Source: Candidatus Nanoarchaeia archaeon | Lineage (GTDB): Archaea; Nanobdellota; Nanobdellia; SCGC-AAA011-G17; GW2011-AR18 | DNA: 63,610 nucleotides | Reading direction: 5' to 3' | Assembly: GCA_035289605.1 (NCBI GenBank) | Contig: DATDWR010000007.1 | Coordinates: forward strand, 1-63,610 | Shown: piece by piece, positions 1 through 63,610 of the stretch | Layout of the letters: each line of letters opens with the position of its first letter | Position numbering within the stretch: the first letter of the stretch is position 1 | The notes under the pieces: model-generated | What the model was told of the DNA's origin: nothing | Seen by the model: only the letters and a program-made list of their open reading frames with translations | Database searches by the model: none | Program-made: the position numbers and the translations under genes

Positions 1-143
1 ATGGAAAATATTAATAAATTGTTCTTCTAACTTATTATTGTACTTTGGTAGGATAATATTTTGAAACATTCTATCCTATCAGAGTACATTTAAAATAACT
101 ATTTTTCGGTTTTTAAATTAAAACTCCGGACAAAGCCTAAAGA

Positions 144-446
144 ATGATTCTCTTCAAACAACGGCTTATGCTATCAAAAATTACTAAAACAAAAATATTT
201 CTCGAAGAGTTATATTATGAAAATAATTTCTTAGAATTCCATCAACCGAAGATTAAAGAGAATCCTGAAGAATATTGCGCAATCTTTATCCGAAAGATTT
301 AAAACGATGCAGTCTTCTATGAAATAAAAGGTGAAGCAATGCCAAAAAACTCAATTAAATCAACAACTTATGACTTGAATATCATATCGCAAGAGGATTC
401 TACACCAGCATATATTCCTCTTCCATTTTTAATCAAAAAAAACTGA
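144..446 (+). pseudogene. possible degenerate ORF with one in-frame TAA at 300-302
   Basis: Manual translation from ATG144 to TGA446 is open except for TAA at 300-302; no recognisable family. Confidence 0.2.
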
Positions 447-452
447 ATTATT

Positions 453-1406
453 ATGACCATTGGCCCTCTACATATAACACAACAAACTATTCTTTATATT
501 CTTCTAGCTCTTGCTTTTAATCTCCTGTATGACTTTCTCCTAGGAGCGAAATTGGTGATCATTCTCAAGCACCTCGGCGAAAAAATTTCTTATCTTCATG
601 CATTTTATATCTTCTGCATTGCAAAATTCAGCTCTATATTCACTCCATTTTTTTCAGGAATTATCATCAGTAAACCTCTCGCGTGCAAGCACTACGGCAA
701 AATACCATTAAAAAAAGGAATATTTGTCACTATTTTTGAACAAATCTTAGATTTTGCCACCCTACTTGTTATCTTTCCTTTCCTCCTATTGGTTGTAGGG
801 CAATATTTCCTTAATTTTTACCTTCAGATCATATTAATAATTACAGCACTAGCTTTGATAATCTTTATTTTTGTTTATTATGAAACTCTTTTAAACTTCA
901 TTTGGAAATTCAAGAATCTTATCCCCCAAAAAATTAGAATATTTGGACAGAAGCATAATATAACAAAAGAAAACACTTTTAGCTCTTTTAAGGAAGTCAA
1001 GGAACTTTTTAGCAACAGAAAACTTCTCATTGCTGTCTTTCCCTACCTTTTGCTCCAGATCCTATTAGTCCCATTTGTCCTTAAATTTACAGTATTAATT
1101 TTAGGCACTAATATCAGCTATAAAACTTCTTTTCTGGTTTATTTCGTTTCAGTTACAGTAGGAAAACTCTCCGGACTGCCGGGAGGGCTAGGTTCCTCAG
1201 ATATTACTATGGGAGGGCTACTTCTTCTTTTTGGATTTACATCACTCCAGGCAACTACTACTGTAATCCTCTTCAGGTTTGTATCCCTTGCGCCTGCGCT
1301 GATTATCGGGGGATACCTAACAATTTACCTCTCGACAAAGTATTCTCTAAAATTTATAGCTCCTTCAGAAAAATCAGATGTAGAGTTTCATAAACCTAAA
1401 AACTGA
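453..1406 (+). CDS. lysylphosphatidylglycerol synthase TM / UPF0104 flippase-like membrane protein
   Basis: Multi-TM protein with C-terminal LPGGLGSSD...ILFR motif typical of the family; glycan-locus context. Confidence 0.75.
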   Translation: MTIGPLHITQQTILYILLALAFNLLYDFLLGAKLVIILKHLGEKISYLHAFYIFCIAKFSSIFTPFFSGIIISKPLACKHYGKIPLKKGIFVTIFEQILDFATLLVIFPFLLLVVGQYFLNFYLQIILIITALALIIFIFVYYETLLNFIWKFKNLIPQKIRIFGQKHNITKENTFSSFKEVKELFSNRKLLIAVFPYLLLQILLVPFVLKFTVLILGTNISYKTSFLVYFVSVTVGKLSGLPGGLGSSDITMGGLLLLFGFTSLQATTTVILFRFVSLAPALIIGGYLTIYLSTKYSLKFIAPSEKSDVEFHKPKN

Positions 1407-2863
1407 CTCTTCATACTTGTAAGATAATCTATTTTTCTTTTACTTGTCCATAACTTCTTAAAGTAATTCTTATTAGACATGTAAGAAATAAACCTAAAAA
1501 ATGACGGAATATAGTCTCCCCCCAAAATCATCTTCACATTCCGTATATTAAAAGTCCGTGAATGAATATAAGCCAGCATGTCTTCCAAACGATCAGAATA
1601 CACTGCATACTTATACTTTTTTTCAATCAATTCCATAGATTCTGGGGATGGAAATTTTGAGATTACATTTAAATCTTCAAGATCTAATTCTCCCCCAAGA
1701 TCAGTTCCAGGATAAGGATTATATATACTCCACTGAGTTATATTAAACTTTGCCTCTTTAACCAGAGCCAAAGACGCTTCAATATCATCTTTGGTTTCTC
1801 CTGGAATATTAATCATCATAAATGCCGACATCCTCATTCCTAATTTTCTACACACTTCTGCTGTCTGCTTGATCCTCGCTACATTTACACGCTTATCAAC
1901 AACATTCAACATTCTATCTGAACCTGACTCTATACCCATATTTACTTGAATAACCCCATTTTCCTTCAAGAACTTCACCAATTCCTCATCAAGCAAGTCA
2001 GCTCTTGTCTGGATGCCATAAATTAGCTTAATATTTCTTTCTTTCAACAACTTAAATATTTCATATACTCTCCATTTATACAATGTAAACGTATCATCTC
2101 CGAATTGAATACCATCAATTTTATAATCTTTTATCAACAACTCAATATGATCCACAATTTTTTTCGGACTCATCATTCTAGGCCTTCGGTCTCTCACAGT
2201 ACAAAACTTACAAACATACGGGCAACCTCGCGCTGTGAACATCAATAAAGAAGAAAGATACACCCCTCTAATAGTCCAAGAATTTGGCTGAGTATAATAC
2301 TTCATGTCCACTTTCTCATAAGCTGGAAAAGGGATATCATCTAAATTCTGAATTTCTGGCCGCTCACGATTCTTTACAAGTTTACCTTCTTTTACATAGG
2401 CAACACTTGCCAGATCTTTACCGTCTTTTCCTTCTTTAATTTCTTTTATTAATTCATAGAATGCCTCTTCAGCCTCGCCAATAACCAAATAGTCAAATTT
2501 CAGTTTCTTTTCCACAAAATGCTCAGGCCGTTCAGTCGGGTAAGGGCCTCCAATAATAATAACAGTCTTCTCATTTTCTTTTTTTATGAATTCACACAAT
2601 TCATTCATTATTGGAAGTTCAGTAATAAAACATGACATTCCCACGAAACTAGGCTTACTCTTCAATAGCTCATCTTTTATTTTTTTCATTCCTTCTTCCT
2701 GTTTTATGCCTTTAAAATCGAGAATATCATTATCAAAACCTTTGCTTGTCAAGTATGAAGAAATCTGCATGACACCTAAAGGAAGCCTACGATCATAGCT
2801 TCTGTTTGGAGGGACTATTAGAATAATATCGCTCTTATTCCTCTCTTCTCCATTATTTTTCAT
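1388..2863 (-). CDS. B12-binding radical SAM protein
   Basis: N-terminal PLG...GGPYPT...GEAE cobalamin-binding region; ARGCPYVCKFC; DDTF; GIESGS. Confidence 0.9.
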   Translation of the reverse strand: MKNNGEERNKSDIILIVPPNRSYDRRLPLGVMQISSYLTSKGFDNDILDFKGIKQEEGMKKIKDELLKSKPSFVGMSCFITELPIMNELCEFIKKENEKTVIIIGGPYPTERPEHFVEKKLKFDYLVIGEAEEAFYELIKEIKEGKDGKDLASVAYVKEGKLVKNRERPEIQNLDDIPFPAYEKVDMKYYTQPNSWTIRGVYLSSLLMFTARGCPYVCKFCTVRDRRPRMMSPKKIVDHIELLIKDYKIDGIQFGDDTFTLYKWRVYEIFKLLKERNIKLIYGIQTRADLLDEELVKFLKENGVIQVNMGIESGSDRMLNVVDKRVNVARIKQTAEVCRKLGMRMSAFMMINIPGETKDDIEASLALVKEAKFNITQWSIYNPYPGTDLGGELDLEDLNVISKFPSPESMELIEKKYKYAVYSDRLEDMLAYIHSRTFNIRNVKMILGGDYIPSFFRFISYMSNKNYFKKLWTSKRKIDYLTSMKSQFLGL

Positions 2864-3027
2864 AGATAATCTTCCTTATTATAGAGTGTTATCCATTTTC
2901 TTTATTTAAACCTTTCTTTCAATCTGGCTGATACAAAGCCATTGTGCTTTTTCAAGAAATATCTATTAAAATATTCTTATATTATTTTCAGGAAAGCTTA
3001 TAACAATATAGCAAACTTCAAAAAAAC

Positions 3028-4050
3028 ATGAAAATAGGAATAGCGCTAATAGGAACAGGAGCTATAGCTGAAGTACATGCAAAAGCAATACAAGAATGCG
3101 GTCATACTGAACTAGTTGCTGTGAGAAGCAGGGATATAAAAAGGGCTGAATATCTTGCAAAAAAATATTCTGCTAAAACTTATACAGACTATGATGAGTT
3201 ATTAAAAGATCCAAAAGTAGATGCTGTAGATATTGTAGGAATAAACAATATGCATGCTGAACTGGGAATAAAAGCAGCAAAAGCGAAAAAGCATGTTCTT
3301 GTGGAAAAGCCTATAGATGTATCTGTCGAGAAAGCAGAAGAGCTTATAAAAGAATGCAAAAAAAACAATGTAAAATTAAGCGTTATATCGCAAGAAAGAT
3401 TTGACAGCGCAACCAATGTAATAAAGTCAGCAGCAGAAAGAGGACAATTGGGAAAAATATTCATGGCTAGCATGTCAGTAAAGTGGAAGAGAACACAACA
3501 GTATTATGACTCCTCAGAGGGATGGAGAAAAAACAGAGAAACAGCAGGAGGCGGAGTTCTTATTGTCCAAGCAATACATCACTTAGACTTATTGATATGG
3601 CTGCTTGGAGATGTTGAAAGCGTGTATGGAAGATCAGAAACTAAATTACATAATATAGAATGCGAAGACACTGTAGCTGCAATTCTAAAGTTTAGAAACG
3701 GGACATTAGCAACAGTTGAAGCATCCTCTGCAGTAAAAAGCATGATGAATGACAGACTAGAACTGCATGGAGACAAAGGTTCTGTAATATTAGAATCTGA
3801 TGTTTTAACACACAGAATAAAAAAATGGACTACAGGAAAAGGAAGAATGAAAGATATCATACAAAAAATCAAGCATATACATCACATAAAAAAGGGAAGA
3901 ATAAAAAACCAGGTCGAAGACTTTGCTGAATCAATAATAAACAACAGAGAACCAAAAGTAAAAGGAGAAGACGGACTAAAAGCCCTTCAAGTAATACAAG
4001 CCATATATAAATCCGCAAATCTTAAAAAGGAAGTAAGTTTAACCTCGTAA
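3028..4050 (+). CDS. Gfo/Idh/MocA family oxidoreductase (WlbA-like nucleotide-sugar dehydrogenase)
   Basis: GTGAIA Rossmann motif, HVLVEKP, GGGVLIVQAIHHLD. Confidence 0.88.
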   Translation: MKIGIALIGTGAIAEVHAKAIQECGHTELVAVRSRDIKRAEYLAKKYSAKTYTDYDELLKDPKVDAVDIVGINNMHAELGIKAAKAKKHVLVEKPIDVSVEKAEELIKECKKNNVKLSVISQERFDSATNVIKSAAERGQLGKIFMASMSVKWKRTQQYYDSSEGWRKNRETAGGGVLIVQAIHHLDLLIWLLGDVESVYGRSETKLHNIECEDTVAAILKFRNGTLATVEASSAVKSMMNDRLELHGDKGSVILESDVLTHRIKKWTTGKGRMKDIIQKIKHIHHIKKGRIKNQVEDFAESIINNREPKVKGEDGLKALQVIQAIYKSANLKKEVSLTS

Positions 4051-4063
4051 AGAAGGTGGAAAA

Positions 4064-5287
4064 ATGTTTCTTGTTCCAAACAAAATAAAAAATATAGCTT
4101 CAAAATTGGGAGTAATGGACATTGCCAGAAAGTATTATCTGAAAAGATATTATACAAATTTAGAAGAAGAATTCTATGAATACAAGAAGACAGGAAAAAT
4201 TCCAATGCCTGACCATCTAATCTGGGAACCTACAGGCAAATGCAACCTGAGATGCAGAATGTGCTACATAAATTTTGCAGTCACAACAAAAACAAGAGAG
4301 ATAACATTAGATGAATTCAAAATTATGATAAATAAAATTCCAACACTGAAAAAGATAAGCATGATAGGAGGAGAATTATTCCTCAGAAAGGACATATTTG
4401 ACATGCTTGACTACTTAAGAAGCAAACAAATAACAGCAACACTTGCGACAAATGCAACGCTATTGAAGCCTGAGATGCTTGATAAACTAGCAGAATACAA
4501 TGACATGGTCAACGTGACTGTCTCTGTAGACGGGCCAGAAAAAATCCACAACATAATCAGAGGAAAAGAGTTTGCATTCCAAAGATCAATGGAAAACATA
4601 AAAGCAATGAGAGCAAGAGATATATTCGTAAATGTTGTATCTGTAATAACAAAAGAAAACCTTGATTACTTGCCGGATCTAATAAAAGTCATAAGAGACT
4701 CTGGAGCAAACTACATGGAACTAGAATATGAAAGAATATACAATGCAGAAATAGTCAAGAAAACAGCAGAGCTATTAGGCGCAGAGTGCACATTAGATAA
4801 CTTTCCGATAGTAGGAGGAGACAGCAGTTTAATGCCTGAATATACAATAGAAAGACTGAGAATAAGCATTGATGCAGCAGAAAGAACAGCAAAAGATGCA
4901 GGAATGACATTAGGTTATATGCCGTTTGACTTTGTAGAAAACATGGACGACTACTACCAAAGAAACGTAAGTGATGAAGAACACTTCTGCAAGCAATTGT
5001 TTATACCAAGAATAGACTGCTCAGGGAATTTTATATTCTGCTTTGCAATAAAGAAGCCGCTAGGAAACATACTAACACAATCATTTGAAGAAGTATGGTA
5101 TGGAAAGGAATTCAATGAATTCAGAGAAAGATTCCTGAACAACAAGGTGCTTCCAATCTGCGAAACATGCGAGAAAATGATAATGTGCAAAAGAGGACAG
5201 AAAAAAACTGAAGCAGCAAATCCTGCAACTGTAGCTGATGAGAAAACAGAGAAGGCATACGAAACAATATACGCTGGAAGCAACTGA
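4064..5287 (+). CDS. radical SAM / SPASM (twitch) domain protein
   Basis: CNLRCRMC, GGE, VSVDG, C-terminal C...GNI...CETC. Confidence 0.88.
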   Translation: MFLVPNKIKNIASKLGVMDIARKYYLKRYYTNLEEEFYEYKKTGKIPMPDHLIWEPTGKCNLRCRMCYINFAVTTKTREITLDEFKIMINKIPTLKKISMIGGELFLRKDIFDMLDYLRSKQITATLATNATLLKPEMLDKLAEYNDMVNVTVSVDGPEKIHNIIRGKEFAFQRSMENIKAMRARDIFVNVVSVITKENLDYLPDLIKVIRDSGANYMELEYERIYNAEIVKKTAELLGAECTLDNFPIVGGDSSLMPEYTIERLRISIDAAERTAKDAGMTLGYMPFDFVENMDDYYQRNVSDEEHFCKQLFIPRIDCSGNFIFCFAIKKPLGNILTQSFEEVWYGKEFNEFRERFLNNKVLPICETCEKMIMCKRGQKKTEAANPATVADEKTEKAYETIYAGSN

Positions 5288-5339
5288 TTAAACAGACAAA
5301 TAGAAAGCTTTTAATAACTAATTTCTTGGCAAAGATATA

Positions 5340-7706
5340 ATGAATAATTACGACTTCAAAGAATCGGAGAAAAAATGGCTGAATTTCTGGCAAAAAGAAA
5401 AAATTTATTCATTTGATCCAAAATCTAAGAACAAGATCTACTCAATAGACACGCCGCCACCAACAGTTTCTGGAAAAATGCATATAGGACATGCCTTCAG
5501 CTATTCGCAACAAGACTTCATTGCAAGATACCACAGAATGAAAAGAGAAAGCATATTCTACCCTTTCGGGACTGATGATAACGGACTGCCGACAGAAAGA
5601 CTGGTAGAAAAAATGAAAAGCGTCAAAGGCTCCAGCATCGATAGAACGGAATTCATTAATTTATGCTTAAAAACATTAGAAGAAATAAGGCCTGTCTTCA
5701 TTCAAGACTGGAAAAATATAGGAATGTCATGCGATTTCGATCTTTTTTATTCTACAATAGACTCCCATTCAAGAAAAGTTTCACAAAAATCATTTTTAGA
5801 CCTGCACAAAATCAACAGACTTTACAGAAAAGAAGGGCCTACAATATGGTGCACTGAATGCAGAACAGCAATAGCTCAAGTCGAAATGAAAGATGAGGAA
5901 AAAATTACTAATTTTGTTTATATAGAAGTAAAGACAGAAAACGGAAAATCTTTAGTCTTTGCGACAACAAGACCAGAACTTTATCCTTCTTGTGTCGGAA
6001 TATCTGTCAATCCAAATGATCAAAGATACAAAGACTGCATAGGAAAAAAAGTTATTATGCCGTTAACAGGAGCTAAAATAGAAATAACTACTGATGAAAT
6101 GATAGACCCTGAATTTGGCACTGGAGTAGTTTATTTTTGCAGCAGCGGCGATGCACAATTTCTAGAATGGGAGAAAAGACACCCTATAAAGAATAAGATC
6201 TATATTTTGAATAAAGACGGCACGATGAATGAAAAAGCCGGAAAATACGAAGGCCTCAGCATTAAAGGGACTAGGAAAAAAATTATTGAAGACCTTCAGA
6301 ACCTCGGCGTTGTTAAAAAAGTAGAACCCTTGAAGCACATTATCAATGTCCATGAAAGATGCAATACTGATATAGAATACATGGTATCTAAACAATGGTT
6401 TGTAAAGTATCTAGACTTGAAAGACAAGTTCTTGAAAGCAGGAAAAAAACTAAAATGGCATCCAGAACATATGATTAACAGATATGAAAACTGGGTAAAC
6501 GGACTGCAGTGGGACTGGTGCATATCTAGACAAAGATTCTTCGGAGTTCCATTTCCAGTTTGGTACTGCGAAAAATGCGAAGAAGCAATATTAGCTGAAG
6601 AAAAGCAGTTGCCAGTAGACCCATTGAAAGACAAGCCATTAAAAAAATGCAAGTGCGGAAGCGACGAATTTATACCTGAAAAAGATATATTTGATACTTG
6701 GGCAACAAGCAGTTTAACGCCTCAAATAGCAGCTAGCCTACAACCCAAAGTCTATGATAAGTTATATCCGATGACACTAAGGCCACAAGCACATGATATA
6801 ATCTCATTTTGGCTATTTAATACATTGGTGAAAAGCCAGCTACATAACAATGTAAATCCATGGAAGGATGTTGCGATATCTGGCTGGGTGCTGGATCCAA
6901 AAGGCGAAAAAATGTCAAAGTCAAAAGGCAATGTTGTTGAACCACAAGCAGTATTAGAAAAATATGGCGCTGATGCCTTAAGATTCTGGGCAGCGAGCTC
7001 AAAACTAGGAGAAGATTTAGCATACCAAGAAAAGGAACTAGTTTCTGGACAAAGAACAATCACCAAATTAATCAATGCCTCAAGATTTGTATTCATGAAC
7101 CTAAATGACTACGACGGAAAAATACCTAAAAAACTTGAACTTATTGACAAATGGCTTCTATTAAAAATGAACAAACTAATTGAAGAGTGCACTGAAAGCT
7201 TTGAAAATTATGAATATTCTAAAGTAAAAAGTAGCACAGAGATATTCTTTTGGCACACATTCTGCGACAACTATTTGGAAATTATAAAAGATAGATTATA
7301 TAATCCTAAGAGGAGGGGAAAAGAGTCTAGAAGGAGCGCACAATATACTTTACATATTTGCTTATTGAATATAATAAAACTATTTGCACCCATAATGCCT
7401 TTTATAACAGAAGAATTATATCAAGAATATTATAGAAAAGATGAAAAAGAGAAGAGCGTGCACTTATTGTCATGGCCAAAGACTATTAAAAATATTGAAG
7501 ATAAGAAAGCAGAAGAATTAGGAGACAAAGCTATTGAAATAATAAGCCTTGTAAGAAAAGAAAAATCTAAACTGGGAAAATCAATGAAAGAAAAAATAAA
7601 GCTATTGCAATGCGACAATAATATGAAAGAAGTTGAAGCTGATCTCAAAGCTGTTACGCAAGCAGAGAAAATAGAATACGGAAAAGAAATAAAAATAGAA
7701 TTGTAG
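5340..7706 (+). CDS. valS: valyl-tRNA synthetase (archaeal type)
   Basis: DTPPPTVSGKMHIGH, DWCISRQRFFG, KMSKSKGN. Confidence 0.97.
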   Translation: MNNYDFKESEKKWLNFWQKEKIYSFDPKSKNKIYSIDTPPPTVSGKMHIGHAFSYSQQDFIARYHRMKRESIFYPFGTDDNGLPTERLVEKMKSVKGSSIDRTEFINLCLKTLEEIRPVFIQDWKNIGMSCDFDLFYSTIDSHSRKVSQKSFLDLHKINRLYRKEGPTIWCTECRTAIAQVEMKDEEKITNFVYIEVKTENGKSLVFATTRPELYPSCVGISVNPNDQRYKDCIGKKVIMPLTGAKIEITTDEMIDPEFGTGVVYFCSSGDAQFLEWEKRHPIKNKIYILNKDGTMNEKAGKYEGLSIKGTRKKIIEDLQNLGVVKKVEPLKHIINVHERCNTDIEYMVSKQWFVKYLDLKDKFLKAGKKLKWHPEHMINRYENWVNGLQWDWCISRQRFFGVPFPVWYCEKCEEAILAEEKQLPVDPLKDKPLKKCKCGSDEFIPEKDIFDTWATSSLTPQIAASLQPKVYDKLYPMTLRPQAHDIISFWLFNTLVKSQLHNNVNPWKDVAISGWVLDPKGEKMSKSKGNVVEPQAVLEKYGADALRFWAASSKLGEDLAYQEKELVSGQRTITKLINASRFVFMNLNDYDGKIPKKLELIDKWLLLKMNKLIEECTESFENYEYSKVKSSTEIFFWHTFCDNYLEIIKDRLYNPKRRGKESRRSAQYTLHICLLNIIKLFAPIMPFITEELYQEYYRKDEKEKSVHLLSWPKTIKNIEDKKAEELGDKAIEIISLVRKEKSKLGKSMKEKIKLLQCDNNMKEVEADLKAVTQAEKIEYGKEIKIEL

Positions 7707-7744
7707 CAAATAACTTTATTAACGTTTATCTATTCTAAATAAAA

Positions 7745-8845
7745 ATGTTAGACACAAAACAACAATACAAACTGAGAAAATTTGTCAACGAATTAAAGCA
7801 AATCAGAGGAAGGCACACTGAGCTAGTTACAGTCTATATTCCATCAGGATATGACATCAATAAAATAATACAACACCTAATGCAAGAACAAGGAACTGCT
7901 TCCAACATAAAAGACAAAACAACAAGACAGCATGTGATTGATTCTTTAGAAAGAATGGTAAGACACCTTAGATTATTCAAACAAACACCTAATAACGGAC
8001 TAGCGGCATTCGCTGGTAACATAGCAAGCCAAGAAGGAAAGACAGACATAAAAATTTGGAGCCTAGAACCTCCAGTACCTATAAACATCAGAATGTACAG
8101 ATGCGACCAGACATTTGTCCTAGACGAGCTAGAAAACATGATGATGGTCAAGGACACATTCGGCATTGTTGTTCTAGACAATAGGGAAGCTACAATAGGC
8201 TTGATAAAAGGCAAAAGTGTACAAGTAATAAAGCAATTAGGATCAAATGTTCCAGGAAAACTTAAAGTTGGAGGCTTTAGCCAAGCTCGTTATGCAAGGC
8301 TGAGAGAGGAAGCAGCAAATGAATTCTACAAACGAATAGCAGAAATAATTAATACAGAATTCTTATCTTTGGGAAAAGACTTGAGAGGAATACTGATTGG
8401 AGGGCCTGGACCAACAAAAGAACATTTCCTGAATGGAGACTACGTGAATAATGAATTAAAGAAAAAGGTAATTGCAGTAAGAGATGTTGCTTATACAGAT
8501 GAATCAGGACTGCATGAATTACTAGAGAAAAGCCATGATGCTTTAGCACAGGAAGAAATCATAAAAGAAAAAAAACTAGTGCAAGAACTAATGGAAATGC
8601 TTGCAAAAAACTCTGAAAAAGTGGCTTATGGATTTAATGACGTCAAGAAGGCGCTTGAATATGGGGCTGTAGAGAAACTACTCATATCTGAAGATTTCAA
8701 CAGAATAGATGAACTAGAAGAACTGGCAAGCAAGACAGGAGCAACATTCTTTTTAGTAAGTACAGAAACAAAAGAAGGAATGCAACTAAAAGAACTGGGT
8801 GGTGTTGCTGCGTTACTCAGATATGCTTTAGATAACTTTGATTAA
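7745..8845 (+). CDS. prf1: peptide chain release factor aRF1 with atypical GGFSQ catalytic loop
   Basis: TELVTVYIP, TASNIKD, YRCDQTF, GGPGPTK, LGGVAALLRY; the GGQ position reads GGF-S-Q (8270-8284). Confidence 0.92.
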   Translation: MLDTKQQYKLRKFVNELKQIRGRHTELVTVYIPSGYDINKIIQHLMQEQGTASNIKDKTTRQHVIDSLERMVRHLRLFKQTPNNGLAAFAGNIASQEGKTDIKIWSLEPPVPINIRMYRCDQTFVLDELENMMMVKDTFGIVVLDNREATIGLIKGKSVQVIKQLGSNVPGKLKVGGFSQARYARLREEAANEFYKRIAEIINTEFLSLGKDLRGILIGGPGPTKEHFLNGDYVNNELKKKVIAVRDVAYTDESGLHELLEKSHDALAQEEIIKEKKLVQELMEMLAKNSEKVAYGFNDVKKALEYGAVEKLLISEDFNRIDELEELASKTGATFFLVSTETKEGMQLKELGGVAALLRYALDNFD

Positions 8846-8948
8846 TTAAATTTTAAAAATTTAAAAGAGTTAGAAACACAAAATTTGGCAGTTCCACAGG
8901 AAGAAATCATAGAAAAAGTGAGTTATTCAAACTTCTCTCTACAGAAGT

Positions 8949-8976
8949 TTTATATACAAGTTACCACATTTGTATA
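8949..8976 (+). promoter_or_regulatory. TATA box plus inverted repeat (TATACAA-N10-TTGTATA), probable operator of the TA operon
   Basis: TTTATATA about 30 nt before ATG8980; inverted repeat arms at 8953-8959 and 8970-8976. Confidence 0.5.
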
Positions 8977-8979
8977 CAT

Positions 8980-9279
8980 ATGGCTGAAAGCGTATCTGTA
9001 AGAATAGGCGGAGAAGACTTATTAGAAATAGAAAACATATCTAAAGTAGAAAATAAAAGCAAATCCAATGTTTTAAGAGACATATTAGATATAGGAATAA
9101 AAGAAAAAAAACTAGAAATAGCAATTAAAAAATTTGTAAATAACGAGATTACAATAACTAAAGCAGCAGAAACAGCAAATCTTCCTCTAACAACATTTAT
9201 GGATATACTTTCTGAAAGAAAAATAAGCTTTCATTACACAATAAAAGAACTGGAAGAGGAATTTGAGGACTTAATTTGA
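8980..9279 (+). CDS. UPF0175 family antitoxin (RHH-like N-terminus)
   Basis: SVSVRI beta strand; EITITKAAETANL...FMDIL; overlaps the downstream PIN gene. Confidence 0.8.
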   Translation: MAESVSVRIGGEDLLEIENISKVENKSKSNVLRDILDIGIKEKKLEIAIKKFVNNEITITKAAETANLPLTTFMDILSERKISFHYTIKELEEEFEDLI

Positions 9280-9800
9280 TATCAAATGCATCACCACTAA
9301 TAATATTAGCAAAAACAGACTTGATGAAAGAATTCTTAGAATTATACTCAACTATAGAGATAAGTCCTGAAGTTTGTAATGAAGCAATAAACAAAGGCTT
9401 GGAAGCAGGGAAACAAGATGCACAAATTCTTGATGCACTATTAAAGGAAGAAAAAATAAAAATTGTTAAATTAAACCAAGAATATGGAAAAACATCTAAA
9501 AAAATCGTTGAAAATTACAAACTAGACAAAGGAGAAGCAGAAACAATATCATTAGCTTTACAATTAAAAAATAAAGAAATATTAATGGACGAAGCAATGG
9601 GCAGAAAAATAGCGAAATTTTTAAATTTAAAACCAAAAGGAACATTAAAGATATTATTAGAACTTTACAATAAAAAAATCATAAGTGAAGAACAGTTAAG
9701 AAAGAAAGTAAACGAAGTCATAGGAGTGCAATTTAGGCTGGATGCTGAAGTTCTAAACAAATTCTGGGAATTATTTGAAAAAATGAAGACTAAAAAATGA
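9276..9800 (+). CDS. PIN-domain toxin (DUF3368-like)
   Basis: ISNASPLI, LDKGEAETISLA, LMDE..GR, GTL motifs. Confidence 0.82.
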   Translation: MISNASPLIILAKTDLMKEFLELYSTIEISPEVCNEAINKGLEAGKQDAQILDALLKEEKIKIVKLNQEYGKTSKKIVENYKLDKGEAETISLALQLKNKEILMDEAMGRKIAKFLNLKPKGTLKILLELYNKKIISEEQLRKKVNEVIGVQFRLDAEVLNKFWELFEKMKTKK

Positions 9801-9843
9801 GTAGTCACAAAGCTTTTAAATTGTAATATCGCTTCTACAAAAC

Positions 9844-10383
9844 ATGCAAGAAGATAAAAACAAAGTAGAAACAATACTTTTCACAACCGGAAGATTCATA
9901 GGACTTGAAGAGTTAGGAAGACTAGCAGGAATAGGTAGTCTAGGGTATTTGAAAGAAGTTATAGACGAGCTGAAAAAAGGGTATGAAACAAAGAATGGCT
10001 CACTACAAATAACAGAACAAGGAAGTAAATACAAACTTGCAATAAAAAAGGAATACTTACACTTGACTGAAAGTCTGCTAACAGACAGCGAGATGGACAA
10101 GCCGACACAAGAAACTTTGGCAGTAATAGCATACAAGAATCCTGCATTTCAAAGCGAAATCATAAAAATTAGAGGAAACAAAGCATATGACCACATAAAA
10201 ATGCTGAAAGAACTAGATTTTGTAACAAGCACACCAAGCGGAAGAACAAATATACTAAAGCTTACAAACAAATTCTATGACTATTTTGACATTGTAGAAG
10301 ACCAGCTTAAAAGCAAACTAGAAAGCGTGGAAAAAAGAGAAGAAAACAAGCAAGAGGCTTCTCCAAATGAAACTCAAAACTGA
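9844..10383 (+). CDS. scpB: SMC-Scp complex subunit ScpB
   Basis: VETILF, ETLAVIAYKNP, QSEIIKIRG, LTNKFYDYF. Confidence 0.92.
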   Translation: MQEDKNKVETILFTTGRFIGLEELGRLAGIGSLGYLKEVIDELKKGYETKNGSLQITEQGSKYKLAIKKEYLHLTESLLTDSEMDKPTQETLAVIAYKNPAFQSEIIKIRGNKAYDHIKMLKELDFVTSTPSGRTNILKLTNKFYDYFDIVEDQLKSKLESVEKREENKQEASPNETQN

Positions 10384-11827
10384 GCATATATTAATTATCT
10401 TGATATTCTTGTTAACATTAGGCTTTAGACTTTACTTCAGCCTAGGAAATGAAGTATTCAATAGCGACCAGGCTTACCACAACTTCAGAACCATACAAAA
10501 TATAATAAACGAAAAAGCACTGCCACAACATGACTCATTAAGCTATGGCGGAAGAGAGATTGTTTATCCTTCCCTATTTAATATACTTCTTGCAATACTC
10601 AGCTTCGGAAGCATAACCATACTCAAAGTGCTAACAGAAATAATGGCTTCAAGCCTTGTAATAATTATTTATCTAATAGCCAAAGACATGAGCAATAACA
10701 ATTACAGCGCATTATTCAGCAGCCTCCTATCTGCATTCATTCCAGGCCTAATAACTGACACTGTAAATAACCTGTCGGCATTCTCCCTAGCGCTGCCAAT
10801 ATTCTTTTTATTACTATACCTGTTCCTAAGACTAGAAAACAAAGAACTACTATTAATATTCATTGCACTTATATTCTTACTTGCTGCAACTGATGCCACG
10901 GTATTCATCTTTATTTTAACAATAATATTTTATTTTCTCCTGATAAGCGGCGGCGCACTAAATGCCTCAAGAATAGAAAAAGAAGCCGCCATATCATCCA
11001 GCCTTGTAATAATACTCATCAGCCTCATAATATACAAAAAAGCATTTCTTGTCTATGGAATAAAAACCATATGGCAAAACGCACCTGCAAACATAGTGGT
11101 AGACAGCTTTAGGAATTTTTCACCACTAGACTTAATACTAAATGTCGGAATAGTAAGCCTGCTTCTAGGATCTGCAGGACTTTACCTAGGAATAAAAAGA
11201 GAAAGAAAAAAAACAGTATACTTGTTCAGCGCATTCATGCTCTGCATATTATTCTTACTTTCATTCAGGCTGATAACCCTTGCAGCAGGCCTAATATTCT
11301 TCGGAATAGGATTCGCAATATTTTCCTCACTTGCAATGAAACATATGTATGACTTTTTAGAAAGATCCAAACTAGAATCAACTGAACTAGTATTAACAAT
11401 AATTTTCATAATATTTTTTGTGGCATTCTCCCTTATACCTTCATATAATACAATAGGCAATATAGGAAAGATAAACCAGGAAAAAATAAACGACATGATG
11501 CAGCTTAGAAACAGTGCGGAAATAAATGCCACAGTACTTGGAAACATAAGAGAGGGAAATCTTATAACTGCAATAGCATTAAGAAAAAATGTACTAGACT
11601 CGAATTTCCTTCTAGCGCCTTCGCCTGTTGAAAGACAAAACGATGCCAAGCTGATGTACACAGGACTAAGCGAGGCAAAAGCCCTAGAATTGGCTAAAAA
11701 ATACAAAATCAACATAATCTATCTATCAGAAGACACAAAAGCCTTGTACGGAATAACATCATTAAAATATTCTGAAGGCGGAAGATGCTTCATAAAGGAG
11801 GGAAATTTCTATGTGGTTAAGTGCTAA
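10367..11827 (+). CDS. multi-TM GT-C fold protein, AglB/STT3-like without WWDYG
   Basis: N-terminal TM then SDQAYHNFR...DSLSYGGR loop, about 11 TM segments, soluble C-terminal domain ending KYKINIIY. Confidence 0.55.
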   Translation: MKLKTEHILIILIFLLTLGFRLYFSLGNEVFNSDQAYHNFRTIQNIINEKALPQHDSLSYGGREIVYPSLFNILLAILSFGSITILKVLTEIMASSLVIIIYLIAKDMSNNNYSALFSSLLSAFIPGLITDTVNNLSAFSLALPIFFLLLYLFLRLENKELLLIFIALIFLLAATDATVFIFILTIIFYFLLISGGALNASRIEKEAAISSSLVIILISLIIYKKAFLVYGIKTIWQNAPANIVVDSFRNFSPLDLILNVGIVSLLLGSAGLYLGIKRERKKTVYLFSAFMLCILFLLSFRLITLAAGLIFFGIGFAIFSSLAMKHMYDFLERSKLESTELVLTIIFIIFFVAFSLIPSYNTIGNIGKINQEKINDMMQLRNSAEINATVLGNIREGNLITAIALRKNVLDSNFLLAPSPVERQNDAKLMYTGLSEAKALELAKKYKINIIYLSEDTKALYGITSLKYSEGGRCFIKEGNFYVVKC

Positions 11828-13250
11828 GCCCTCATTTTTCATCTTATTTTTATTGTGCATAGCTGCCCTGCTTGCTCCGATGATATTAAGGCAAGACTAC
11901 GAAGAAGCATCATTTATGGGAAGCGATTCTTACAGCTCACTAAGAATAGCGCAATACATACATGAAAACGGAAGACTTCCGACAGAAGACAGCCTAAGCT
12001 ATGGGGGAAGACCTTATGCTGGAGAATACGGCTGGCCTATTTTATTGTCTATACATCCTCAAATACTTGCAAAGTGGCTGCCATTTATTTTCGGCATACT
12101 AAGCTTCATATTATTTTATTTGATAGTAAACAGGCATAATAAAAACATGAGAGGAATGGCATCATTATTCCTAATACTATCACCAGCTTTCATCTATACA
12201 TTTTCCACACCGCTAAAGTACGGAATTTCTATATTTTTAGCTCTGCTCGGCATATATCTCAAAATAAAAAATAAAGATATGGCTTCGAACATTGTACTAG
12301 GACTAATAGGATTTTTCAGCATACTAACACTCTTAATGGCAATGCTAATTTATCTTATATATTCTAGAAAAACAAAAGAATACAACAGCCTATCTATTGT
12401 AGCATTGTTTTTCTTGGTATCATTCCTTCTTCAATTCTACAGGCTCATATATCTAGGACTGCCTGAAGCTTTTTTCTGGCCTGGAGAAATTTCATTAATA
12501 AAACTTGTCAACATTACATTTTCAGATTTTGGAAGCATAACAGGCTTAAGCTTACTGGCTTTTGTGACAGCACTACTTGGTGCATATTCAATATGGAAAG
12601 CAAAATATAAATTCATATTCTATTTTATCTTACTTTTTATACTAATAAGCTTATCATTATATTTCAGCTTTATAATTTCTTACCTAGCATTTATCATAGC
12701 TCTGCTTGCTGCATACGGATTCAAGTCATTACTAGAGAGAGAGTGGAGATCGGAAGCTTTCAGGCATTTAACTTTACTAGTAATAATCTGCGGAGTATTC
12801 TTTTCTTCAATAGTATTTGCCAAGGAAGTTACGGAAATAGAACCTTCCAGAGGATTTACGGAAGCATTCGCATTTCTAAAAAGCCAGGAACAAAACACCA
12901 TGGTATTTTCGCACTACAGCAGAGGAGAATATATCGCGTATGCCGGAAGAGTAAATTTCATAGACGAAAACCCGTTTTACGCAAGCAACGTAGAGCTCAG
13001 AATACTGGACAGCAACAGGCTGATACATGCAAAAAATATAAACACTGCAACCTCAATAATAAACAAATACAACATAAAATATATCTGGCTTGACAGGAAA
13101 CTTATAGAAGAACTATGGGGAAGAAATGAACTTGAACTTATATTTCTATTAAGGTACAGCCCGAACAATTTCAAAAAAATCTTTGACAATGGAGATGTTG
13201 AAATATATGAATATGTAAAAACACTCGGCGGGAAATATACAAATGTTTGA
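11811..13250 (+). CDS. multi-TM GT-C fold protein, paralog of 10367-11827
   Basis: SDSYSSLR...DSLSYGGR; VFSHYSRGEYI at the WWDYG-equivalent position; KYNIKYIW; FDNGDVEIY. Confidence 0.55.
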   Translation: MWLSAKPSFFILFLLCIAALLAPMILRQDYEEASFMGSDSYSSLRIAQYIHENGRLPTEDSLSYGGRPYAGEYGWPILLSIHPQILAKWLPFIFGILSFILFYLIVNRHNKNMRGMASLFLILSPAFIYTFSTPLKYGISIFLALLGIYLKIKNKDMASNIVLGLIGFFSILTLLMAMLIYLIYSRKTKEYNSLSIVALFFLVSFLLQFYRLIYLGLPEAFFWPGEISLIKLVNITFSDFGSITGLSLLAFVTALLGAYSIWKAKYKFIFYFILLFILISLSLYFSFIISYLAFIIALLAAYGFKSLLEREWRSEAFRHLTLLVIICGVFFSSIVFAKEVTEIEPSRGFTEAFAFLKSQEQNTMVFSHYSRGEYIAYAGRVNFIDENPFYASNVELRILDSNRLIHAKNINTATSIINKYNIKYIWLDRKLIEELWGRNELELIFLLRYSPNNFKKIFDNGDVEIYEYVKTLGGKYTNV

Positions 13251-14493
13251 AATTTACATATGGACAATAGCATTCATATCATTATATGTGTCTATATTCT
13301 GGATAATTGTAAGCAGCCTGTCAAAGAACAAGCAGAAGCCACAACCACTAAAAATTTATCCAAAAATCAGCATAGGCGTGCCTGTCTGGAATGAAGAAAA
13401 AACTGTAATAAGATCTATAAAATCCCTGCTAGAACTTGAATATCCAAAAGACAAACTTGAAATCATAGCAGTAAACGACGGAAGCACAGACAAAACTAAA
13501 ACCATAGTGGAAGAATACATAAGAAAAAACAAACTCAAAAATGTAATATTAATCAGCCAGGAAAACAGAGGAAAGGCAGGAGCACTAAACACTGCATTGA
13601 GGCATGCGGGAGGAGAGTATTTCGGAGTATTTGATGCTGACTCAATAGCAAGCAAAGAAGCGCTTAAACTAATGCTTCCATACTTTCAAACAGAAGAAAA
13701 CGTTGCTGCAGTCATAAGCCCGATAAAAGTTTATGATCCAAAAAATGTAGTAGAAAAAATACAAAGAATCGAGTATATATTTACCTCATTTGTAAGAAAA
13801 CTAATGAGCGATGTCGGAACTCTGCACATAACACACGGAGTGCTAAGCATATTCAGAAAAGATATAATAGAAAAAATAGGAGGATTTGACGAAAAAATAA
13901 ACAGGAACCTTACTGAAGATCTTGAAATAGCATTAAGGCTCAAGAAAAACCACTACCAAATTGTGCTCTCCGAAGAGAATGTGAACTACACGAGAGTGCC
14001 AGACAAAGCAAAAATATTATGGTTCCAGAGAGTGAGATGGTTTAGGGGATTCATGGTCAACAACATTAGCTATAAAGACATGATACTAAACAAAAGATAC
14101 GGGCTATTAGGAAGATTCCAGATGCCACTGGAGATACTTACACTTGGAATAGTATTTACTTCACTAGGATTTCTAACATACCAACTAGTGAAAAGACTAT
14201 ACTTTCTTATAATAAAGCTGTCAATACTCAAGTGGGAAATATTTGATTACATCAAAATACCAACATTAAAACAATTTATCCTGGATCTTAACATCAAAAT
14301 TCTATTTCCTGTAGTGGTCAGCTTAATAGCAGGACTGTACCTTTACACAATGGCTCACAGATACACAAAAGAAAAATGGAGCTTTCATTTAGTATCATTT
14401 ATATATCTATTTTTGTACCCAATTTTTAGAAGCATACAATGGGTTCACGCATTGCTTCTAGAATTGTTTCAGGCAGGAAGAAAATGGCGGTAA
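13243..14493 (+). CDS. processive GT2 glycosyltransferase (cellulose synthase/PgaC-like)
   Basis: VPVWNEE, NDGSTD, GKAGALN, FDAD, TED, QRVRW and flanking TM helices. Confidence 0.9.
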   Translation: MFEIYIWTIAFISLYVSIFWIIVSSLSKNKQKPQPLKIYPKISIGVPVWNEEKTVIRSIKSLLELEYPKDKLEIIAVNDGSTDKTKTIVEEYIRKNKLKNVILISQENRGKAGALNTALRHAGGEYFGVFDADSIASKEALKLMLPYFQTEENVAAVISPIKVYDPKNVVEKIQRIEYIFTSFVRKLMSDVGTLHITHGVLSIFRKDIIEKIGGFDEKINRNLTEDLEIALRLKKNHYQIVLSEENVNYTRVPDKAKILWFQRVRWFRGFMVNNISYKDMILNKRYGLLGRFQMPLEILTLGIVFTSLGFLTYQLVKRLYFLIIKLSILKWEIFDYIKIPTLKQFILDLNIKILFPVVVSLIAGLYLYTMAHRYTKEKWSFHLVSFIYLFLYPIFRSIQWVHALLLELFQAGRKWR

Positions 14494-15143
14494 AAATCTT
14501 CAGAAAGGACATACTTGTAACCACATTAATAATAGTCATTGCAATATTCTTGCTCGGATTATATCTAGGATTCAAGCTTGACACATTCAGGATTGACGAA
14601 GCAACAGAGCTACTAAAAAAAAGCGAGCTGGACAGCGATAGCTTCGTTGCAGAAAGCGCATTTCTTGAACAGTTCATTGGAGAAAACTGCGAGCTGGGAA
14701 AAAACAGAGTCAAAGTTTTAAGCGATGAGCTTGGGGAAATAGGAAGAACACTAACAAGATACGACCAAAGAAAACTATTTGAAAAAGACTCCTACAAACA
14801 GCTGAAAAGAAAATATTTCATACTTGAAATAAAATCATACAGCCTGCTCAAAGAGCTCAGGGAAAAATGCGGAAAAGAAAATGAAATAATACTCTTCTTC
14901 TATGATGTAACAGACAATGAAGAATCACTTAAGCAAGGATTTGCTCTTGATAAACTTGTAAACAAGAACCCCAAGCTAATAGTCTTTTCAATAGACAGAG
15001 AGTTTGAGGAACCAATGCTTAAAACAATAAAAGAATTCTATAACATAACTAAAGGGCCTTCAATAATAATAAACTTTGAAAAGAAATTCGAACGATATGT
15101 AAGCGAAGGAGAGCTTAAAGAATTTCTAAATGAAGATAGATGA
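14484..15143 (+). CDS. membrane-anchored protein with thioredoxin-like C-terminal fold, no CxxC
   Basis: Likely start ATG14484 overlapping the GT2 stop; N-terminal TM; ILFFY...VFSID...YNITKGPSIIIN pattern. Confidence 0.5.
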   Translation: MAVKIFRKDILVTTLIIVIAIFLLGLYLGFKLDTFRIDEATELLKKSELDSDSFVAESAFLEQFIGENCELGKNRVKVLSDELGEIGRTLTRYDQRKLFEKDSYKQLKRKYFILEIKSYSLLKELREKCGKENEIILFFYDVTDNEESLKQGFALDKLVNKNPKLIVFSIDREFEEPMLKTIKEFYNITKGPSIIINFEKKFERYVSEGELKEFLNEDR

Positions 15144-15254
15144 GTGCCTAAATAAATATTTATATTATAATTACTGATGAGCTATAAAAATACATCCTTG
15201 GAGTGTACTTCTAATATTAGAAAAAATTAAATAAAACTTAGGGATTATAACTAT

Positions 15255-15686
15255 ATGGGCTATTGTGAATTATGCGGCAAAGAGGATGACCTACATAAAT
15301 CACTAGTAGAGGGTGTTGTTCTAAAAGTCTGCAGCAACTGCTCAGGATTTGGAAGAATTATAGAGGAGAAAAAGATGCAATATACTAAAATAACCAACAT
15401 TTATGAAGTCGAAGATAACATAGTAGAAAACTTTGGGAACCTAATAAAAAGTGCCAGAGAAAAGAGAAGCATGACACAAAAAGAACTGGCAGATAAAATT
15501 AAAGAAAGAGAGTCAATGATAAGCAAGATTGAAAAAAATGAATTAAAGCCTGACGTGAATACAGCAAGAAAGTTTGAAAAATTCTTCAATATCAAATTAA
15601 TTTACAAAGAAGGAATTCCTGAAAAGCAAACAAAAAAGCCTACAGCAGGAATGTTTACAATAGGAGATGCTGTAAGGAGCGAATGA
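15255..15686 (+). CDS. mbf1: multiprotein bridging factor aMBF1
   Basis: CELCG...CSNC zinc ribbon, Cro-type HTH, C-terminal TIGD. Confidence 0.9.
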   Translation: MGYCELCGKEDDLHKSLVEGVVLKVCSNCSGFGRIIEEKKMQYTKITNIYEVEDNIVENFGNLIKSAREKRSMTQKELADKIKERESMISKIEKNELKPDVNTARKFEKFFNIKLIYKEGIPEKQTKKPTAGMFTIGDAVRSE

Positions 15687-16297
15687 ATATTATGAACAAG
15701 AAAAAACTTGCGATAGAGCTAAGCGAGCTTCAACTGCTGAAAACGCTAAACATTAAATTAGAACAATACCAGACTGAGAGCGAGATAGCAGCAGAACTAT
15801 TATGGAAGGCTTACACTGATTGCAATATAGAAAACAAGAATGTTGCGGACTTCGGGTGCGGGAACGGAATACTTGGAACAGGCGCCTTATTGCTAGGAGC
15901 TAAAAAAGTGTATTTTATAGACAAAGATGAAAACGCTCTTCAAGTCTGCAGAATAAACACTTCAAAATTTAAAAATGCAACTTACCTGCTCGGCAACATT
16001 AGAGACTTTGACAGAAAAGCTGATACTGTGGTGATGAATCCGCCATTTGGGGTAAAAAACAGAAAAGCAGACAAGGAATTTCTGTTGAAAGCATTTGAAA
16101 CAGCAGAAAATATTTATTCAATACACAAGATAGAAAGCAGAAATTTCATAGACAAGATAAGCGAAGAGAATAATTTTATTGTAAAGGAAATAATTGAAAG
16201 AAAATTACTAATAAAAAGAACATACAAATTCCATAAAAAAGAGAAATATTATGTCAATGTTGGAATATGGCATTTGAAAAGAGCAATAGGAACATAA
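15683..16297 (+). CDS. METTL5-family N6-adenine methyltransferase
   Basis: LEQYQT, DFGCGNGILG, MNPPFG, YSIHK, FHKK. Confidence 0.88.
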   Translation: MNIMNKKKLAIELSELQLLKTLNIKLEQYQTESEIAAELLWKAYTDCNIENKNVADFGCGNGILGTGALLLGAKKVYFIDKDENALQVCRINTSKFKNATYLLGNIRDFDRKADTVVMNPPFGVKNRKADKEFLLKAFETAENIYSIHKIESRNFIDKISEENNFIVKEIIERKLLIKRTYKFHKKEKYYVNVGIWHLKRAIGT

Positions 16298-16349
16298 CTT
16301 TTTAATCAGCGAAATTTATATAAATTCATAGCATAAGAAAGTATTTACT

Positions 16350-16784
16350 ATGAAAAAAATATTTATTCCTCTTATTTTGTGCCTTGCTTTAGCAGCTTCT
16401 TTAGTATATGCAGGCTATTCAGGAAGCAGCGATTCTTTAAACAATATGGCTAGAAAATCTGTTAAATGCGGAGTTGCTTCAGGCAATTTATACGTACTCG
16501 GAGCTGAGCTGAAAAACGGAGTTAATATTGCTTTTACATTTTATGATATAAACGGCAATGGAAAGTTAGATTCTGGCGATGTAGTTGATATCAGCCAAAC
16601 AGGAGACGATATCGGCGGAGACTGGGAGAAATACTTATTCTCCTATTATCCATTTACATCAGTCAGAGGGACATATTCTGACTACAACACAAACACAAAG
16701 CACAAGTATTCAAGAACAGAGGCACAAAAACAAGCATTTCTGGCTGTAAGAAAACTTCAAACAGGAATTCCAAGAAACTGCTAG
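16350..16784 (+). CDS. secreted hypothetical protein with DxNGNGKLDSGD Ca-binding-like motif
   Basis: Sec-type signal peptide; FYDINGNGKLDSGD. Confidence 0.6.
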   Translation: MKKIFIPLILCLALAASLVYAGYSGSSDSLNNMARKSVKCGVASGNLYVLGAELKNGVNIAFTFYDINGNGKLDSGDVVDISQTGDDIGGDWEKYLFSYYPFTSVRGTYSDYNTNTKHKYSRTEAQKQAFLAVRKLQTGIPRNC

Positions 16785-16835
16785 CTAATTTTCAAACAGA
16801 ACCCTAAATTAAAAATGAAGATTTTCTTAAAAAGA

Positions 16836-16843
16836 TTTAAATA
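16836..16843 (+). promoter_or_regulatory. archaeal TATA box (TTTAAATA) with purine-rich BRE
   Basis: 30 nt before ATG16866; same geometry at 18616, 19448, 23083, 27834, 30607 and 36731. Confidence 0.6.
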
Positions 16844-16865
16844 ATCAAGAATATTTTTAAAAGCA

Positions 16866-18620
16866 ATGAAAAAGAGCGCTCGCAAACACTACTTACTATT
16901 AATTGTTTTAGTATTTATTTTTTTATCAACTATATCTTTAGTAAACGCTCCTATATCATTACCCGGAGGATTAGCTGATGAATCTCCAGGATTACTAGCG
17001 TACTTGCAATTTGAAGGAAATTTAGAAGATAAAACTTTAAATAATAACGATGGAAAATTAGTTTTTCTAAGAGGGATTTCAACAACGACACAGGCTGTTT
17101 ACGAACCAGGAAGGAAAGGAAAAGCATTAAAACTTGAAGGCAAATACGCAGTAGAGCTGCCAGACAGAGCAAAAGTAGGAAGTCTTCCCCAGTTCACAAT
17201 AATGGCATGGGTAAAGCCTGAAGACAGCCTCAGCAAAAAGCAAAATATAAACTATACCCCAATAATATCAGAATATAATAGTGCAGCACCCAGCAGATAT
17301 ATAATGGGAGCAAGGAAAACACAATATTTGTTTAACCCGTACAAATCAGCAGAATTGATAGAATCTTATACTGAAGAATTTGATGGAAAATGGATGCACG
17401 TGGCAGCAGTTTACAATAAAGATTCAGGAATAAAATTGTTCATAAACGGCATTAAAGTAAAAACAGATACTGCAAGGATACAAGCAGAAGGACCAGAAGC
17501 AGCATACAGATTATTGATAGGAGGAAACGAGGTAGAAGCGGTTCAGAGGTCAGAAATAAGCACTATGAATTTGTACGGAGGACTAATAGATGAGGTAAAA
17601 ATTTATAATTATGCATTAGGAGATATAAATGTAAAGCAATCAATGGAATTTACATGCAAGTTTGATAGCGACTGCGACGAAATAATAGACGGGAATGACA
17701 ATTGCAAAGAAATGCCAAATCCCTCACAAAAAGACAGCGATGGAAATGGAAAAGGAGATGCGTGCGAAAATCAATGGACAGAAACTGATTGTACGGATGG
17801 ATTAGATAATGATTTAGACTTAGCAAAAGACTGTGCTGATGATGACTGCAGAACAAGTGCTGCATGTACAACAAGCGACATTAATTTAGGTCCAGGTTTA
17901 AGACCCATAGACCAACCTTTAGATACAGATAACTTTCAACCAGGAGCATGCGAAGAACAAGGAGGCTTAACCTGTGAAACAGAATGCGGAGACTTTTCAG
18001 AAGCAGATCCAACATACACTGGAGAAGGATTGTGCTGCCTTGGAATAGCTGATCCAACAATTATAGATGAAACTACAGGAGAACCACAAACTGTAGGGCC
18101 TAACTGCGGACCAAAAAGTCCAGCAGCAAACACTTGCGACTATTACGGAACAGCATATGGAGTTGGAGCAGGATTGTGTCCTGGAAGCTGTGCAGAAGAG
18201 AGCCAAGATATAACAGAATTCTCTGATGAGGGAGGGAATCAATTATTTGAAACACCTATAGATGCAGTCGAGGGATTTGCCTGTTGCGTGAGTGAAACTC
18301 CAGAGCAAATAACATGCCAAAGTGAAGAATTCATATCTGCACTTGGACGTTCAGAAACAGTAAAAAGGACACCATGCATTGATGAAGATGGAGATGGGGA
18401 AGGATATTCAACAGTAGAAGCTTCACCGGAATATTTTACAGCAATAGGAATAGATAATGCACAATTAGAAAATGGCAAGTACAATGAACCATGCACAACA
18501 CTTCCTAAAGGAGACAAAGCAGGAGAGATAGTTCCCTTTGTAGGATACTGGAGTTTGCTGATTACATTCCTAATATTAATCTTATTTTATACAAAACTAA
18601 AAACTTTTCAAAAGATTTAA
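16866..18620 (+). CDS. surface protein: LamG-like jelly roll, TSP3-like and Cys/Asp repeats, C-terminal TM
   Basis: FTIMAWVK...WMHVAAVY...GLIDEVKIYN; DNC...NPSQKDSDGNGKGDAC; CTDGLDNDxDxxxDCxDxDC; VPFVG followed by TM. Confidence 0.8.
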   Translation: MKKSARKHYLLLIVLVFIFLSTISLVNAPISLPGGLADESPGLLAYLQFEGNLEDKTLNNNDGKLVFLRGISTTTQAVYEPGRKGKALKLEGKYAVELPDRAKVGSLPQFTIMAWVKPEDSLSKKQNINYTPIISEYNSAAPSRYIMGARKTQYLFNPYKSAELIESYTEEFDGKWMHVAAVYNKDSGIKLFINGIKVKTDTARIQAEGPEAAYRLLIGGNEVEAVQRSEISTMNLYGGLIDEVKIYNYALGDINVKQSMEFTCKFDSDCDEIIDGNDNCKEMPNPSQKDSDGNGKGDACENQWTETDCTDGLDNDLDLAKDCADDDCRTSAACTTSDINLGPGLRPIDQPLDTDNFQPGACEEQGGLTCETECGDFSEADPTYTGEGLCCLGIADPTIIDETTGEPQTVGPNCGPKSPAANTCDYYGTAYGVGAGLCPGSCAEESQDITEFSDEGGNQLFETPIDAVEGFACCVSETPEQITCQSEEFISALGRSETVKRTPCIDEDGDGEGYSTVEASPEYFTAIGIDNAQLENGKYNEPCTTLPKGDKAGEIVPFVGYWSLLITFLILILFYTKLKTFQKI

Positions 18621-18646
18621 ATAATAGTTTATTGCTAAAATCTAAT

Positions 18647-19432
18647 ATGAAAGAAAAAAGGATGCATAATTTATTCTTAATATCAGCGTCAATACTAATC
18701 TTAGTTGCATTTGCCGTTGGATATGCCATAGCACCAAGTGCGACACCTATAATTACACATGAAGCTAAGGATATAGTAACAAGAAATGCTTTAGGAAATG
18801 TAAGAGGAAATGTCAATGATGATATTAATAGTGCCTTATTTGGGACTGGATTATTCAGCATAGCTTATCCACAATTACAGCAACAAATTGCTGAAGTTGA
18901 AGCAAGACTTGGTAGAGAAGTAAATTCTAAAAATGAAGATATGATTAAGCTAGCAGAAATAGTAGAGCAGAGAACCGGAAAATCAGGAATTAAGAATGAT
19001 CTGTTAGCTCATTTTAGAAGATTACAATATTTTGGTTATGGCAGTATATTTGTGGCTACTAATGAAGGAGGGAATCCGCAGAAAGTTGGATTTACTGTCG
19101 AATCTAATTTTAGAGCAGAAGAATGTCAGTTAAGAAGTAATAATGGAATTTGGGAAGGACCTAAATTTAATTGGGGTGGGACTGGCGGTGGCCAATATAA
19201 TTATTATATCGATACTTACAAAAATGAAGATGTTCCAAGTAGACCAGGATGGTATTTCAGTCAGGACTCTTGGCTAGTAGAAGATTTTAAAGATCGCATG
19301 TATTTCCCTAATGGAAAACCGCCAAGTGTAATTGCTAGTGGTGATGATTATGAAACTGAGATTAGATGTAAAGCAGAAGGTTCATCAAATTGGTTACCTG
19401 CACAGAGAGCAATAGTTCATTGGGGAGCCTGA
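18647..19432 (+). CDS. secreted or membrane-anchored hypothetical protein
   Basis: ATG18647 lies 31 nt after TTTAAATA; N-terminal hydrophobic helix; Trp/Gly-rich C-terminal half; T-tract after the stop. Confidence 0.65.
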   Translation: MKEKRMHNLFLISASILILVAFAVGYAIAPSATPIITHEAKDIVTRNALGNVRGNVNDDINSALFGTGLFSIAYPQLQQQIAEVEARLGREVNSKNEDMIKLAEIVEQRTGKSGIKNDLLAHFRRLQYFGYGSIFVATNEGGNPQKVGFTVESNFRAEECQLRSNNGIWEGPKFNWGGTGGGQYNYYIDTYKNEDVPSRPGWYFSQDSWLVEDFKDRMYFPNGKPPSVIASGDDYETEIRCKAEGSSNWLPAQRAIVHWGA

Positions 19433-19479
19433 TTTTTTTTCGCAATATTTAAATATCCAAACAAACCAAAATTCTTATC

Positions 19480-21882
19480 ATGAATTTAAATAAAAAAATT
19501 GGTGTAATATTCTTGATTCTTGTAATTATTCTATATTCTAATTTTGTAGCTGGTGCAAGTTTTACAGTTAATACAGACTGCGCAGAGTCTAAAACACTAT
19601 TAAAAATATCGAATGGAGCAGGGGGTAAAACAAACGCCCATGCAGAAACATACAGCAGCGCTACAGGTAGTTATCAAAATAAAATCTGCTATACGGGAAC
19701 GGCATCTTCCTCAAGAACATGTTCTGGAAACAACGGAATTTTGAAGTTAAGCGCAACAACAAACGCCCATGCAGAAGTATATACAAATAATAATTACGGA
19801 ACATCAGTTTGCTATGGAGGACTAACCTGCGGGGCAGTAAATGGAGAATGCACAGGAGCAAGCAAATGTGTAGTAAAGTTAAGCGCAACAACAAACGCCC
19901 ACTTATCAGACTGCACAGACGCGAGTTATCCAGTATCAATATGCTGTAATGATGTAGGACAAGATGTAGATGGAGGTGTAGCTGGAGGAGAAAACACGCG
20001 ACAAGCCTGCTCAGATAATAAAGACAATGATGGCGATGGCAAGTTTGACTGCACAGATGACCAATGTGCTACACAACAGAATTGCAAATTAACTATTTCA
20101 GGAAGAGAAATATGCAATGATAATACAAAAAGAGATGAAGATGACGACGGATATTACAATTGTGCTGATTCAGACTGCAAGAACAGCATCTATTGTGGCG
20201 GAACTGAAGGCGGGTCAGTAACAACCCCAATGCAATGGTATAGATATGAAAACGAATTAAAAGGAGTTGGTGGGTTAAATGCATTTCCATATAAAACAAC
20301 TACAAGACAAATAAACAAGTACGATACAGGAAAAGAAGGAAAAGGGTTATTAATCGACCAGCAAAGTGCAGCAGCTGAACTGGCATCTGGATCTAAAATC
20401 GGACATCTGCCAAAATTCACAATTATGGCATGGGTTAAATTAGACTCTTCGAAAGGACAATTAAGCGCTTCAGGATGGTATCCAATAATCTCAGAATATA
20501 ATGGAAATGTTGAAGGAAAGTATTACCTAGCAATTAAAGACAATCGAGTAGTATTTCACCCTAACAACAACAATAATCTATTTGCAGATGGCACTTTCAA
20601 TAATGCCTGGACTCATATTGCTGTAGTTGTAAATACAACATCCACAACTGAAGAAATTGCCCTATATGTGAATGGCCAGAAGAAAACAACTAAGGGAGAC
20701 AATACTTATCCAGGAATTGCAGCAACAGCAGGAACTAATTATGGTGCTTTAGTAGGAGCAACAAAATTTAATGGAAATCCAGATGGATTCTTTGGTGGAA
20801 TAATTGATGATGTAAAAATTTATGACAATGCACTAACGTTGGGGCAGATAAATACTGCAATGCAGGCAACAGAATATTGTTATGACAATTTAGATAACGA
20901 TGGTGATGGAGCTAAGGACTGCGGGGATAGTGATTGCAGACGTTTAAAGAATAATTGTGTAATACCTCCAGATAGTGATGAGATAAATTGCAGCAATGAA
21001 ATAGATGATGAAGGTGGAGATATACTTATAGATTGTGCAGATAGTGACTGCAAAGATAATGTAGCATGTACAGGAACTCCTGGAGACGGAGGCGGGGGCG
21101 CAGGCGGAGGATGTAGTGAGAATAGTGATTGCCCAAGCGGGCAGGAATGCTCTTCAGGAAGATGCAGAATACCAGCAAGAGGAGAAGGCTGCTCAACAAA
21201 CCAGGCCTGTCCAGAAAATAAAATATGTGACATAAGAACAAACACATGCGAAGATTCCCAATGCACAGTAGATGCTGAGTGTGGTGAGGGAAGAACATGC
21301 GATTTGGACAGTCATGGAGGAAGATGCTTTGACTGCAATGCAGACAGCGACCATGACGGAACAAATGACTGCGATGATCCATGCTCATTAATAATAGGAG
21401 ATGACGAAGATGAGTGTGAAGCAAACAGAGACAGATATGCTGTAACATGCGATGACATAGGAGGAGTTGACTGCACAGGAGGAGATTGCATAGGTCACAG
21501 CGAAGGTTATGAAAGCACAAGAAGCATACTATGCTGCGTGCCAACACCAGAAGCATCAGCTGGTGAACAAATATGCGCTCCTACAGAAACTTACCTAAGC
21601 GCTTTGGGCAGTATTATAAGATTTGAAAAAGGTATATGCATAGATGAAGACGGAGATGGGGAAGGAACTGTGACAGTAAAACCAGTAAAAGAAGGGAGCT
21701 CTTTTACTGAATCAGATGCTGAAACTCTTGGAATAACACTAGATCCAGATGGAACATACAAAGAACAATGCACAACAATACCACAGAATTATGAAGGACC
21801 AGTAACTCCATTCTTCACATATGGAAGTCTCGTGCTCACGTTATTATTATTAGGAATATTCTATCTATTTAGAAAAAGATAA
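19480..21882 (+). CDS. surface protein: LKLSxxxNAHA Cys module, Cys/Asp repeats, LamG, Cys-rich repeats, C-terminal TM
   Basis: Signal peptide; three NAH repeats; CxDNxDNDGDGxxDC repeats; LamG motifs; TPFF, TM, RKR tail. Confidence 0.8.
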   Translation: MNLNKKIGVIFLILVIILYSNFVAGASFTVNTDCAESKTLLKISNGAGGKTNAHAETYSSATGSYQNKICYTGTASSSRTCSGNNGILKLSATTNAHAEVYTNNNYGTSVCYGGLTCGAVNGECTGASKCVVKLSATTNAHLSDCTDASYPVSICCNDVGQDVDGGVAGGENTRQACSDNKDNDGDGKFDCTDDQCATQQNCKLTISGREICNDNTKRDEDDDGYYNCADSDCKNSIYCGGTEGGSVTTPMQWYRYENELKGVGGLNAFPYKTTTRQINKYDTGKEGKGLLIDQQSAAAELASGSKIGHLPKFTIMAWVKLDSSKGQLSASGWYPIISEYNGNVEGKYYLAIKDNRVVFHPNNNNNLFADGTFNNAWTHIAVVVNTTSTTEEIALYVNGQKKTTKGDNTYPGIAATAGTNYGALVGATKFNGNPDGFFGGIIDDVKIYDNALTLGQINTAMQATEYCYDNLDNDGDGAKDCGDSDCRRLKNNCVIPPDSDEINCSNEIDDEGGDILIDCADSDCKDNVACTGTPGDGGGGAGGGCSENSDCPSGQECSSGRCRIPARGEGCSTNQACPENKICDIRTNTCEDSQCTVDAECGEGRTCDLDSHGGRCFDCNADSDHDGTNDCDDPCSLIIGDDEDECEANRDRYAVTCDDIGGVDCTGGDCIGHSEGYESTRSILCCVPTPEASAGEQICAPTETYLSALGSIIRFEKGICIDEDGDGEGTVTVKPVKEGSSFTESDAETLGITLDPDGTYKEQCTTIPQNYEGPVTPFFTYGSLVLTLLLLGIFYLFRKR
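19744..19901 (+). repeat. intragenic 26-nt direct repeat AAGTTAAGCGCAACAACAAACGCCCA
   Basis: Identical copies at 19744-19769 and 19876-19901 encoding KLSATTNAH. Confidence 0.85.
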
Positions 21883-21951
21883 AATAAATTTTTGAAAAAT
21901 TTTCAGAAATTTTCCAGATAGATATATAAAGTTCAGAGTCTAGATAAATTT

Positions 21952-22089
21952 ATGGTGGGCAGTATACTTATTAAAAATATAAAACACACTGATATAGACT
22001 CAATTTTTCTTCACATAACATTAATTGTAATCTTTATAATGATTTTAGCAGCAACAGCACTCTTATTAGTGAGGCTTAGCGGAGGATGA
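21952..22089 (+). CDS. 45-aa single-TM peptide (not in ORF track)
   Basis: MVGSILIKNIKHTDIDSIFLHITLIVIFIMILAATALLLVRLSGG; ATGA overlap with the ORF at 22086. Confidence 0.55.
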   Translation: MVGSILIKNIKHTDIDSIFLHITLIVIFIMILAATALLLVRLSGG

Positions 22090-22373
22090 ATATGTCTAAA
22101 ACAATGAGAACACTAATACTGATTGCCCAGACAGCTGCGTATCTAATAGCTGGCATAATCTTATTTCAGATTATAAAATATTTATTGGGAGGAATATGGC
22201 CTATAGAAGAAATAATACTGGCATTTACAATATTTAACCTTACAGCAATTTTTGGGCTGCTGGGTTATATAATTAATATTAACAGCAATTTAAGTAAGAG
22301 AATGTCTTCAGTTGATAAAAATCTTCATGGCCATATGGAATGGCACAGAGGAAATGACAATAGAAAGATTTAA
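22086..22373 (+). CDS. small two-TM hypothetical protein
   Basis: Two hydrophobic helices and a C-terminal HGHMEWH tail. Confidence 0.6.
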   Translation: MNMSKTMRTLILIAQTAAYLIAGIILFQIIKYLLGGIWPIEEIILAFTIFNLTAIFGLLGYIININSNLSKRMSSVDKNLHGHMEWHRGNDNRKI

Positions 22374-22397
22374 AATAAGTACTAAATTACTTCTAGC

Positions 22398-22667
22398 ATG
22401 GAAGTTAACATTCTAAAAGAAGAAAAAAACATAATAGAAATAGAATTAAAAGGAGAAAACCACACTCTAGCCAACCTTCTAAGAAGCGAGCTGTGGAATG
22501 TTGAAGGCACAGACATGGCAAGCTACAATATCAAACATCCTATAGCGAGCAGCCCAATACTAATCTTGCAGACAAGCAAAGGCAAACCAAAAAAGACACT
22601 GCAGGATGCTGTGAACTCAATAAAAGCAAAAACAAAAGAGTTCAGAAGCTTACTGAAAAAATTATAA
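22398..22667 (+). CDS. rpoL: DNA-directed RNA polymerase subunit L (Rpo11)
   Basis: GENHTLANLLRSEL, ASYNIKHP. Confidence 0.93.
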   Translation: MEVNILKEEKNIIEIELKGENHTLANLLRSELWNVEGTDMASYNIKHPIASSPILILQTSKGKPKKTLQDAVNSIKAKTKEFRSLLKKL

Positions 22668-22799
22668 AATTATTTTCTTAAAATTTTGAAAATCTTCCAG
22701 AAATTCTTAGACAAGACCAATAAATTCTAAAGATATAATCTTTAAAGAGGATGAATTCACGGCAATAACTATTTAAATTCTGGAGATAATAAAGCAATA

Positions 22800-22889
22800 A
22801 TGAAAAGCAACAGCATGCAAAAATTATTAAACATTCTCGGATTGACAGGAATAGACCTATTGCTGTACAGAGTCATAAGTACATTATGA
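22800..22889 (+). CDS. 29-aa hydrophobic peptide (not in ORF track)
   Basis: MKSNSMQKLLNILGLTGIDLLLYRVISTL; TTTAAA about 28 nt upstream; ATGA overlap with the next ORF. Confidence 0.35.
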   Translation: MKSNSMQKLLNILGLTGIDLLLYRVISTL

Positions 22890-23035
22890 TTAGACTAAAA
22901 GACGTACTTAATGGAATAAGCTTAATATTTACCACGTTCTTAGTACTGTATAGGTTTGTTGAAGGCTATGACTTTGTAGAATTATCAGTATATAATCTTT
23001 ATTTTTTTAACAGAAATAATAACACAAATAATTAG
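22886..23035 (+). CDS. 49-aa membrane peptide, possibly truncated
   Basis: MIRLKDVLNGISLIFTTFLVLYRFVEGYDF... Confidence 0.35.
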   Translation: MIRLKDVLNGISLIFTTFLVLYRFVEGYDFVELSVYNLYFFNRNNNTNN

Positions 23036-23114
23036 CTTATCAGAAAGATAATTAGTCTACTGTCTAACTGTGTAACCAAAAGTTTAAATAAGCCTATAAA
23101 TTAATAAGAATAAA

Positions 23115-24329
23115 ATGAGAAAAGAGGAGACAGGAAATTCTGTACTGGCTCTAGGCATAGTTTTAATGCTTTTCTTATTATTCTTATTCTTCAAACCTGG
23201 AATAGACACTGCTACAGGATTAACAACACATGATGTTAATATTCTAAGCGTAAATCTGGAAAGAGTGATAAGATATGAAAACGGAAGCATATTAGAAACA
23301 AAAGAAGAAATATTTGGATTAGGAGATGAAATCGGGTGCTTGGTTGAATACACAAACAGTAACAATATTGATATAAAATTTCTGGCTAAGGGAGATATTG
23401 TCACGGAACCTAGGAAAGAATACAAGAATATAGAAAATACAGCAGACAATAGGACAAATATATGCACCAACAAAAATGGAAACAAATTATGCATTGCAAC
23501 CTACAAGCCTGAAGAAGAACTGCTTGGAGAATGGCACTGCCAAGCATTAATAGGAGGTGAAGGAAAAACATCAAATGGACTTGAAATGGGAACTTCATTT
23601 ACACAAGTAAACAATACAACAAATACAAATGTAAGTGCAAATGCGACACAAGTAATTCAGGAATGCTCACCACTATGGGACTGCCAGTGGAGCGAATGCG
23701 AGAATGGACAGCAAACATGCGCTTATTTTGACAGGAACAACTGCGAGGATGAAAGCTCAAAGCCACAAGACCTTGCAAACCAATGCCAAGAAACTACTGC
23801 CAGCGAAGAAGTAGAAGTACAAAGAGAAATACCTACAGCACAAGTAGATGTAAAAAAGAAAAAAAGTTCCTTGCTTATACCAGTAATAATTGCGGGAGCA
23901 GCAGTAATAGGCTCAGGAATATTTTTAGTTGTATTATTAATTAGAAGAAAGAGGAAACAAGCGCAACAACAGACAACAGTTCAGCAAGAACAACAGCCTA
24001 CAGAACAGAATACAACTCAACAGGCTCAATCGGCTGCCCAACAAGCACAAAGCCAAACTCCACAAACTACAACTACACCAAGTATAAAAACTTATATAGA
24101 GCAAGCATTGCAGCAGAACATGCAGCAAGAGCAAATAAAGTCAGAACTTCAAAAAGCAGGATGGAACATGCAGGATGTGGAAAAGGAAATGAACCAGGCA
24201 CTGCTAAGAAAATTTGTGAATGAGAAAAAACAGCAAGGATTTTCAAAAGACAAGATAAAGGAATCACTAAAAGCAAAAGGATGGAAGGATGAAATAATAG
24301 ATCAAATATTCAAAGAATTAAACCTCTAA
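23115..24329 (+). CDS. membrane protein with Cys-rich extracellular part, Gln-rich linker and two cytoplasmic IKxxLxxxGW repeats
   Basis: TATG after the N-terminal TM; CSPLWDCQWSECENG; second TM plus RRKRK; two GW-ending helical repeats. Confidence 0.7.
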   Translation: MRKEETGNSVLALGIVLMLFLLFLFFKPGIDTATGLTTHDVNILSVNLERVIRYENGSILETKEEIFGLGDEIGCLVEYTNSNNIDIKFLAKGDIVTEPRKEYKNIENTADNRTNICTNKNGNKLCIATYKPEEELLGEWHCQALIGGEGKTSNGLEMGTSFTQVNNTTNTNVSANATQVIQECSPLWDCQWSECENGQQTCAYFDRNNCEDESSKPQDLANQCQETTASEEVEVQREIPTAQVDVKKKKSSLLIPVIIAGAAVIGSGIFLVVLLIRRKRKQAQQQTTVQQEQQPTEQNTTQQAQSAAQQAQSQTPQTTTTPSIKTYIEQALQQNMQQEQIKSELQKAGWNMQDVEKEMNQALLRKFVNEKKQQGFSKDKIKESLKAKGWKDEIIDQIFKELNL

Positions 24330-24584
24330 CTTCTTTCTGTAAATCTTAACCAAATTCTCTACAATATCAATGCCAACATATCCAGAAACCAAGCTTAATG
24401 CGTAATTAGAAGTTACAACCAAAGACACAAACATGCCGACAAAACCAGAAACTAGAATAGTTACGAGAAGATAACTCGGCTTGAATTTTGTCTTATGGTT
24501 AATTCTGTAATGCTTCAACAAACCAAGCAAGGCCCTCGTAATTCCACCAAGCAGGCCAAACAAAGCGAACTGGATCAAAGACAT
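24318..24584 (-). CDS. small three-TM membrane protein
   Basis: FGLLGGITRALLG...SGFVG...SGYVG glycine-rich helices and a basic C-terminus. Confidence 0.65.
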   Translation of the reverse strand: MSLIQFALFGLLGGITRALLGLLKHYRINHKTKFKPSYLLVTILVSGFVGMFVSLVVTSNYALSLVSGYVGIDIVENLVKIYRKKLEV

Positions 24585-24658
24585 ATCTCAATTTTAGATG
24601 TGCATGCTTATATTATTTTTGGTCATACAAAAATTTAAATATTAATTGTAATGGTAAA

Positions 24659-25105
24659 ATGCTGGTGAAAGCAGAAATAAAGAACATTGAAAGAGAAATA
24701 AAAATTACACTAAACTTCATAGAAGAGGCAATTATATCCTTAATAAAAACTGCAGCCATAATAAAAAGAAAATTGGGCGACAGAAGTTATCTTGTTACTT
24801 CCACGAATGAAGACTTTGTTATTATAATCACAATATGCGACAGTTTGTTGGGGGAACTTGATAGTCTTGAAAGAAAAGTTCCTATTCAAAACAAGCCATT
24901 TGTTGAAGGCATGAAGGAAAATGTCAAAGGATTGAAGAAGCTGTCAAGCAACTGGAAAAAAACTGATGATGAGAAAGACAGGAATACAATTGCGGGAAGT
25001 ATACTCAATTCAATACTGACATACCTAGAAATGATTATAAATTCATATTCAGGATTAGGCAGAAGCAAAACCAGCCTAGAAAAAGAATTGAAAAAGCTTA
25101 AATAG
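24659..25105 (+). CDS. hypothetical helical protein
   Basis: 148-aa ORF with upstream TTTAAATA. Confidence 0.55.
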   Translation: MLVKAEIKNIEREIKITLNFIEEAIISLIKTAAIIKRKLGDRSYLVTSTNEDFVIIITICDSLLGELDSLERKVPIQNKPFVEGMKENVKGLKKLSSNWKKTDDEKDRNTIAGSILNSILTYLEMIINSYSGLGRSKTSLEKELKKLK

Positions 25106-25125
25106 AAGTTTTCTAAAAAAATAGT

Positions 25126-26910
25126 ATGGAAAAAAATGGGCTGAATGTAGTATTTAAGAGCCTAACAGTTTTATTTGTTCTATTGCTCTTGCTCGTAGGA
25201 ATAAACTTAGTGAGCGCATCAGTAACAGGATATTCTGTTTTTGATATACCAACAAGATTTATTTCTCTTCCTGGATTTGGAGGAAGCGCTCCTTCTGGCA
25301 CTCAATTACCAGGCGCAGGAGCTCCAAGATCCACACTTCCAAGTACTCAGCAAGGAGACTATTTCTTGTGGATGAAATTTGAAGACGGACTAAAAAATAC
25401 AATATCGGGAAATGTTGCAGGATCTGCATATGAAGGAAAGCAAGTAACAAGAGTTCCAAGACCAGATGACCAAAACAACAAAGCACTGTCAATACAATTG
25501 CCAACTTCAGGCGCTGTAAAATTACTAGAAAGTAATAAAGTAGGGCATTTAGAGAAGTTTACAATAGAAGTTGATGTTTACTTACAGAGCAGCAAAGGAA
25601 GGATAACAGGCCAAAATAACTATTACCCAATACTAAGCGAACATAAAGCAGGTGTTGAAGGAAGATATTTTTTAGCAATGAACTCAAGGGAAATACTGTT
25701 TCACCCTAATGTAGGTGTTGATAATGTTGTCTATAGACTTGGGCAAGGCACATTTGAAAATAAATGGACAAACATAAAAGTGGTTGTTGACAGAACTGCA
25801 ACAGAAAAAGTAAGATTATATATTGATGGAAAAAAAGTTGCAGCAGGAAGAAAATACGAACAGCCAACAACATCATCAACAAGCTATGAAATGCTTCTTG
25901 GAGCCAGAGCACAACAAGAGGCAGATACACAATACTTTGGTGGGCTAATAGACAATCTAAAACTATCAAGAAAATCCTTAGCTCAAGCAGATGAAGAAGA
26001 CATAGGAGAAGTTGCTGAACAAGACTCTACTGCAGAAGTAACAGTAACAACAGATACAAAAGCAGAAACACCAACAGGAACAGTAGACTTATCAGTAGGC
26101 TCAAATTTCTTTGCGAATTTAGGAGATCTAAAGACAGTTTTGCCTACAAAGACAGAAACAACTATTGAAGAAGCTGTTGAAGTTTCTCTTCCTACAGGAA
26201 TGAAAACACTTCCAGCAGGGACAAAAATTAACCTGAATGTAGGAACTCTAGTGCCACCTCCAACAGAAGCAGGCTCAAAAATAGCAATATCATCTGAGAT
26301 TTTATTAAAAGCACTCACCGAGGCAAAAACGCCGAGCGGGGAAATAGTCAAACTTCCTGCAAGTACTAACTTAAAACTTCCAGCAGGGACAAAAATTCTA
26401 ATACAAGCACCTAAAATTCCTGTACATATACAAGTTCCAATTAGTGTAAAAACACCTCAGGGAATAATTGAATTACCTGCAGGAACTAGAATACCTTTAA
26501 CCTTAGGTAATCTAAAGACCACTCCAAAAGTCAAAGTTCCGCTAGGAATACTAAAAGGTGGAGGGTCTAAAGGTGGCAAGAAAACACACAGTGTGGATGA
26601 TCTTATCGGACTACAAGACTTTGTGAAGAAAAACAGTTTATTATCTATTTATACTACAGAAGGAAAAAAATGTACGGATGTTTGTAAAACTGTTGGAGAC
26701 GAAAACCCTGATAAATCTATAACTTATAATTGCATTGCTTCTTATGAAAGTACTAACGGAAATCATAAACCTTGTGACAACACTGTACCTGCTGCTAGAA
26801 CTTGCATATGCAGTCCGACTAAAAGTACAAGCAGTACTACGTCTATAACATCAACGAAATTACCTACAGCCCCTATAAAATTACCTGCTGGATTTAATTT
26901 AGGACAATAA
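25126..26910 (+). CDS. secreted LamG-like protein with LPAGTKI repeats and C-terminal Cys domain
   Basis: Signal/VTGY; LamG (YYPILSEH, GGLIDNLK); 4-5 LPAG(T) repeats; CTDVC...CIC. Confidence 0.72.
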   Translation: MEKNGLNVVFKSLTVLFVLLLLLVGINLVSASVTGYSVFDIPTRFISLPGFGGSAPSGTQLPGAGAPRSTLPSTQQGDYFLWMKFEDGLKNTISGNVAGSAYEGKQVTRVPRPDDQNNKALSIQLPTSGAVKLLESNKVGHLEKFTIEVDVYLQSSKGRITGQNNYYPILSEHKAGVEGRYFLAMNSREILFHPNVGVDNVVYRLGQGTFENKWTNIKVVVDRTATEKVRLYIDGKKVAAGRKYEQPTTSSTSYEMLLGARAQQEADTQYFGGLIDNLKLSRKSLAQADEEDIGEVAEQDSTAEVTVTTDTKAETPTGTVDLSVGSNFFANLGDLKTVLPTKTETTIEEAVEVSLPTGMKTLPAGTKINLNVGTLVPPPTEAGSKIAISSEILLKALTEAKTPSGEIVKLPASTNLKLPAGTKILIQAPKIPVHIQVPISVKTPQGIIELPAGTRIPLTLGNLKTTPKVKVPLGILKGGGSKGGKKTHSVDDLIGLQDFVKKNSLLSIYTTEGKKCTDVCKTVGDENPDKSITYNCIASYESTNGNHKPCDNTVPAARTCICSPTKSTSSTTSITSTKLPTAPIKLPAGFNLGQ

Positions 26911-27827
26911 TGAAATTTTTAAAATTATTCCCAGTACTAATATTTCTAATATTAAATCTTTTTTTAGTATCTGGTACTGTAAGCGTAACAACAACATGCA
27001 CTGCTGACAAAACAGTAATGAAACTTTCTGACAAAGCAGATGCACATGCGAGCAAATGGGATTATACAAGTTATTCCTATTATGTGTGTAACAGCGAGTC
27101 GACAATAAATCCTCATAGCTGTACTGGAAACAACTTAGTTCTGAAACTATCTTCAGAATCAGATGGCCATGCAAGCGCGCCAGACTCGAGTAGCAGTGAT
27201 CCTATAAGTATATGCTACAATGGCTTTACTTGTGCCTCAAGGCAGGGAAGCTGCAACCAAGACGAAAGTTGCATAGTAAAATTAAGCCAAAGTACAGATT
27301 CGCATATTTATTCATGCTCAAGCACCGCAATAAGTTTATCAGTATGCTGCAAAGGCGAATCACAGACACCACAACAACAAGAACAAACTCAAACACAAAG
27401 TCCATCTTCTGGAGACAGCGGTTCTGGAAATGCAGGGAGTCCTGGAGGAGGCGGTGAAAGTGGTAGCAGAGGAGCTGAAGGTGATACAGGATCAATTTAC
27501 CAACTAGAAGACTGCACAGACGGGGTTGACAACGACGGTGATGGAAACTCTGATTGCGATGACTCCAAATGCCAATCCAGCCAAGTTTGTATAGGAACGC
27601 CAGAGGAACCGCAACTAGGAGGAATAGATGCACCACAATTTGGATCAAGTGGGGAAGAAACATTCTCTGAAGATACACCAATAGAAGCTGAAGAAGAGAA
27701 ATCAAATCTCACATTATATATTATAATAGGAATTATATTATTGCTAGTAATTGCAGGAGTATTATTATACTTCTTTAAATTCAGAAAGAGGAAGGAAGAA
27801 TTACTACAGTCTAAGAACCAAATGTAA
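26910..27827 (+). CDS. surface protein: LKLSxxxDxHA Cys module, Cys/Asp repeat, C-terminal TM
   Basis: Same N-terminal module as 19480; CTDGVDNDGDGNSDCDDSKC; TM plus RKRK. Confidence 0.75.
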   Translation: MKFLKLFPVLIFLILNLFLVSGTVSVTTTCTADKTVMKLSDKADAHASKWDYTSYSYYVCNSESTINPHSCTGNNLVLKLSSESDGHASAPDSSSSDPISICYNGFTCASRQGSCNQDESCIVKLSQSTDSHIYSCSSTAISLSVCCKGESQTPQQQEQTQTQSPSSGDSGSGNAGSPGGGGESGSRGAEGDTGSIYQLEDCTDGVDNDGDGNSDCDDSKCQSSQVCIGTPEEPQLGGIDAPQFGSSGEETFSEDTPIEAEEEKSNLTLYIIIGIILLLVIAGVLLYFFKFRKRKEELLQSKNQM

Positions 27828-27863
27828 GATACATTTAAATATTCGCTGACAAGACTTCTCAAA

Positions 27864-28439
27864 ATGAGAATAAAAACTGGGCTAAAAAAAATATGGCACT
27901 TCATATGGGAAGATGACAGCATACTAAGCTGGCTAGTAAATATAGTGTTAGCATTTATACTGGTAAAATTTATCATCTATCCAGGACTAGGCTTAGCTTT
28001 AGGAACAACGCATCCAGTAGTTGCAGTAGTCTCAAGCAGCATGGAACATGAAGTAGAAGGCTTTGACTTCTGGTGGTACAGCAACAAGGACTTTTACATC
28101 AAAAAAGAAATCAAGAAAGAAGATTTTGAAAAATACAAATTCAAGAATGGATTCAACAAAGGAGACTTGATGGTGTTAAAAAAAGCAAAAGAAATCAAGA
28201 AAGGAGATATAATTGTATTTAGAGGAGATGCAAAAGAGCCTATAATACATAGAGTTGTTGATGTATCAAATGCAACTTACCAGACTAAAGGAGACAATGG
28301 AAAGACAAACAAACAATCAAGACCAGATGAAATAGAAATAACAGAAGACAGGCTGGTGGGAAAGGCTATTTTTAGAGTGCCATACTTGGGCTGGATAAAA
28401 CTAATTTTTGTGGAAGTAATAAATGAAGCGCTAAGATAA
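27864..28439 (+). CDS. sec11: signal peptidase I (Sec11 type)
   Basis: VVSSSMEH (catalytic Ser), GD, PIIHRV (His), TKGDN, RVPYLGW. Confidence 0.92.
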   Translation: MRIKTGLKKIWHFIWEDDSILSWLVNIVLAFILVKFIIYPGLGLALGTTHPVVAVVSSSMEHEVEGFDFWWYSNKDFYIKKEIKKEDFEKYKFKNGFNKGDLMVLKKAKEIKKGDIIVFRGDAKEPIIHRVVDVSNATYQTKGDNGKTNKQSRPDEIEITEDRLVGKAIFRVPYLGWIKLIFVEVINEALR

Positions 28440-28492
28440 TTTTAAATGACAAAGAATATAAATTGATGTCCTTTGCAGAGGTAAGAAGAAAA

Positions 28493-28777
28493 ATGTTTTG
28501 CCCTACATGTAATAATTTACTGATGCCCAAAGAAGGGAAAATGGAATGCTCATGCGGATACAAGAGCGAAGAAACAAAACTCAAAGACAAAAGAAAGAAG
28601 GAAGAAAAAATAGCTGTAGTAGAAAAACAAGAAAACCTTCCGAAAATGAAAGCAGACTGCTCTAAATGCAAAAATAATGAAGCTTACTTCTGGACACTAC
28701 AAACAAGATCAGGAGACGAGCCAGAAACAAGATTTTTTAAATGCGTAAAATGCTCCAATGTGTGGAGAGAATACTAA
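28493..28777 (+). CDS. tfs: transcription factor S (RpoM/TFS family)
   Basis: MFCPTC...CSC; CSKC...QTRSGDEPETRFFKCVKC..WREY; start refined to ATG28493. Confidence 0.93.
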   Translation: MFCPTCNNLLMPKEGKMECSCGYKSEETKLKDKRKKEEKIAVVEKQENLPKMKADCSKCKNNEAYFWTLQTRSGDEPETRFFKCVKCSNVWREY

Positions 28778-28848
28778 TTTCTATTACTAAAAGATTTACA
28801 AGAAAAATGAGGCAAAGCTTATTAATTCTATAATTAATAGAATTGATT

Positions 28849-29019
28849 ATGAAAACAAGACAGAAAAATCTAATTTTAATAGGAGGCGTCATGGGTGTAG
28901 TTTTAGGTATGACAGTAATAATTCCTTCAATGATCAAAGGAAGTCTTTTAGTTTCTATATTCGGAGGAATTATGCTTATGCTAGGCTTTATATTAATTGC
29001 TATAGCTTTCGGAGATTAA
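28849..29019 (+). CDS. 56-aa two-TM peptide (not in ORF track)
   Basis: MKTRQKNLILIGGVMGVVLGMTVIIPSMIKGSLLVSIFGGIMLMLGFILIAIAFGD. Confidence 0.6.
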   Translation: MKTRQKNLILIGGVMGVVLGMTVIIPSMIKGSLLVSIFGGIMLMLGFILIAIAFGD

Positions 29020-29020
29020 A

Positions 29021-29299
29021 ATGGCAGGATCAGATATAATCAAGAAGAACCTTCTAGATTTAGAATATAACAAGCTATTACAATACCAACATAATATGTA
29101 AAAAGTATAATTATTGATGTATTAATAATATACTGTAATAGCTTCTATCACAAAACAAATTGATTATACAAATTTTGTGCAGTTAACTATAATTTTTATT
29201 ATAACTTCATTTATATCTGTAATACTCCTCTTTTTGATATTTACACTTGATAGAAAATTAGAAATTCTGGCAAAGAAAATAATGGAACTAAATATTTAG
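29021..29299 (+). pseudogene. disrupted small membrane-protein gene
   Basis: MAGSDIIKKNLLDLEYNKLLQY stops early; a TM-rich continuation (ITKQIDY...LAKKIMELNI*) follows in another frame. Confidence 0.45.
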
Positions 29300-29324
29300 T
29301 TTACAAATATTTATATACTAGTTT

Positions 29325-29819
29325 TTGACTAAAGAGAATATGGCAGCAGAAGAGGTGCTACAACAAGGACTAATTTTTATGCCTGCTCTAGCATTGGGAA
29401 TAATCCTAGGATTATATGAACTAATACTAGTACACAGAGATGAAAATTTCAGAGGAAGCCACTGGTTTGGGCATGGATTACATGCAGTAATATTCATGAT
29501 TGTAGCTTTATTCTTTGTGTTCAACACAGACTATTTTTTACAAATAACTGGACTTGGAGAAAAAGGATGGCCTGTAATAAGCAACCCCTGGGCTGTAAGA
29601 ATAATAATAGGACTAATACTTAACATAAAAATGCATGCTGTATCTGCAGTAATTAAAGGCGGATTGAGAGGAAGCATGACAGGCGGAATGGCAGAACACT
29701 GGACACACACCACTATTGTTTCAGCACTAGTAGTCTTGGCTCCACTATACTGGCCACTAATAGCGCAGTTCCTACCTGAATGGGCTGGAGGAACAGCTGT
29801 GCCTGTGCAGAATAACTAA
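29325..29819 (+). CDS. integral membrane protein with conserved-looking His residues
   Basis: Four TM segments; HRDE, HWFGHGLHA, EHWTH; true start may be ATG29340. Confidence 0.7.
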   Translation: MTKENMAAEEVLQQGLIFMPALALGIILGLYELILVHRDENFRGSHWFGHGLHAVIFMIVALFFVFNTDYFLQITGLGEKGWPVISNPWAVRIIIGLILNIKMHAVSAVIKGGLRGSMTGGMAEHWTHTTIVSALVVLAPLYWPLIAQFLPEWAGGTAVPVQNN

Positions 29820-30085
29820 CTTTTACTTTTTTGATAAACCAAAGAAATTATAGACATGACAATGTATGCAAATATAAAAATTGAAACCAGACTTATCCAA
29901 AAGCCTACATTATTAAAAGAGTAGTTAAGACATTCTGTATATCTGGGTTGTACACTTCCAAATTTATAAGTTCTAAGTTTGGCACAAAATCCACTAAGAA
30001 AAATAAATAAAATTCCAATAATTAATACAACACCAATCTTAAACTTAGTAAAACTAAAAGCACTTTTCAGCTCCAAGCAAATCAA
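29816..30085 (-). CDS. small two-TM hypothetical protein
   Basis: Overlaps the DUF2283 gene stop by 4 nt; two hydrophobic helices. Confidence 0.5.
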   Translation of the reverse strand: MICLELKSAFSFTKFKIGVVLIIGILFIFLSGFCAKLRTYKFGSVQPRYTECLNYSFNNVGFWISLVSIFIFAYIVMSIISLVYQKSKS

Positions 30086-30288
30086 GCCTCCTCTAATAAA
30101 ATATCTTTACTTAAATGCTTGCTCGCGTTAAGAACTTCAATGTCTAACAATTTTTCATTTTTATCAAAGTCTAGAATTATATCATCATTTAATTGCAATG
30201 TTTTCTTTGCTTCACCCTCCTTTATATCACTGACTATATAAATATATACAGCATCAGCTTCCTTATCATATTCTATTCTCATAATCAT
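30082..30288 (-). CDS. DUF2283 family protein (putative antitoxin)
   Basis: YDKEADAVYI...DIILDFDKNEKLLDIEVLNAS. Confidence 0.88.
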   Translation of the reverse strand: MIMRIEYDKEADAVYIYIVSDIKEGEAKKTLQLNDDIILDFDKNEKLLDIEVLNASKHLSKDILLEEA

Positions 30289-30497
30289 ATTATAGTTATT
30301 ATCCTTATGTAATTTTCTTTTTCTTCATATACAATTTTAATTTTCCTATTATGAATTGTTCTTAGGACGATACACCTACCATCTTTTCTTCTAGTTATCG
30401 ATTCAGGATGCAAAATTACTTCTTCTATTTCTTCATGCCTGTACTCTCTTTGTTTTCTTCTTATTTCTGCGTGTTCTAAATAAAATATATCTTTCAT
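30285..30497 (-). CDS. DUF4258 family protein (RelE-like putative toxin)
   Basis: HAEIR..QR; IKIVY; IITI; paired with DUF2283. Confidence 0.78.
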   Translation of the reverse strand: MKDIFYLEHAEIRRKQREYRHEEIEEVILHPESITRRKDGRCIVLRTIHNRKIKIVYEEKENYIRIITII

Positions 30498-30639
30498 TCA
30501 TGATAATGTCAGTTTAAATTTAATAATTCTTATCCTAATTTTCTTGAAAGATTTTCATTAATCCCAGAAATTCCTGTTTTATTATATAAGTTATATCAAA
30601 TAAAAGTTTAAATACCGCACGAAAAACTGTAAAACAGCC

Positions 30640-31386
30640 ATGAAACTAACTCTCACAGAACCAAGATACCTAAAGGACAGCATCCTGATCATTTCTGAAC
30701 TTGTGAACGAAGTAAACCTAAAATTCTCCAAAGACAAAGTAGAACTGATAGCAATGGATCCTGCAAATGTAGCAATGGTAGTGTTTAAGCTGCTAAGCAG
30801 CGCATTCTCTGAATACAATATCAAGGAAGAAAGAGTAATAGGAATAAATCTTGTGAACCTGACTCAGATACTAAAAAGAGTCAAGCCTACAGACATACTT
30901 ACATTAGAATTAGATGATGACAGAAACAGGCTGAGAGTAATAATAAAAGGAACAACTACAAAAAGATTTGAGCTAAGCTTATTAGATATAGATGAGAAAG
31001 AACAAAAAATGCCCAGCTTGAAATTCAGCGCAAGGGTAGAGACAAATACGTTAATGTTCAACGACACAATAGAAGACATGGATATAATAGGAGACAGCCT
31101 CAGCTTGCAAGCTGCAGACTCAAGTTTCATAGTAGAATGCGAAGGAACTGTAAGCCACGGAAGAGTAGAAATAAACAGCGATGAAGAAACAAATGTCGAT
31201 GCAGGCGGAAAAGCAGTAAATGCAAGGTACTCAATAGAATACATGAAAAAGATCATCAAGGGCGGAAAACTAACAAACATGGTAACATTGGAATTTGGAC
31301 AAGACTATCCTCTTAAAGCGGAATATAAAATTCTAGACAAATTAAACCTGCAGTTTATATTAGCTCCAAGAACACCAACAGACTAA
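30640..31386 (+). CDS. pcn: DNA polymerase sliding clamp PCNA
   Basis: ISELVNEV, AMDPANVAMV, YSIEY, DYPL, FILAPR. Confidence 0.97.
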   Translation: MKLTLTEPRYLKDSILIISELVNEVNLKFSKDKVELIAMDPANVAMVVFKLLSSAFSEYNIKEERVIGINLVNLTQILKRVKPTDILTLELDDDRNRLRVIIKGTTTKRFELSLLDIDEKEQKMPSLKFSARVETNTLMFNDTIEDMDIIGDSLSLQAADSSFIVECEGTVSHGRVEINSDEETNVDAGGKAVNARYSIEYMKKIIKGGKLTNMVTLEFGQDYPLKAEYKILDKLNLQFILAPRTPTD

Positions 31387-31411
31387 TTAATCTGAATTAT
31401 TTTATTTTTTC

Positions 31412-32044
31412 ATGAAATCAATAAAAATTTCTTATATACTATTAGCTGTATTTATTCTTCTATTAAGCTTCATGTTTTATATTTATAATATAAATTCTTA
31501 TGAAAAAGAATTTTCTAAAAACAATGCATATGAAAAATACAACAAAACATTTGTAGATGATGTTGGCAAGAACTTAATTAACTATTTTAAATCCAATGAA
31601 GAACTCGGAAACTACTATAGCCAAAGAGAAATATTGCATCTTGAAGATGTAAAAAATCTGATAAGAAAAACTTTAACCTTATTTTATATAACATTTACAT
31701 TCTTGCTACTTTCATTTATTTATCTCGCTACAAGAAAATACTATAATGAATTATCAAAAATACTAATATATGGAGGAATAATTTGTATTTTGTTAATATT
31801 TTTATTTGTAATTCTCTTTTTCATAGATTTTAATTCAAGCTTTATAAAATTCCATGAAATATTCTTTAACAATGACTTATGGATACTGAGCAGCGAAAGC
31901 CTATTAGTGAACCTATTTACAGAGGAATTCTTCTTTAATATTCTAAAAAAAATCTTGATAACTTCCATAGTATTTTCACTAATATCAATAACTTCTGGCA
32001 TAATTATTCAAAAAGCTTATAAATCTACTTCGGCTAAACAATAA
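31412..32044 (+). CDS. DUF1461/TIGR01906-like integral membrane protein
   Basis: EILHLEDVK and FIKFHEIFFNNDLWI...LF..EFF. Confidence 0.75.
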   Translation: MKSIKISYILLAVFILLLSFMFYIYNINSYEKEFSKNNAYEKYNKTFVDDVGKNLINYFKSNEELGNYYSQREILHLEDVKNLIRKTLTLFYITFTFLLLSFIYLATRKYYNELSKILIYGGIICILLIFLFVILFFIDFNSSFIKFHEIFFNNDLWILSSESLLVNLFTEEFFFNILKKILITSIVFSLISITSGIIIQKAYKSTSAKQ

Positions 32045-32046
32045 AT

Positions 32047-32811
32047 ATGCATAAAAAAAGAGGGCAGGTAAGCACATTCATAATAATAGGCCTTGTAATC
32101 TTATTTGTATTTATACTAATATTTTTTCTAAGAGACCAAATAAGGGAAAAATTCAGAGCAGCAACAAACACAGAAGAATACCTCAACTCCCAATTAAGCC
32201 AAATAAAAAAAAATGTTGACTCATGCATAGTAAAGGAAACAGACAAAGCAACAAAAATTCTGGGAGAAAGTGGAGGATACTTCAACCCTGCAGATTACGT
32301 AAGTTATTATGGAAAAAGAGTCAGCATATTGTGCTCTAACATAGAAAATGAAAAAAAATGCAATGCAAAACCTCTAGACCTAGAAGAAGTAAACTCAAGA
32401 CTTAGTGACTATTTAAAACCTAAAATAAAAAACTGCATAAACTTAAGCCCATACAGAAACAAAGATTACACTCTTACTTCAGGAGAATTTGAATTAACAA
32501 CAGACATAAAACCTGATTCAATACTTGTCGAAGTAGAGTATCCAATAACATTAACATTAGAAAACAGCGAAGCAAAAATTTCCCAATTCAAAAACAAACT
32601 TGAAATACCACTCGGACAAGCAGTAGTACTAGCAAATACTGTAATAAGTGAAGAAGCGAACAAAGGAGCGTTTGATGTAATGGTTGCGAGCCTGCTATCA
32701 AGAGGTAGCTTTACAATAAGAGAAAGAAAAAGCTACCCGCACAAGATATATGTAATAGACTTTTGGAACGGAAAGTACATATTTAATTTTGCAATAGAAG
32801 GAGAAGAATAA
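32047..32811 (+). CDS. class III (prepilin-like) signal peptide protein, cassette 1
   Basis: KRG|QVSTFIIIG then a hydrophobic helix; VDSC...GGYF; C-terminal FNFAIE. Confidence 0.75.
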   Translation: MHKKRGQVSTFIIIGLVILFVFILIFFLRDQIREKFRAATNTEEYLNSQLSQIKKNVDSCIVKETDKATKILGESGGYFNPADYVSYYGKRVSILCSNIENEKKCNAKPLDLEEVNSRLSDYLKPKIKNCINLSPYRNKDYTLTSGEFELTTDIKPDSILVEVEYPITLTLENSEAKISQFKNKLEIPLGQAVVLANTVISEEANKGAFDVMVASLLSRGSFTIRERKSYPHKIYVIDFWNGKYIFNFAIEGEE

Positions 32812-35800
32812 TGAGGCTAGCGAAAAGCGATGGTCAAAAAAAAGCTGTGGCTGGATTTGAAATTTATCTAGTAATTAGTTTGGTTTTCTTACTTTCAATG
32901 AGCTTAAATTCACAACAAGTACAAGCTAATCCAGGACAGGAGCCTAGCGAAGTTGTCTCGTGCTGCAAAAAAGCGAAAACAGGAGAGTACTGCGTTGATG
33001 GAATATCTACAGAACAATGCGAAGAAGGATATGCAGGAGGGGTTAACTGCGCAAGTGCAGCAAACGGATGCAATAACAGGGGATGCTGCAGCGTGAATAA
33101 CCAATGCACAAAGGGAGTAATACAAGCAGCCTGCCAGGGAGAATATTACCCAAACGAAGAATGCAATGTAGAACAATGCCAGCCAAAATGCTGCGTTCTA
33201 GGAAACAGCTGCGGATTAACCACTGAAGAAAATTGCCAAGAATTAGGCGGTACAGTAAACCAAGATACAACAGATATAATAAGCTGCAACAGAGTATGCG
33301 AAACCAAAACAAAAGGATGCTGCAAAACAGAAGACAAGTACGAGTATGCGTCAGGAGACAGTTGTCAGGGAGAATTCTTTTCAAATCAGCCATGCAAAAG
33401 AGTAGAAAACTCAAACTGCAATGAAAATAACCCAGCTATAGGATGCATAGGAAACGATCTATACAGCTATAATTCCTGCGGAGACCAAACACTAGTGAAG
33501 AAATGCGACAGTAGGCAAGGGGAAATATGTAGTGACAAAGATGGTGATGGGAAGTTTGCGTGCGAGGATATGAATTGTCAAGCGACTTGGGACAACCCAT
33601 TGGTGGATGAGGATGGAGATGGAAACTTAGCAAACGACGGAAAGGCAAGAAAACAAGGAGAAAGCTGGTGCGAGTATCAATCTGCAGTCGGGCCTGGCAT
33701 GGATCTTCCGGGAACAGCACACTACCTTCACAGCTGCGTAAATGGAAAAGAAGAAGTAAAAATGTGCGGGCAAGGAAAAAGAGACCAGATATGTGTTTAC
33801 TTTGATGTTGATGAAAGCAACAATTACCCATTCTTTTCTGGCGAAGGAAAAGTTGCGCAATGCATAGATAATGAATATGAAAGCTGCATAGCATGCAATG
33901 ATATTTCTTTGGATCCTGAAAAAAGAGAAGAAGCTGGACAGACAGACACAAGAGCAAGCTGCTGCCAAAAAGCAGGACTATGCCAATGGATGGGCGTTGG
34001 AAAAACCACAGAATTAGAAGATGTTGGAGGCTTGGAATTTATTTATGTTCCAGACACTAGAATAATTTCGTTTTTAGACAGAAGTTATGCGTCTCCTGAT
34101 TTTTTGAGCAGAAAAGAAAAAGATTTACTAAAGACTACTGGAAAAATATATATATTCGATAAAGAGATACAGGGCAAACTATCAGACACTACACTATTAT
34201 TTACTAGTGAGGAAAAAACAGAGCACAACAAGAGTCTTGGAGAAGCAAGAGTTAGTGATGAAGAATGGAATGAAGAAGACCAAATAGCTTACACTTACAC
34301 ATTAAAGCTAGATACATTAGCAACTAAATTTTATGATGTAAATATTACTTACGGAAACGTAAATGAATTTTTAGTGAGTTTTGAAATGCCTGCAACTTCA
34401 GAAGAACAAGGCACATGCTTACCATTAGTACCTCCAGGAAACATTCCACTAAAAACTTTAGATAAAGAAAATTATAGGACAAGTATAGAAGAAGCTGATG
34501 AATTATGCGGAAAAGCAGGCCTAGAGAAAATTCCAGTCGGATGGAGAGAAGATTTATGGGACGATGACTGGCACTGCAAAAAGAATTGTGATGTATATCC
34601 TGAAAGAAACAGATCATTACTGTACGGACAAAATTATATCTGTAACTCCTATGGAGACTGCGGGGCAAAGTGGAACTTAGCACAAAAATGGTCAAGCCAG
34701 GCATATTATTTTGATTGCGGAGACCTTGATGATACAGACCAGAGCAGAGAATGCAAAAGAAAAAAATATTTCATAGACACGCCTCCGCAGGAATTTAACT
34801 TTGAAAAATACAAGAACGCATGGAAAGGGCTATATTTTGGTAAATTGGATATAGACTTTAATTATTATAATTATGTCGGAAATTCTAACCTCAAACTTGC
34901 AGGAGGCATAGCTACATTGATAGGTTTTGGTGCTGTTTCTGTGTTCCTTGCGGTACCGATAGCAATTGCTGCAGTTGGTGTTGGTGGTGCTGCAGGAGCA
35001 TTAGTAGGCTTGGCATCTGTTGGAGCTGCTTTTGGAGTTGTTGGGCTTACTATTGTTGCTTTAGTTATATTATATGTAGGTGTGGAGTTAATATATGAAG
35101 CATTTAGAAATTCCGAAACAAGATATTCAGGTACTGTCTGTGAATCATGGAAGGCACCAACACAAAATGAATGCTGGAAATGCCACACCTTCAGCAATGA
35201 AACAAGAGACCATGAGACATGCGATTACGGAAGCGAAGAATGCGGATTACTTCCTGCAATAAAAACAGGACCAAGTGATGGGTATTCATGCACGCCACAA
35301 TTATGCTCAAGCCTAGGTAAAGACTGCTTATGGCAAGAAAGCGAAGTAGGACCAAGATGCATAGAACAAAGAGAAAGGGATGTAAACTCACCAATAATAA
35401 AAGTCAAAGAAACAAAATATGTATGCAACGCTGAAGGAACATGCGGAGAACAGACAGGAGATAATCCTTCGGGAATACAAGGAACAACAGAAATAACAGG
35501 AGAGATAAAACCGGGACATACTATCGTCTTGCGGCTGGAGACCATAAATCCGGCAGACAATGGAGCAGATCTAACGAAATGCAGATACACATTTGAGCCG
35601 CAAAAACCATACGAAGAAATGGAAGACATTGGAGACGGACTAAGCTTTGAACATAACATAGAATTCAATTCAATAGAACCAGGAGAAAAAGAATTGTATA
35701 TTGCATGTGAAGACATAGTAGAGAATCGTAATGAAGATAAATATCTTATGAAGTTCAAAGTTGCAGAATATCCAGACATAGCAGCTCCAATAATAAGGGA

Positions 35801-36801
35801 AGTGCGAACAGCGAATGGTGTAGGTGGATGGACAATAAACGAAGGACAGAAAGAAACAGCATACGTCGGCTACGGACAAGGAACAATAGAACTTGAATTA
35901 GTGCTTAATGAAGAAACACCATTAAACGGATGCAAATGGACAAACTCAAGCGCAAACGTAGAATTTGAAAACATGAACAAATACTTTTCATGCCAAGAGC
36001 CAAGTGACATAACAATTCCTTATTCATGCAAAGGCCAAATAGAAGTACCGGAAGAAAAAACAGGAGAGAACAAAGAACACAAAGTGTGGTTCAGATGCAT
36101 TGATGTTCAAGGAAACAAAGCACTGCAGAGCATTCCACAAGAAGGATTCAAAATAAAAAGAACAGAAGCACTAAACATAACAGAAATGAAATGCTTGGGA
36201 CAGTTCTCAGAGAAGTGCGAAGGAACAATTTACGATCCCAAAGTAAATCTAAAATTAACAACAATCGGAGGTGTGGACGGAACATCTGACTGCAAATGGG
36301 ACAGAGGAGAAGGAGAAGTGGAATTTTTCAAAGGACAAGGAACAAGCGAACATGAGCAGCCGGACTACCACCTAACGCCTGGCGACAACAGACTGGTATT
36401 TAGGTGTGTAGATAAGGCAGGAAATATAGCAACGCAAGAAGCAACATTCAAGCATGAAAAAGATGTGACCGCACCGAAGATAACAAAGATATACCAAAAC
36501 AATGGACAACTTACAATAGACACAAATGAATATGCAACATGCAAATATACTGCGATGCAAGAAGAGAACATAGACTACAGCCAAGAAGGAAACGAACTGC
36601 TAAGAGAAAACAATGGAATGAAACACACATTATCCTTGCAAAACAATTACTACAAAGTAGGCTGCATAGACAGATTTGAAAACGTGGTAGGACCATTCAA
36701 CATTTATGTAGAAAGCACATCATAAAAACATTTAAATACAAAGCCGAGGAGACTATAAGCATGAGTAAAAGAGGGCAGGTAAGCACATTCATAATAATAG
36801 G
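32056..36801 (+). repeat. 35-nt identical direct repeat at the starts of the two KRGQ genes
   Basis: AAAAGAGGGCAGGTAAGCACATTCATAATAATAGG at 32056-32090 and 36767-36801. Confidence 0.85.
32811..36725 (+). CDS. giant Cys-rich exported protein with central Gly/Ala hydrophobic hairpin and C-terminal Ig-like repeats, cassette 1
   Basis: N-terminal TM; GCC repeats; GESWC; GDCG; about 65-aa hydrophobic segment; CxSW.AP; DV.(S/A)P.I and CxDxxGN repeats. Confidence 0.8.
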   Translation: MRLAKSDGQKKAVAGFEIYLVISLVFLLSMSLNSQQVQANPGQEPSEVVSCCKKAKTGEYCVDGISTEQCEEGYAGGVNCASAANGCNNRGCCSVNNQCTKGVIQAACQGEYYPNEECNVEQCQPKCCVLGNSCGLTTEENCQELGGTVNQDTTDIISCNRVCETKTKGCCKTEDKYEYASGDSCQGEFFSNQPCKRVENSNCNENNPAIGCIGNDLYSYNSCGDQTLVKKCDSRQGEICSDKDGDGKFACEDMNCQATWDNPLVDEDGDGNLANDGKARKQGESWCEYQSAVGPGMDLPGTAHYLHSCVNGKEEVKMCGQGKRDQICVYFDVDESNNYPFFSGEGKVAQCIDNEYESCIACNDISLDPEKREEAGQTDTRASCCQKAGLCQWMGVGKTTELEDVGGLEFIYVPDTRIISFLDRSYASPDFLSRKEKDLLKTTGKIYIFDKEIQGKLSDTTLLFTSEEKTEHNKSLGEARVSDEEWNEEDQIAYTYTLKLDTLATKFYDVNITYGNVNEFLVSFEMPATSEEQGTCLPLVPPGNIPLKTLDKENYRTSIEEADELCGKAGLEKIPVGWREDLWDDDWHCKKNCDVYPERNRSLLYGQNYICNSYGDCGAKWNLAQKWSSQAYYFDCGDLDDTDQSRECKRKKYFIDTPPQEFNFEKYKNAWKGLYFGKLDIDFNYYNYVGNSNLKLAGGIATLIGFGAVSVFLAVPIAIAAVGVGGAAGALVGLASVGAAFGVVGLTIVALVILYVGVELIYEAFRNSETRYSGTVCESWKAPTQNECWKCHTFSNETRDHETCDYGSEECGLLPAIKTGPSDGYSCTPQLCSSLGKDCLWQESEVGPRCIEQRERDVNSPIIKVKETKYVCNAEGTCGEQTGDNPSGIQGTTEITGEIKPGHTIVLRLETINPADNGADLTKCRYTFEPQKPYEEMEDIGDGLSFEHNIEFNSIEPGEKELYIACEDIVENRNEDKYLMKFKVAEYPDIAAPIIREVRTANGVGGWTINEGQKETAYVGYGQGTIELELVLNEETPLNGCKWTNSSANVEFENMNKYFSCQEPSDITIPYSCKGQIEVPEEKTGENKEHKVWFRCIDVQGNKALQSIPQEGFKIKRTEALNITEMKCLGQFSEKCEGTIYDPKVNLKLTTIGGVDGTSDCKWDRGEGEVEFFKGQGTSEHEQPDYHLTPGDNRLVFRCVDKAGNIATQEATFKHEKDVTAPKITKIYQNNGQLTIDTNEYATCKYTAMQEENIDYSQEGNELLRENNGMKHTLSLQNNYYKVGCIDRFENVVGPFNIYVESTS

Positions 36802-37522
36802 AATAATACTAGTAATTGTTGTAGCTTTAATATTCTTTACAAGAAAACAAACAGGCATAGGAATACCGGCAGCAGAATTCTTAAGCGACAAACTAAAGCC
36901 CATAGAAAGAGATCTAAAGACTTGTGTTGATAAACAAGCAGATACAACTGTAAAAACATTTTTGGAACAAGGAGGAGAATTCTTCCCAAATTATTACGTT
37001 CAATACCAAGGAAAAAAAGTGAAAGTATTGTGCAAAAATATTCCTGGAGATGACAAGTGTTTAAATTATTTGCCGCCACTGAATATAATGGTAGATGAAT
37101 TGAATACGAGAATGCAATTAGAGATAGACAAATGCGTAAACAAAAATTTGTTAAAATCTGAAACTCTTGGAGGATACGATGTTGTCGGTGGGTTACTTAC
37201 GACAAAAACTGAGGCTACAGGAAGCGGGTTGCTAGTCACTGTAAATTACGATGTTGAAATAAGGAAGGGAGAGGAAAGCACGAAACTTGGAAAAGTAAAC
37301 AAAGTATTAGATATTCCATTGAAAGAATTATATGATGTAAGCGTAGATATTGTGAACAGCGAGGCACGCTTTGGGTTCTTTGAACAATTATTTTACATGC
37401 TCAATAAAAAAGGAAAGTACATAATAAACATAGACAAGCCATTTCCCCATAAAGTATACAAAATTAATAAAAATGGGAACAAGCATGAATTCTGGTTTGT
37501 AGTTGAAGGTGAGCCATCATGA
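36761..37522 (+). CDS. class III (prepilin-like) signal peptide protein, cassette 2
   Basis: KRG|QVSTFIIIG; collinear with 32047 (GGxFxP, ILC.NI, PHKxY, FxFxxEGE). Confidence 0.75.
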   Translation: MSKRGQVSTFIIIGIILVIVVALIFFTRKQTGIGIPAAEFLSDKLKPIERDLKTCVDKQADTTVKTFLEQGGEFFPNYYVQYQGKKVKVLCKNIPGDDKCLNYLPPLNIMVDELNTRMQLEIDKCVNKNLLKSETLGGYDVVGGLLTTKTEATGSGLLVTVNYDVEIRKGEESTKLGKVNKVLDIPLKELYDVSVDIVNSEARFGFFEQLFYMLNKKGKYIINIDKPFPHKVYKINKNGNKHEFWFVVEGEPS

Positions 37523-40500
37523 GCGGAAAGAAACGGCTAGCGAAAGGCGTTAAACGAATTGCGCTACTTGAGATGTTTTTAATAATTAGTATTGCTTTTA
37601 CTATAAGTTTTAGTATTAATGCGCAGGAAGTATATGCTGATACTGTTTGCTGCGAAAAAACAGTAGACAATCAATACTGCCAGACTGTTGATTCAAGTTT
37701 GTGTGCGCAAGGATCTGCGAGAGCACCAACAAGCTGCGAACAAACAAGCTTCTGCAAATCAGGATGCTGCGCTGGAGTTGGAGGATACTGCTACAATAAC
37801 TACCCAAAAGCACTATGCGAGAAACAATATGGAGGAAGCTACAGCGAAGATCCGAACTGCGGAGTAGCGGAATGCAAATCAGGATGCTGCGTGATAGGAA
37901 CACAAGCTTCATTGCTAACAAAAAACAGATGCATAGAAGAAACAAGCAAATTTCCGGATCTTGAAGTAGACTTTAGAGAAGGAATACAAGATGAAGCTAG
38001 CTGCGTCGACATTGCAAGAACAACAGAAAAAGGATGCTGCGTAAAAGATAACGGTTGCAGCTACGGCACGAAAGCGGAGTGCGGAAGTACGACAAGTGTC
38101 AACGGCACTGGATTCTATAAAGATAAATTCTGCAGCCAACTACAAGGACTTTGTGATTGTGCGCCAGCAGACAAGTCGACAGGCGGAAAAGGAAATACAA
38201 TGTGCCTGCCAAATGATGATAGTGTATACTGGAAAGATTCTTGCGGGAATGCAGAAGGCGTAAAGGAAAAATGCAATTACAATCAAGGAACACTTTGTGG
38301 GGACAGCGATAAGGATGGAGTATTTACATGTGAAAGCCTGAAATGCGAAGGACAGGGAGTGTCAAAGGACAGGAGTAATGATCTGAGCGTCAATCTAGAG
38401 AATTATCACGGAACAAATCCTTCTGAACTAAAAGCAAATGAACTACTAAATGGAGAAAGCTGGTGCCAAGCAGACAGCAAAGAACAAGACGACAACTTAT
38501 TATTCGGAAGAGATACTGTAGGCTCAAGATACTATAGGAGTTTGTGCATCAACGGACAGGAGCTTATTGAGCCGTGCAAAGATTTCAGGCAAGAATTCTG
38601 TTATTCAGCATCTGTTGATGTTCCTACAAAAGATGAAAGAGGAAATGCGCTAAGAGGCGGGAGATATACTGAAGCAAGATGCTTGAAAAATGAATGGCAA
38701 TCTTGTATTGATTCATGCAATACTGCTGATTCTTTTACAATGGGCGAAAGAGAATACAAAGAAGCAATTGAAAAAGACTTACAATGTTGCGAAGACAGAA
38801 CAAAAAGAGACTGCAGATGGACAGGAAATAAATGTGTGCCTGCAGTAAGTCCTGGAGCAAAATTCTGGGAAGGAGAAGGAGCAGATGTTTGCGGCAAAGC
38901 TAATTTAGAATGTACTGCATTTTTTGTATGCGGAGGATGGAACAGATTGTTTGGATTGTGTGGGGGAGAAGAAGAAGTTGGAGCAAGCGCTGCAGTTTCT
39001 GGTGCTGGAGCAGCAGGAGCAGCAATAGGAGCAGGAATTGCTACAGGAGGAGCAATAATACCAATAGCATTATCAGCAGCATTGGCAGCTACACTAATTG
39101 GATTAAAAGAAGGTGTTAAAGGTGGAAGCGGCTGGAAACTTGTTCATGGGGAAGAATGCTTCAGCCAAGACTATCTACAAGCAGCAAATAATTTATGCAG
39201 AAGCTTTGGGGATTGCGGAACAGATTATAATTATTTAATAGATGATGATAAAGTACCAACGAATTTAAAACTGACAAAATATGGATTTTTCAATACTGAA
39301 TTTACAGACGGAGAATTAGCAGGTGCTGTGAAGGATGAGGTAGATGAAGGAAAAAAAGAAAAAGAGTTATATTATAAATTTGGAAAAGACAAAGATGAAG
39401 TTCCTGGAAACTTAAGTGATAACCCTAGTTGGGAGGAAGGGAAAACCTTCTTGAATTTCGGAACTGTAGACAAGAAAGGTAGAACTAGCAAATATTTGAG
39501 GGCTTTATATTTTGGACAGGAAGAAGGAGGACTAGGCAATCACATATATGGAGCTGCCGTTCCATTAGTTGGAAGCATAGGTTTGGGAGTACTTGCTCAT
39601 GCTGTTGCTGGTCAAGGATTCTTAACTAGCTTAGGAGTTGGCTTGGGAGCAACACCACATGGCTTATTGATAAGAGGAATTTTTGGAGCAATATTTGGAG
39701 GAGAAGCAATATTTGGGAAAGGGGTTACTGGAATTGTGAGTGAAGCAAGTGTTGATGATCTATTAGTTAAAGAAGCAAATGCAATAGCAGGAGAGGAGGG
39801 GGGTAAAATAACAACTAAAAAAGCTGCTGAAGAATTGATAAGTAATACTGCTCAAGCTGCTGCTGACGTCGAACTTGCTACTGCTCAACAAGCTTTTTCT
39901 CAAGCTGCTGCTGAGCATGGTGCTAATCTAGCTAAAGAAGCGATTTCTGAAGCGACACAGAATGCCTTATTACCAGATTCATCACAAACTGTTACCCAGG
40001 CCATTCAAGGTATACAAGGACAAACTTTGAATAGTGTTAATGCTTTTGGGCCCTCTGCTAAAGCCAGTGCTGAAAAGGTCTTCCAGGATGTTCTTTCAAA
40101 GACAGGGCCTGCACGAACTAAAGATTTGGCTGGTCGAGAGGCTTATAAAATTGTTGGAACTGGTGATGTTCCTATTACAAGAGTGGCTAATTCTAATGAA
40201 GCATTCGAAGTAGCAGATTCTGCATTAACTACTGCTCGGAATAATGTAAAAGATGCTGGGAAAAAAGCTGTTGAAGGGTTAACCCAAACAGCAAAAGAAG
40301 CAGGTAAAGAACTAACTAAAGCACAAGTACTAACTGCAATAAATGCAGCAATGTGGGCATACTCAATATACCAACTAGGAGATACACTATTAGAAAAAAC
40401 ACAAACTCAGACAATAAAAACAACATGCCAGCCATGGCAAGCACCAGCAGTAAAAGTAGGACAAAAAGATCAATGCGAAAGATGCAATCCGGGATACGGC

Positions 40501-41976
40501 GACTACTTGGACAATGAAAAAAATCCTAAGGATGTAAGAGCACTCAAAGCGTGCAGCGAATACCGTTGCAAGAGCCTAGGAGTAAGCTGCGATCTAATAA
40601 ACAAAGGATCAGAAGAAGAGAAATGCATAAGCCTATCGAAGTATGATGTAAACAGCCCAGTAATCAAGCCATGGAAAGAAGGATTCAGCAAGGAACTAAG
40701 AGACAAAATAAAAGAAACAAACACAGGATTCAAAATAGAAGGAGAAATACCAATCTACGAGAGATTCGTAACTGGACTAAGAACTGACGAGCCTGCACAA
40801 TGCAAGATGAGCTTCCAGCACAGCAAAAGATACAATGAAATGGAAAACATTTACTTCATGAGCAACACATTCAAGTACTTCCATGTGCAAGAAATGTTCT
40901 ATCCTGCATCAAAGAACATAACAAATGAAGGACTGAAACTAACAGGCGGGGGAGACTACAAAGTATATGTAAGATGCCAAGATGCAGTAGGAAATGCAAA
41001 TGAAAAAGACTACGTAATAGAATTCAAAATAGCAAAAGAACCAGACCTGACTGCACCAACTATAATTGGAACAAGCATAGGAAAAGATACATACTTAACA
41101 CATGGAACAGACCAAGTAGATTTAACACTATTTGTAAACGAGCCAGCAGAATGCAAATGGAGCTTGACACCATTAGATTACAGCGGAATGCAAGAAACAA
41201 ACAAGTGCACAGCGTCAAGACTAAACTCATTAGGATTGTATGAATGCCAATACGCAGGATCTGGAGTTGGAGGATCAATAGGGCCAGCAATCACAGGAAT
41301 AAAATCAAAAGCAGGAGAAACAAAATTTGCATATTTCAAATGCCAAGACAAATCAGAAAAGAAAAACTTCAACAAAGAAGCATTTAGGATAACACTAAAA
41401 GGAAGCGACCCATTAAAAATAGACAACAGCAGCATAGAACCTAAAGGGACAATAAAGACAAGCAGAGACCAAGCAAACGTCACATTGAAATTAGCGACAG
41501 TGGGCGGGGCGGAGTTAAACGGAAGGGCAACATGCAAATACACGCAACAAGAAAGCCTGAAAGAAAACTTAGCAGCAATGACTCCTTTCCTGAATACAAA
41601 CTCCAGCCTGCACACACAACCATGGGAGCCGCCAACAGGAAGACAAGAAATATTTGTTGGATGTCATGATCTAGCAGGAAATGCAAACTTCACAAAAATA
41701 GAATTCACAATAGAACAGGATGTAACAGCACCAAAAATAACCAAAGTATACAACGATGAAAGCCTGCAGCCACCTTTGTTTACAGTTGAAGTAAGCGAGA
41801 AAGCAACATGCAAAGACAGCACAGAAGGAACATTTGAATATGAAACTGAAGGAAACCTAATGACAAGAGATGGAAACGTGCACAGAACAAGCACTCCTGG
41901 ATCAAATTTGTATTATGTTGTGTGCAAGGATGAATTCGGAAACCTGATGGAGCCTGCAAGAGTACAGTTTGCTTAG
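37519..41976 (+). CDS. giant Cys-rich exported protein with expanded hydrophobic/Ala-rich core, cassette 2
   Basis: Same motif order as 32811 (CC, GESWC, CxPxVxPG, GDCG, CQPWQAP, DVNSPVI, CxDxxGN); three hydrophobic segments. Confidence 0.8.
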   Translation: MSGKKRLAKGVKRIALLEMFLIISIAFTISFSINAQEVYADTVCCEKTVDNQYCQTVDSSLCAQGSARAPTSCEQTSFCKSGCCAGVGGYCYNNYPKALCEKQYGGSYSEDPNCGVAECKSGCCVIGTQASLLTKNRCIEETSKFPDLEVDFREGIQDEASCVDIARTTEKGCCVKDNGCSYGTKAECGSTTSVNGTGFYKDKFCSQLQGLCDCAPADKSTGGKGNTMCLPNDDSVYWKDSCGNAEGVKEKCNYNQGTLCGDSDKDGVFTCESLKCEGQGVSKDRSNDLSVNLENYHGTNPSELKANELLNGESWCQADSKEQDDNLLFGRDTVGSRYYRSLCINGQELIEPCKDFRQEFCYSASVDVPTKDERGNALRGGRYTEARCLKNEWQSCIDSCNTADSFTMGEREYKEAIEKDLQCCEDRTKRDCRWTGNKCVPAVSPGAKFWEGEGADVCGKANLECTAFFVCGGWNRLFGLCGGEEEVGASAAVSGAGAAGAAIGAGIATGGAIIPIALSAALAATLIGLKEGVKGGSGWKLVHGEECFSQDYLQAANNLCRSFGDCGTDYNYLIDDDKVPTNLKLTKYGFFNTEFTDGELAGAVKDEVDEGKKEKELYYKFGKDKDEVPGNLSDNPSWEEGKTFLNFGTVDKKGRTSKYLRALYFGQEEGGLGNHIYGAAVPLVGSIGLGVLAHAVAGQGFLTSLGVGLGATPHGLLIRGIFGAIFGGEAIFGKGVTGIVSEASVDDLLVKEANAIAGEEGGKITTKKAAEELISNTAQAAADVELATAQQAFSQAAAEHGANLAKEAISEATQNALLPDSSQTVTQAIQGIQGQTLNSVNAFGPSAKASAEKVFQDVLSKTGPARTKDLAGREAYKIVGTGDVPITRVANSNEAFEVADSALTTARNNVKDAGKKAVEGLTQTAKEAGKELTKAQVLTAINAAMWAYSIYQLGDTLLEKTQTQTIKTTCQPWQAPAVKVGQKDQCERCNPGYGDYLDNEKNPKDVRALKACSEYRCKSLGVSCDLINKGSEEEKCISLSKYDVNSPVIKPWKEGFSKELRDKIKETNTGFKIEGEIPIYERFVTGLRTDEPAQCKMSFQHSKRYNEMENIYFMSNTFKYFHVQEMFYPASKNITNEGLKLTGGGDYKVYVRCQDAVGNANEKDYVIEFKIAKEPDLTAPTIIGTSIGKDTYLTHGTDQVDLTLFVNEPAECKWSLTPLDYSGMQETNKCTASRLNSLGLYECQYAGSGVGGSIGPAITGIKSKAGETKFAYFKCQDKSEKKNFNKEAFRITLKGSDPLKIDNSSIEPKGTIKTSRDQANVTLKLATVGGAELNGRATCKYTQQESLKENLAAMTPFLNTNSSLHTQPWEPPTGRQEIFVGCHDLAGNANFTKIEFTIEQDVTAPKITKVYNDESLQPPLFTVEVSEKATCKDSTEGTFEYETEGNLMTRDGNVHRTSTPGSNLYYVVCKDEFGNLMEPARVQFA

Positions 41977-42016
41977 TTGATTTATTCAGAATTATCTTCT
42001 AGCATCAAAATTTAAA

Positions 42017-43270
42017 TTATTCACTTTTTAACAGCCATTTATATGCAGGAATAACTTCTATATCGCCGAATTTCTTTTCCAAATCTAATGTTAATATAAT
42101 GCCTTTCCTGATATTAAACTTTTTCATTGCTTCTTTAAGACCAGTCAGTTCTCTTTCTAAATTATTATCATTTAAATTATAGCATACCTGTATAGCCTTA
42201 ATTATTTTATCTTTCTCTTTAATAATAAAATCACACTCGTATTTTTCTTTATAATAAAATATTTCCTTAAATCTTCTTTTTAATTCCAACATTATTACAT
42301 TTTCAAAAAGTCTTCCAATATCCCTGCTTAGTGTAAAATTAATCATAGAACTAAGACCTGTATCTATAGAATATGACTTCTTAATTGTCTGCTTTGCTAA
42401 AGATTCAGAGAAACTATTTATAATCATTAATATATAGGCATCTTCACAATAGTCCAAAAACTTATACAATGTGTCCTTGCTGATTTTTACACCTTCGGAT
42501 TTAAAGCTGCTAAATATTTTGTTTACTGAAAATTCCCTAGAAGTATTTGAGATCAGTCTTTTAATAAATAATTTTAACGACAAAATATTGGTAATACTAT
42601 ATCTCTCTGCAACATCCCTATAAATCATAACTTCAAAATAACTTTCTAAACTTTTCTCATATAATTCTTTTTCCATATTAATCACTTCTGGAAAACCGCC
42701 TTTCAATATGAAATTGTTTAAATTTGAAATTAATTTAGCTTTGCCTTTAGTTGAATAACTATCTAATTCCACATTTTTAAATTTTAGGTATTCTTTAAAA
42801 GACAGCGGATAAACCTCAAAAGTTATAGTTCTACCTCTTAGGCTTGCTGCAATTTCTTTACTTAATAGTTTAGATGATGATCCTGTAATAAATATATTTT
42901 TAGTTATTGTATCGTATAATCTTCTTATAAATCTTTCCCATCCTTTAATTTCCTGTATTTCGTCAAAGAAAAAAAATAAATCTTGTTCTCTTTTATTTGG
43001 GTATAACTCAAAATAAGACTCTATAATAATATTTAAATTACCAGATGTTAATTCAAGCCTTTCATCCTCAAAATTAATATATATAACATTTGTAATGTCT
43101 TTTAGTTTTAGTATCGTCTGGTACATAAGATATGTTTTTCCAGATCTTCTAGCACCAATTATACTTATAACTTTATTTGAATTTAATGGTATATTTATTT
43201 CTCTTTGTATTACTTGTGGCAGACCTCTACTATGGAAATCTTTTATTATTTGTTTTATTACTTCCTTCAT
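42017..43270 (-). CDS. AAA_14 ATPase with C-terminal DUF4143 domain
   Basis: GARRSGKT, YINFEDER, FFDEIQ, ITGSSS, LRGR, GGFPE, FEN, ECDF, IQVC. Confidence 0.9.
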   Translation of the reverse strand: MKEVIKQIIKDFHSRGLPQVIQREINIPLNSNKVISIIGARRSGKTYLMYQTILKLKDITNVIYINFEDERLELTSGNLNIIIESYFELYPNKREQDLFFFFDEIQEIKGWERFIRRLYDTITKNIFITGSSSKLLSKEIAASLRGRTITFEVYPLSFKEYLKFKNVELDSYSTKGKAKLISNLNNFILKGGFPEVINMEKELYEKSLESYFEVMIYRDVAERYSITNILSLKLFIKRLISNTSREFSVNKIFSSFKSEGVKISKDTLYKFLDYCEDAYILMIINSFSESLAKQTIKKSYSIDTGLSSMINFTLSRDIGRLFENVIMLELKRRFKEIFYYKEKYECDFIIKEKDKIIKAIQVCYNLNDNNLERELTGLKEAMKKFNIRKGIILTLDLEKKFGDIEVIPAYKWLLKSE

Positions 43271-43278
43271 AGTCTTTC

Positions 43279-43324
43279 TATAAGGAAACTAATATATAAA
43301 TCTTTCCTTTATATAAGGAAACTA
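43279..43324. promoter_or_regulatory. repeated TATAAGGAAACTA boxes flanking the minus-strand TATA box of the ATPase gene
   Basis: 13-nt copies at 43279-43291 and 43312-43324; the second is part of the palindrome TTTCCTT-TATAT-AAGGAAA; TATA at 43293-43300. Confidence 0.55.
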
Positions 43325-43325
43325 T

Positions 43326-43645
43326 ATGCAAGGCTAATGATGTGTGAAACTGAAGGAACTTACATACCTAATATAGAAATAAAATTTCCAGCAGTAATAT
43401 TAGATAATACTGCTTTAGCTGAAAAAAAATGTATAGTTCTAAATAAGAATATTATATTATTTATAGCCCCAATAGAATTACAAATCCCATTTAAAATTTA
43501 TCTAGGAAGCGATAAGGATATAGAAGACGCTCAACACTTATATTACATATTTAATGATAAGATTAATAAGAGTCTAATGCGAGAATTTGCCAGAAAGCTT
43601 AAAATAGAAGGAGAACTTGATAAGATTGAAAATGGAAGTCCCTGA
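43326..43645 (+). pseudogene. N-terminally truncated nucleotidyltransferase-like gene remnant
   Basis: Only a C-terminal FIAPIELQIPFKIYLGSDKDIEDA region remains; the upstream part of the called ORF overlaps the ATPase promoter. Confidence 0.45.
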
Positions 43646-43775
43646 AGTAGATCTAAAGGAAATGAAAAAATTTAAAGAAAGAAATACGAAAGAGAGACTA
43701 GAATTCATTAAAAAATATGCAGAATGGGTAAAAAAAACACCTAACAAAAAATGGAGTTCTCAACAAAAAAAATAA
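43632..43775 (+). CDS. 47-aa basic hypothetical protein (not in ORF track)
   Basis: MEVPEVDLKEMKKFKERNTKERLEFIKKYAEWVKKTPNKKWSSQQKK; overlaps the previous stop. Confidence 0.5.
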   Translation: MEVPEVDLKEMKKFKERNTKERLEFIKKYAEWVKKTPNKKWSSQQKK

Positions 43776-43830
43776 TTGACCTATGATTTAGAGAAAACTA
43801 TAATAAATAGTAAAAATAAAATTATATTGA

Positions 43831-44355
43831 ATGAAAAAAGCACAATTGCTGTCACAACCATTCTTCTGGATTTTTGCAATAGTAGTAATGGGAATAATAT
43901 TAATATTTAGCTGGAACGCAATAAGAGACCTAGTAGGATTTGGAGAGAAAGTCGGCACAGTAAAACTAATAGAAGACATAAAAAATGAAGTTGAAGAAAT
44001 AGCAAAATCATTTCCAGGAACGAGCATAGAATGTGCATTAACTAGAAGAGCAGGAAGTTCAGACAATGAGTGTGAAATAATTGCACCAAGCGACTTAAAA
44101 GGCATGTGCTTTGTTGATACTAATTCTCCTGTAGACTTTAGTAAGATAGAATTCAAGAACGTGAAAGAAGAAGTGCAAGTAGTTCAGGGAACAGGAGACA
44201 GAAATGTTTTCTTTGCAACTATAAAAAACCCAATAGACTCAATATACATTAATAAATTAAAACCTAAAGAACATTTCTGCCTGAACATACAACAGGGTAT
44301 GAAGAAATTTATTCTGGAAAACAAGGGAAAATTTGTTGAAATTAGAAAATCCTGA
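43831..44355 (+). CDS. class III signal peptide (pilin-like) protein
   Basis: KKA|QLLSQPFFWIFAIVV. Confidence 0.72.
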   Translation: MKKAQLLSQPFFWIFAIVVMGIILIFSWNAIRDLVGFGEKVGTVKLIEDIKNEVEEIAKSFPGTSIECALTRRAGSSDNECEIIAPSDLKGMCFVDTNSPVDFSKIEFKNVKEEVQVVQGTGDRNVFFATIKNPIDSIYINKLKPKEHFCLNIQQGMKKFILENKGKFVEIRKS

Positions 44356-44426
44356 AAATTTTCAAATTTTGATCTAAGAATTTTTAACAGAAAGAATTAA
44401 ATTCAAGCTAAAAAATTAAAACTGCA

Positions 44427-45419
44427 ATGAATAAAAGAGGACAGGCAGAGCAGTTCAACTGGATATTTGTAATTGTAGCAGGAGCGATAATACTAGGGTT
44501 TTTCACAATGTTCGTGTTTCAATACATAGACTTGCAGGAAAAAAGACAAGAGGTAGAAAGCGTAAGGTTCTTCGGTAATGTGCTAAACGTCCTAGAAAAG
44601 CTACAAATAGGAGACGCAGGATATGCAGTAAGAAGCACAGACACACAAGGCCTAAGATTCGGATACAAAGTTGACTTGTCTTATTACTGCAAAGGAAATG
44701 ATGCAAAGATACTAATCAATAAAGGAGAAATAGCAAGCTACAACCTAGCAAATGAAATAGTGTTCACAGAAGAAAAACAAAGAGTCAACGGCTTGACTAT
44801 GGGAATAATGCCCTGGATATACCCTTTTCACATAACTAATTTTATTTACTTATCAGACCCGAATAAGATATACCACATAATTTATGATGAAAGTAGTGAA
44901 GAATTTGTCAACAGACTTGAAGAAGAAAATGAAGTAATCTTTAATGCAATAAAGTATGAAAAGACAAGAATCAACGAGCTCAAACCCAAACAGAACTCAA
45001 AAATTATAATATTCTCCAGCCAGAAACCATATGAAACAAAAATAAAAGAACTGAAAGGCAGTGGAAACTCTAACTTTGTACATGTCAACATTAACACTGA
45101 AAAAATAAGCTTCTTTGGAAGGAACGGCTGGGAAGATGAGATTAAATATTATGGAAATCCAATGCTTTTGGGAAGCTTATTTATGGATAATACAGAAGCA
45201 TATGAGTGCAACGTGAACAGGGCATTCGAGAGGCTAAAGACAGTAACTAACATTTACATAGAAAGAACTGAGCTTTTGAAAAGAATAGATCCAAAGCAAG
45301 AATGCCAATACGAATTAATAGTGAGCAGTTTAAGAAAATTTTCTGAAGGAGACTATAAAATGGCTGAAAATCTTGCAGAACAAAACAATCAAGGAGCAGG
45401 ATGTCTATGGGTGTTCTAA
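44427..45419 (+). CDS. class III signal peptide (pilin-like) protein
   Basis: KRG|QAEQFNWIFVIVAGAIILGFF. Confidence 0.72.
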   Translation: MNKRGQAEQFNWIFVIVAGAIILGFFTMFVFQYIDLQEKRQEVESVRFFGNVLNVLEKLQIGDAGYAVRSTDTQGLRFGYKVDLSYYCKGNDAKILINKGEIASYNLANEIVFTEEKQRVNGLTMGIMPWIYPFHITNFIYLSDPNKIYHIIYDESSEEFVNRLEEENEVIFNAIKYEKTRINELKPKQNSKIIIFSSQKPYETKIKELKGSGNSNFVHVNINTEKISFFGRNGWEDEIKYYGNPMLLGSLFMDNTEAYECNVNRAFERLKTVTNIYIERTELLKRIDPKQECQYELIVSSLRKFSEGDYKMAENLAEQNNQGAGCLWVF

Positions 45420-45970
45420 AGCGATGCAGGCGACATGCGACTTGGGGTAGGAGTCTTGGGAAGAAAGGACAATTGCAGATACAGGAAACCATACTTGTCG
45501 TATTTGTCTTTGTTATAATAATAATATTAGGAATGTTCTTTTTCATAAACTACCAAAAAAGCAGCATAAAAAATGACTTTACTGAATTCCAGAGAACAAA
45601 AGCAAGGAGCAATATAATAACTTTAGGAGAAATGCCTGAACTAGCATGCAGCAAGGGAGGGATAAAGGAGGCATGCGTAGACAGCCTTAAGCTAGTCGCT
45701 TTCAAGAACCAAGCAGAAAAGAAAAAAACAGAATATGCAGAAAGATTTGGGCATCTTAACATTACACTATATATAATGTATCCAAAGAGACAAACTAAAA
45801 GAGAATGCAACAAAGACAATATTGAAGAATGCGAAATCTGGAACATTTATGCAAGAAAACCTTTGAAAGTAACAAGCAAAATAGTAGAAAAAACTCCAAT
45901 ATCTCTATATAATCCTAAAAAAGATACATATTATATTGCTTTAATGATTGTGGAGGCATATAATGTCTGA
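45401..45970 (+). CDS. class III signal peptide (pilin-like) protein
   Basis: KKG|QLQIQETILVVFVF; PELACS...CVD.LK. Confidence 0.7.
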   Translation: MSMGVLKRCRRHATWGRSLGKKGQLQIQETILVVFVFVIIIILGMFFFINYQKSSIKNDFTEFQRTKARSNIITLGEMPELACSKGGIKEACVDSLKLVAFKNQAEKKKTEYAERFGHLNITLYIMYPKRQTKRECNKDNIEECEIWNIYARKPLKVTSKIVEKTPISLYNPKKDTYYIALMIVEAYNV

Positions 45971-46454
45971 CGAACAGCGACAATTGGCAAGAGGCATTAG
46001 TCTTGGGAAAGCTGGGCAAATAGATATAATGGGGCTAATGATTGTGGTCATACTAATAATAATAGGAGGCTTATTCTACATTAAATATGGAGTGTTACAA
46101 GATAAAGAAATGCAAAGGGATATTTCTCTAGACCAAAGCTATGCTATAAATCTTCTAAATTCCCTATTAAATGTAAAGGTTTGCGAGGAAACTATAATGA
46201 TTGGAGAGGCTATGGTTGAGTGTTTTAATGAAGGAAAAATATGTGAAAAAGAGGCTTGTGAATACTTGAAACCTCAAATAGAAGAAATAATAGCTGCTGT
46301 CGGACTTAAAGACTTTAAAAAATATTCATTATGGATAGAAAAAGGAGACAATGTTAAGTACATAACAGAGGATTGCACAACAGGCGTAAAAGCTGACGAG
46401 CTGCTTAAAACAGATGATAACGAAGATTACACGGTTAATTTTAGGATATGTTAA
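45963..46454 (+). CDS. class III signal peptide (pilin-like) protein
   Basis: KAG|QIDIMGLMIVVILIII; start refined to ATG45963. Confidence 0.7.
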   Translation: MSDEQRQLARGISLGKAGQIDIMGLMIVVILIIIGGLFYIKYGVLQDKEMQRDISLDQSYAINLLNSLLNVKVCEETIMIGEAMVECFNEGKICEKEACEYLKPQIEEIIAAVGLKDFKKYSLWIEKGDNVKYITEDCTTGVKADELLKTDDNEDYTVNFRIC

Positions 46455-46575
46455 GTTATTATTATTAAGTGATAACATAAAATAGGCTGTTTTGGGCTCA
46501 ATTTATGGAATTAACCTCTATAAAGGCCATAATTGACCAAAGAACCCCTAATATGTATTCTTTAGCATATATATC

Positions 46576-46667
46576 TTTATAAAAGGTAATAATGCTTTCA
46601 GCTTTAGAGTCTTCAAAAAAGATGCGCGGAGACTCTATGAAAGAAATAATGATAACACATGGAGGTG
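46576..46667 (+). promoter_or_regulatory. S-layer promoter, 5'-UTR hairpin and Shine-Dalgarno site
   Basis: TTTATAAA 46576-46583; stem AGAGTCTTC (46606-46614) with GGAGACTCT (46628-46636); GGAGGTG 46661-46667. Confidence 0.6.
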
Positions 46668-46674
46668 TTAAAGA

Positions 46675-49044
46675 ATGCAAGAAAAATTTGCTTTAAGAAA
46701 GACACTAAGAAAGGTAGCAGCAGTAGGTACTAGCATTGCAATGGTAGGAGTAACCTTAAGCGGCGCCTTAGCAGCTGGGACATTAGGAGACTATCCAAGC
46801 CCATTCAACAAAAACGTTGGAGAAACAGTGATAGTATTTGGCTCAGATGCAGATAATGCAGCAGTACAAGATGTTCTAGCAGGATTACCTGGCGGAGCAG
46901 CAACCGCTACAACTACTACAACAGTAACACCTGGAAAAGTAGTATACGGACTAAACAGTGTGGGAGACCAAAAAGTAGATGACCTATTCAGAAAAGGGGA
47001 CAAAGAAGACCTAGTACTAGGAACACTGTTAAACGACTCAAACGAATTCGGAAACAAACTACAAGACAACCAGATAGATGGCTTGCTTGACAGTACAGTA
47101 AGAATAGATATAGGTTCAACAAGTGATGACTATAACTTCCATGAAGAAGTATACTTTAACGGAGTAACTACTAATACTTCAAGCGTAGAGACAGGCTTGA
47201 CTTTTGATAGAGATGAGAAATGGAAGGAAAATGTATTTGTACAAATACCTGGAAACAGCTTTGGATACAGATACAAATTTGATAAGACACTAAAAGCAGG
47301 AAACTACCTAAACTTCTCAAGTTCAGATGACCCAATAGACCTACAATTCTTGGGACAAAACTTAGAAATAACTGCAGCAGCAAACACAAGCCTTACAGCA
47401 AATGTAGGAACAAAACATGTAATGGCTGCAGGAGACAGCGTTGTAGTAAATGTAGGCGGGACACAAAGAACAGTTACACTAAAAGGAACATCAAGCGCAA
47501 ACAAAGCTGATGTAGAAGTTGATGGTGTAAGAGATGTAATTCCGCAAGATAGTACAAGAACCTTTAGGTTTACTACAGGAAAAAACGTTCAAGTAAGAGC
47601 AGAAGACGTGTTTGATGAAGACGGAGTTGCAAACGACAGGGCCACACTTATAATTGGAGAAGACGCAAGAAAGACATACAATGATGGAGACGAATACATA
47701 GGAGAAGACAAAGACGATCCTATATGGGTATGGAACTTGGCTGGACTACGAACAGGAGATCCAACACTAGAGGTACAAAATTCTTATGGAGTGGACAACT
47801 GGAGAGAAGATGCAAACCCTCTTGTAAAGCACGCAATGTACAAAGGAGACTATTTCTGTATGCCAAACAACTATATATGCTTGGTATTCGAAAGTATGAG
47901 CGAAGAAGACGAAAACTTCCAGCAGTATACAATTGAGGCAGACACTTTGGAACTATCCGACGAAGATGGAGACTCAAACAGGAGATCAGGAACAAAAGTG
48001 TTAATCTTCAGAGCTGATGGAGCAAGCGATAGAGGCTTTAAAGCTGGTGATGATGAAACAGACGCAATAGCAATAGCAATGAATGCATCAGAGATAACCC
48101 TATATAGAAAAGAACAAGACGGAAGCGAGTACATAAGATTCAACAACAGGTCCTTAAATATGGGAGCAGCTGGAGCAGGAGGATGGGGATCAACATTTAA
48201 TGTTAATTTTAGTAACGCCTTTAACTTTGACTATAAGAGTACATCTGTGCCTGTAGATATATTGATGGGTAACGTCTCGGCAAAAGGTGATGTAGTTACA
48301 AGATATGGAGGAAACATCACAATAGACTTTGGAACAGATGATGCAGTATCTGTGGACGGAGGAACAGACGGAAACTTAATAATAAAGTTTGAAAACTCAA
48401 CAACCAATGGAATTGAATACTTTGGTTCAAGCGACTCAGACACAACAACAGCAAATGACATAAGGTATAACCATTTAGGAACATTGTATGCTATAGAGGG
48501 AAAGGAAGAAAACATGAGAACAAAGCAAGGAGTAATCATCTACGACCCTAAGGCAGACCAATCTGGTGACAGAATGAGATTGGCAATGGCTGGAGACGTG
48601 AATGACTACAAAGCAAATATTAGAGTAGCAAGACCTAAAGAAGGAGCTGTAGAAGGCGGTGGTGTTGTAAAGAAAGCAGCAGATGTGACTATGAAAGATT
48701 CAGAAGTCACAGACTTGACAAAGTACAACGCAGTAGTTGTAGGCGGACCTTGCGTAAATAAGGCAACAAGACAACTATTGAACATGGCTGTAGACACACC
48801 AGTTTGCGGAACAGACAGCGGACTAACAGGCCCAGGAGAGGCAGTAGTTGAGATGAAAGCAAACGGCGCAAAACAAGCATTGTTAGTATGGGGATGGGAA
48901 GCAGACGACACAAGAAGAGCTGCGGTACTATTAAAAGACCCAACAGTATTCAAGCAAAAACTAACAGAAGCTGGAAAGAGCGCAGCAACTCAAGTAACAG
49001 TCAAAGGAACAGACTTAAGCCTATCTGGAATAACAGTAGCTTAA
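46675..49044 (+). CDS. S-layer protein
   Basis: RKVAAVGTS..MVG.T..GALA signal; LGDYPSPF; acidic body; C-terminal VVVGGPCVN...GWEADDTRRAA; strong SD. Confidence 0.85.
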   Translation: MQEKFALRKTLRKVAAVGTSIAMVGVTLSGALAAGTLGDYPSPFNKNVGETVIVFGSDADNAAVQDVLAGLPGGAATATTTTTVTPGKVVYGLNSVGDQKVDDLFRKGDKEDLVLGTLLNDSNEFGNKLQDNQIDGLLDSTVRIDIGSTSDDYNFHEEVYFNGVTTNTSSVETGLTFDRDEKWKENVFVQIPGNSFGYRYKFDKTLKAGNYLNFSSSDDPIDLQFLGQNLEITAAANTSLTANVGTKHVMAAGDSVVVNVGGTQRTVTLKGTSSANKADVEVDGVRDVIPQDSTRTFRFTTGKNVQVRAEDVFDEDGVANDRATLIIGEDARKTYNDGDEYIGEDKDDPIWVWNLAGLRTGDPTLEVQNSYGVDNWREDANPLVKHAMYKGDYFCMPNNYICLVFESMSEEDENFQQYTIEADTLELSDEDGDSNRRSGTKVLIFRADGASDRGFKAGDDETDAIAIAMNASEITLYRKEQDGSEYIRFNNRSLNMGAAGAGGWGSTFNVNFSNAFNFDYKSTSVPVDILMGNVSAKGDVVTRYGGNITIDFGTDDAVSVDGGTDGNLIIKFENSTTNGIEYFGSSDSDTTTANDIRYNHLGTLYAIEGKEENMRTKQGVIIYDPKADQSGDRMRLAMAGDVNDYKANIRVARPKEGAVEGGGVVKKAADVTMKDSEVTDLTKYNAVVVGGPCVNKATRQLLNMAVDTPVCGTDSGLTGPGEAVVEMKANGAKQALLVWGWEADDTRRAAVLLKDPTVFKQKLTEAGKSAATQVTVKGTDLSLSGITVA

Positions 49045-49047
49045 ACA

Positions 49048-49080
49048 CTTTTTCTTTCTTTTTTTAAATTATTTTTTCTT
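49048..49080 (+). terminator. oligo-T terminator after the S-layer gene
   Basis: Long T-rich tract immediately after the stop codon. Confidence 0.6.
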
Positions 49081-49120
49081 GAAAAACTTTAATAAATAGT
49101 GATAAACCTCTCTAAGACAG

Positions 49121-49750
49121 ATGAAAAAGAAAAAATACTCAAAAAACAACATTCAAGGGATACAAAACAATAGTCCTAAACAAAGTTTCTTCAAAGATAA
49201 AAGAAAAATAAGCCTAGCTATAGGTCTGGGAATAATTCTCTTAATGATATTTTCAGTAGTCGGCTACAGTTTTATAGGAGAAGACCAAACAGAAAACCAG
49301 AACAATGAAGAAGACTATAACGGATACAAATTCAGCAGCTATAATGGAGGCTGGCTGACAAGCATAAACGGCAGGCAGATAGTTTTTGAAAACAATCCAA
49401 AAGACTTAGAAGGCATAGAATTCAATCTGGGACTTACAACAATAAAAGATAAAATATACATATTAACAGATCCTGATTACTACAATCAATCAGATGAAGA
49501 AATACAAAGACTAAAAGCCTTATTATTAACATTAAGGCAAAATGTCTATACAGCATGCACAAAAGAAGAAAAATGCGAAGACTTGCCAATAATAAACTGC
49601 GAAAATCCAAATACAATTATATACCTAAAAACAGCTTCTACATTAAAAGGTTATAAAGATGAAAACTGCATAGTGCTTGAAGCACCCAAAGAAAATCAGA
49701 ATAAAATAATAGAAAGATTTTACTACAAAATATCAGGAGTAATGCCATGA
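49121..49750 (+). CDS. membrane-anchored hypothetical protein
   Basis: Single N-terminal TM; YNGYKF; ACT...LPIINC; ENCI. Confidence 0.7.
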   Translation: MKKKKYSKNNIQGIQNNSPKQSFFKDKRKISLAIGLGIILLMIFSVVGYSFIGEDQTENQNNEEDYNGYKFSSYNGGWLTSINGRQIVFENNPKDLEGIEFNLGLTTIKDKIYILTDPDYYNQSDEEIQRLKALLLTLRQNVYTACTKEEKCEDLPIINCENPNTIIYLKTASTLKGYKDENCIVLEAPKENQNKIIERFYYKISGVMP

Positions 49751-50376
49751 GAAAAGTAATAATTTTCTTATTTGTGTTAATAGCATTGTTTCTAGCTAGC
49801 TTTACAGTAACAAAACTAGTAATCAGCTGGCTTGATGATGGATACAACTATGAAGGAAAAAACGGGGAATACAGAATAGATGTAAAAACTGTTGGAGAGA
49901 ATATCACAATATACAGCCCTCATGTTAGAAGATACAATGTTGAGTATATTTACAATTTTAGAAATAAACCTGAAGACTTAGAAGAATTATACCTAGAAGA
50001 AGGTGTGATAGATAAACTGAACAGACCAAAAGGACTAAACCTAATCTATGTAACAAGAGATCCTGACTTGGGAAACAAAACAGACAATGATGTGCTTATA
50101 GCAGCTGCAGGATTTGAGCCTATATTAGGAACACATGACTATAGCATGTATCAAGTGAGGATAAGAAATGCATATACAAAAAGAATATACCCAAATACTC
50201 CTAAAATAGACTGCAGAGATGTGTCGGCAACAGATGCAGTAATATTAATGAAACTTGGAGAAGAAGAAAGAGTATACACTAATGAGAATGAGTGCATAAT
50301 CATAGAAGGAACTGACGGAAAAAGCTTAATTAGATCTGCTGAAAAATTCGGGTATCACCTAATAGGCGTATTCTAA
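49747..50376 (+). CDS. membrane-anchored hypothetical protein, distant paralog of 49121
   Basis: N-terminal TM; P..LE; PKIDC; ECIIIEG; C-terminal YHLIGVF versus YKISGVMP. Confidence 0.7.
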   Translation: MRKVIIFLFVLIALFLASFTVTKLVISWLDDGYNYEGKNGEYRIDVKTVGENITIYSPHVRRYNVEYIYNFRNKPEDLEELYLEEGVIDKLNRPKGLNLIYVTRDPDLGNKTDNDVLIAAAGFEPILGTHDYSMYQVRIRNAYTKRIYPNTPKIDCRDVSATDAVILMKLGEEERVYTNENECIIIEGTDGKSLIRSAEKFGYHLIGVF

Positions 50377-50378
50377 AA

Positions 50379-50513
50379 ATGGATAAAGAACTACTATCAA
50401 TACTGGCGTGTCCTTTTTGCAAGGCAGATGTTAAACATCACAAGAACAAATTAATATGTGTTAAATGCAAAAAAGAATACTTGATAAAAGATGATGTGCC
50501 GATTATGATCTAA
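50379..50513 (+). CDS. trm112: Trm112-family methyltransferase activator (44 aa, not in ORF track)
   Basis: MDKELLSILACPFCKADV...LICVKCKKEYLIKDDVPIMI. Confidence 0.88.
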   Translation: MDKELLSILACPFCKADVKHHKNKLICVKCKKEYLIKDDVPIMI

Positions 50514-50552
50514 CCATTATATTTAAAAATATTATAAATAACTAAATCCTAT

Positions 50553-50670
50553 GCCGACGTCGCACAATCTGGTAGTGCGCTGATTCTCAAAAAAGAAGCG
50601 TAAGTCTTGAACCAGATGAAAGCAAACCAGTGCCTGAAAGGGCTTGCAGGTTCAAATCCTGCCGTCGGCG
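50553..50670 (+). tRNA. tRNA-Ser(UGA) with two introns (29/30: 50583-50603; 37/38: 50612-50624)
   Basis: Acceptor GCCGACG/CGTCGGC with G73; D stem GCAC/GTGC; T arm GCAGG-TTCAAAT-CCTGC; long variable arm; removing both introns gives CTGGT-CT-TGA-AA-ACCAG. Confidence 0.8.
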
Positions 50671-50720
50671 CCTCATAATTTAATATAAAGATTTAAAAAC
50701 AAACAGAACATAAAAATCCT

Positions 50721-52481
50721 ATGGCCTTTCAACTTGGTGCACCACTAGGATTACTAGCTTTTTTATCATTAATACCATTCATAATAATTTATTTAATAAA
50801 ACCAAAGCCACAAAAGCTAAAAGTCCCATCACTAATGTTCTTCCTCGGCAACACAAAAATAACAACAAGAGACAAACTATTAAAATACTTAGAAAAAGAC
50901 TTGCTATTCTTCATACAATTATTAGTTTTGTCATTGTTAGCTTTCAGCATTGCAGACCCGTTAATAACAGTCAAGAAAGATGTCATATCAAGCAACATAG
51001 TATTCGTGCTTGATGCGAGCGCGAGCTCAAAAACAATAGAAGGAAGCAAAACAAGATTTGAAATAGGAAAAGAAAAAATACAAGAACTGGCAACTACGAG
51101 AAACTCACTAATATTAATAAAATCCACACCAGTATTATTATTAAACGATGCTTCGAAAAGCGAGCTATTGAGATATTTACAAACAATACAGCCTACAGAT
51201 GACATTAGCGATGTAGCAGGAGCTATAACACTAGGGGGAGAAATACTAGGAGAGAGAAAAGGAAGAGTAGTTGCAGTAAGCGACTTTATACCAAGCAAAG
51301 GAATAAACCCGGAAATAGCAAGAAATGTCCTAGAAAGCAGAGGAATTGCCGTGGACTTCATAAAAATAAACACAGAAAAAAGAAGCAACATAGGAATAAT
51401 AAACATGATTTTAAGTGATAAGTCTGCAAATATTTACATAAAAAACTTCAATGACAAAGATGAAAATGTGAAAATAAAAGTGAATGACGAGACAAATGAA
51501 ATAAAAATTGCAAAAGGAAGCGTAGAACCTCTAGCAATAAATCTGGAAGGAAATGGGAGCGAAATAAAAATAGAAAACAAAGACGACTTTGACGTGGACA
51601 ACAGAGTTTACATTGCAAGACCATTCAGCAACAAGATAAAAGTCCTGTTAATTACAAATGAAGAATCAAAATTCATCAAAGCAGCGCTAAAATCAATACC
51701 TGACGTGGAATTAAAAATAACTGAGCCGCCAATAATAGACGACGAGGGTTATGATATATACATAGTTGATAAAGTAGATCCTGACAAAGTTCTTGCAGGA
51801 ACATTCAAGGAATTAAATGGCAAAGCAAGAGAAGGAAAGCCAGTAGTAATCGCAGCACAAGCAAACAGCGACAAGATAGACTATGAAGGATTACTGCCTG
51901 CAAAAATAACAAACTATACAAGAGGAGGGCAGATAAAAGTAAATTATGTGACAAGGTTCAGCAAGGACATAGACTTTGGAGAAATCAAATATTATTTTGC
52001 TTTGGACAAACAGGGACTAAGCGCAGCATCTGTAGAAAATGATACTATAATAAGCATATATGAAAACGAAAACGGAAAAGTTGTTTACTACGGAATACTA
52101 GAAGGGGAAAGCGACTTCAAACTCAGCCCCAATTATCCAATATTCTGGAGCAATCTAATATATTATTTGGTTGGAAGAGCAGATATTAATGAAATAAACC
52201 TTAGAACAGGAAGCATAATAGAAATGCAGAATGAACACTTCATAATGGACAAGGCAGGATACTTCAATGTCGGAAGCAAAAGAGTTGCTGTTAATTTATT
52301 AAATGAAAAAGAATCAGACATAAACAGCCAGGAAGAAGCAATCAAAAAGTACAGCGCTGCAGGACAACTAGAGAAAGTAAAAAGCGAAGTAGACTATCAA
52401 ATGAGTTTTTATGCGTTGTTAATTGCACTTGCCTTGGTTGTATTTGAATTTTTTTACATAAAAATAAGAGGCGAAGTATGA
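50721..52481 (+). CDS. BatA-domain / vWA membrane protein
   Basis: LIPFIIIYLIKPKP...PSLMF...LADP BatA N-terminus; VLDASASS; VSDF; C-terminal TM. Confidence 0.82.
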   Translation: MAFQLGAPLGLLAFLSLIPFIIIYLIKPKPQKLKVPSLMFFLGNTKITTRDKLLKYLEKDLLFFIQLLVLSLLAFSIADPLITVKKDVISSNIVFVLDASASSKTIEGSKTRFEIGKEKIQELATTRNSLILIKSTPVLLLNDASKSELLRYLQTIQPTDDISDVAGAITLGGEILGERKGRVVAVSDFIPSKGINPEIARNVLESRGIAVDFIKINTEKRSNIGIINMILSDKSANIYIKNFNDKDENVKIKVNDETNEIKIAKGSVEPLAINLEGNGSEIKIENKDDFDVDNRVYIARPFSNKIKVLLITNEESKFIKAALKSIPDVELKITEPPIIDDEGYDIYIVDKVDPDKVLAGTFKELNGKAREGKPVVIAAQANSDKIDYEGLLPAKITNYTRGGQIKVNYVTRFSKDIDFGEIKYYFALDKQGLSAASVENDTIISIYENENGKVVYYGILEGESDFKLSPNYPIFWSNLIYYLVGRADINEINLRTGSIIEMQNEHFIMDKAGYFNVGSKRVAVNLLNEKESDINSQEEAIKKYSAAGQLEKVKSEVDYQMSFYALLIALALVVFEFFYIKIRGEV

Positions 52482-54850
52482 GCCTGGAAACAATAGCATA
52501 TAACCTGTTTGAAAGGCCGTACATACTAATACTAACTATACCAATAATAATTGCACTTGTATATTACATAAACAAAGGCTTAATAAAAATACAACCAGAA
52601 GACAAAGAATACAAAAACAGGATAAAAAAAAGAAGGCTAATAATTTTGGCAAGCAGAATAATAATAGTGCTCTTGCTGATAATTGCACTAGCGTCGCCGT
52701 ACACAGAAAAAAGCAAACTAGTCCAGGGAGACCCAAAAGTCAAAATACTAGTAGACAACTCAACATCAATGAGCTTATTCGACACTTCAAGAGCAGAGTC
52801 ACTAAAAAAAGAATTAGAAAATAGAATACCAACAGAGTTTGAGTATACAAGCAGAGGAGAGGAAACAGCAATAGGAGACAGCATACTTGCAGGCATAAGA
52901 AGAAATGACAATATACTATTATTTACAGACGGGCAGAACAACAAAGGAGCTGAATTGGGAGATGTTGCATTATATTCAAGGAGTTATAATTCAACAATAA
53001 GTGCAATAGAACTGAAACCAAAATATTATGACGCTTCAGTGAGCATAATAGGAAGTGACAAGACAATAACAAATGCAGAGAATACATTCACTGTAAAAGT
53101 ACAGCAAACAGAAAAAAGATCAGTACTACTAGTAGTTGAAGCAGACGGAAACAAAATAATAGAAAAACAAACAGAAGATGAAGAAATACAATTTACCAGA
53201 GCATTTGAAAAAGGACAACACAGAATAACTGCAAGAATATTACAAGATGATTACTTCAAGCAAAACAATGAATTCTACAAAACAATAAAAGTAGTACCAA
53301 AACCTAAAGTTGCAATGTACGGAGGCAATCAAGATCTATTCCAACTGCTTGAACCATTGTATGAACTTAAAGTTTTAAGCGATCTTGGAGAAGAAATGAA
53401 AGAAAACAGCGGCATAATCATAGACAACAAACCAAGCAGCGAGCTAAATGACAAAACAATCCTGCTTGGAAGCTACATAGCAGAAGGAAACGGAATGCTA
53501 GTGATAGGAGGAGACAAGTCATACGAGACAGGAGGATATAAAGACTCAAGATTCGAGCAATTACTGCCAGTATTTGTATCCAAGCCTGGAAGGAAAAAGG
53601 GAGAAATAAATGTTGTGTTTGTAATAGATGTGTCTGGGAGCACAGGACACTACTTCGGTGATGACTTGAAAGTTGATGTAGAAAAAACACTTGCATTATC
53701 AATGATAAAAGACCTAAGCCTGACAAACTATCTAGGTGTAGTAGCATTCAACAACAAAGCGTACACAATAGCAGAAGTAGGATTATTATCCCAGCAAAGA
53801 GACTTGGAAGACAAAATATCAAGGCTGAAATACGGAGACAATACTTACATAGAAGAAGGAATATTAATGGCAGTAGAAATGCTGCAGGGAAGAGGAGGGA
53901 GCAAAAACATAATACTAATCTCCGACGGAAAAACCCAGCACATGGACGAGAGCGAAAATGCCTTCAAGATAGCAGCAAGCAAAGGAATAAGAATATACAC
54001 AGTAGGAGTAGGAGATGACACATATGCTGAATTCCTACAATATGCTGCAGACCTGACAGGAGGGATATACTTTGAGCCTGAGGAAAGCCAAGGAATAAAA
54101 TTATTATTCGGGGAAACAGAAGCAAGCGGGGGAAAAAAAGTATTCCCACTATACATAGTTGACAAAAACCATTTCATAACAGAAGGGCTCAAGATTACAG
54201 CAAACTTATACGGATTCAACCAGGTAGCACCTAAAACAAGCTCTAAATTGCTAATGACAACAGATGTTGGAGACCCGATATTAACTACATCAAGATATGG
54301 GCTGGGAAGAGTGGCAAGCTTGAGCACAGATTACGGGACTTACGGATTTGAGCTATTAAACAAGCAAAACTCTGCACTATTCACAAGAACAATAAACTGG
54401 ATAATAGGAGATCCAGAAAGAAAAAACGAAGAATTCATAGACATAAAAGATAGCAGAGTTGAGGAAGAAGCAGAAATTTTAGTAAAGTCAAAAGACCAGC
54501 CAAGATCAGAAGAAGTAGCACTATACAAAATAGATGAAAACCTTTACAAAGGAGCACTGAAAGTGGAAAAAACAGGATTTCACAACATGATGAGCTCGAT
54601 TTTCGCTGTAAACTACAAAAAGGAATACCAAGACATAGGATTCAATGATAACATGAATAGAATAATATTGGCAACGAATGGAAAAATGTTCAGAGATGAT
54701 GAAGCGGAACAAATAGTAGAATTCATAAAGACAAGATCGAAAAGAGAAATAATAACAAAAAGAAGCTACAGCTGGATTTTTATAACATTAGCCTTGCTTG
54801 TCTTCCTAGCAGAAGTGAGCTACAGGAGAATAGCAAGAAATAAAAACTAA
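52478..54850 (+). CDS. double vWA membrane protein with glutamine-amidotransferase-like region
   Basis: LVDNSTSM and FTDGQNN; IDVSGST and ISDGK MIDAS; GGDKSYETGGY; YGLGRV. Confidence 0.82.
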   Translation: MSLETIAYNLFERPYILILTIPIIIALVYYINKGLIKIQPEDKEYKNRIKKRRLIILASRIIIVLLLIIALASPYTEKSKLVQGDPKVKILVDNSTSMSLFDTSRAESLKKELENRIPTEFEYTSRGEETAIGDSILAGIRRNDNILLFTDGQNNKGAELGDVALYSRSYNSTISAIELKPKYYDASVSIIGSDKTITNAENTFTVKVQQTEKRSVLLVVEADGNKIIEKQTEDEEIQFTRAFEKGQHRITARILQDDYFKQNNEFYKTIKVVPKPKVAMYGGNQDLFQLLEPLYELKVLSDLGEEMKENSGIIIDNKPSSELNDKTILLGSYIAEGNGMLVIGGDKSYETGGYKDSRFEQLLPVFVSKPGRKKGEINVVFVIDVSGSTGHYFGDDLKVDVEKTLALSMIKDLSLTNYLGVVAFNNKAYTIAEVGLLSQQRDLEDKISRLKYGDNTYIEEGILMAVEMLQGRGGSKNIILISDGKTQHMDESENAFKIAASKGIRIYTVGVGDDTYAEFLQYAADLTGGIYFEPEESQGIKLLFGETEASGGKKVFPLYIVDKNHFITEGLKITANLYGFNQVAPKTSSKLLMTTDVGDPILTTSRYGLGRVASLSTDYGTYGFELLNKQNSALFTRTINWIIGDPERKNEEFIDIKDSRVEEEAEILVKSKDQPRSEEVALYKIDENLYKGALKVEKTGFHNMMSSIFAVNYKKEYQDIGFNDNMNRIILATNGKMFRDDEAEQIVEFIKTRSKREIITKRSYSWIFITLALLVFLAEVSYRRIARNKN

Positions 54851-54868
54851 AAAATAAAGAGAATAAAA

Positions 54869-55339
54869 ATGGGATTCATACAAGAAAATGCAAACATAAA
54901 ATTATTTTTATTAATAGTAATAGTTGCAGGACTTGCTGTAGCATTAACTGTTGTATACCAGCAAAGCTACAAAGACATAAACCAAAAGTATTCAAGCAAA
55001 CTAAAGGAATTAAACCAAACATTTGAGCAGCTGACTGGAACACAATCTTTACTGAATAAAACAAAAGAAGACCTAGAACTAAAAGAAGTAAGAGAAGAAG
55101 ACCTTACGGAACAGTACACAAAAATAAAAAAAGCAAGAGACTCACTAGAGGCTGACAATAACAAGCTAAAAGTACAGCTGGAACAAAAAGAGAAAAAATT
55201 ACAAGACCTTACAGGAGAAGTAGACAAACTAAAAAATGATATAGAGACAAAGAATGAAGAAATAGAAGACATGGAACAAGAAGTTGACAGCTTGAAAAAA
55301 CAAGTAAGCTGCTTGAGGGCTGGAAATGCAAATTGCTGA
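54869..55339 (+). CDS. membrane-anchored coiled-coil protein
   Basis: N-terminal TM followed by heptad-rich E/K/L sequence. Confidence 0.7.
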   Translation: MGFIQENANIKLFLLIVIVAGLAVALTVVYQQSYKDINQKYSSKLKELNQTFEQLTGTQSLLNKTKEDLELKEVREEDLTEQYTKIKKARDSLEADNNKLKVQLEQKEKKLQDLTGEVDKLKNDIETKNEEIEDMEQEVDSLKKQVSCLRAGNANC

Positions 55340-56108
55340 AAAAGCATTAAAGGAAATAAAAAATTTTTTTCTACTTCTGGACATAGGAAATTCTTTATTA
55401 AATTCTTTATTATTATTTTTAGGAATACTCTTATTATCAAACCTTTTTGACTTTCTGTGGTACTACGCCCTAATACCAGGCCTTGCCTATTTTATATACC
55501 AACTGCAAAAAAACTACAAGGTAAACAAATATTCTATAGTAGAATCCAAAGTGCCTGTGCTAAATGAACAACTCAGAACAGTAGCTGACAACATCAACAG
55601 AACAAACCCAATAATAGACAGCCTGAAAGATGATGTAGTGAAGAAAATGAAAAATGTGAAGACTTCCTACTTTATAGACTACAGAAATATAATAATAAAA
55701 ATTATGATACTAGGAGGAATAGCATTCCTTGTAATATTTCTAGCATTTGTAAATGTTGATTTTTCAGGAACCTTCATGAAACTAACAGAACCGATAAAAG
55801 AAATAGGAATAAGAAAGTCAGGCGATGAAATAATATACAGAAATGTAAGCGTTACAGAAGGGAACCTAAGCGAGATACTCGGAAACAAATCTCTAGCTAA
55901 ACTACAGAAAAGAGATTTAAAACTAACAATAAATCCTCTACTAAGCGAAGTTGATCCATCAAACATAGGAGAAGTCAAGCCAGAAAGCTTCAGCCCTCCA
56001 AATTTTCCAAAAGAGATATATACCAGTTATGACGTATCATACAATGAAAAAATAGCGAGGGAAAACCAGGAAGTAGTCAGAAGCTATTTTGAGCAGATAA
56101 CACAGTGA
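55326..56108 (+). CDS. membrane protein of the MoxR-vWA operon
   Basis: Three TM segments; LNEQLRTVADN; C-terminal VRSYFEQI. Confidence 0.7.
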   Translation: MQIAEKALKEIKNFFLLLDIGNSLLNSLLLFLGILLLSNLFDFLWYYALIPGLAYFIYQLQKNYKVNKYSIVESKVPVLNEQLRTVADNINRTNPIIDSLKDDVVKKMKNVKTSYFIDYRNIIIKIMILGGIAFLVIFLAFVNVDFSGTFMKLTEPIKEIGIRKSGDEIIYRNVSVTEGNLSEILGNKSLAKLQKRDLKLTINPLLSEVDPSNIGEVKPESFSPPNFPKEIYTSYDVSYNEKIARENQEVVRSYFEQITQ

Positions 56109-56115
56109 AAACAAA

Positions 56116-58956
56116 ATGGTGAGCCTAGAAGAGATACATAAAAGATTCAGACTAGTTTCTAACGAAGTAGGCAAAGTAATAGTCGGACAAGACGAAGTAG
56201 TAGAACAAATACAAGCAGCATTACTATGCAACGGACATGCAGTTCTAGAGGGATATCCAGGACTGGCTAAAACACTTCTTGTAAAAACAATTGCAAACAT
56301 AATAGACCTAAGATTCAGCAGAATTCAATGCACACCAGATTTATTGCCAAGCGATGTCACAGGAACTTACATAATTGATGAAAGCAAAGGAAAAAAAGAA
56401 TTTAAATTTCAGCCGGGTCCAGTATTTGCTAATATTGTTTTAGCTGACGAAGTTAACCGTGCGACTCCAAAAAGTCACAGCGCAATTCTGGAAGCAATGC
56501 AGGAAAGACAAGTGACAGTAGGAAATTCTACCTATAAATTAGAAGAACCATTCTTTGTTTTAGCGACGATGAACCCTATTGAGCAAGAAGGAAGTCTCAC
56601 TTTAGATCAAGATGTATTTATTGACGGACAATTAAAAAAAGGCAACGAATTATTAGATTATGCAGTTAAAAGCAATGTACAACCAATTAAACAAGGGAAT
56701 TTTAGTTTTTATAAATTACCAAACTCATATACTTATTCTTTAAACGAGAATGGCAAATTAGAAAAAACAGATTGTCATCTTTATACTATTCCCTACAATG
56801 ATGAGATAATAAAATTGAAAACTAGAACTGGAAGGGAAGTTAAAGTGTCTAAGAACCATCCCTTTTTAGTTAATGATCATGGAGAAATTAAATGGAAGAA
56901 AGCAGAACAACTAGTTGAAGGAGATTATCTAGTTTCTATATCTAAGCTAATTGATGAAAAAACAACAGTGGAATTAATGTCACATTTACAAGTATTATGT
57001 GAGCTAAGCAAGGAGTACAGAGTTTTTTACTACGAGGACTATCTTAAACTAAAGGAAATTACAAATAATTTTATAGATTTTAAAAATCTTAATGGGAAAG
57101 ACTTTGATAACTTAAGAATAGTAAACAAGCTGGAAATAAAAGAAATAGCTAAAGAATTAGAATTTGATAAAAAGGAATACTGGCAATTAATTAGATTCTT
57201 AAGAAGACCAACCGAAAATAGATTTGTGCATGAAAAGTTATCAAAATACTTTATTAATAAGAGACTTATTTTAAATGAACCAATTGATTTTATAGACTCA
57301 CTTAGGCCAATATCAATAAAAAGATTTAATGCTGATAGAGATATAGCTTTTTTCCTGGCTTTCATCTTAAGCGATGGAGGAAGCATTGGTGCTATTTATG
57401 CAGCACAAAAAAATTATCCTAAAGCATTTGATAGATTTGTAGAAATACTTAATAATAAAATTGGTGTAGGAACGAGTTATTTAGCTGAAGATATTACAGG
57501 ATGTAAGCATGTTAGCAAAAGCTCAAGACCATTTGTTAAATATTTATGTTTGAGATTCGGTTTGAAAGAAAAAAATCATAAAACTGCTGGAATTCCTTCA
57601 TGGATTGTTGAGTTACCAAGCGAATTAAGAAGGGAGTTCTTAAAAACTTTTATTTGTTTGGAGGGGTGCATTAGAGATAATAGAGTGAGATTTTCTCAAG
57701 CAAACAAAGATAATATAAATATATTGTCCTATATGTTGTTGAAAGAAGGAATAATCTCTTGGTTCTCAGAGAAAATGAGAAATGGTGGTAAAGATTACGT
57801 GGTAAAAATACAAGGAGAGGACTTCTTAAATTATTTACTAAAAATAGGTTGGTTGGATGACGAGACTAGAACTTATTGGCTAGAACAAGCAAAAGACGGA
57901 AAATACTCTCCATTTAGAGTTATACCTGCGCCAAGAGAATTAGTCTTAAAATTAGTTGATTTATTGGGAATAAACTCATTCCATACCTACAAAAATAGAA
58001 AAAATTTTGTTTCTAGAGATTGGTATTGTGGTTATAAGGCAATAAAACAGGGAAGGGAAAATATCACTCTAGATATGTTTAGATTAATGTTAGACGGACT
58101 AGAAAAGGAGATTGAACTTAGAAAAAATATTCAATCAAACCTAATGGATCAAAAAGATGTCAGAAATACTGCAGTGTCATGCGGTTTATCTATTGAAGAA
58201 ATAAGTCATATAATAGGAATTAGCCATAGCGCTGTTTGGAATTATTATGAAACAGGAAATAGCAGAAGCTCACAACAAATAATAAATTGTGTTAAAAATG
58301 AATTCACTACTAGGATTACTGAAGCCAAATCCATACTGAATTATTTAAAGAAACTAGTACAAGAAGAAGTAGTATATGACATGGTAGAAAATCTGAGCTA
58401 TGAACATTATGAAGGTCTAATTTTTGGATTGACAGTCCCAGGATTACAAAACTATATCGGAGGTTATGGTGCAAATGGAATTCATCATAATACATTCGTG
58501 CTCAGCGAAGCACAAGTAGACAGATTCTTATTCAAAATAAAAGTAGGATATCCAAAACTAGAAGAAGAACTTGAGATAGTGTCAAGATACAGCGAAGTTA
58601 ACCCTGATGAAATAAAACTAAGAAAAATATTCGACAAGAATGACCTAATACAATTACAAGGAATAGTAAAGCAAATACCCTTAGCTAATGATATAAAAAA
58701 ATATGCAGTAGACATAGTAAATTCAACAAGAAACAAAAAAGAATTAATAGAATACGGCGCAAGCCCAAGAGCAAGCATAGCACTAATAATGGCTGCAAAG
58801 GCAAGAGCATTAATGAACGGAAGAAAATATGTAAGCAAGGAAGACGTAAACGCAATGGCCTTGCCAGTATTAAGGCACAGAATAATATTAAGCTTTGAAG
58901 CAGAAAGGCAGAACATGAATGAAGACGATGTGATAAAAGCTTTAATGAAGAAATAA
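56116..58956 (+). CDS. moxR: MoxR AAA+ ATPase interrupted by an intein
   Basis: GYPGLAKT, RIQCTPDLLPSD, LADEVNRA, ATMNPIEQEG|intein|TFVLSEAQVDRF, GASPRA, VLRHRI; spliced length 313 aa. Confidence 0.93.
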   Translation: MVSLEEIHKRFRLVSNEVGKVIVGQDEVVEQIQAALLCNGHAVLEGYPGLAKTLLVKTIANIIDLRFSRIQCTPDLLPSDVTGTYIIDESKGKKEFKFQPGPVFANIVLADEVNRATPKSHSAILEAMQERQVTVGNSTYKLEEPFFVLATMNPIEQEGSLTLDQDVFIDGQLKKGNELLDYAVKSNVQPIKQGNFSFYKLPNSYTYSLNENGKLEKTDCHLYTIPYNDEIIKLKTRTGREVKVSKNHPFLVNDHGEIKWKKAEQLVEGDYLVSISKLIDEKTTVELMSHLQVLCELSKEYRVFYYEDYLKLKEITNNFIDFKNLNGKDFDNLRIVNKLEIKEIAKELEFDKKEYWQLIRFLRRPTENRFVHEKLSKYFINKRLILNEPIDFIDSLRPISIKRFNADRDIAFFLAFILSDGGSIGAIYAAQKNYPKAFDRFVEILNNKIGVGTSYLAEDITGCKHVSKSSRPFVKYLCLRFGLKEKNHKTAGIPSWIVELPSELRREFLKTFICLEGCIRDNRVRFSQANKDNINILSYMLLKEGIISWFSEKMRNGGKDYVVKIQGEDFLNYLLKIGWLDDETRTYWLEQAKDGKYSPFRVIPAPRELVLKLVDLLGINSFHTYKNRKNFVSRDWYCGYKAIKQGRENITLDMFRLMLDGLEKEIELRKNIQSNLMDQKDVRNTAVSCGLSIEEISHIIGISHSAVWNYYETGNSRSSQQIINCVKNEFTTRITEAKSILNYLKKLVQEEVVYDMVENLSYEHYEGLIFGLTVPGLQNYIGGYGANGIHHNTFVLSEAQVDRFLFKIKVGYPKLEEELEIVSRYSEVNPDEIKLRKIFDKNDLIQLQGIVKQIPLANDIKKYAVDIVNSTRNKKELIEYGASPRASIALIMAAKARALMNGRKYVSKEDVNAMALPVLRHRIILSFEAERQNMNEDDVIKALMKK
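56593..58491 (+). mobile_element. 633-aa intein with LAGLIDADG homing endonuclease
   Basis: Starts with Ser (SLTLD); block B VSKNHPF; LAFILSDG and LKTFICLEG endonuclease motifs; ends HHN before +1 Thr. Confidence 0.9.
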
Positions 58957-58959
58957 AAA

Positions 58960-59292
58960 ATGCAAAGATATGTTTTGTATACATTACGTACAAATCCTGA
59001 TAGAGGCTTACTCTTAGAAGAAAAAGTTTACAGGAACACTATTAGGATACTTGAAGCAGTAAGAAATGGCGAAGAGGCACTTAGAGAAGAGTTAGAAAGC
59101 CAAGATCTAAGAATTGGAAGTGTAGAATCAATAATGGAACTAGCAAGAGTTCATTCTGAAACTAAAAGAGCACAGATACTAGGAGACTACATTATGGTGA
59201 GGATGGCTATGCACAGAAATCCTGAAAATGGAATAAAAAACAGCCTCCTGAGAAGAACTTTTGAGGAATTATCAGCCATGGTATACGAATGA
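58960..59292 (+). CDS. hypothetical protein
   Basis: 110-aa ORF between moxR and the DUF58 gene; ATGA overlap. Confidence 0.55.
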   Translation: MQRYVLYTLRTNPDRGLLLEEKVYRNTIRILEAVRNGEEALREELESQDLRIGSVESIMELARVHSETKRAQILGDYIMVRMAMHRNPENGIKNSLLRRTFEELSAMVYE

Positions 59293-60137
59293 TAAAAATA
59301 GACTTTCTAAGGCAACTAGACAAGTTCAATCTAGTAATAAAGAAAAAAGTAACATCAAGCTTTACAGGAGAGAGGAGGTCACAAAATACAGGAACAGGGT
59401 TGATATTCAGCGATTACGCAAACTATAATCTGGGAGACGACTTCAAGCACATAGACTGGAAGGCTTATGCAAGAACAGAAAAATTCTATGTTAAAAGATA
59501 TGAAGAAGACAGAAACTTGACAGTGCACATAATTGTGGACTTTTCAGGAAGCATGGACTTCGGAAACAAAATAAAAAAATACGAGTATGCATCAATGATA
59601 GCTTTAGGCTTTGCTTACATAGCAATGAAAAACAATGAGAAATTTGTGCTAAGCACATTTGATGACAAGCTGGATTTTTTCAGGCCCAGAAAAGGAGGAG
59701 CACAACTAGCAAAAATTCTGGCTTACCTGAATGATAAAAAAGCATTCGGATCGAGCAAATTTGAAGAAGCACTAGTAAAATACAAGACATTAATAAACTC
59801 AAGAGCACTGATCATAATAATATCTGACTTCTTCTATGATACAGAACAAATAAAAGACATACTGCACAGGTACAAGAAAAACAAAATTAAACTTGTCCAA
59901 GTCCTTGATATTATTGAAAGAAAAATGAATATAGAAGGAGAATATGACTTAGTAGACCTTGAATCTGACGAAAGGCTGAAAACATTCCTTGATCCTTATT
60001 TAAGACAGAAATATTTCCAAAGAATGGAAGAACATAAAGCAAAAGTAAAAAAACTATGTGATGAAGTCGGAGCTGATTTTTACTCTGTTGGAAGCAATGA
60101 AGAGATTTTTGACGTTTTTTATAGGATAATAAGCTAG
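59289..60137 (+). CDS. DUF58 family vWA-like protein
   Basis: G..FSDY..Y..GDD...IDWKAYAR; VDFSGSM; IISDF. Confidence 0.92.
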   Translation: MIKIDFLRQLDKFNLVIKKKVTSSFTGERRSQNTGTGLIFSDYANYNLGDDFKHIDWKAYARTEKFYVKRYEEDRNLTVHIIVDFSGSMDFGNKIKKYEYASMIALGFAYIAMKNNEKFVLSTFDDKLDFFRPRKGGAQLAKILAYLNDKKAFGSSKFEEALVKYKTLINSRALIIIISDFFYDTEQIKDILHRYKKNKIKLVQVLDIIERKMNIEGEYDLVDLESDERLKTFLDPYLRQKYFQRMEEHKAKVKKLCDEVGADFYSVGSNEEIFDVFYRIIS

Positions 60138-60160
60138 AAATCACTTAGAAACAAAAAAAC

Positions 60161-60487
60161 ATGGTGATTATAAAAATGAGAAGACATTTTTGGCCGATAA
60201 TATTATTATCAGCTATATTAATTATAACAACACTTATTATACAGTTTTCTGAAGAGATTTCAGGCTTTTCTGTAACAGAAGTGTTAAAAAAAACACAAAA
60301 GACAACTACAGATATGTCATCTTCTTTAGTAACAACGCAGTATACCCTAGCAATCGGACAAAGCCTTAACATAAAAGGAATAGATAAACCATAGTTAATG
60401 AAACAGATATCTTCAAATAAAGTTATCATTCAGTTTGATAATAAATTATATAATGTGAACATTGGAGGAGTAACTATTATCCTATGA
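60161..60487 (+). pseudogene. membrane-anchored ORF with in-frame TAG at 60392-60394, probably truncated
   Basis: TM plus ISGFSV; the frame continues after TAG as LMKQISSNKVIIQFDNKLYNVNIGGVTIIL to TGA60487. Confidence 0.35.
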
Positions 60488-61955
60488 TATAAACTTTATT
60501 TAAATCTAAGCTTTTAGCATACCCTAATTTTTCCCTGCTTTCAGCATAAATAGTAAACAAAGGAGAATTTTTTTTAACTTTATCATTAACTTTTTCATGC
60601 AAGTAAACACCAGCACATTTATCAAAAGGAGCTCCTGCAATTTTTGCAATACGACAAACAAGATTGTTGCTTATGTAAGAAACATTTCCAGACTTTTTAG
60701 ATTTGAAAATAAAAGAATATTTTCCTAACTCGATATCCTTTGATTTAACGTTCGGATTTCCTCCCTGGGCTTTAATAATTTCCTTCATTTTCCTTAATGC
60801 AGTTCCAGAATCAATTATTTCAAGAACCTTTTTGTAGCTATCTTTCACACCGACCATATCAAGCATTAGAGCTGCCATATACAAAGATTTATCACGAAGA
60901 TCCCTAGGACCATTTCCTTCCAAAGCTGAAAGCACATCTCTAGCTTCTAAAGCAGGACCAATCCCATTACCTACAGGCTGAGAGCCGTCTGTAATAATTA
61001 CCTTCACTTTCATTCCAAAATTCTTCCCAAACGATATAAATTTTCTAGCAAGATTTTTAGCAACTTCTTTGTCTTTAATCTTGGTTTCAGGACCAATAGG
61101 AATATCAATTAGGATATGGGTTGAATTAGCAGCAGACTTCTTAGCCAGAATAGAAGCAAGCATTATTCCTTCAGGATCCAAGCTCAAGGGACGCTCCAAA
61201 CGTATAAGCTTATCGTCTGCTGATGCTAAATCAATAGTACCCCCCCAAACCATACAAGCATTAGTCTTCTTTACTATTCTCATTATTTCCTTTTTAGAGT
61301 GGGCAACAGGAGCAAGAACTTCCATGGTGTCAGATGTTCCAGCAGGAGAAGTGATAGATCTAGTAGAGGTCTTCGGCATCAAAAAACCTGCAGCTGCAAT
61401 TATAGGAGTAATTATCATAGTTGTCCTATTCGCTCCCAAACCTCCGAGGCAGTGCTTATCTAGAACATACTTTGCATCAAACTTGAGCTTGCCTCCATTA
61501 TTTGAAACAGCCTTGGTTAAGTAAGCAGTCTCGCTCATAGACAAACCATTAACATAGCAGGCTGAAATAAAATAAGTGGTCTCGACCTCTGTAAGCCTGT
61601 TATCTATAATGTCCTTTATTATTATATTAACTTCAGATTCAGTGAGCTCATGCTTATCAAGTTTTTTTTTAATCAAGTTGAGAGATGCAGGTTTTGGAAC
61701 AAGTTTTACATTCACAAAATCACCATCCTTAATGTGAATGGCCTCTGCAACATCCAAGAATATTCCAATCTCTTTTTTAGAAATTGAAGACTCCCCTAAA
61801 GCGAAATCAACAGCAACAACTAATTTTTTTAAGCCTTTCTTTATTAATATTCTATCCAAAACCTCTACGTTTAGAAGTTCGGCAGTGAACTCATTTAATA
61901 TAGCAACAAAAGGCCCCTTAGTTGCAATGCGTAAAACTTTTGCCTTAAGCTTCAT
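60477..61955 (-). CDS. AMP phosphorylase (archaeal thymidine-phosphorylase family)
   Basis: N-terminal double-psi barrel; DKHCLGG, PKTSTRSITSPAGTSD, ASILAKK, GIGPALEA. Confidence 0.92.
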   Translation of the reverse strand: MKLKAKVLRIATKGPFVAILNEFTAELLNVEVLDRILIKKGLKKLVVAVDFALGESSISKKEIGIFLDVAEAIHIKDGDFVNVKLVPKPASLNLIKKKLDKHELTESEVNIIIKDIIDNRLTEVETTYFISACYVNGLSMSETAYLTKAVSNNGGKLKFDAKYVLDKHCLGGLGANRTTMIITPIIAAAGFLMPKTSTRSITSPAGTSDTMEVLAPVAHSKKEIMRIVKKTNACMVWGGTIDLASADDKLIRLERPLSLDPEGIMLASILAKKSAANSTHILIDIPIGPETKIKDKEVAKNLARKFISFGKNFGMKVKVIITDGSQPVGNGIGPALEARDVLSALEGNGPRDLRDKSLYMAALMLDMVGVKDSYKKVLEIIDSGTALRKMKEIIKAQGGNPNVKSKDIELGKYSFIFKSKKSGNVSYISNNLVCRIAKIAGAPFDKCAGVYLHEKVNDKVKKNSPLFTIYAESREKLGYAKSLDLNKVYIIG

Positions 61956-62931
61956 GTTCCAACTCTGGATAATACTCCTTAATAATTAGGATCATAGTTG
62001 AGAGAATAAGCGGGCCAGCAACAAAACCTATAATTCCAAGAAGCTTCACACCACCAAGAATGCCAATAAGAACTATCAAGGGATTAAGCTTGGTTCTATC
62101 ACCAATCAGCTTAGCCCTCAAAATATTTTCTGTCAATGAAAGAATCACACCAAGAACTACTAAACCAATAACAGCAAAAATATTTCCCCTCATGAAATGA
62201 ATGAAAGCCAAGGGAACCCATACTATTGCAGGACCCAAAAGCGGAACCAAAACAAGAAGGCCCATAACTAATGATAACATTAAAATCGGCTTTACTCCCA
62301 ATATGCTCAGGCCTAATACTGAAATCAAAAATATTACTATAGCTGTAAAAAACAACCCATATACAATTGCGAAGGTTGTGTTACCAAGGTGGTTCATCAG
62401 CTCATCTTTCTTAGAAACAGGAATAAGATTTTTAATATTCTTTATGAAAGCATCTCCTGAAAGGAACAAAGTAAATGTAGCAAAGATAATAATCAACAAA
62501 TCGAGAATCTTAGACGGTATGCTCCTAAGAAAATCCCTAGCATAGGATTCTACAACTGAGATAAAACTTTCATAATTCCTGCTTAAAAACAGGTTTATAG
62601 ATTCAGCGTCTGTAAAAGACGACAGGAATTGGGTGAACTCACTGACAATGCCGGATTTATACAAGTTTATACTTTCCCTTACAAGGTTGCTTGCAATCAA
62701 TGTCAGAGGAACAAGAATCAAAAGCAGCATAATTATCAAAGTAATTGCTGCGTTGAATGCTTTATTAGGAATAATTTTATTCAGTTTTTTGTATACTGGA
62801 TAAAATAAATAAGCAAGAATAAAACTAGCAATCAAAGCAGGAATGAACGGCTTTACAATTAGATAAGCTATGTAAATAAACAGAATAAGGCTTGCAAAAA
62901 TAAAATATTTCTTCACTTCCTTTTTTATCAT
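61945..62931 (-). CDS. AI-2E family transporter
   Basis: LAYLFYPVY, PLLGPAIVWVP, ENILR, GILGG...G.IGFVAGPLI. Confidence 0.88.
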   Translation of the reverse strand: MIKKEVKKYFIFASLILFIYIAYLIVKPFIPALIASFILAYLFYPVYKKLNKIIPNKAFNAAITLIIMLLLILVPLTLIASNLVRESINLYKSGIVSEFTQFLSSFTDAESINLFLSRNYESFISVVESYARDFLRSIPSKILDLLIIIFATFTLFLSGDAFIKNIKNLIPVSKKDELMNHLGNTTFAIVYGLFFTAIVIFLISVLGLSILGVKPILMLSLVMGLLVLVPLLGPAIVWVPLAFIHFMRGNIFAVIGLVVLGVILSLTENILRAKLIGDRTKLNPLIVLIGILGGVKLLGIIGFVAGPLILSTMILIIKEYYPELEHEA

Positions 62932-63006
62932 AAATCTTATTTGTTTAACATAATTTATAAAGGTTTTTGTCTATACAGTAGATCGCAAAGTAACTAGATA
63001 ATATAA

Positions 63007-63610
63007 TTATCCAAATCCTAGTGTAGACTCTAATTGACCTACAACTTCCTCTGTGGAGTATCTATCTGGATATACAACTGATATCCGGTCTTTGTTTTTT
63101 TCAGATATTTCTTCATATCCAGAATATATCTTTGCTAAGAATGAAAGTTCTGATTCATTATAATTTCTCCTGTCTCTTCTTTGTGTCCTTTCTAATGCTT
63201 TATCAAAATCAGGAATAAAACAAACAGTTCTTTCAGGGATTACTGCTAATTCTTTACGAATATTAACCAAATGTTCATAGTAATCATACATAGCTCTTTC
63301 CCCATATTTCTCTTGAAGTAAGATCGCCGCATATAAACAATTTGTATCAACACTTCTATCCTCAATTACCATATGACCTTTCCTTAATAAAGGTAATATA
63401 GATTTATCAAATTCAAATAACTTCATAGAAAAAAAGAACAAAGCTTCAGACACGGGGTATCCGTGTCTAAAAAAATTCATCACTTTCATGACTAAGAACT
63501 TCTATGATTTTAGCACCAAATCCTTCATTAGAAAACTCAGTTATAGGATAAAATTTATTAGCATGTCTCCTGTTAAGCTCATTAAGGTAGTAAGTCTTTC
63601 CAGAACCTTC
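63007..63610 (-). CDS. tmk: thymidylate kinase-like protein; 5' end outside the window, split by a frameshift at 63469-63475
   Basis: P-loop EGSGKT in the frame from 63610 ends at TTT TTT TAG; IEDRS..T...Y, PE and Y..Y motifs lie in the +1 frame. Confidence 0.7.

Follow-up and report, generated by a model that had tools for sequence, protein, structure and literature searches.

An archaeal aRF1 with GGFSQ in place of GGQ is a recurrent and apparently undescribed variant of the class I release factor

Class I release factors have been described as universally carrying a GGQ motif (PMC2613156, PMC5799190, PMC6144793). The main-chain amide of its Gln is described as crucial for release (PMC3467058), the side chain is assigned a packing and water-orienting role that is improved by N5-methylation (PMC5799190), and a title cited in PMC2613156 states that human eRF1 stays active despite mutation of this Gln. 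In Haloferax the GGQ Gln of aRF1 is methylated by aMtq2, orthologues of which are stated to occur in all archaea (PMC6144793); the human enzyme HEMK2 has G-Q-X3-R as its target preference (PMC10804810). Section 2.2 of PMC6514570 gives GGQ for classical aeRF-1 and GGxSQ for aVLRF-1 and acVLRF-1 (VLRF1 clade; PF18859); as described there, aVLRF-1 has an N-terminal coiled coil and no C-terminal domain, and acVLRF-1 has no N domain. Other eRF1-fold factors also depart from a strict GGQ. Pelota/Dom34 and Balon have eRF1-like M and C domains without GGQ, with unconstrained loops and no decoding motifs. Vms1/ANKZF1, in which the Gln is displaced, act on split 60S and have no stop-codon domain; they are reported to remove the CCA end of the tRNA and to need a Gln outside a strict GGQ (PMC7026593, bioRxiv 10.1101/2025.09.04.673968).

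The window, that is the whole stretch of 63,610 nucleotides analysed here, comes from a Woesearchaeota-type genome (G000; 839 kb, 22 contigs, 86% complete) whose named relatives, at 64-86% identity, are Woesearchaeota/Nanoarchaeia. The features used below are as follows.

5340..7706, + strand: valS, conserved upstream neighbour and synteny marker, adjoining aRF1
7745..8845, + strand: aRF1 gene, encoding 366 aa with N, M and C domains, from TIGR03676, Pfam eRF1_1/2/3 and structure-model matches
7895..7915, + strand: TASNIKD, NIKS-type stop-codon motif (residues 51-57), from translation and conservation in relatives
8096..8116, + strand: YRCDQTF, YxCxxxF stop-codon motif (residues 118-124), from translation and conservation in relatives
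8270..8284, + strand: catalytic loop GGFSQ, F178 at the position of the GGQ Gln and Q180 two residues on, from translation and alignment to solved aRF1s
8276..8281, + strand: F178/S179 junction, without insertion here and the intein site in relatives (GGx / C...HN / S)
8288..8293, + strand: R182-Y183, of which Tyr183 covaries with the non-Gln state
9844..10383, + strand: scpB, conserved downstream neighbour and synteny marker, from a domain/profile match and the shared locus

A sequence-only reading of this DNA had reported GGFSQ in an aRF1 next to valS, together with an intact stop-recognition N domain. Translation of 7745-8845 bears this out: GGA GGC TTT AGC CAA encodes G176-G177-F178-S179-Q180, valS lies directly upstream, and both decoding motifs are present and conserved in relatives. 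Replacement of the Ser of NIKS by Asp is recorded as natural (PMC2613156). The protein scores 431.5 bits against the aRF1 equivalog TIGR03676 (cut-off 234.7) and matches Pfam eRF1_1, eRF1_2 and eRF1_3, which together with the motifs agrees with its proposed identity as a canonical, presumably codon-reading aRF1 lacking GGQ. VLRF1-type models score far lower (acVLRF1 40.6, baeRF10 39.4 and NF041024 36 bits, the last against a cut-off of 125). The loop does fit the GGxSQ of aVLRF-1/acVLRF-1, as had been noticed, but the protein has N, M and C domains, and its weak matches to PF18859 (40.6 bits) and to baeRF-1 family 10 (PF18854, 39.4 bits) are not diagnostic because GGQ relatives carry both. Identity as Pelota/Dom34 was rejected: there is no Sm-like N domain, the decoding motifs are present and TIGR00111 gives 120 bits, below its cut-off of 177.65.

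That the sequence reads GGFSQ and not GGQ is confirmed, and the base-call error already thought unlikely is ruled out. Contigs spanning the loop in four of four sequencing runs from three studies (X5, X6, X8, X9), none flagged as a possible source of the assembly, show no differing letter, and GGFSQ is retained in three congeneric genomes (80-86% identity), in which the codons of the loop differ synonymously (TTT/TTC, AGC/TCA). The protein shares three domains, NIKx, YxCxxxF, loop length, fold, GG, S+1, R+4 and a single copy at a conserved locus with classical aRF1/eRF1 (TIGR03676; 4af1, 3agk, 5lzu). It differs in having Phe at residue 3 of GGQ (Trp, Tyr or Met in relatives) and no G-Q methylation site. 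Against solved aRF1s the loop aligns without indels, with F178 opposite the Gln of GGQ. The best structural matches of the AlphaFold2 model are aRF1 4af1 (Foldseek E 5.5e-39) and ribosome-bound eRF1. In this model an M-domain helix begins at residue 178, so that F178-Q180 form the helix start with Q180 in the first turn; the loop is of low confidence (mean pLDDT 63 for residues 171-180).

Among 29 loci compared, both loop types included, valS adjoins aRF1 in 27 and scpB stands beside it in 14. As the valS-aRF1-scpB locus is common to GGQ relatives, the GGFSQ aRF1 is an orthologue at the ancestral locus, and very probably neither a paralogue nor a VLRF1 chimera; given the absence of GGQ it is classed as an aRF1 variant orthologous by descent and not as a typical member. 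The two origins entertained in the sequence-only reading, a VLRF1 chimera or a specialised second copy, are not supported. The M domain scores 142 bits with eRF1_2 against 40.6 with acVLRF1, and the nearest relatives are GGQ aRF1s, among which the protein is nested at 60-70% identity in trees built without VLRF-1 sequences. Searches with tblastn, phmmer and a motif scan found no second aRF1, canonical GGQ copy or VLRF1 in the 86%-complete host assembly. Of the first 61 genomes searched, 15 are non-Gln, and each of these gave one aRF1, whole or as two intein-split halves; G482 and G502 likewise gave one each. No second copy was found in these 17 non-Gln genomes, several of which are 95-100% complete, and family search confirmed a single aRF1 in G032 (97% complete, 2 contigs), G031 and G007. 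The gene very probably encodes the working, sole release factor of the cell. Between aRF1 and scpB, at 8980-9800, lies a UPF0175 and DUF3368 (PIN-like) pair, probably a toxin-antitoxin module; comparison with 44 other loci, over flanks of 1.5-3 kb, did not turn it up again.

The non-Gln state recurs in other lineages far more than chance would allow. In the order, 157 genomes at least 85% complete yielded 143 loop calls, 131 GGQ and 12 GGF/GGW, the latter in three families; six extra rows from two-match genomes were set aside as chance. Less complete genomes add G002, G020, G024 and G502 (GGF/GGW) and G482 (GGY). Among 150 distant representatives 142 were readable and 25 of these were non-Gln; around one of the representatives 113 of 118 new homologues carry GGW, those with names being mostly Aenigmarchaeota. 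A metagenome scan returned two short contigs with GGWSAN. A loose loop pattern applied to 401 class genomes gave mostly chance hits among the 150 of 170 matches listed, and the 10 genomes behind the remaining matches proved to be nine GGQ and one unreadable. Two candidate non-Gln aRF1s, in G272 and G418, were false on follow-up, as was the loop match at G009:C32. A strict pattern applied to 131 phylum genomes returned the host and five rows in which the matched letters give no aRF1 loop; no non-Gln aRF1 outside this order was confirmed among the class genomes searched.

Trees place the non-Gln loops at many points. With loop columns removed, a FastTree tree of 306 exteins (from 334 candidates, the others having no readable motif or an unsuitable length) needs 16 changes of state. 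In an IQ-TREE tree of 78 selected rows 8 changes are needed, at least seven of them forced by well-supported branches, and a single origin appears in no bootstrap tree. When the 14 genome rows with a non-Gln loop are constrained to a single clade, that arrangement is rejected by an AU test (p=0.006; quick tree of 73 rows, LG+G4, no mixture). Five GGQ loops are nested within the W clade, which suggests reversion, while the count itself does not polarise the direction of the changes. No description of GGxSQ as a common aRF1 variant, of a non-GGQ canonical aRF1 or of an intein at this site of aRF1 was found in the literature, which was searched by title, abstract start and term counts and in which subscription papers mostly lay outside the search, so that prior notice is possible; the supplement of PMC6514570 has no match for GGWSQ, GGFSQ, Aenigmarchaeota, Woesearchaeota, GW2011_AR18 or intein. 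This is a real, recurrent and apparently undescribed variant of the class I release factor.

Loop residues covary with the loss of Gln. In a set of 424 exteins, which is enriched around two queries and partly redundant, 187 are non-Gln and have at residue 3 W (153), F (27), M (5), A (1) or S (1), with one Y seen elsewhere; no Leu, Arg or Lys intermediate was seen among the non-Gln loops. Gln at +2 is found in 156 of the 187 non-Gln loops against 84 of 237 GGQ loops, and in 19/21 against 19/103 when 50%-identity representatives are counted. Of the 31 non-Gln loops without this Gln, 29 have Ala-Asn instead (29/187 overall); among GGQ loops that can be compared, 5 of 153 carry Asn at +3. A nearby amide is therefore almost obligatory (185/187) and a glutamine is not. 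Thirty GGWSA[N/S] proteins (mean identity 71%) have a near-invariant loop without Gln and intact decoding motifs; they occur at several places in the tree and one, P0381, lacks any amide. Tyr183 is present in 86% of XSQ loops and 87% of WSA loops, against 41/237 GGQ loops. N, I and K of the stop-codon motif are 98-100% conserved in Gln and non-Gln relatives alike, and Y, C and F of YxCxxxF are 100% conserved in the non-Gln groups.

The GGQ methyltransferase follows the same division. With a TIGR00537 match at E 1e-27 or better as the call, an aMtq2 orthologue is present in 124 of 131 GGQ genomes and intact in none of the 12 non-Gln genomes: it was not found in 10 of them, where the matches are longer enzymes lying outside the orthologue group, and in G032 and G059 it sits on a long branch with NPPY changed to NAPY. 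The 21 proteins of this kind that were aligned (19 from GGQ genomes, two from genomes lacking a loop call) share NPPY and fall together in a single compact group. The best aMtq2-type match in the host scores 84 bits, against 178-279 for orthologues, and no orthologue was found there. Pth2, taken as a completeness control, is present in 11 of the 12 non-Gln genomes and in 145/157 across the order. On this distribution, non-Gln lineages appear to have lost the GGQ methyltransferase. The 12 genomes represent three independent lineages, so that three of three pairs agree (sign test p=0.25); in two further lineages, represented by G482 and G502 (78% and 71% complete), aMtq2 was likewise not found.

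Matches to TIGR00537 in G000, G008, G016 and G019 were rejected as aMtq2, as they belong to a separate group of longer methyltransferases; these may substitute for it. One such HemK-like protein (INPPY/INLPY), outside the aMtq2 group, is common to G000 (C14:67773-68477), G008 and G019, and was not found in other non-Gln genomes at E 1e-20. Loss of Pelota was considered as a correlate and discarded: none of the 12 non-Gln genomes has it, but its absence is not specific to them because only 58 of 157 genomes in the order do. In families f13, f15, f20, f28 and f7 Pelota was found in none or one of the genomes, and Pth2 was not found in any of the six f13 genomes.

The sequence and its recurrence, the single orthologous copy, the covarying residues and the accompanying absence of the methyltransferase are observed; beyond them, a mechanism may be proposed in which the catalytic loop has taken up an alternative state that was attained repeatedly, GG-[F/W/Y/M]-S-(Q-x or A-N)-R-Y. 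The loop would enter the peptidyl-transferase centre in the normal register, and the main-chain NH of F178 would play the part that the Gln NH has in GGQ. In place of N5-methyl-Gln, the aromatic side chain could pack against A2451/C2452/U2506, while Q180, or Asn at +3, would restore the lost hydrogen bond or prop the loop. Left without a G-Q substrate, aMtq2 might become dispensable and be lost or drift. The A2451/C2452 cleft can accommodate aromatic side chains. The mechanism gains support from residue 3, which, when not Gln, is almost always bulky and hydrophobic. The near-obligate amide implies that an aromatic swap alone is insufficient, and fits a catalytic Gln or Asn equally well. Counted against the mechanism are the low-confidence loop in a model built without the ribosome, the chemistry being deduced from sequence and model, and, for the methyltransferase, the three lineages only, the diverged orthologue in G032/G059, the 7 of 131 GGQ genomes that also lack it and the NPPY orthologue of G481, which is congeneric with G482 and in which no aRF1 was found. 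Taken whole, normal register, backbone catalysis, aromatic stand-in, supporting amide and loss of an idle aMtq2 make up the account that we lean towards slightly. Somewhat more tentatively, whole archaeal lineages may end all translation with a Gln-free GGWSAN loop, an aromatic replacing N5-methyl-Gln, GGQ and its methyltransferase having been discarded repeatedly and reversibly.

An aromatic swap at a supposedly universal Gln affects several groups of tiny symbiotic archaea. Natural, presumably sole-copy factors with Phe, Trp, Tyr or Met, some of them with Gln-free loops, separate the backbone from the side-chain contribution to release, and the natural series GGQSA, GGQSQ, GGFSQ, GGWSQ and GGWSAN makes the role of the Gln side chain and of its methylation directly testable. 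These reduced genomes may also hold a case in which a substitution has taken the place of a post-translational modification, and the VLRF1 clade could have acquired its GGxSQ loops along such a path.

The serious rival is the shifted catalytic Gln put forward in the sequence-only reading. Here a change of register would bring Q180 (or Asn at +3) to where the Gln of GGQ lies, a scheme already proposed for aVLRF-1/acVLRF-1, with GGQSQ as the hand-over intermediate. The strong covariation of Gln at +2 agrees with this, as does the GGxSQ motif given for those families (PMC6514570). SQ is found in 17 of 18 non-Gln clades, several of which have GGQSQ sisters (for example 10/10 for G032/G059), yet about half of the clades have sisters without SQ. 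Moreover, the loop is not lengthened, and the model has Q180 within the first turn of the helix. The GGWSAN loops without any Gln argue against a simple shift, and the Gln-free GGWSA[N/S] proteins at several tree positions, with P0381 lacking any amide, weaken the claim further. The covariation stands, and a shifted Gln as its explanation is rather unlikely, though worth serious attention.

A different origin, compatible with either chemistry, is that an intein drove or spread the change, either because the altered site evades its homing endonuclease or because the flanking codons were co-converted. In relatives an intein lies between residues 178 and 179 of aRF1 (C...HN, Ser +1), exactly at GGx/S and abutting the changed codon. 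These inteins span about 124-573 aa, include mini-inteins and LAGLIDADG/HTH forms, many with LAGLIDADG domains, and also occur in many other aRF1s. Within the W clade, GGQSA reversions switch residues 178, 180 and 183 together, in keeping with such an origin. However, a Cys-type codon at the junction is found in 58 of 143 loops (~40%), split 5/12 non-Gln and 53/131 GGQ (counted by eye), and at this similar frequency any immunity conferred by the variant is not visible. On the intein tree the non-Gln alleles lie dispersed and need 11 changes, and 17 of the 33 inteins of non-Gln alleles exceed 250 aa. We regard an intein-driven origin as improbable. A second insertion site appears to lie near YxCxxxF in P0112, P0121 and P0128, where the match resumes at query residue 116-117; the P0112 insertion matches a Pfam intein. 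The aRF1 M domain was not found in G006, G018, G021, G004 and G013, although G006 is rated 98% complete, probably through assembly breaks at the intein.

Action like that of Vms1/ANKZF1, in which the stop codon would be read and the tRNA's 3'-CCA end then cleaved instead of the ester, is very improbable. The loop resembles VLRF1 motifs, those enzymes need a displaced Gln and Pth2 could serve as a clean-up factor, but Pth2 is as common in GGQ genomes, loop length and all flanks are aRF1-like with no sign of the Vms1/ANKZF1 features, reversion to GGQ is seen inside clades, and each termination would cost one damaged tRNA. The reading that this is an inactive or specialised copy or a VLRF1 chimera, with a true GGQ aRF1 missing from the assemblies, could appeal to the incomplete host genome and to the five family members without an M-domain match as a sign that genes drop out, but is largely refuted by the single copies in near-complete genomes, the ancestral locus, the intact decoding motifs and the 142 synonymous against 52 non-synonymous codon differences from the nearest congener, none of the latter in the loop.

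Several minor observations concern related genes and the host genome. A plasmid search for a VLRF1 outgroup gave only haloarchaeal aRF1-like matches; such a gene is present on 15 haloarchaeal plasmid records and is annotated prf1 in 13 of them. Atlas eRF1_2 clusters (ranks 2, 3 and 16) are short stand-alone eRF1 domain-2 proteins with few taxon records, mostly tailed phages. In the 23S PTC segment, examined as a candidate correlate of the loop state, '2504' is C in six of six family-f1 non-Gln genomes with a pattern match and not in G032/G059; it is also C in the GGQ genomes G040 and G112, and in G004. Other variants in the order are 'G2499/A2500' in f7 and f20 and U at '2503' in many f4/f11 genomes, and insertions in the PTC region of several 23S genes are probably introns. 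ARAGORN, with intron detection off, reports two tRNA genes in the host genome, whose long frames use all three stop codons (TAA 245, TGA 79, TAG 62).

Follow-up and report, generated by a model that had tools for sequence, protein, structure and literature searches.

Class III signals consist of a short basic leader ending in Gly or Ala (or Ser), with a hydrophobic helix of about 20 residues directly after it. Glu at position +5 is conserved in methanococcal and most bacterial pilins and is absent from the pilins of Sulfolobus and Haloferax. In bacteria, the operons of minor-pilin/PilY1 tip complexes and of T2SS GspH-I-J-K each combine small pilin-like genes with a gene for a large non-pilin adhesin, and lie apart from the ATPase gene. 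A different arrangement is found in the Sulfolobales, where adjacent genes encode SlaA, a large Ig-rich outer protein, and SlaB, its small membrane-anchored partner. Colicin pore domains, the diphtheria toxin T domain and T3SS translocators enter membranes by means of hydrophobic hairpins. To our knowledge, how DPANN archaea recognize and hold their hosts is largely obscure, and almost no Woesearchaeota-type lineages have been cultured. For Methanococcus maripaludis, one study describes EppA-type class III signals that end in Gly with Gln at +1, carried by proteins of up to ~300 aa that are encoded apart from the ATPase (PMC3875500). A second study reports T4F system 1 in Nanobdellati, and large Ig-fold adhesin-like proteins at archaeal T4F loci (PMC13705601).

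Here we describe a locus from a Candidatus Nanoarchaeia archaeon, located in a stretch of 63,610 nucleotides (the window; contig DATDWR010000007.1), in which a small pilin-like protein, S, and a giant Cys-rich protein, G, are encoded in two tandem pairs. With a probability of roughly 0.55, S and G form a DPANN-specific surface adhesion complex that is linked to class III signals, with G anchored in the cell's own membrane.

Two coupled gene pairs in a conserved locus

The pairs S1-G1 and S2-G2 occupy positions 32,047–41,976, on the forward strand like all features below except one. S1 (32,047–32,811; 254 aa) is pilin-like and carries a class III signal, and G1 (32,811–36,725; 1304 aa) is a Cys-rich, putatively exported protein of type A, with a hydrophobic core. 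Their paralogs are S2 (36,761–37,522; 253 aa) and G2 (37,519–41,976; 1485 aa), the latter of type B, with a long core. The preliminary description of this DNA had called the pairs translationally coupled, and the open reading frames bear this out, with stop and start codons that overlap as TAATG between S1 and G1 and as ATGA between S2 and G2. S1 and S2 are 33% identical (E 6e-38), while G1 and G2 share 27–28% identity at both ends, over ~400 aa at the N-terminus (E 1e-35) and ~530 aa at the C-terminus (E 5e-37). The ordered motifs reported for both giants (GESWC, CxPxVxPG, CxSxGDCG, CxxWxAP, DVNSPxI and CxDxxGN) were all found. The giants had also been said to differ completely between GDCG and CxxWxAP; this holds for most of the stretch, with a weak 25% patch (E 4e-4) as the only similarity. 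G1 contains 70 Cys and G2 contains 64, mostly invariant and making up ~5% of G. A search for VKOR in the genome (86% complete) came back empty, so disulfide formation in G is an assumption.

The upstream boundary of the locus is PCNA (30,640–31,386; Pfam PCNA_N/PCNA_C), which tblastn places upstream of S-G in 15 of 60 loci, a set hand-picked from the best 150 S-profile matches rather than sampled at random. Beyond G2 lies a gene for an AAA_14/DUF4143 ATPase (Pfam; 42,017–43,270, reverse strand; GC 0.26), which is non-syntenic in relatives, has paralogs on two other contigs (C22 and C9) and is probably an insertion into the locus. Four pilin-like genes follow. The first, pl1 (43,831–44,355; 174 aa), has a KKA-Q leader and a hydrophobic helix, and in seven loci its homologs come immediately after the last G. 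The others were assigned from their leaders and from synteny in relatives: pl2 (44,427–45,419; 330 aa) with KRG-Q, pl3 (45,401–45,970; 189 aa) with KKG-Q, and pl4 (45,948–46,454; 168 aa) with KAG-Q. The downstream end is a 789-aa putatively exported protein (46,675–49,044) whose Pfam match to S_layer_C is borderline, at 23.6 bits where the cut-off is 23.9; its homologs come after pl4 in seven loci (L018, L021, L022 and L026–L029). In relatives, the syntenic block accordingly reads PCNA, S-G cassettes, pl1–pl4 and the 789-aa gene.

A sample of 401 genomes from the phylum contains 367 with a match to the S profile. The G profile, at E ≤ 1e-10, matches 227 of the 401 and leaves 174 without a match; within the order of the window's genome it matches 68 of 70 (summed by hand over families f1–f17). 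Overall the module comprises hundreds of protein clusters and is kept across hundreds of related genomes, and the quick tree follows taxonomy.

The pilin-like protein S and its pairing with G

The 6-aa leader of S1 ends in Gly and is followed by Gln at +1; a hydrophobic helix spans aa ~7–34. Beyond the helix is a predicted alpha/beta domain of ~210 aa with four invariant Cys (AF2 model, pLDDT 88.1). K4, G6 and Q7 of the leader and the four Cys are invariant among the 10 S sequences of alignment A1, and the K, G and Q pattern is likewise kept across the 60 loci. Short basic leaders followed by a hydrophobic helix, as in class III signals, also begin S2, pl1–pl4 and their homologs, and the invariant Q7 of S occupies the +1 position where EppA substrates have Gln. 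The +5 residue of both S1 and S2 is Phe rather than Glu. The genome as a whole has Pfam matches over the cut-offs for an A24 peptidase (PF01478), T2SSE ATPases (PF00437) and two T2SSF platform genes (PF00482). This set of genes, together with the invariant K-x-G-Q leader, upholds the original view of the small protein as prepilin-like, and the leader is probably processed by the genome's own prepilin peptidase. In five relatives with good assemblies, ~74 kb or more separates S-G from the A24 peptidase and from every T2SSE ATPase gene. In the window's genome, small genes on contig C20 (~98.8–99.4 kb) are candidate major pilins. Because S and G sit in an operon-like block with four more pilin-like genes, the module may use type IV filament machinery encoded elsewhere, which may assemble or display it. 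Structural comparison of the S1 model returned pilins or pseudopilins as 6 of the 50 VIA matches listed, at Z 4.5–5.5 and thus within the noise band, and a Foldseek search of the PDB gave nothing at E ≤ 1e-3.

The pairing of S with G proved to be conserved. Full-length S genes followed by 1.2 kb or more of sequence number 46; a G start lies within 100 nt downstream in 39 of these and within 2.5 kb in six more, leaving one with none. In nine loci, S and G are fused into single ORFs (10 in total, 1084–1306 aa), which form one clade with a support of 100 in the quick tree. A fused protein was modeled by AF2 with a pLDDT of 92.2 and a pTM of 0.86. Binding of S1 to G1 is supported by a complex prediction of S1 with two G1 fragments, which scored 0.71 against 0.00 for the best control; the mark used for such predictions is reached by 116 of 157 solved complexes and by 2 of 215 mismatched pairs. 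Three runs share at least 85% of contacts, with a partner pLDDT of at least 86, and the predicted interface, which includes S aa 211–231 and G1 aa 282–318, sits on invariant or near-invariant residues.

Searches for known relatives returned little. S1, G1, S2, G2, pl1–pl4 and the fused protein all lack a significant match in Pfam and NCBIfam, the pilin families (for S) and the S-layer families (for S and G) included. A PDB sequence-profile search with alignment A2 had 0 hits at E ≤ 1, and ESM Atlas matches were Nanobdellota clusters only. When the fused model was compared to the PDB and BFVD using Foldseek, the matches were generic Ig arrays with TM-scores of at most 0.10. S and G are two unannotated families that no solved structure matches beyond generic Ig folds, in line with the earlier remark that they have no characterized equivalent. 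We also found no description of the S/G family in the literature, the scope being papers without their supplements, some of which (e.g., PMC13705601 S10, DPANN loci) could show related loci.

Domains and hydrophobic core of G

The G N-terminus has the family consensus K-x-K-A-x-F-(E/Q)-I (alignment A3), with a V-x-A site ~20 residues on, just before the first CC. This pattern is as good a fit to an ordinary signal peptide as to a prepilin leader, or a better one. The Glu at +5 once proposed for both giants hinges on the choice of cleavage points and was set aside. In G1, four CC-headed six-Cys repeats follow (aa 51–212; 32,961–33,446), with Cys that are invariant or nearly so in A3. They lead into a conserved hub containing GESWC (aa ~230–400; 33,499–34,010), of which aa 234–341 form part of the predicted S1-binding surface. 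Next is a Cys-free insertion specific to the G1 lineage (aa 401–530; 34,011–34,400; column occupancy 0.15 among 119 homologs). Past the core, the module from CxxWxAP to DVNSP (aa 777–880; 35,139–35,450) contains the second predicted S1-binding part (aa 821–848), and the remainder is an Ig/FN3-like array with CxDxxGN motifs (aa 881–1304; 35,451–36,722). The array was assigned from the fold of the equivalent region in a fused homolog, where residues ~664–1123 of the model match tandem beta-sandwich domains (VIA Z 7–9.2). These matches corroborate the Ig-like units that had been suggested for the C-terminus; Pfam Big_13 is sub-threshold here (E 0.17).

All hydrophobic segments previously reported are present on Kyte-Doolittle plots. 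In G1, a Gly/Ala-rich block (aa 694–766; 34,890–35,108) is read as a two-helix membrane hairpin, both from its hydropathy and because the Cys-rich flanks on either side are argued to be necessarily extracellular. G2 has a Gly/Ala hydrophobic stretch upstream of GDCG (aa 487–531; 38,977–39,111; Kyte-Doolittle segment aa 498–531), which is kept in all four same-family type-B orthologs and in few orthologs outside that family. Within the G2 core there is a Gly-rich hydrophobic stretch (aa 678–733; 39,550–39,717; Kyte-Doolittle segment aa 678–698). The last segment (aa 935–954; 40,321–40,380) is below threshold and is instead an amphipathic Trp/Tyr-rich helix, ~15 aa before CxxWxAP, which is a conserved mark of type B with the homolog motif NTxxWxYTxYQxxD.

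The sequence of the core is poorly conserved and its position is kept. A hydrophobic block is present in 74 of 91 homologs, and in these it ends a median of 10 residues (IQR 8–12) before CxxWxAP, a spacing that looks like that of a juxtamembrane anchor. Conversely, the internal hydrophobic segment is absent from 10 of 10 fused S-G ORFs and from 36 of 37 fused homologs (at least 1000 aa), which keep the N-terminal S helix as their sole hydrophobic segment; where S is fused to G, the core block appears unneeded and is absent. The hydrophobic block is most likely the cell's own membrane anchor for G. This explanation does not extend to the long core of G2, since in half of the G2-type orthologs (7 of 14) no internal segment is strongly hydrophobic. 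The G1 and G2 types are old paralogs whose gene order is kept in relatives, so that the two core types are not shuffled cassettes. Of the conserved flanks and hypervariable core that had been anticipated, variability therefore applies to the sequence of the core and not to its architecture, and the proposed swappable membrane-inserting payload finds no support in a core that is this constant in arrangement and is missing from the fused forms.

In the preferred arrangement, S and G would make up a two-protein cell-surface complex specific to Woesearchaeota-type DPANN archaea. The globular domain of S would dock on the most conserved hub of G, comprising the GESWC region and Cys827–Gly847 just after CxxWxAP. 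G would be exported, with the CC repeats and Ig-like array pointing outward as an adhesin or recognition surface, and the helical hairpin between GDCG and CxxWxAP would hold it in its own membrane beside the S helix. The ancient paralogs G1 and G2 would have different anchor solutions, a Gly/Ala hairpin in G1 and, in G2, a long Ala-rich insert with the conserved amphipathic Trp/Tyr helix.

Alternative explanations and comparison with known systems

The preliminary description placed S-G at a filament tip, with the Gly/Ala core inserting into a host membrane to penetrate it, form pores or cause fusion. Many members of the DPANN live attached to a host, and pore-forming and translocator proteins are known examples of soluble proteins that contain hydrophobic hairpins. 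The core has the length of such a hairpin and is rich in Gly and Ala, Gly-zipper-like segments recur among homologs, and the genome encodes filament machinery; six class-III-type genes and two giant non-pilins in one conserved block also resemble minor pilins with a tip adhesin. A role of S-G at a pilus tip is possible. Insertion into a host is distinctly improbable, however, given that a membrane-inserting element conserved across the family, as expected of a pore-former, translocator or fusogen, was not found. The core is missing from the whole fused clade and from half of the G2-type orthologs, so it is not essential to the family, and its fixed distance from CxxWxAP suggests an anchor. One subfamily, moreover, has in its place a short helix plus a basic loop, along with a lipobox-containing signal of the lipoprotein type, which is a device of the producer membrane. 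Core types follow orthologous groups without shuffling. The fused model matched no pore-former, translocator, fusogen or toxin fold in the PDB or BFVD, which is weak evidence because that model itself is without the core. A variant we regard as rather a long shot is a harpoon, in which pl1–pl4 prime a type IV filament with the S-G complex at its tip, and the Gly-zipper hairpin of G, or the amphipathic Trp/Tyr helix of G2, is held in the producer membrane until extrusion, then inserts into the host membrane. If this were true, the complex would initiate the contact between membranes, or the cytoplasmic bridge, by which DPANN cells draw nourishment from their hosts, and the two paralogs would represent two insertion modes.

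S and G could instead be structural, an S-layer-like or canopy system of two envelope proteins involving neither a filament nor recognition of a specific partner. We consider this unlikely, although G is near-universal in the order (68 of 70 genomes), with two conserved paralogous cassettes, and is large, with Ig-like domains and a putative membrane anchor. The module adjoins other envelope genes and, like Sulfolobales slaA/slaB, pairs a big gene with a small one directly beside it and coupled to it. Against this, the 789-aa protein of the same locus is a better S-layer candidate, S has a pilin-type leader rather than a Sec signal with a C-terminal anchor, and G is without a match in 174 of 401 phylum genomes. 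A Cys content of ~5% is also atypical for S-layer proteins. A mobile-element or proviral origin, with the cassettes carried as cargo (receptor-binding proteins, for example) and not host genes at all, seems very improbable. The GC of the cassettes (0.38–0.41) is slightly above that of the flanks (0.26–0.33), the AAA_14 gene is inserted beside them, and the BFVD matches are phage tail and Ig proteins. These matches, however, are generic Ig arrays with the low TM-scores given above, no integrase or other viral hallmark was seen among the annotated neighbors, the cassettes keep their synteny with PCNA and the pilin-like genes throughout a taxonomic order, and the tree follows taxonomy.

As a surface adhesion complex anchored in the cell's own membrane, the S-G module would be a good candidate for how DPANN cells attach to their partners. 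It is a defined target for metaproteomics, cryo-ET labeling and heterologous expression, and the fusion, split and lipobox variants offer a natural experiment in anchoring large surface proteins.

S resembles the EppA-processed pilin-like proteins of Methanococcus maripaludis (Epd pili; T4F system 1), in which a short basic leader with Gly at its end precedes Gln at +1 and then a hydrophobic helix; they include proteins of 200–300 aa, and their genes are away from the ATPase (PMC3875500). It differs from the EppA pilin-like proteins in lacking Glu at +5 and any Pfam pilin or DUF361 match, and in its ~210-aa four-Cys domain that is predicted to dock on a giant partner. The window's genome shares two platform genes with T4F system 1. 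As in minor-pilin/PilY1 and GspH-I-J-K operons, several small pilin-like genes occur together with a gene for a large non-pilin protein, and S matches GspK weakly in structure (Z 5.5, noise band). G, however, has no detectable homology to these proteins and has its own putative signal peptide, with Cys at ~5% and a hydrophobic block in the middle; we saw no beta-propeller, and the organism is an archaeon. PilY1 is absent among the structural matches listed for the fused model; searches with large multi-domain models can overlook matches to single domains.

The fused S-G proteins (1084–1306 aa) are similar to Streptococcus sanguinis PilB (7b7p, a weak structural match of S at Z 5.1, noise band) in joining a pilin-type N-terminus to a bulky module. 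Unlike in PilB, the attached module exceeds 800 aa and is Cys-rich, and in the window it is a separate gene. With SlaA/SlaB, S-G has in common a large Ig-rich outer protein and a small anchored partner from adjacent genes, but the anchor of S is N-terminal and pilin-like, G is Cys-rich with its own putative anchor, and there is no sequence or fold match. Compared to the hairpin inserters, G has a hydrophobic stretch of hairpin length within an otherwise soluble protein. It differs in that this stretch is missing in the fused clade and gives way to a lipobox signal in one subfamily, and in showing no fold similarity to them, as judged from the fused model without its core. The Ig/FN3-like array of G matches the Aureispira GhpA hook adhesin (9flp; Z 8.1, rmsd 2.2, 83 residues aligned). 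With GhpA and the T4F-locus adhesins, G shares only the generic sandwich fold, whereas its Cys-rich N-terminal half and hub set it apart from both.

Paired cassettes and the families they belong to

Each of the small pilin-like proteins S1 (32047-32811, 254 aa) and S2 (36761-37522, 253 aa), which carry a K-x-G-Q leader, is followed on the forward strand by a giant Cys-rich partner, G1 (32811-36725, 1304 aa) or G2 (37519-41976, 1485 aa), with 70 and 64 Cys residues, respectively. The four open reading frames put forward in a preliminary description were borne out exactly, with overlapping stop and start codons in both pairs (TAATG for S1-G1, ATGA for S2-G2), and all of the motifs it listed were found in both giants. 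S1 and S2 share 33% identity (E 6e-38). G1 and G2 are 27-28% identical over both the N-terminal ~400 residues (E 1e-35) and the C-terminal ~530 residues (E 5e-37), with only one weak shared patch in the core, the stretch from GDCG to CxxWxAP. By hydropathy, hydrophobic segments lie at residues 694-766 of G1 and at 498-531 and 678-698 of G2, while residues 935-954 of G2 are amphipathic. G1 also contains a Cys-free insertion of ~130 aa (residues 401-530; 34011-34400) that few homologs have (occupancy 0.15), and a Glu or Gln is conserved in the N-terminal helix of G (KA-x-F-E/Q-I; 32811-32930 and 37519-37640).

None of the four proteins had a significant match in Pfam or NCBIfam, and a 97-sequence profile matched no PDB chain at E<=1. 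At E<=1e-3, residues 1-1200 of G1 retrieved 509 representatives of 50%-identity clusters, 85 of which remained at E<=1e-30; most are 1000-1300 aa in length. By the names that homologs carry, the family belongs to Candidatus Woesearchaeota / Nanobdellota. The window's genome is archaeal, 839 kb and 86% complete. A word-indexed search with S1 found 9 relatives only; a profile built from S1 and these relatives matched in 367 of the 401 sampled genomes of the phylum. The G profile matched in 227 of the 401 at E<=1e-10 and in 68 of the 70 genomes of the window's own order, families f1-f17 having been added by hand. Both phylum tallies take in a few unpublished genomes (G396, G322, G243, G333, G244), none of them in that order, and they bear on no further statement here.

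Pairing, fusion and predicted binding of S and G

The ORFs of 60 regions surrounding S matches were scanned with HMMs representing S and three portions of G. The regions were hand-picked from the best 150 of ~1470 matches and are a better-scoring, non-random sample; the HMMs derive from the 119 sequences of 1000-1500 aa among 152 (the 150 hits listed for the G1 search plus G1 and G2). Within these regions 48 ORFs matched the whole S profile, 46 of them with at least 1.2 kb of downstream sequence. The proposed pairing is conserved: a same-strand G gene follows within 100 nt in 39 of the 46, often with an ATGA overlap, and within 2.5 kb in six more, leaving one with none. Of ten S-like paralogs whose match is confined to the first ~200-225 profile positions, one has a close downstream G gene. 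A 676-aa protein elsewhere in the genome (C20:42882-44912, reverse strand) has an S-like leader and N-terminal domain, no G partner and no Pfam match; nine further genomes (L063-L071) encode homologs with lengths of ~620-660 aa.

At nine loci, selected for long open frames, S and G are fused into a single protein (10 ORFs, 1084-1306 aa) in the order S, G N-terminal tail, G middle and G C-terminal part. The fused ORFs group as a single clade (support 100) in a quick tree of 48 rows, which excludes ORFs that lack a CxxWxAP regex match or have insufficient flanking sequence. At seven other loci G is split in two. A plain signal peptide opens the first ORF, which stops soon after GDCG without a hydrophobic segment; the second has a G-type N-terminal helix, a low-complexity linker, Gly-rich segments and a strong transmembrane helix, followed by CxxWxAP and the C-terminal domains. 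The KA-x-F-E/Q-I form of the helix heads this second, C-terminal ORF in five of the seven (L034, L039, L048-L050).

The confident S1 model (pLDDT 88.1) consists of two helices, the first of them N-terminal, and an alpha/beta domain. Foldseek returned nothing for it at E<=1e-3, and the best Z from an independent aligner, 7.9, is inside that aligner's stated noise band. Pilins and pseudopilins make up 6 of the 50 aligner rows (Z 4.5-5.5), which amounts at most to a hint of structural likeness. A 1123-aa fused homolog from locus L054, modeled from a 97-row alignment, reached pLDDT 92.2 and pTM 0.86. Its residues ~664-1123 match Ig/FN3-type sandwiches (best Z 9.2, rmsd 2.9, 100 aligned); structure searches otherwise gave generic Ig arrays with TM-scores <=0.10, Ig/FN3 types being the sole returns.

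For complex prediction, S1 residues 40-254 (the partner) were combined with G1 residues 230-690 and 767-1000. The score was 0.71, against 0.00 for the best control, in a run whose own alignments and three-chain set-up differ from the tool's calibration, in which 116 of 157 solved complexes attain its mark, as do 2 of 215 mismatched pairs. Contacts agreed by at least 85% across three runs, with a partner pLDDT of at least 86. The predicted interface involves G1 residues 234-341, around GESWC, and 821-848, and S1 residues 86-89, 211-231 and 241, all invariant or nearly so in the two families. The prediction supports binding of S1 to G1. The S-G module, two unannotated families whose predicted interaction is supported, is genuine, widely conserved and not a product of chance.

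The core of G and its possible role

As the preliminary description held, the core is variable in sequence: across 119 homologs the top-residue fraction is lowest in the hydrophobic block (0.17), compared with 0.41 in the N-terminal Cys-rich part and 0.36 in the Ig part. It does not appear to be swappable, however, since its architecture is conserved. For 91 of the 119 homologs, regexes could place both flanking motifs (the other 28 are uncounted), and 74 of these 91 have at least one strongly hydrophobic segment in the core, the last ending at a fixed spacing, a median of 10 residues (IQR 8-12) ahead of the CxxWxAP Cys. Most of the other 17 have an amphipathic Trp/Tyr-rich helix as in G2. Two-cassette relatives keep the window's order, hydrophobic-core type first and long-core type second. 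The same 48-row tree places G2 among second-cassette genes (support 97-99) and G1 beside the first-cassette genes of its own family (support 91). Each core is accordingly that of an old paralog; the two are not exchangeable cassettes.

The best-supported reading is that S-G is a conserved surface complex with the core as an anchor in the producer's membrane. The pilin-like S subunit would dock on the hub, the conserved GESWC region of the giant, Ig-tailed G protein, and the hydrophobic core would hold G in the cell's own membrane; the complex would likely serve adhesion or partner recognition. One result counts against a simple anchor: in 7 of 14 G2-type orthologs no internal segment is strongly hydrophobic, and the anchor reading does not extend to the long Ala-rich core of G2. 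The preliminary description instead proposed a pilus-associated tip protein with the core as a membrane-inserting payload, a harpoon-like model. This reading is less favoured, since entire clades lack the core and other lineages have ordinary anchoring devices in its place. The core of fused proteins is short (107-113 aa in the 7 ORFs with both motifs found), and the internal hydrophobic segment is absent from all 10 fused ORFs and from 36 of 37 fused homologs of at least 1000 aa. Among ten other inspected homologs, five have no Gly/Ala hairpin and carry a short hydrophobic stretch, an Arg/Lys run and a signal of the lipoprotein type that includes a lipobox Cys, which makes a putative hairpin with a cytoplasmic basic loop and suggests that these proteins may be cut into two anchored halves. 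The main sober rival to the anchored surface complex is an S-layer-like structural role.

In the G homologs P0045, P0069, P0087, P0096 and P0136, an 'RPEDF/Y' motif heads the lipobox device, which lies 10-25 residues before CxxWxAP.

Genomic setting and relation to known pilin systems

Four small pilin-like genes, pl1-pl4 (43831-46454), lie downstream of G2, each product having at its start a basic leader, then Gly/Ala and Gln, then a hydrophobic helix. They are followed by a gene for a 789-aa exported protein (46675-49044, forward strand) with a borderline S_layer_C match. Many of the 60 fetched loci carry homologs of pl1-pl4, of the 789-aa gene and of the upstream PCNA gene, with the pl1-pl4 homologs in unchanged order immediately behind the last G gene. 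An antisense AAA_14/DUF4143 ATPase gene between G2 and pl1 (42017-43270, reverse strand; GC 0.26), probably inserted recently, is missing in relatives and has paralogs on contigs C22 and C9. S-G sits within a block of genes with class III (prepilin-type) signals, and a type IV filament system may display the whole.

The 16-50 kb region of the window forms a surface-protein island. It includes a run of exported Laminin_G_3 proteins (16866-27827), among them one of 800 aa with 50 Cys (19480-21882) and one of 305 aa with 14 Cys. A gene for a Lit-like membrane protein (lipoprotein intramolecular transacylase, PF07314; 31412-32044) ends 3 nt before S1, a synteny limited to the closest relatives, L014 and L017. 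Further downstream, a MoxR-type AAA_3 ATPase gene (56116-58956) is split by an intein with Intein_splicing and LAGLIDADG endonuclease domains and sits in a BatA/VWA/DUF7408/DUF58 cluster (50721-60137).

Genes for a prepilin peptidase, T2SSE ATPases and two platform proteins are on other contigs of the genome, and in five well-assembled relatives the filament machinery lies at least ~74 kb from the S-G locus (coordinates compared by hand). Two small genes at C20:98815-99418 (reverse strand; 66 and 139 aa), with K-A-Q leaders and hydrophobic helices, are candidate major pilins.

Methanococcal pilin-like proteins carry a short Gly-terminated leader followed by Gln at +1 and Glu at +5; they can be as long as ~300 aa, and their genes are spread over several loci (PMC3875500). 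S shares the Gln at +1 but lacks the Glu at +5. A 2026 survey describes a two-platform 'system 1' in Nanobdellati and archaeal filament loci with large Ig-fold adhesin-like proteins (PMC13705601). We rate S-G, with its putative function, as falling under the known theme of pilin-linked adhesins.
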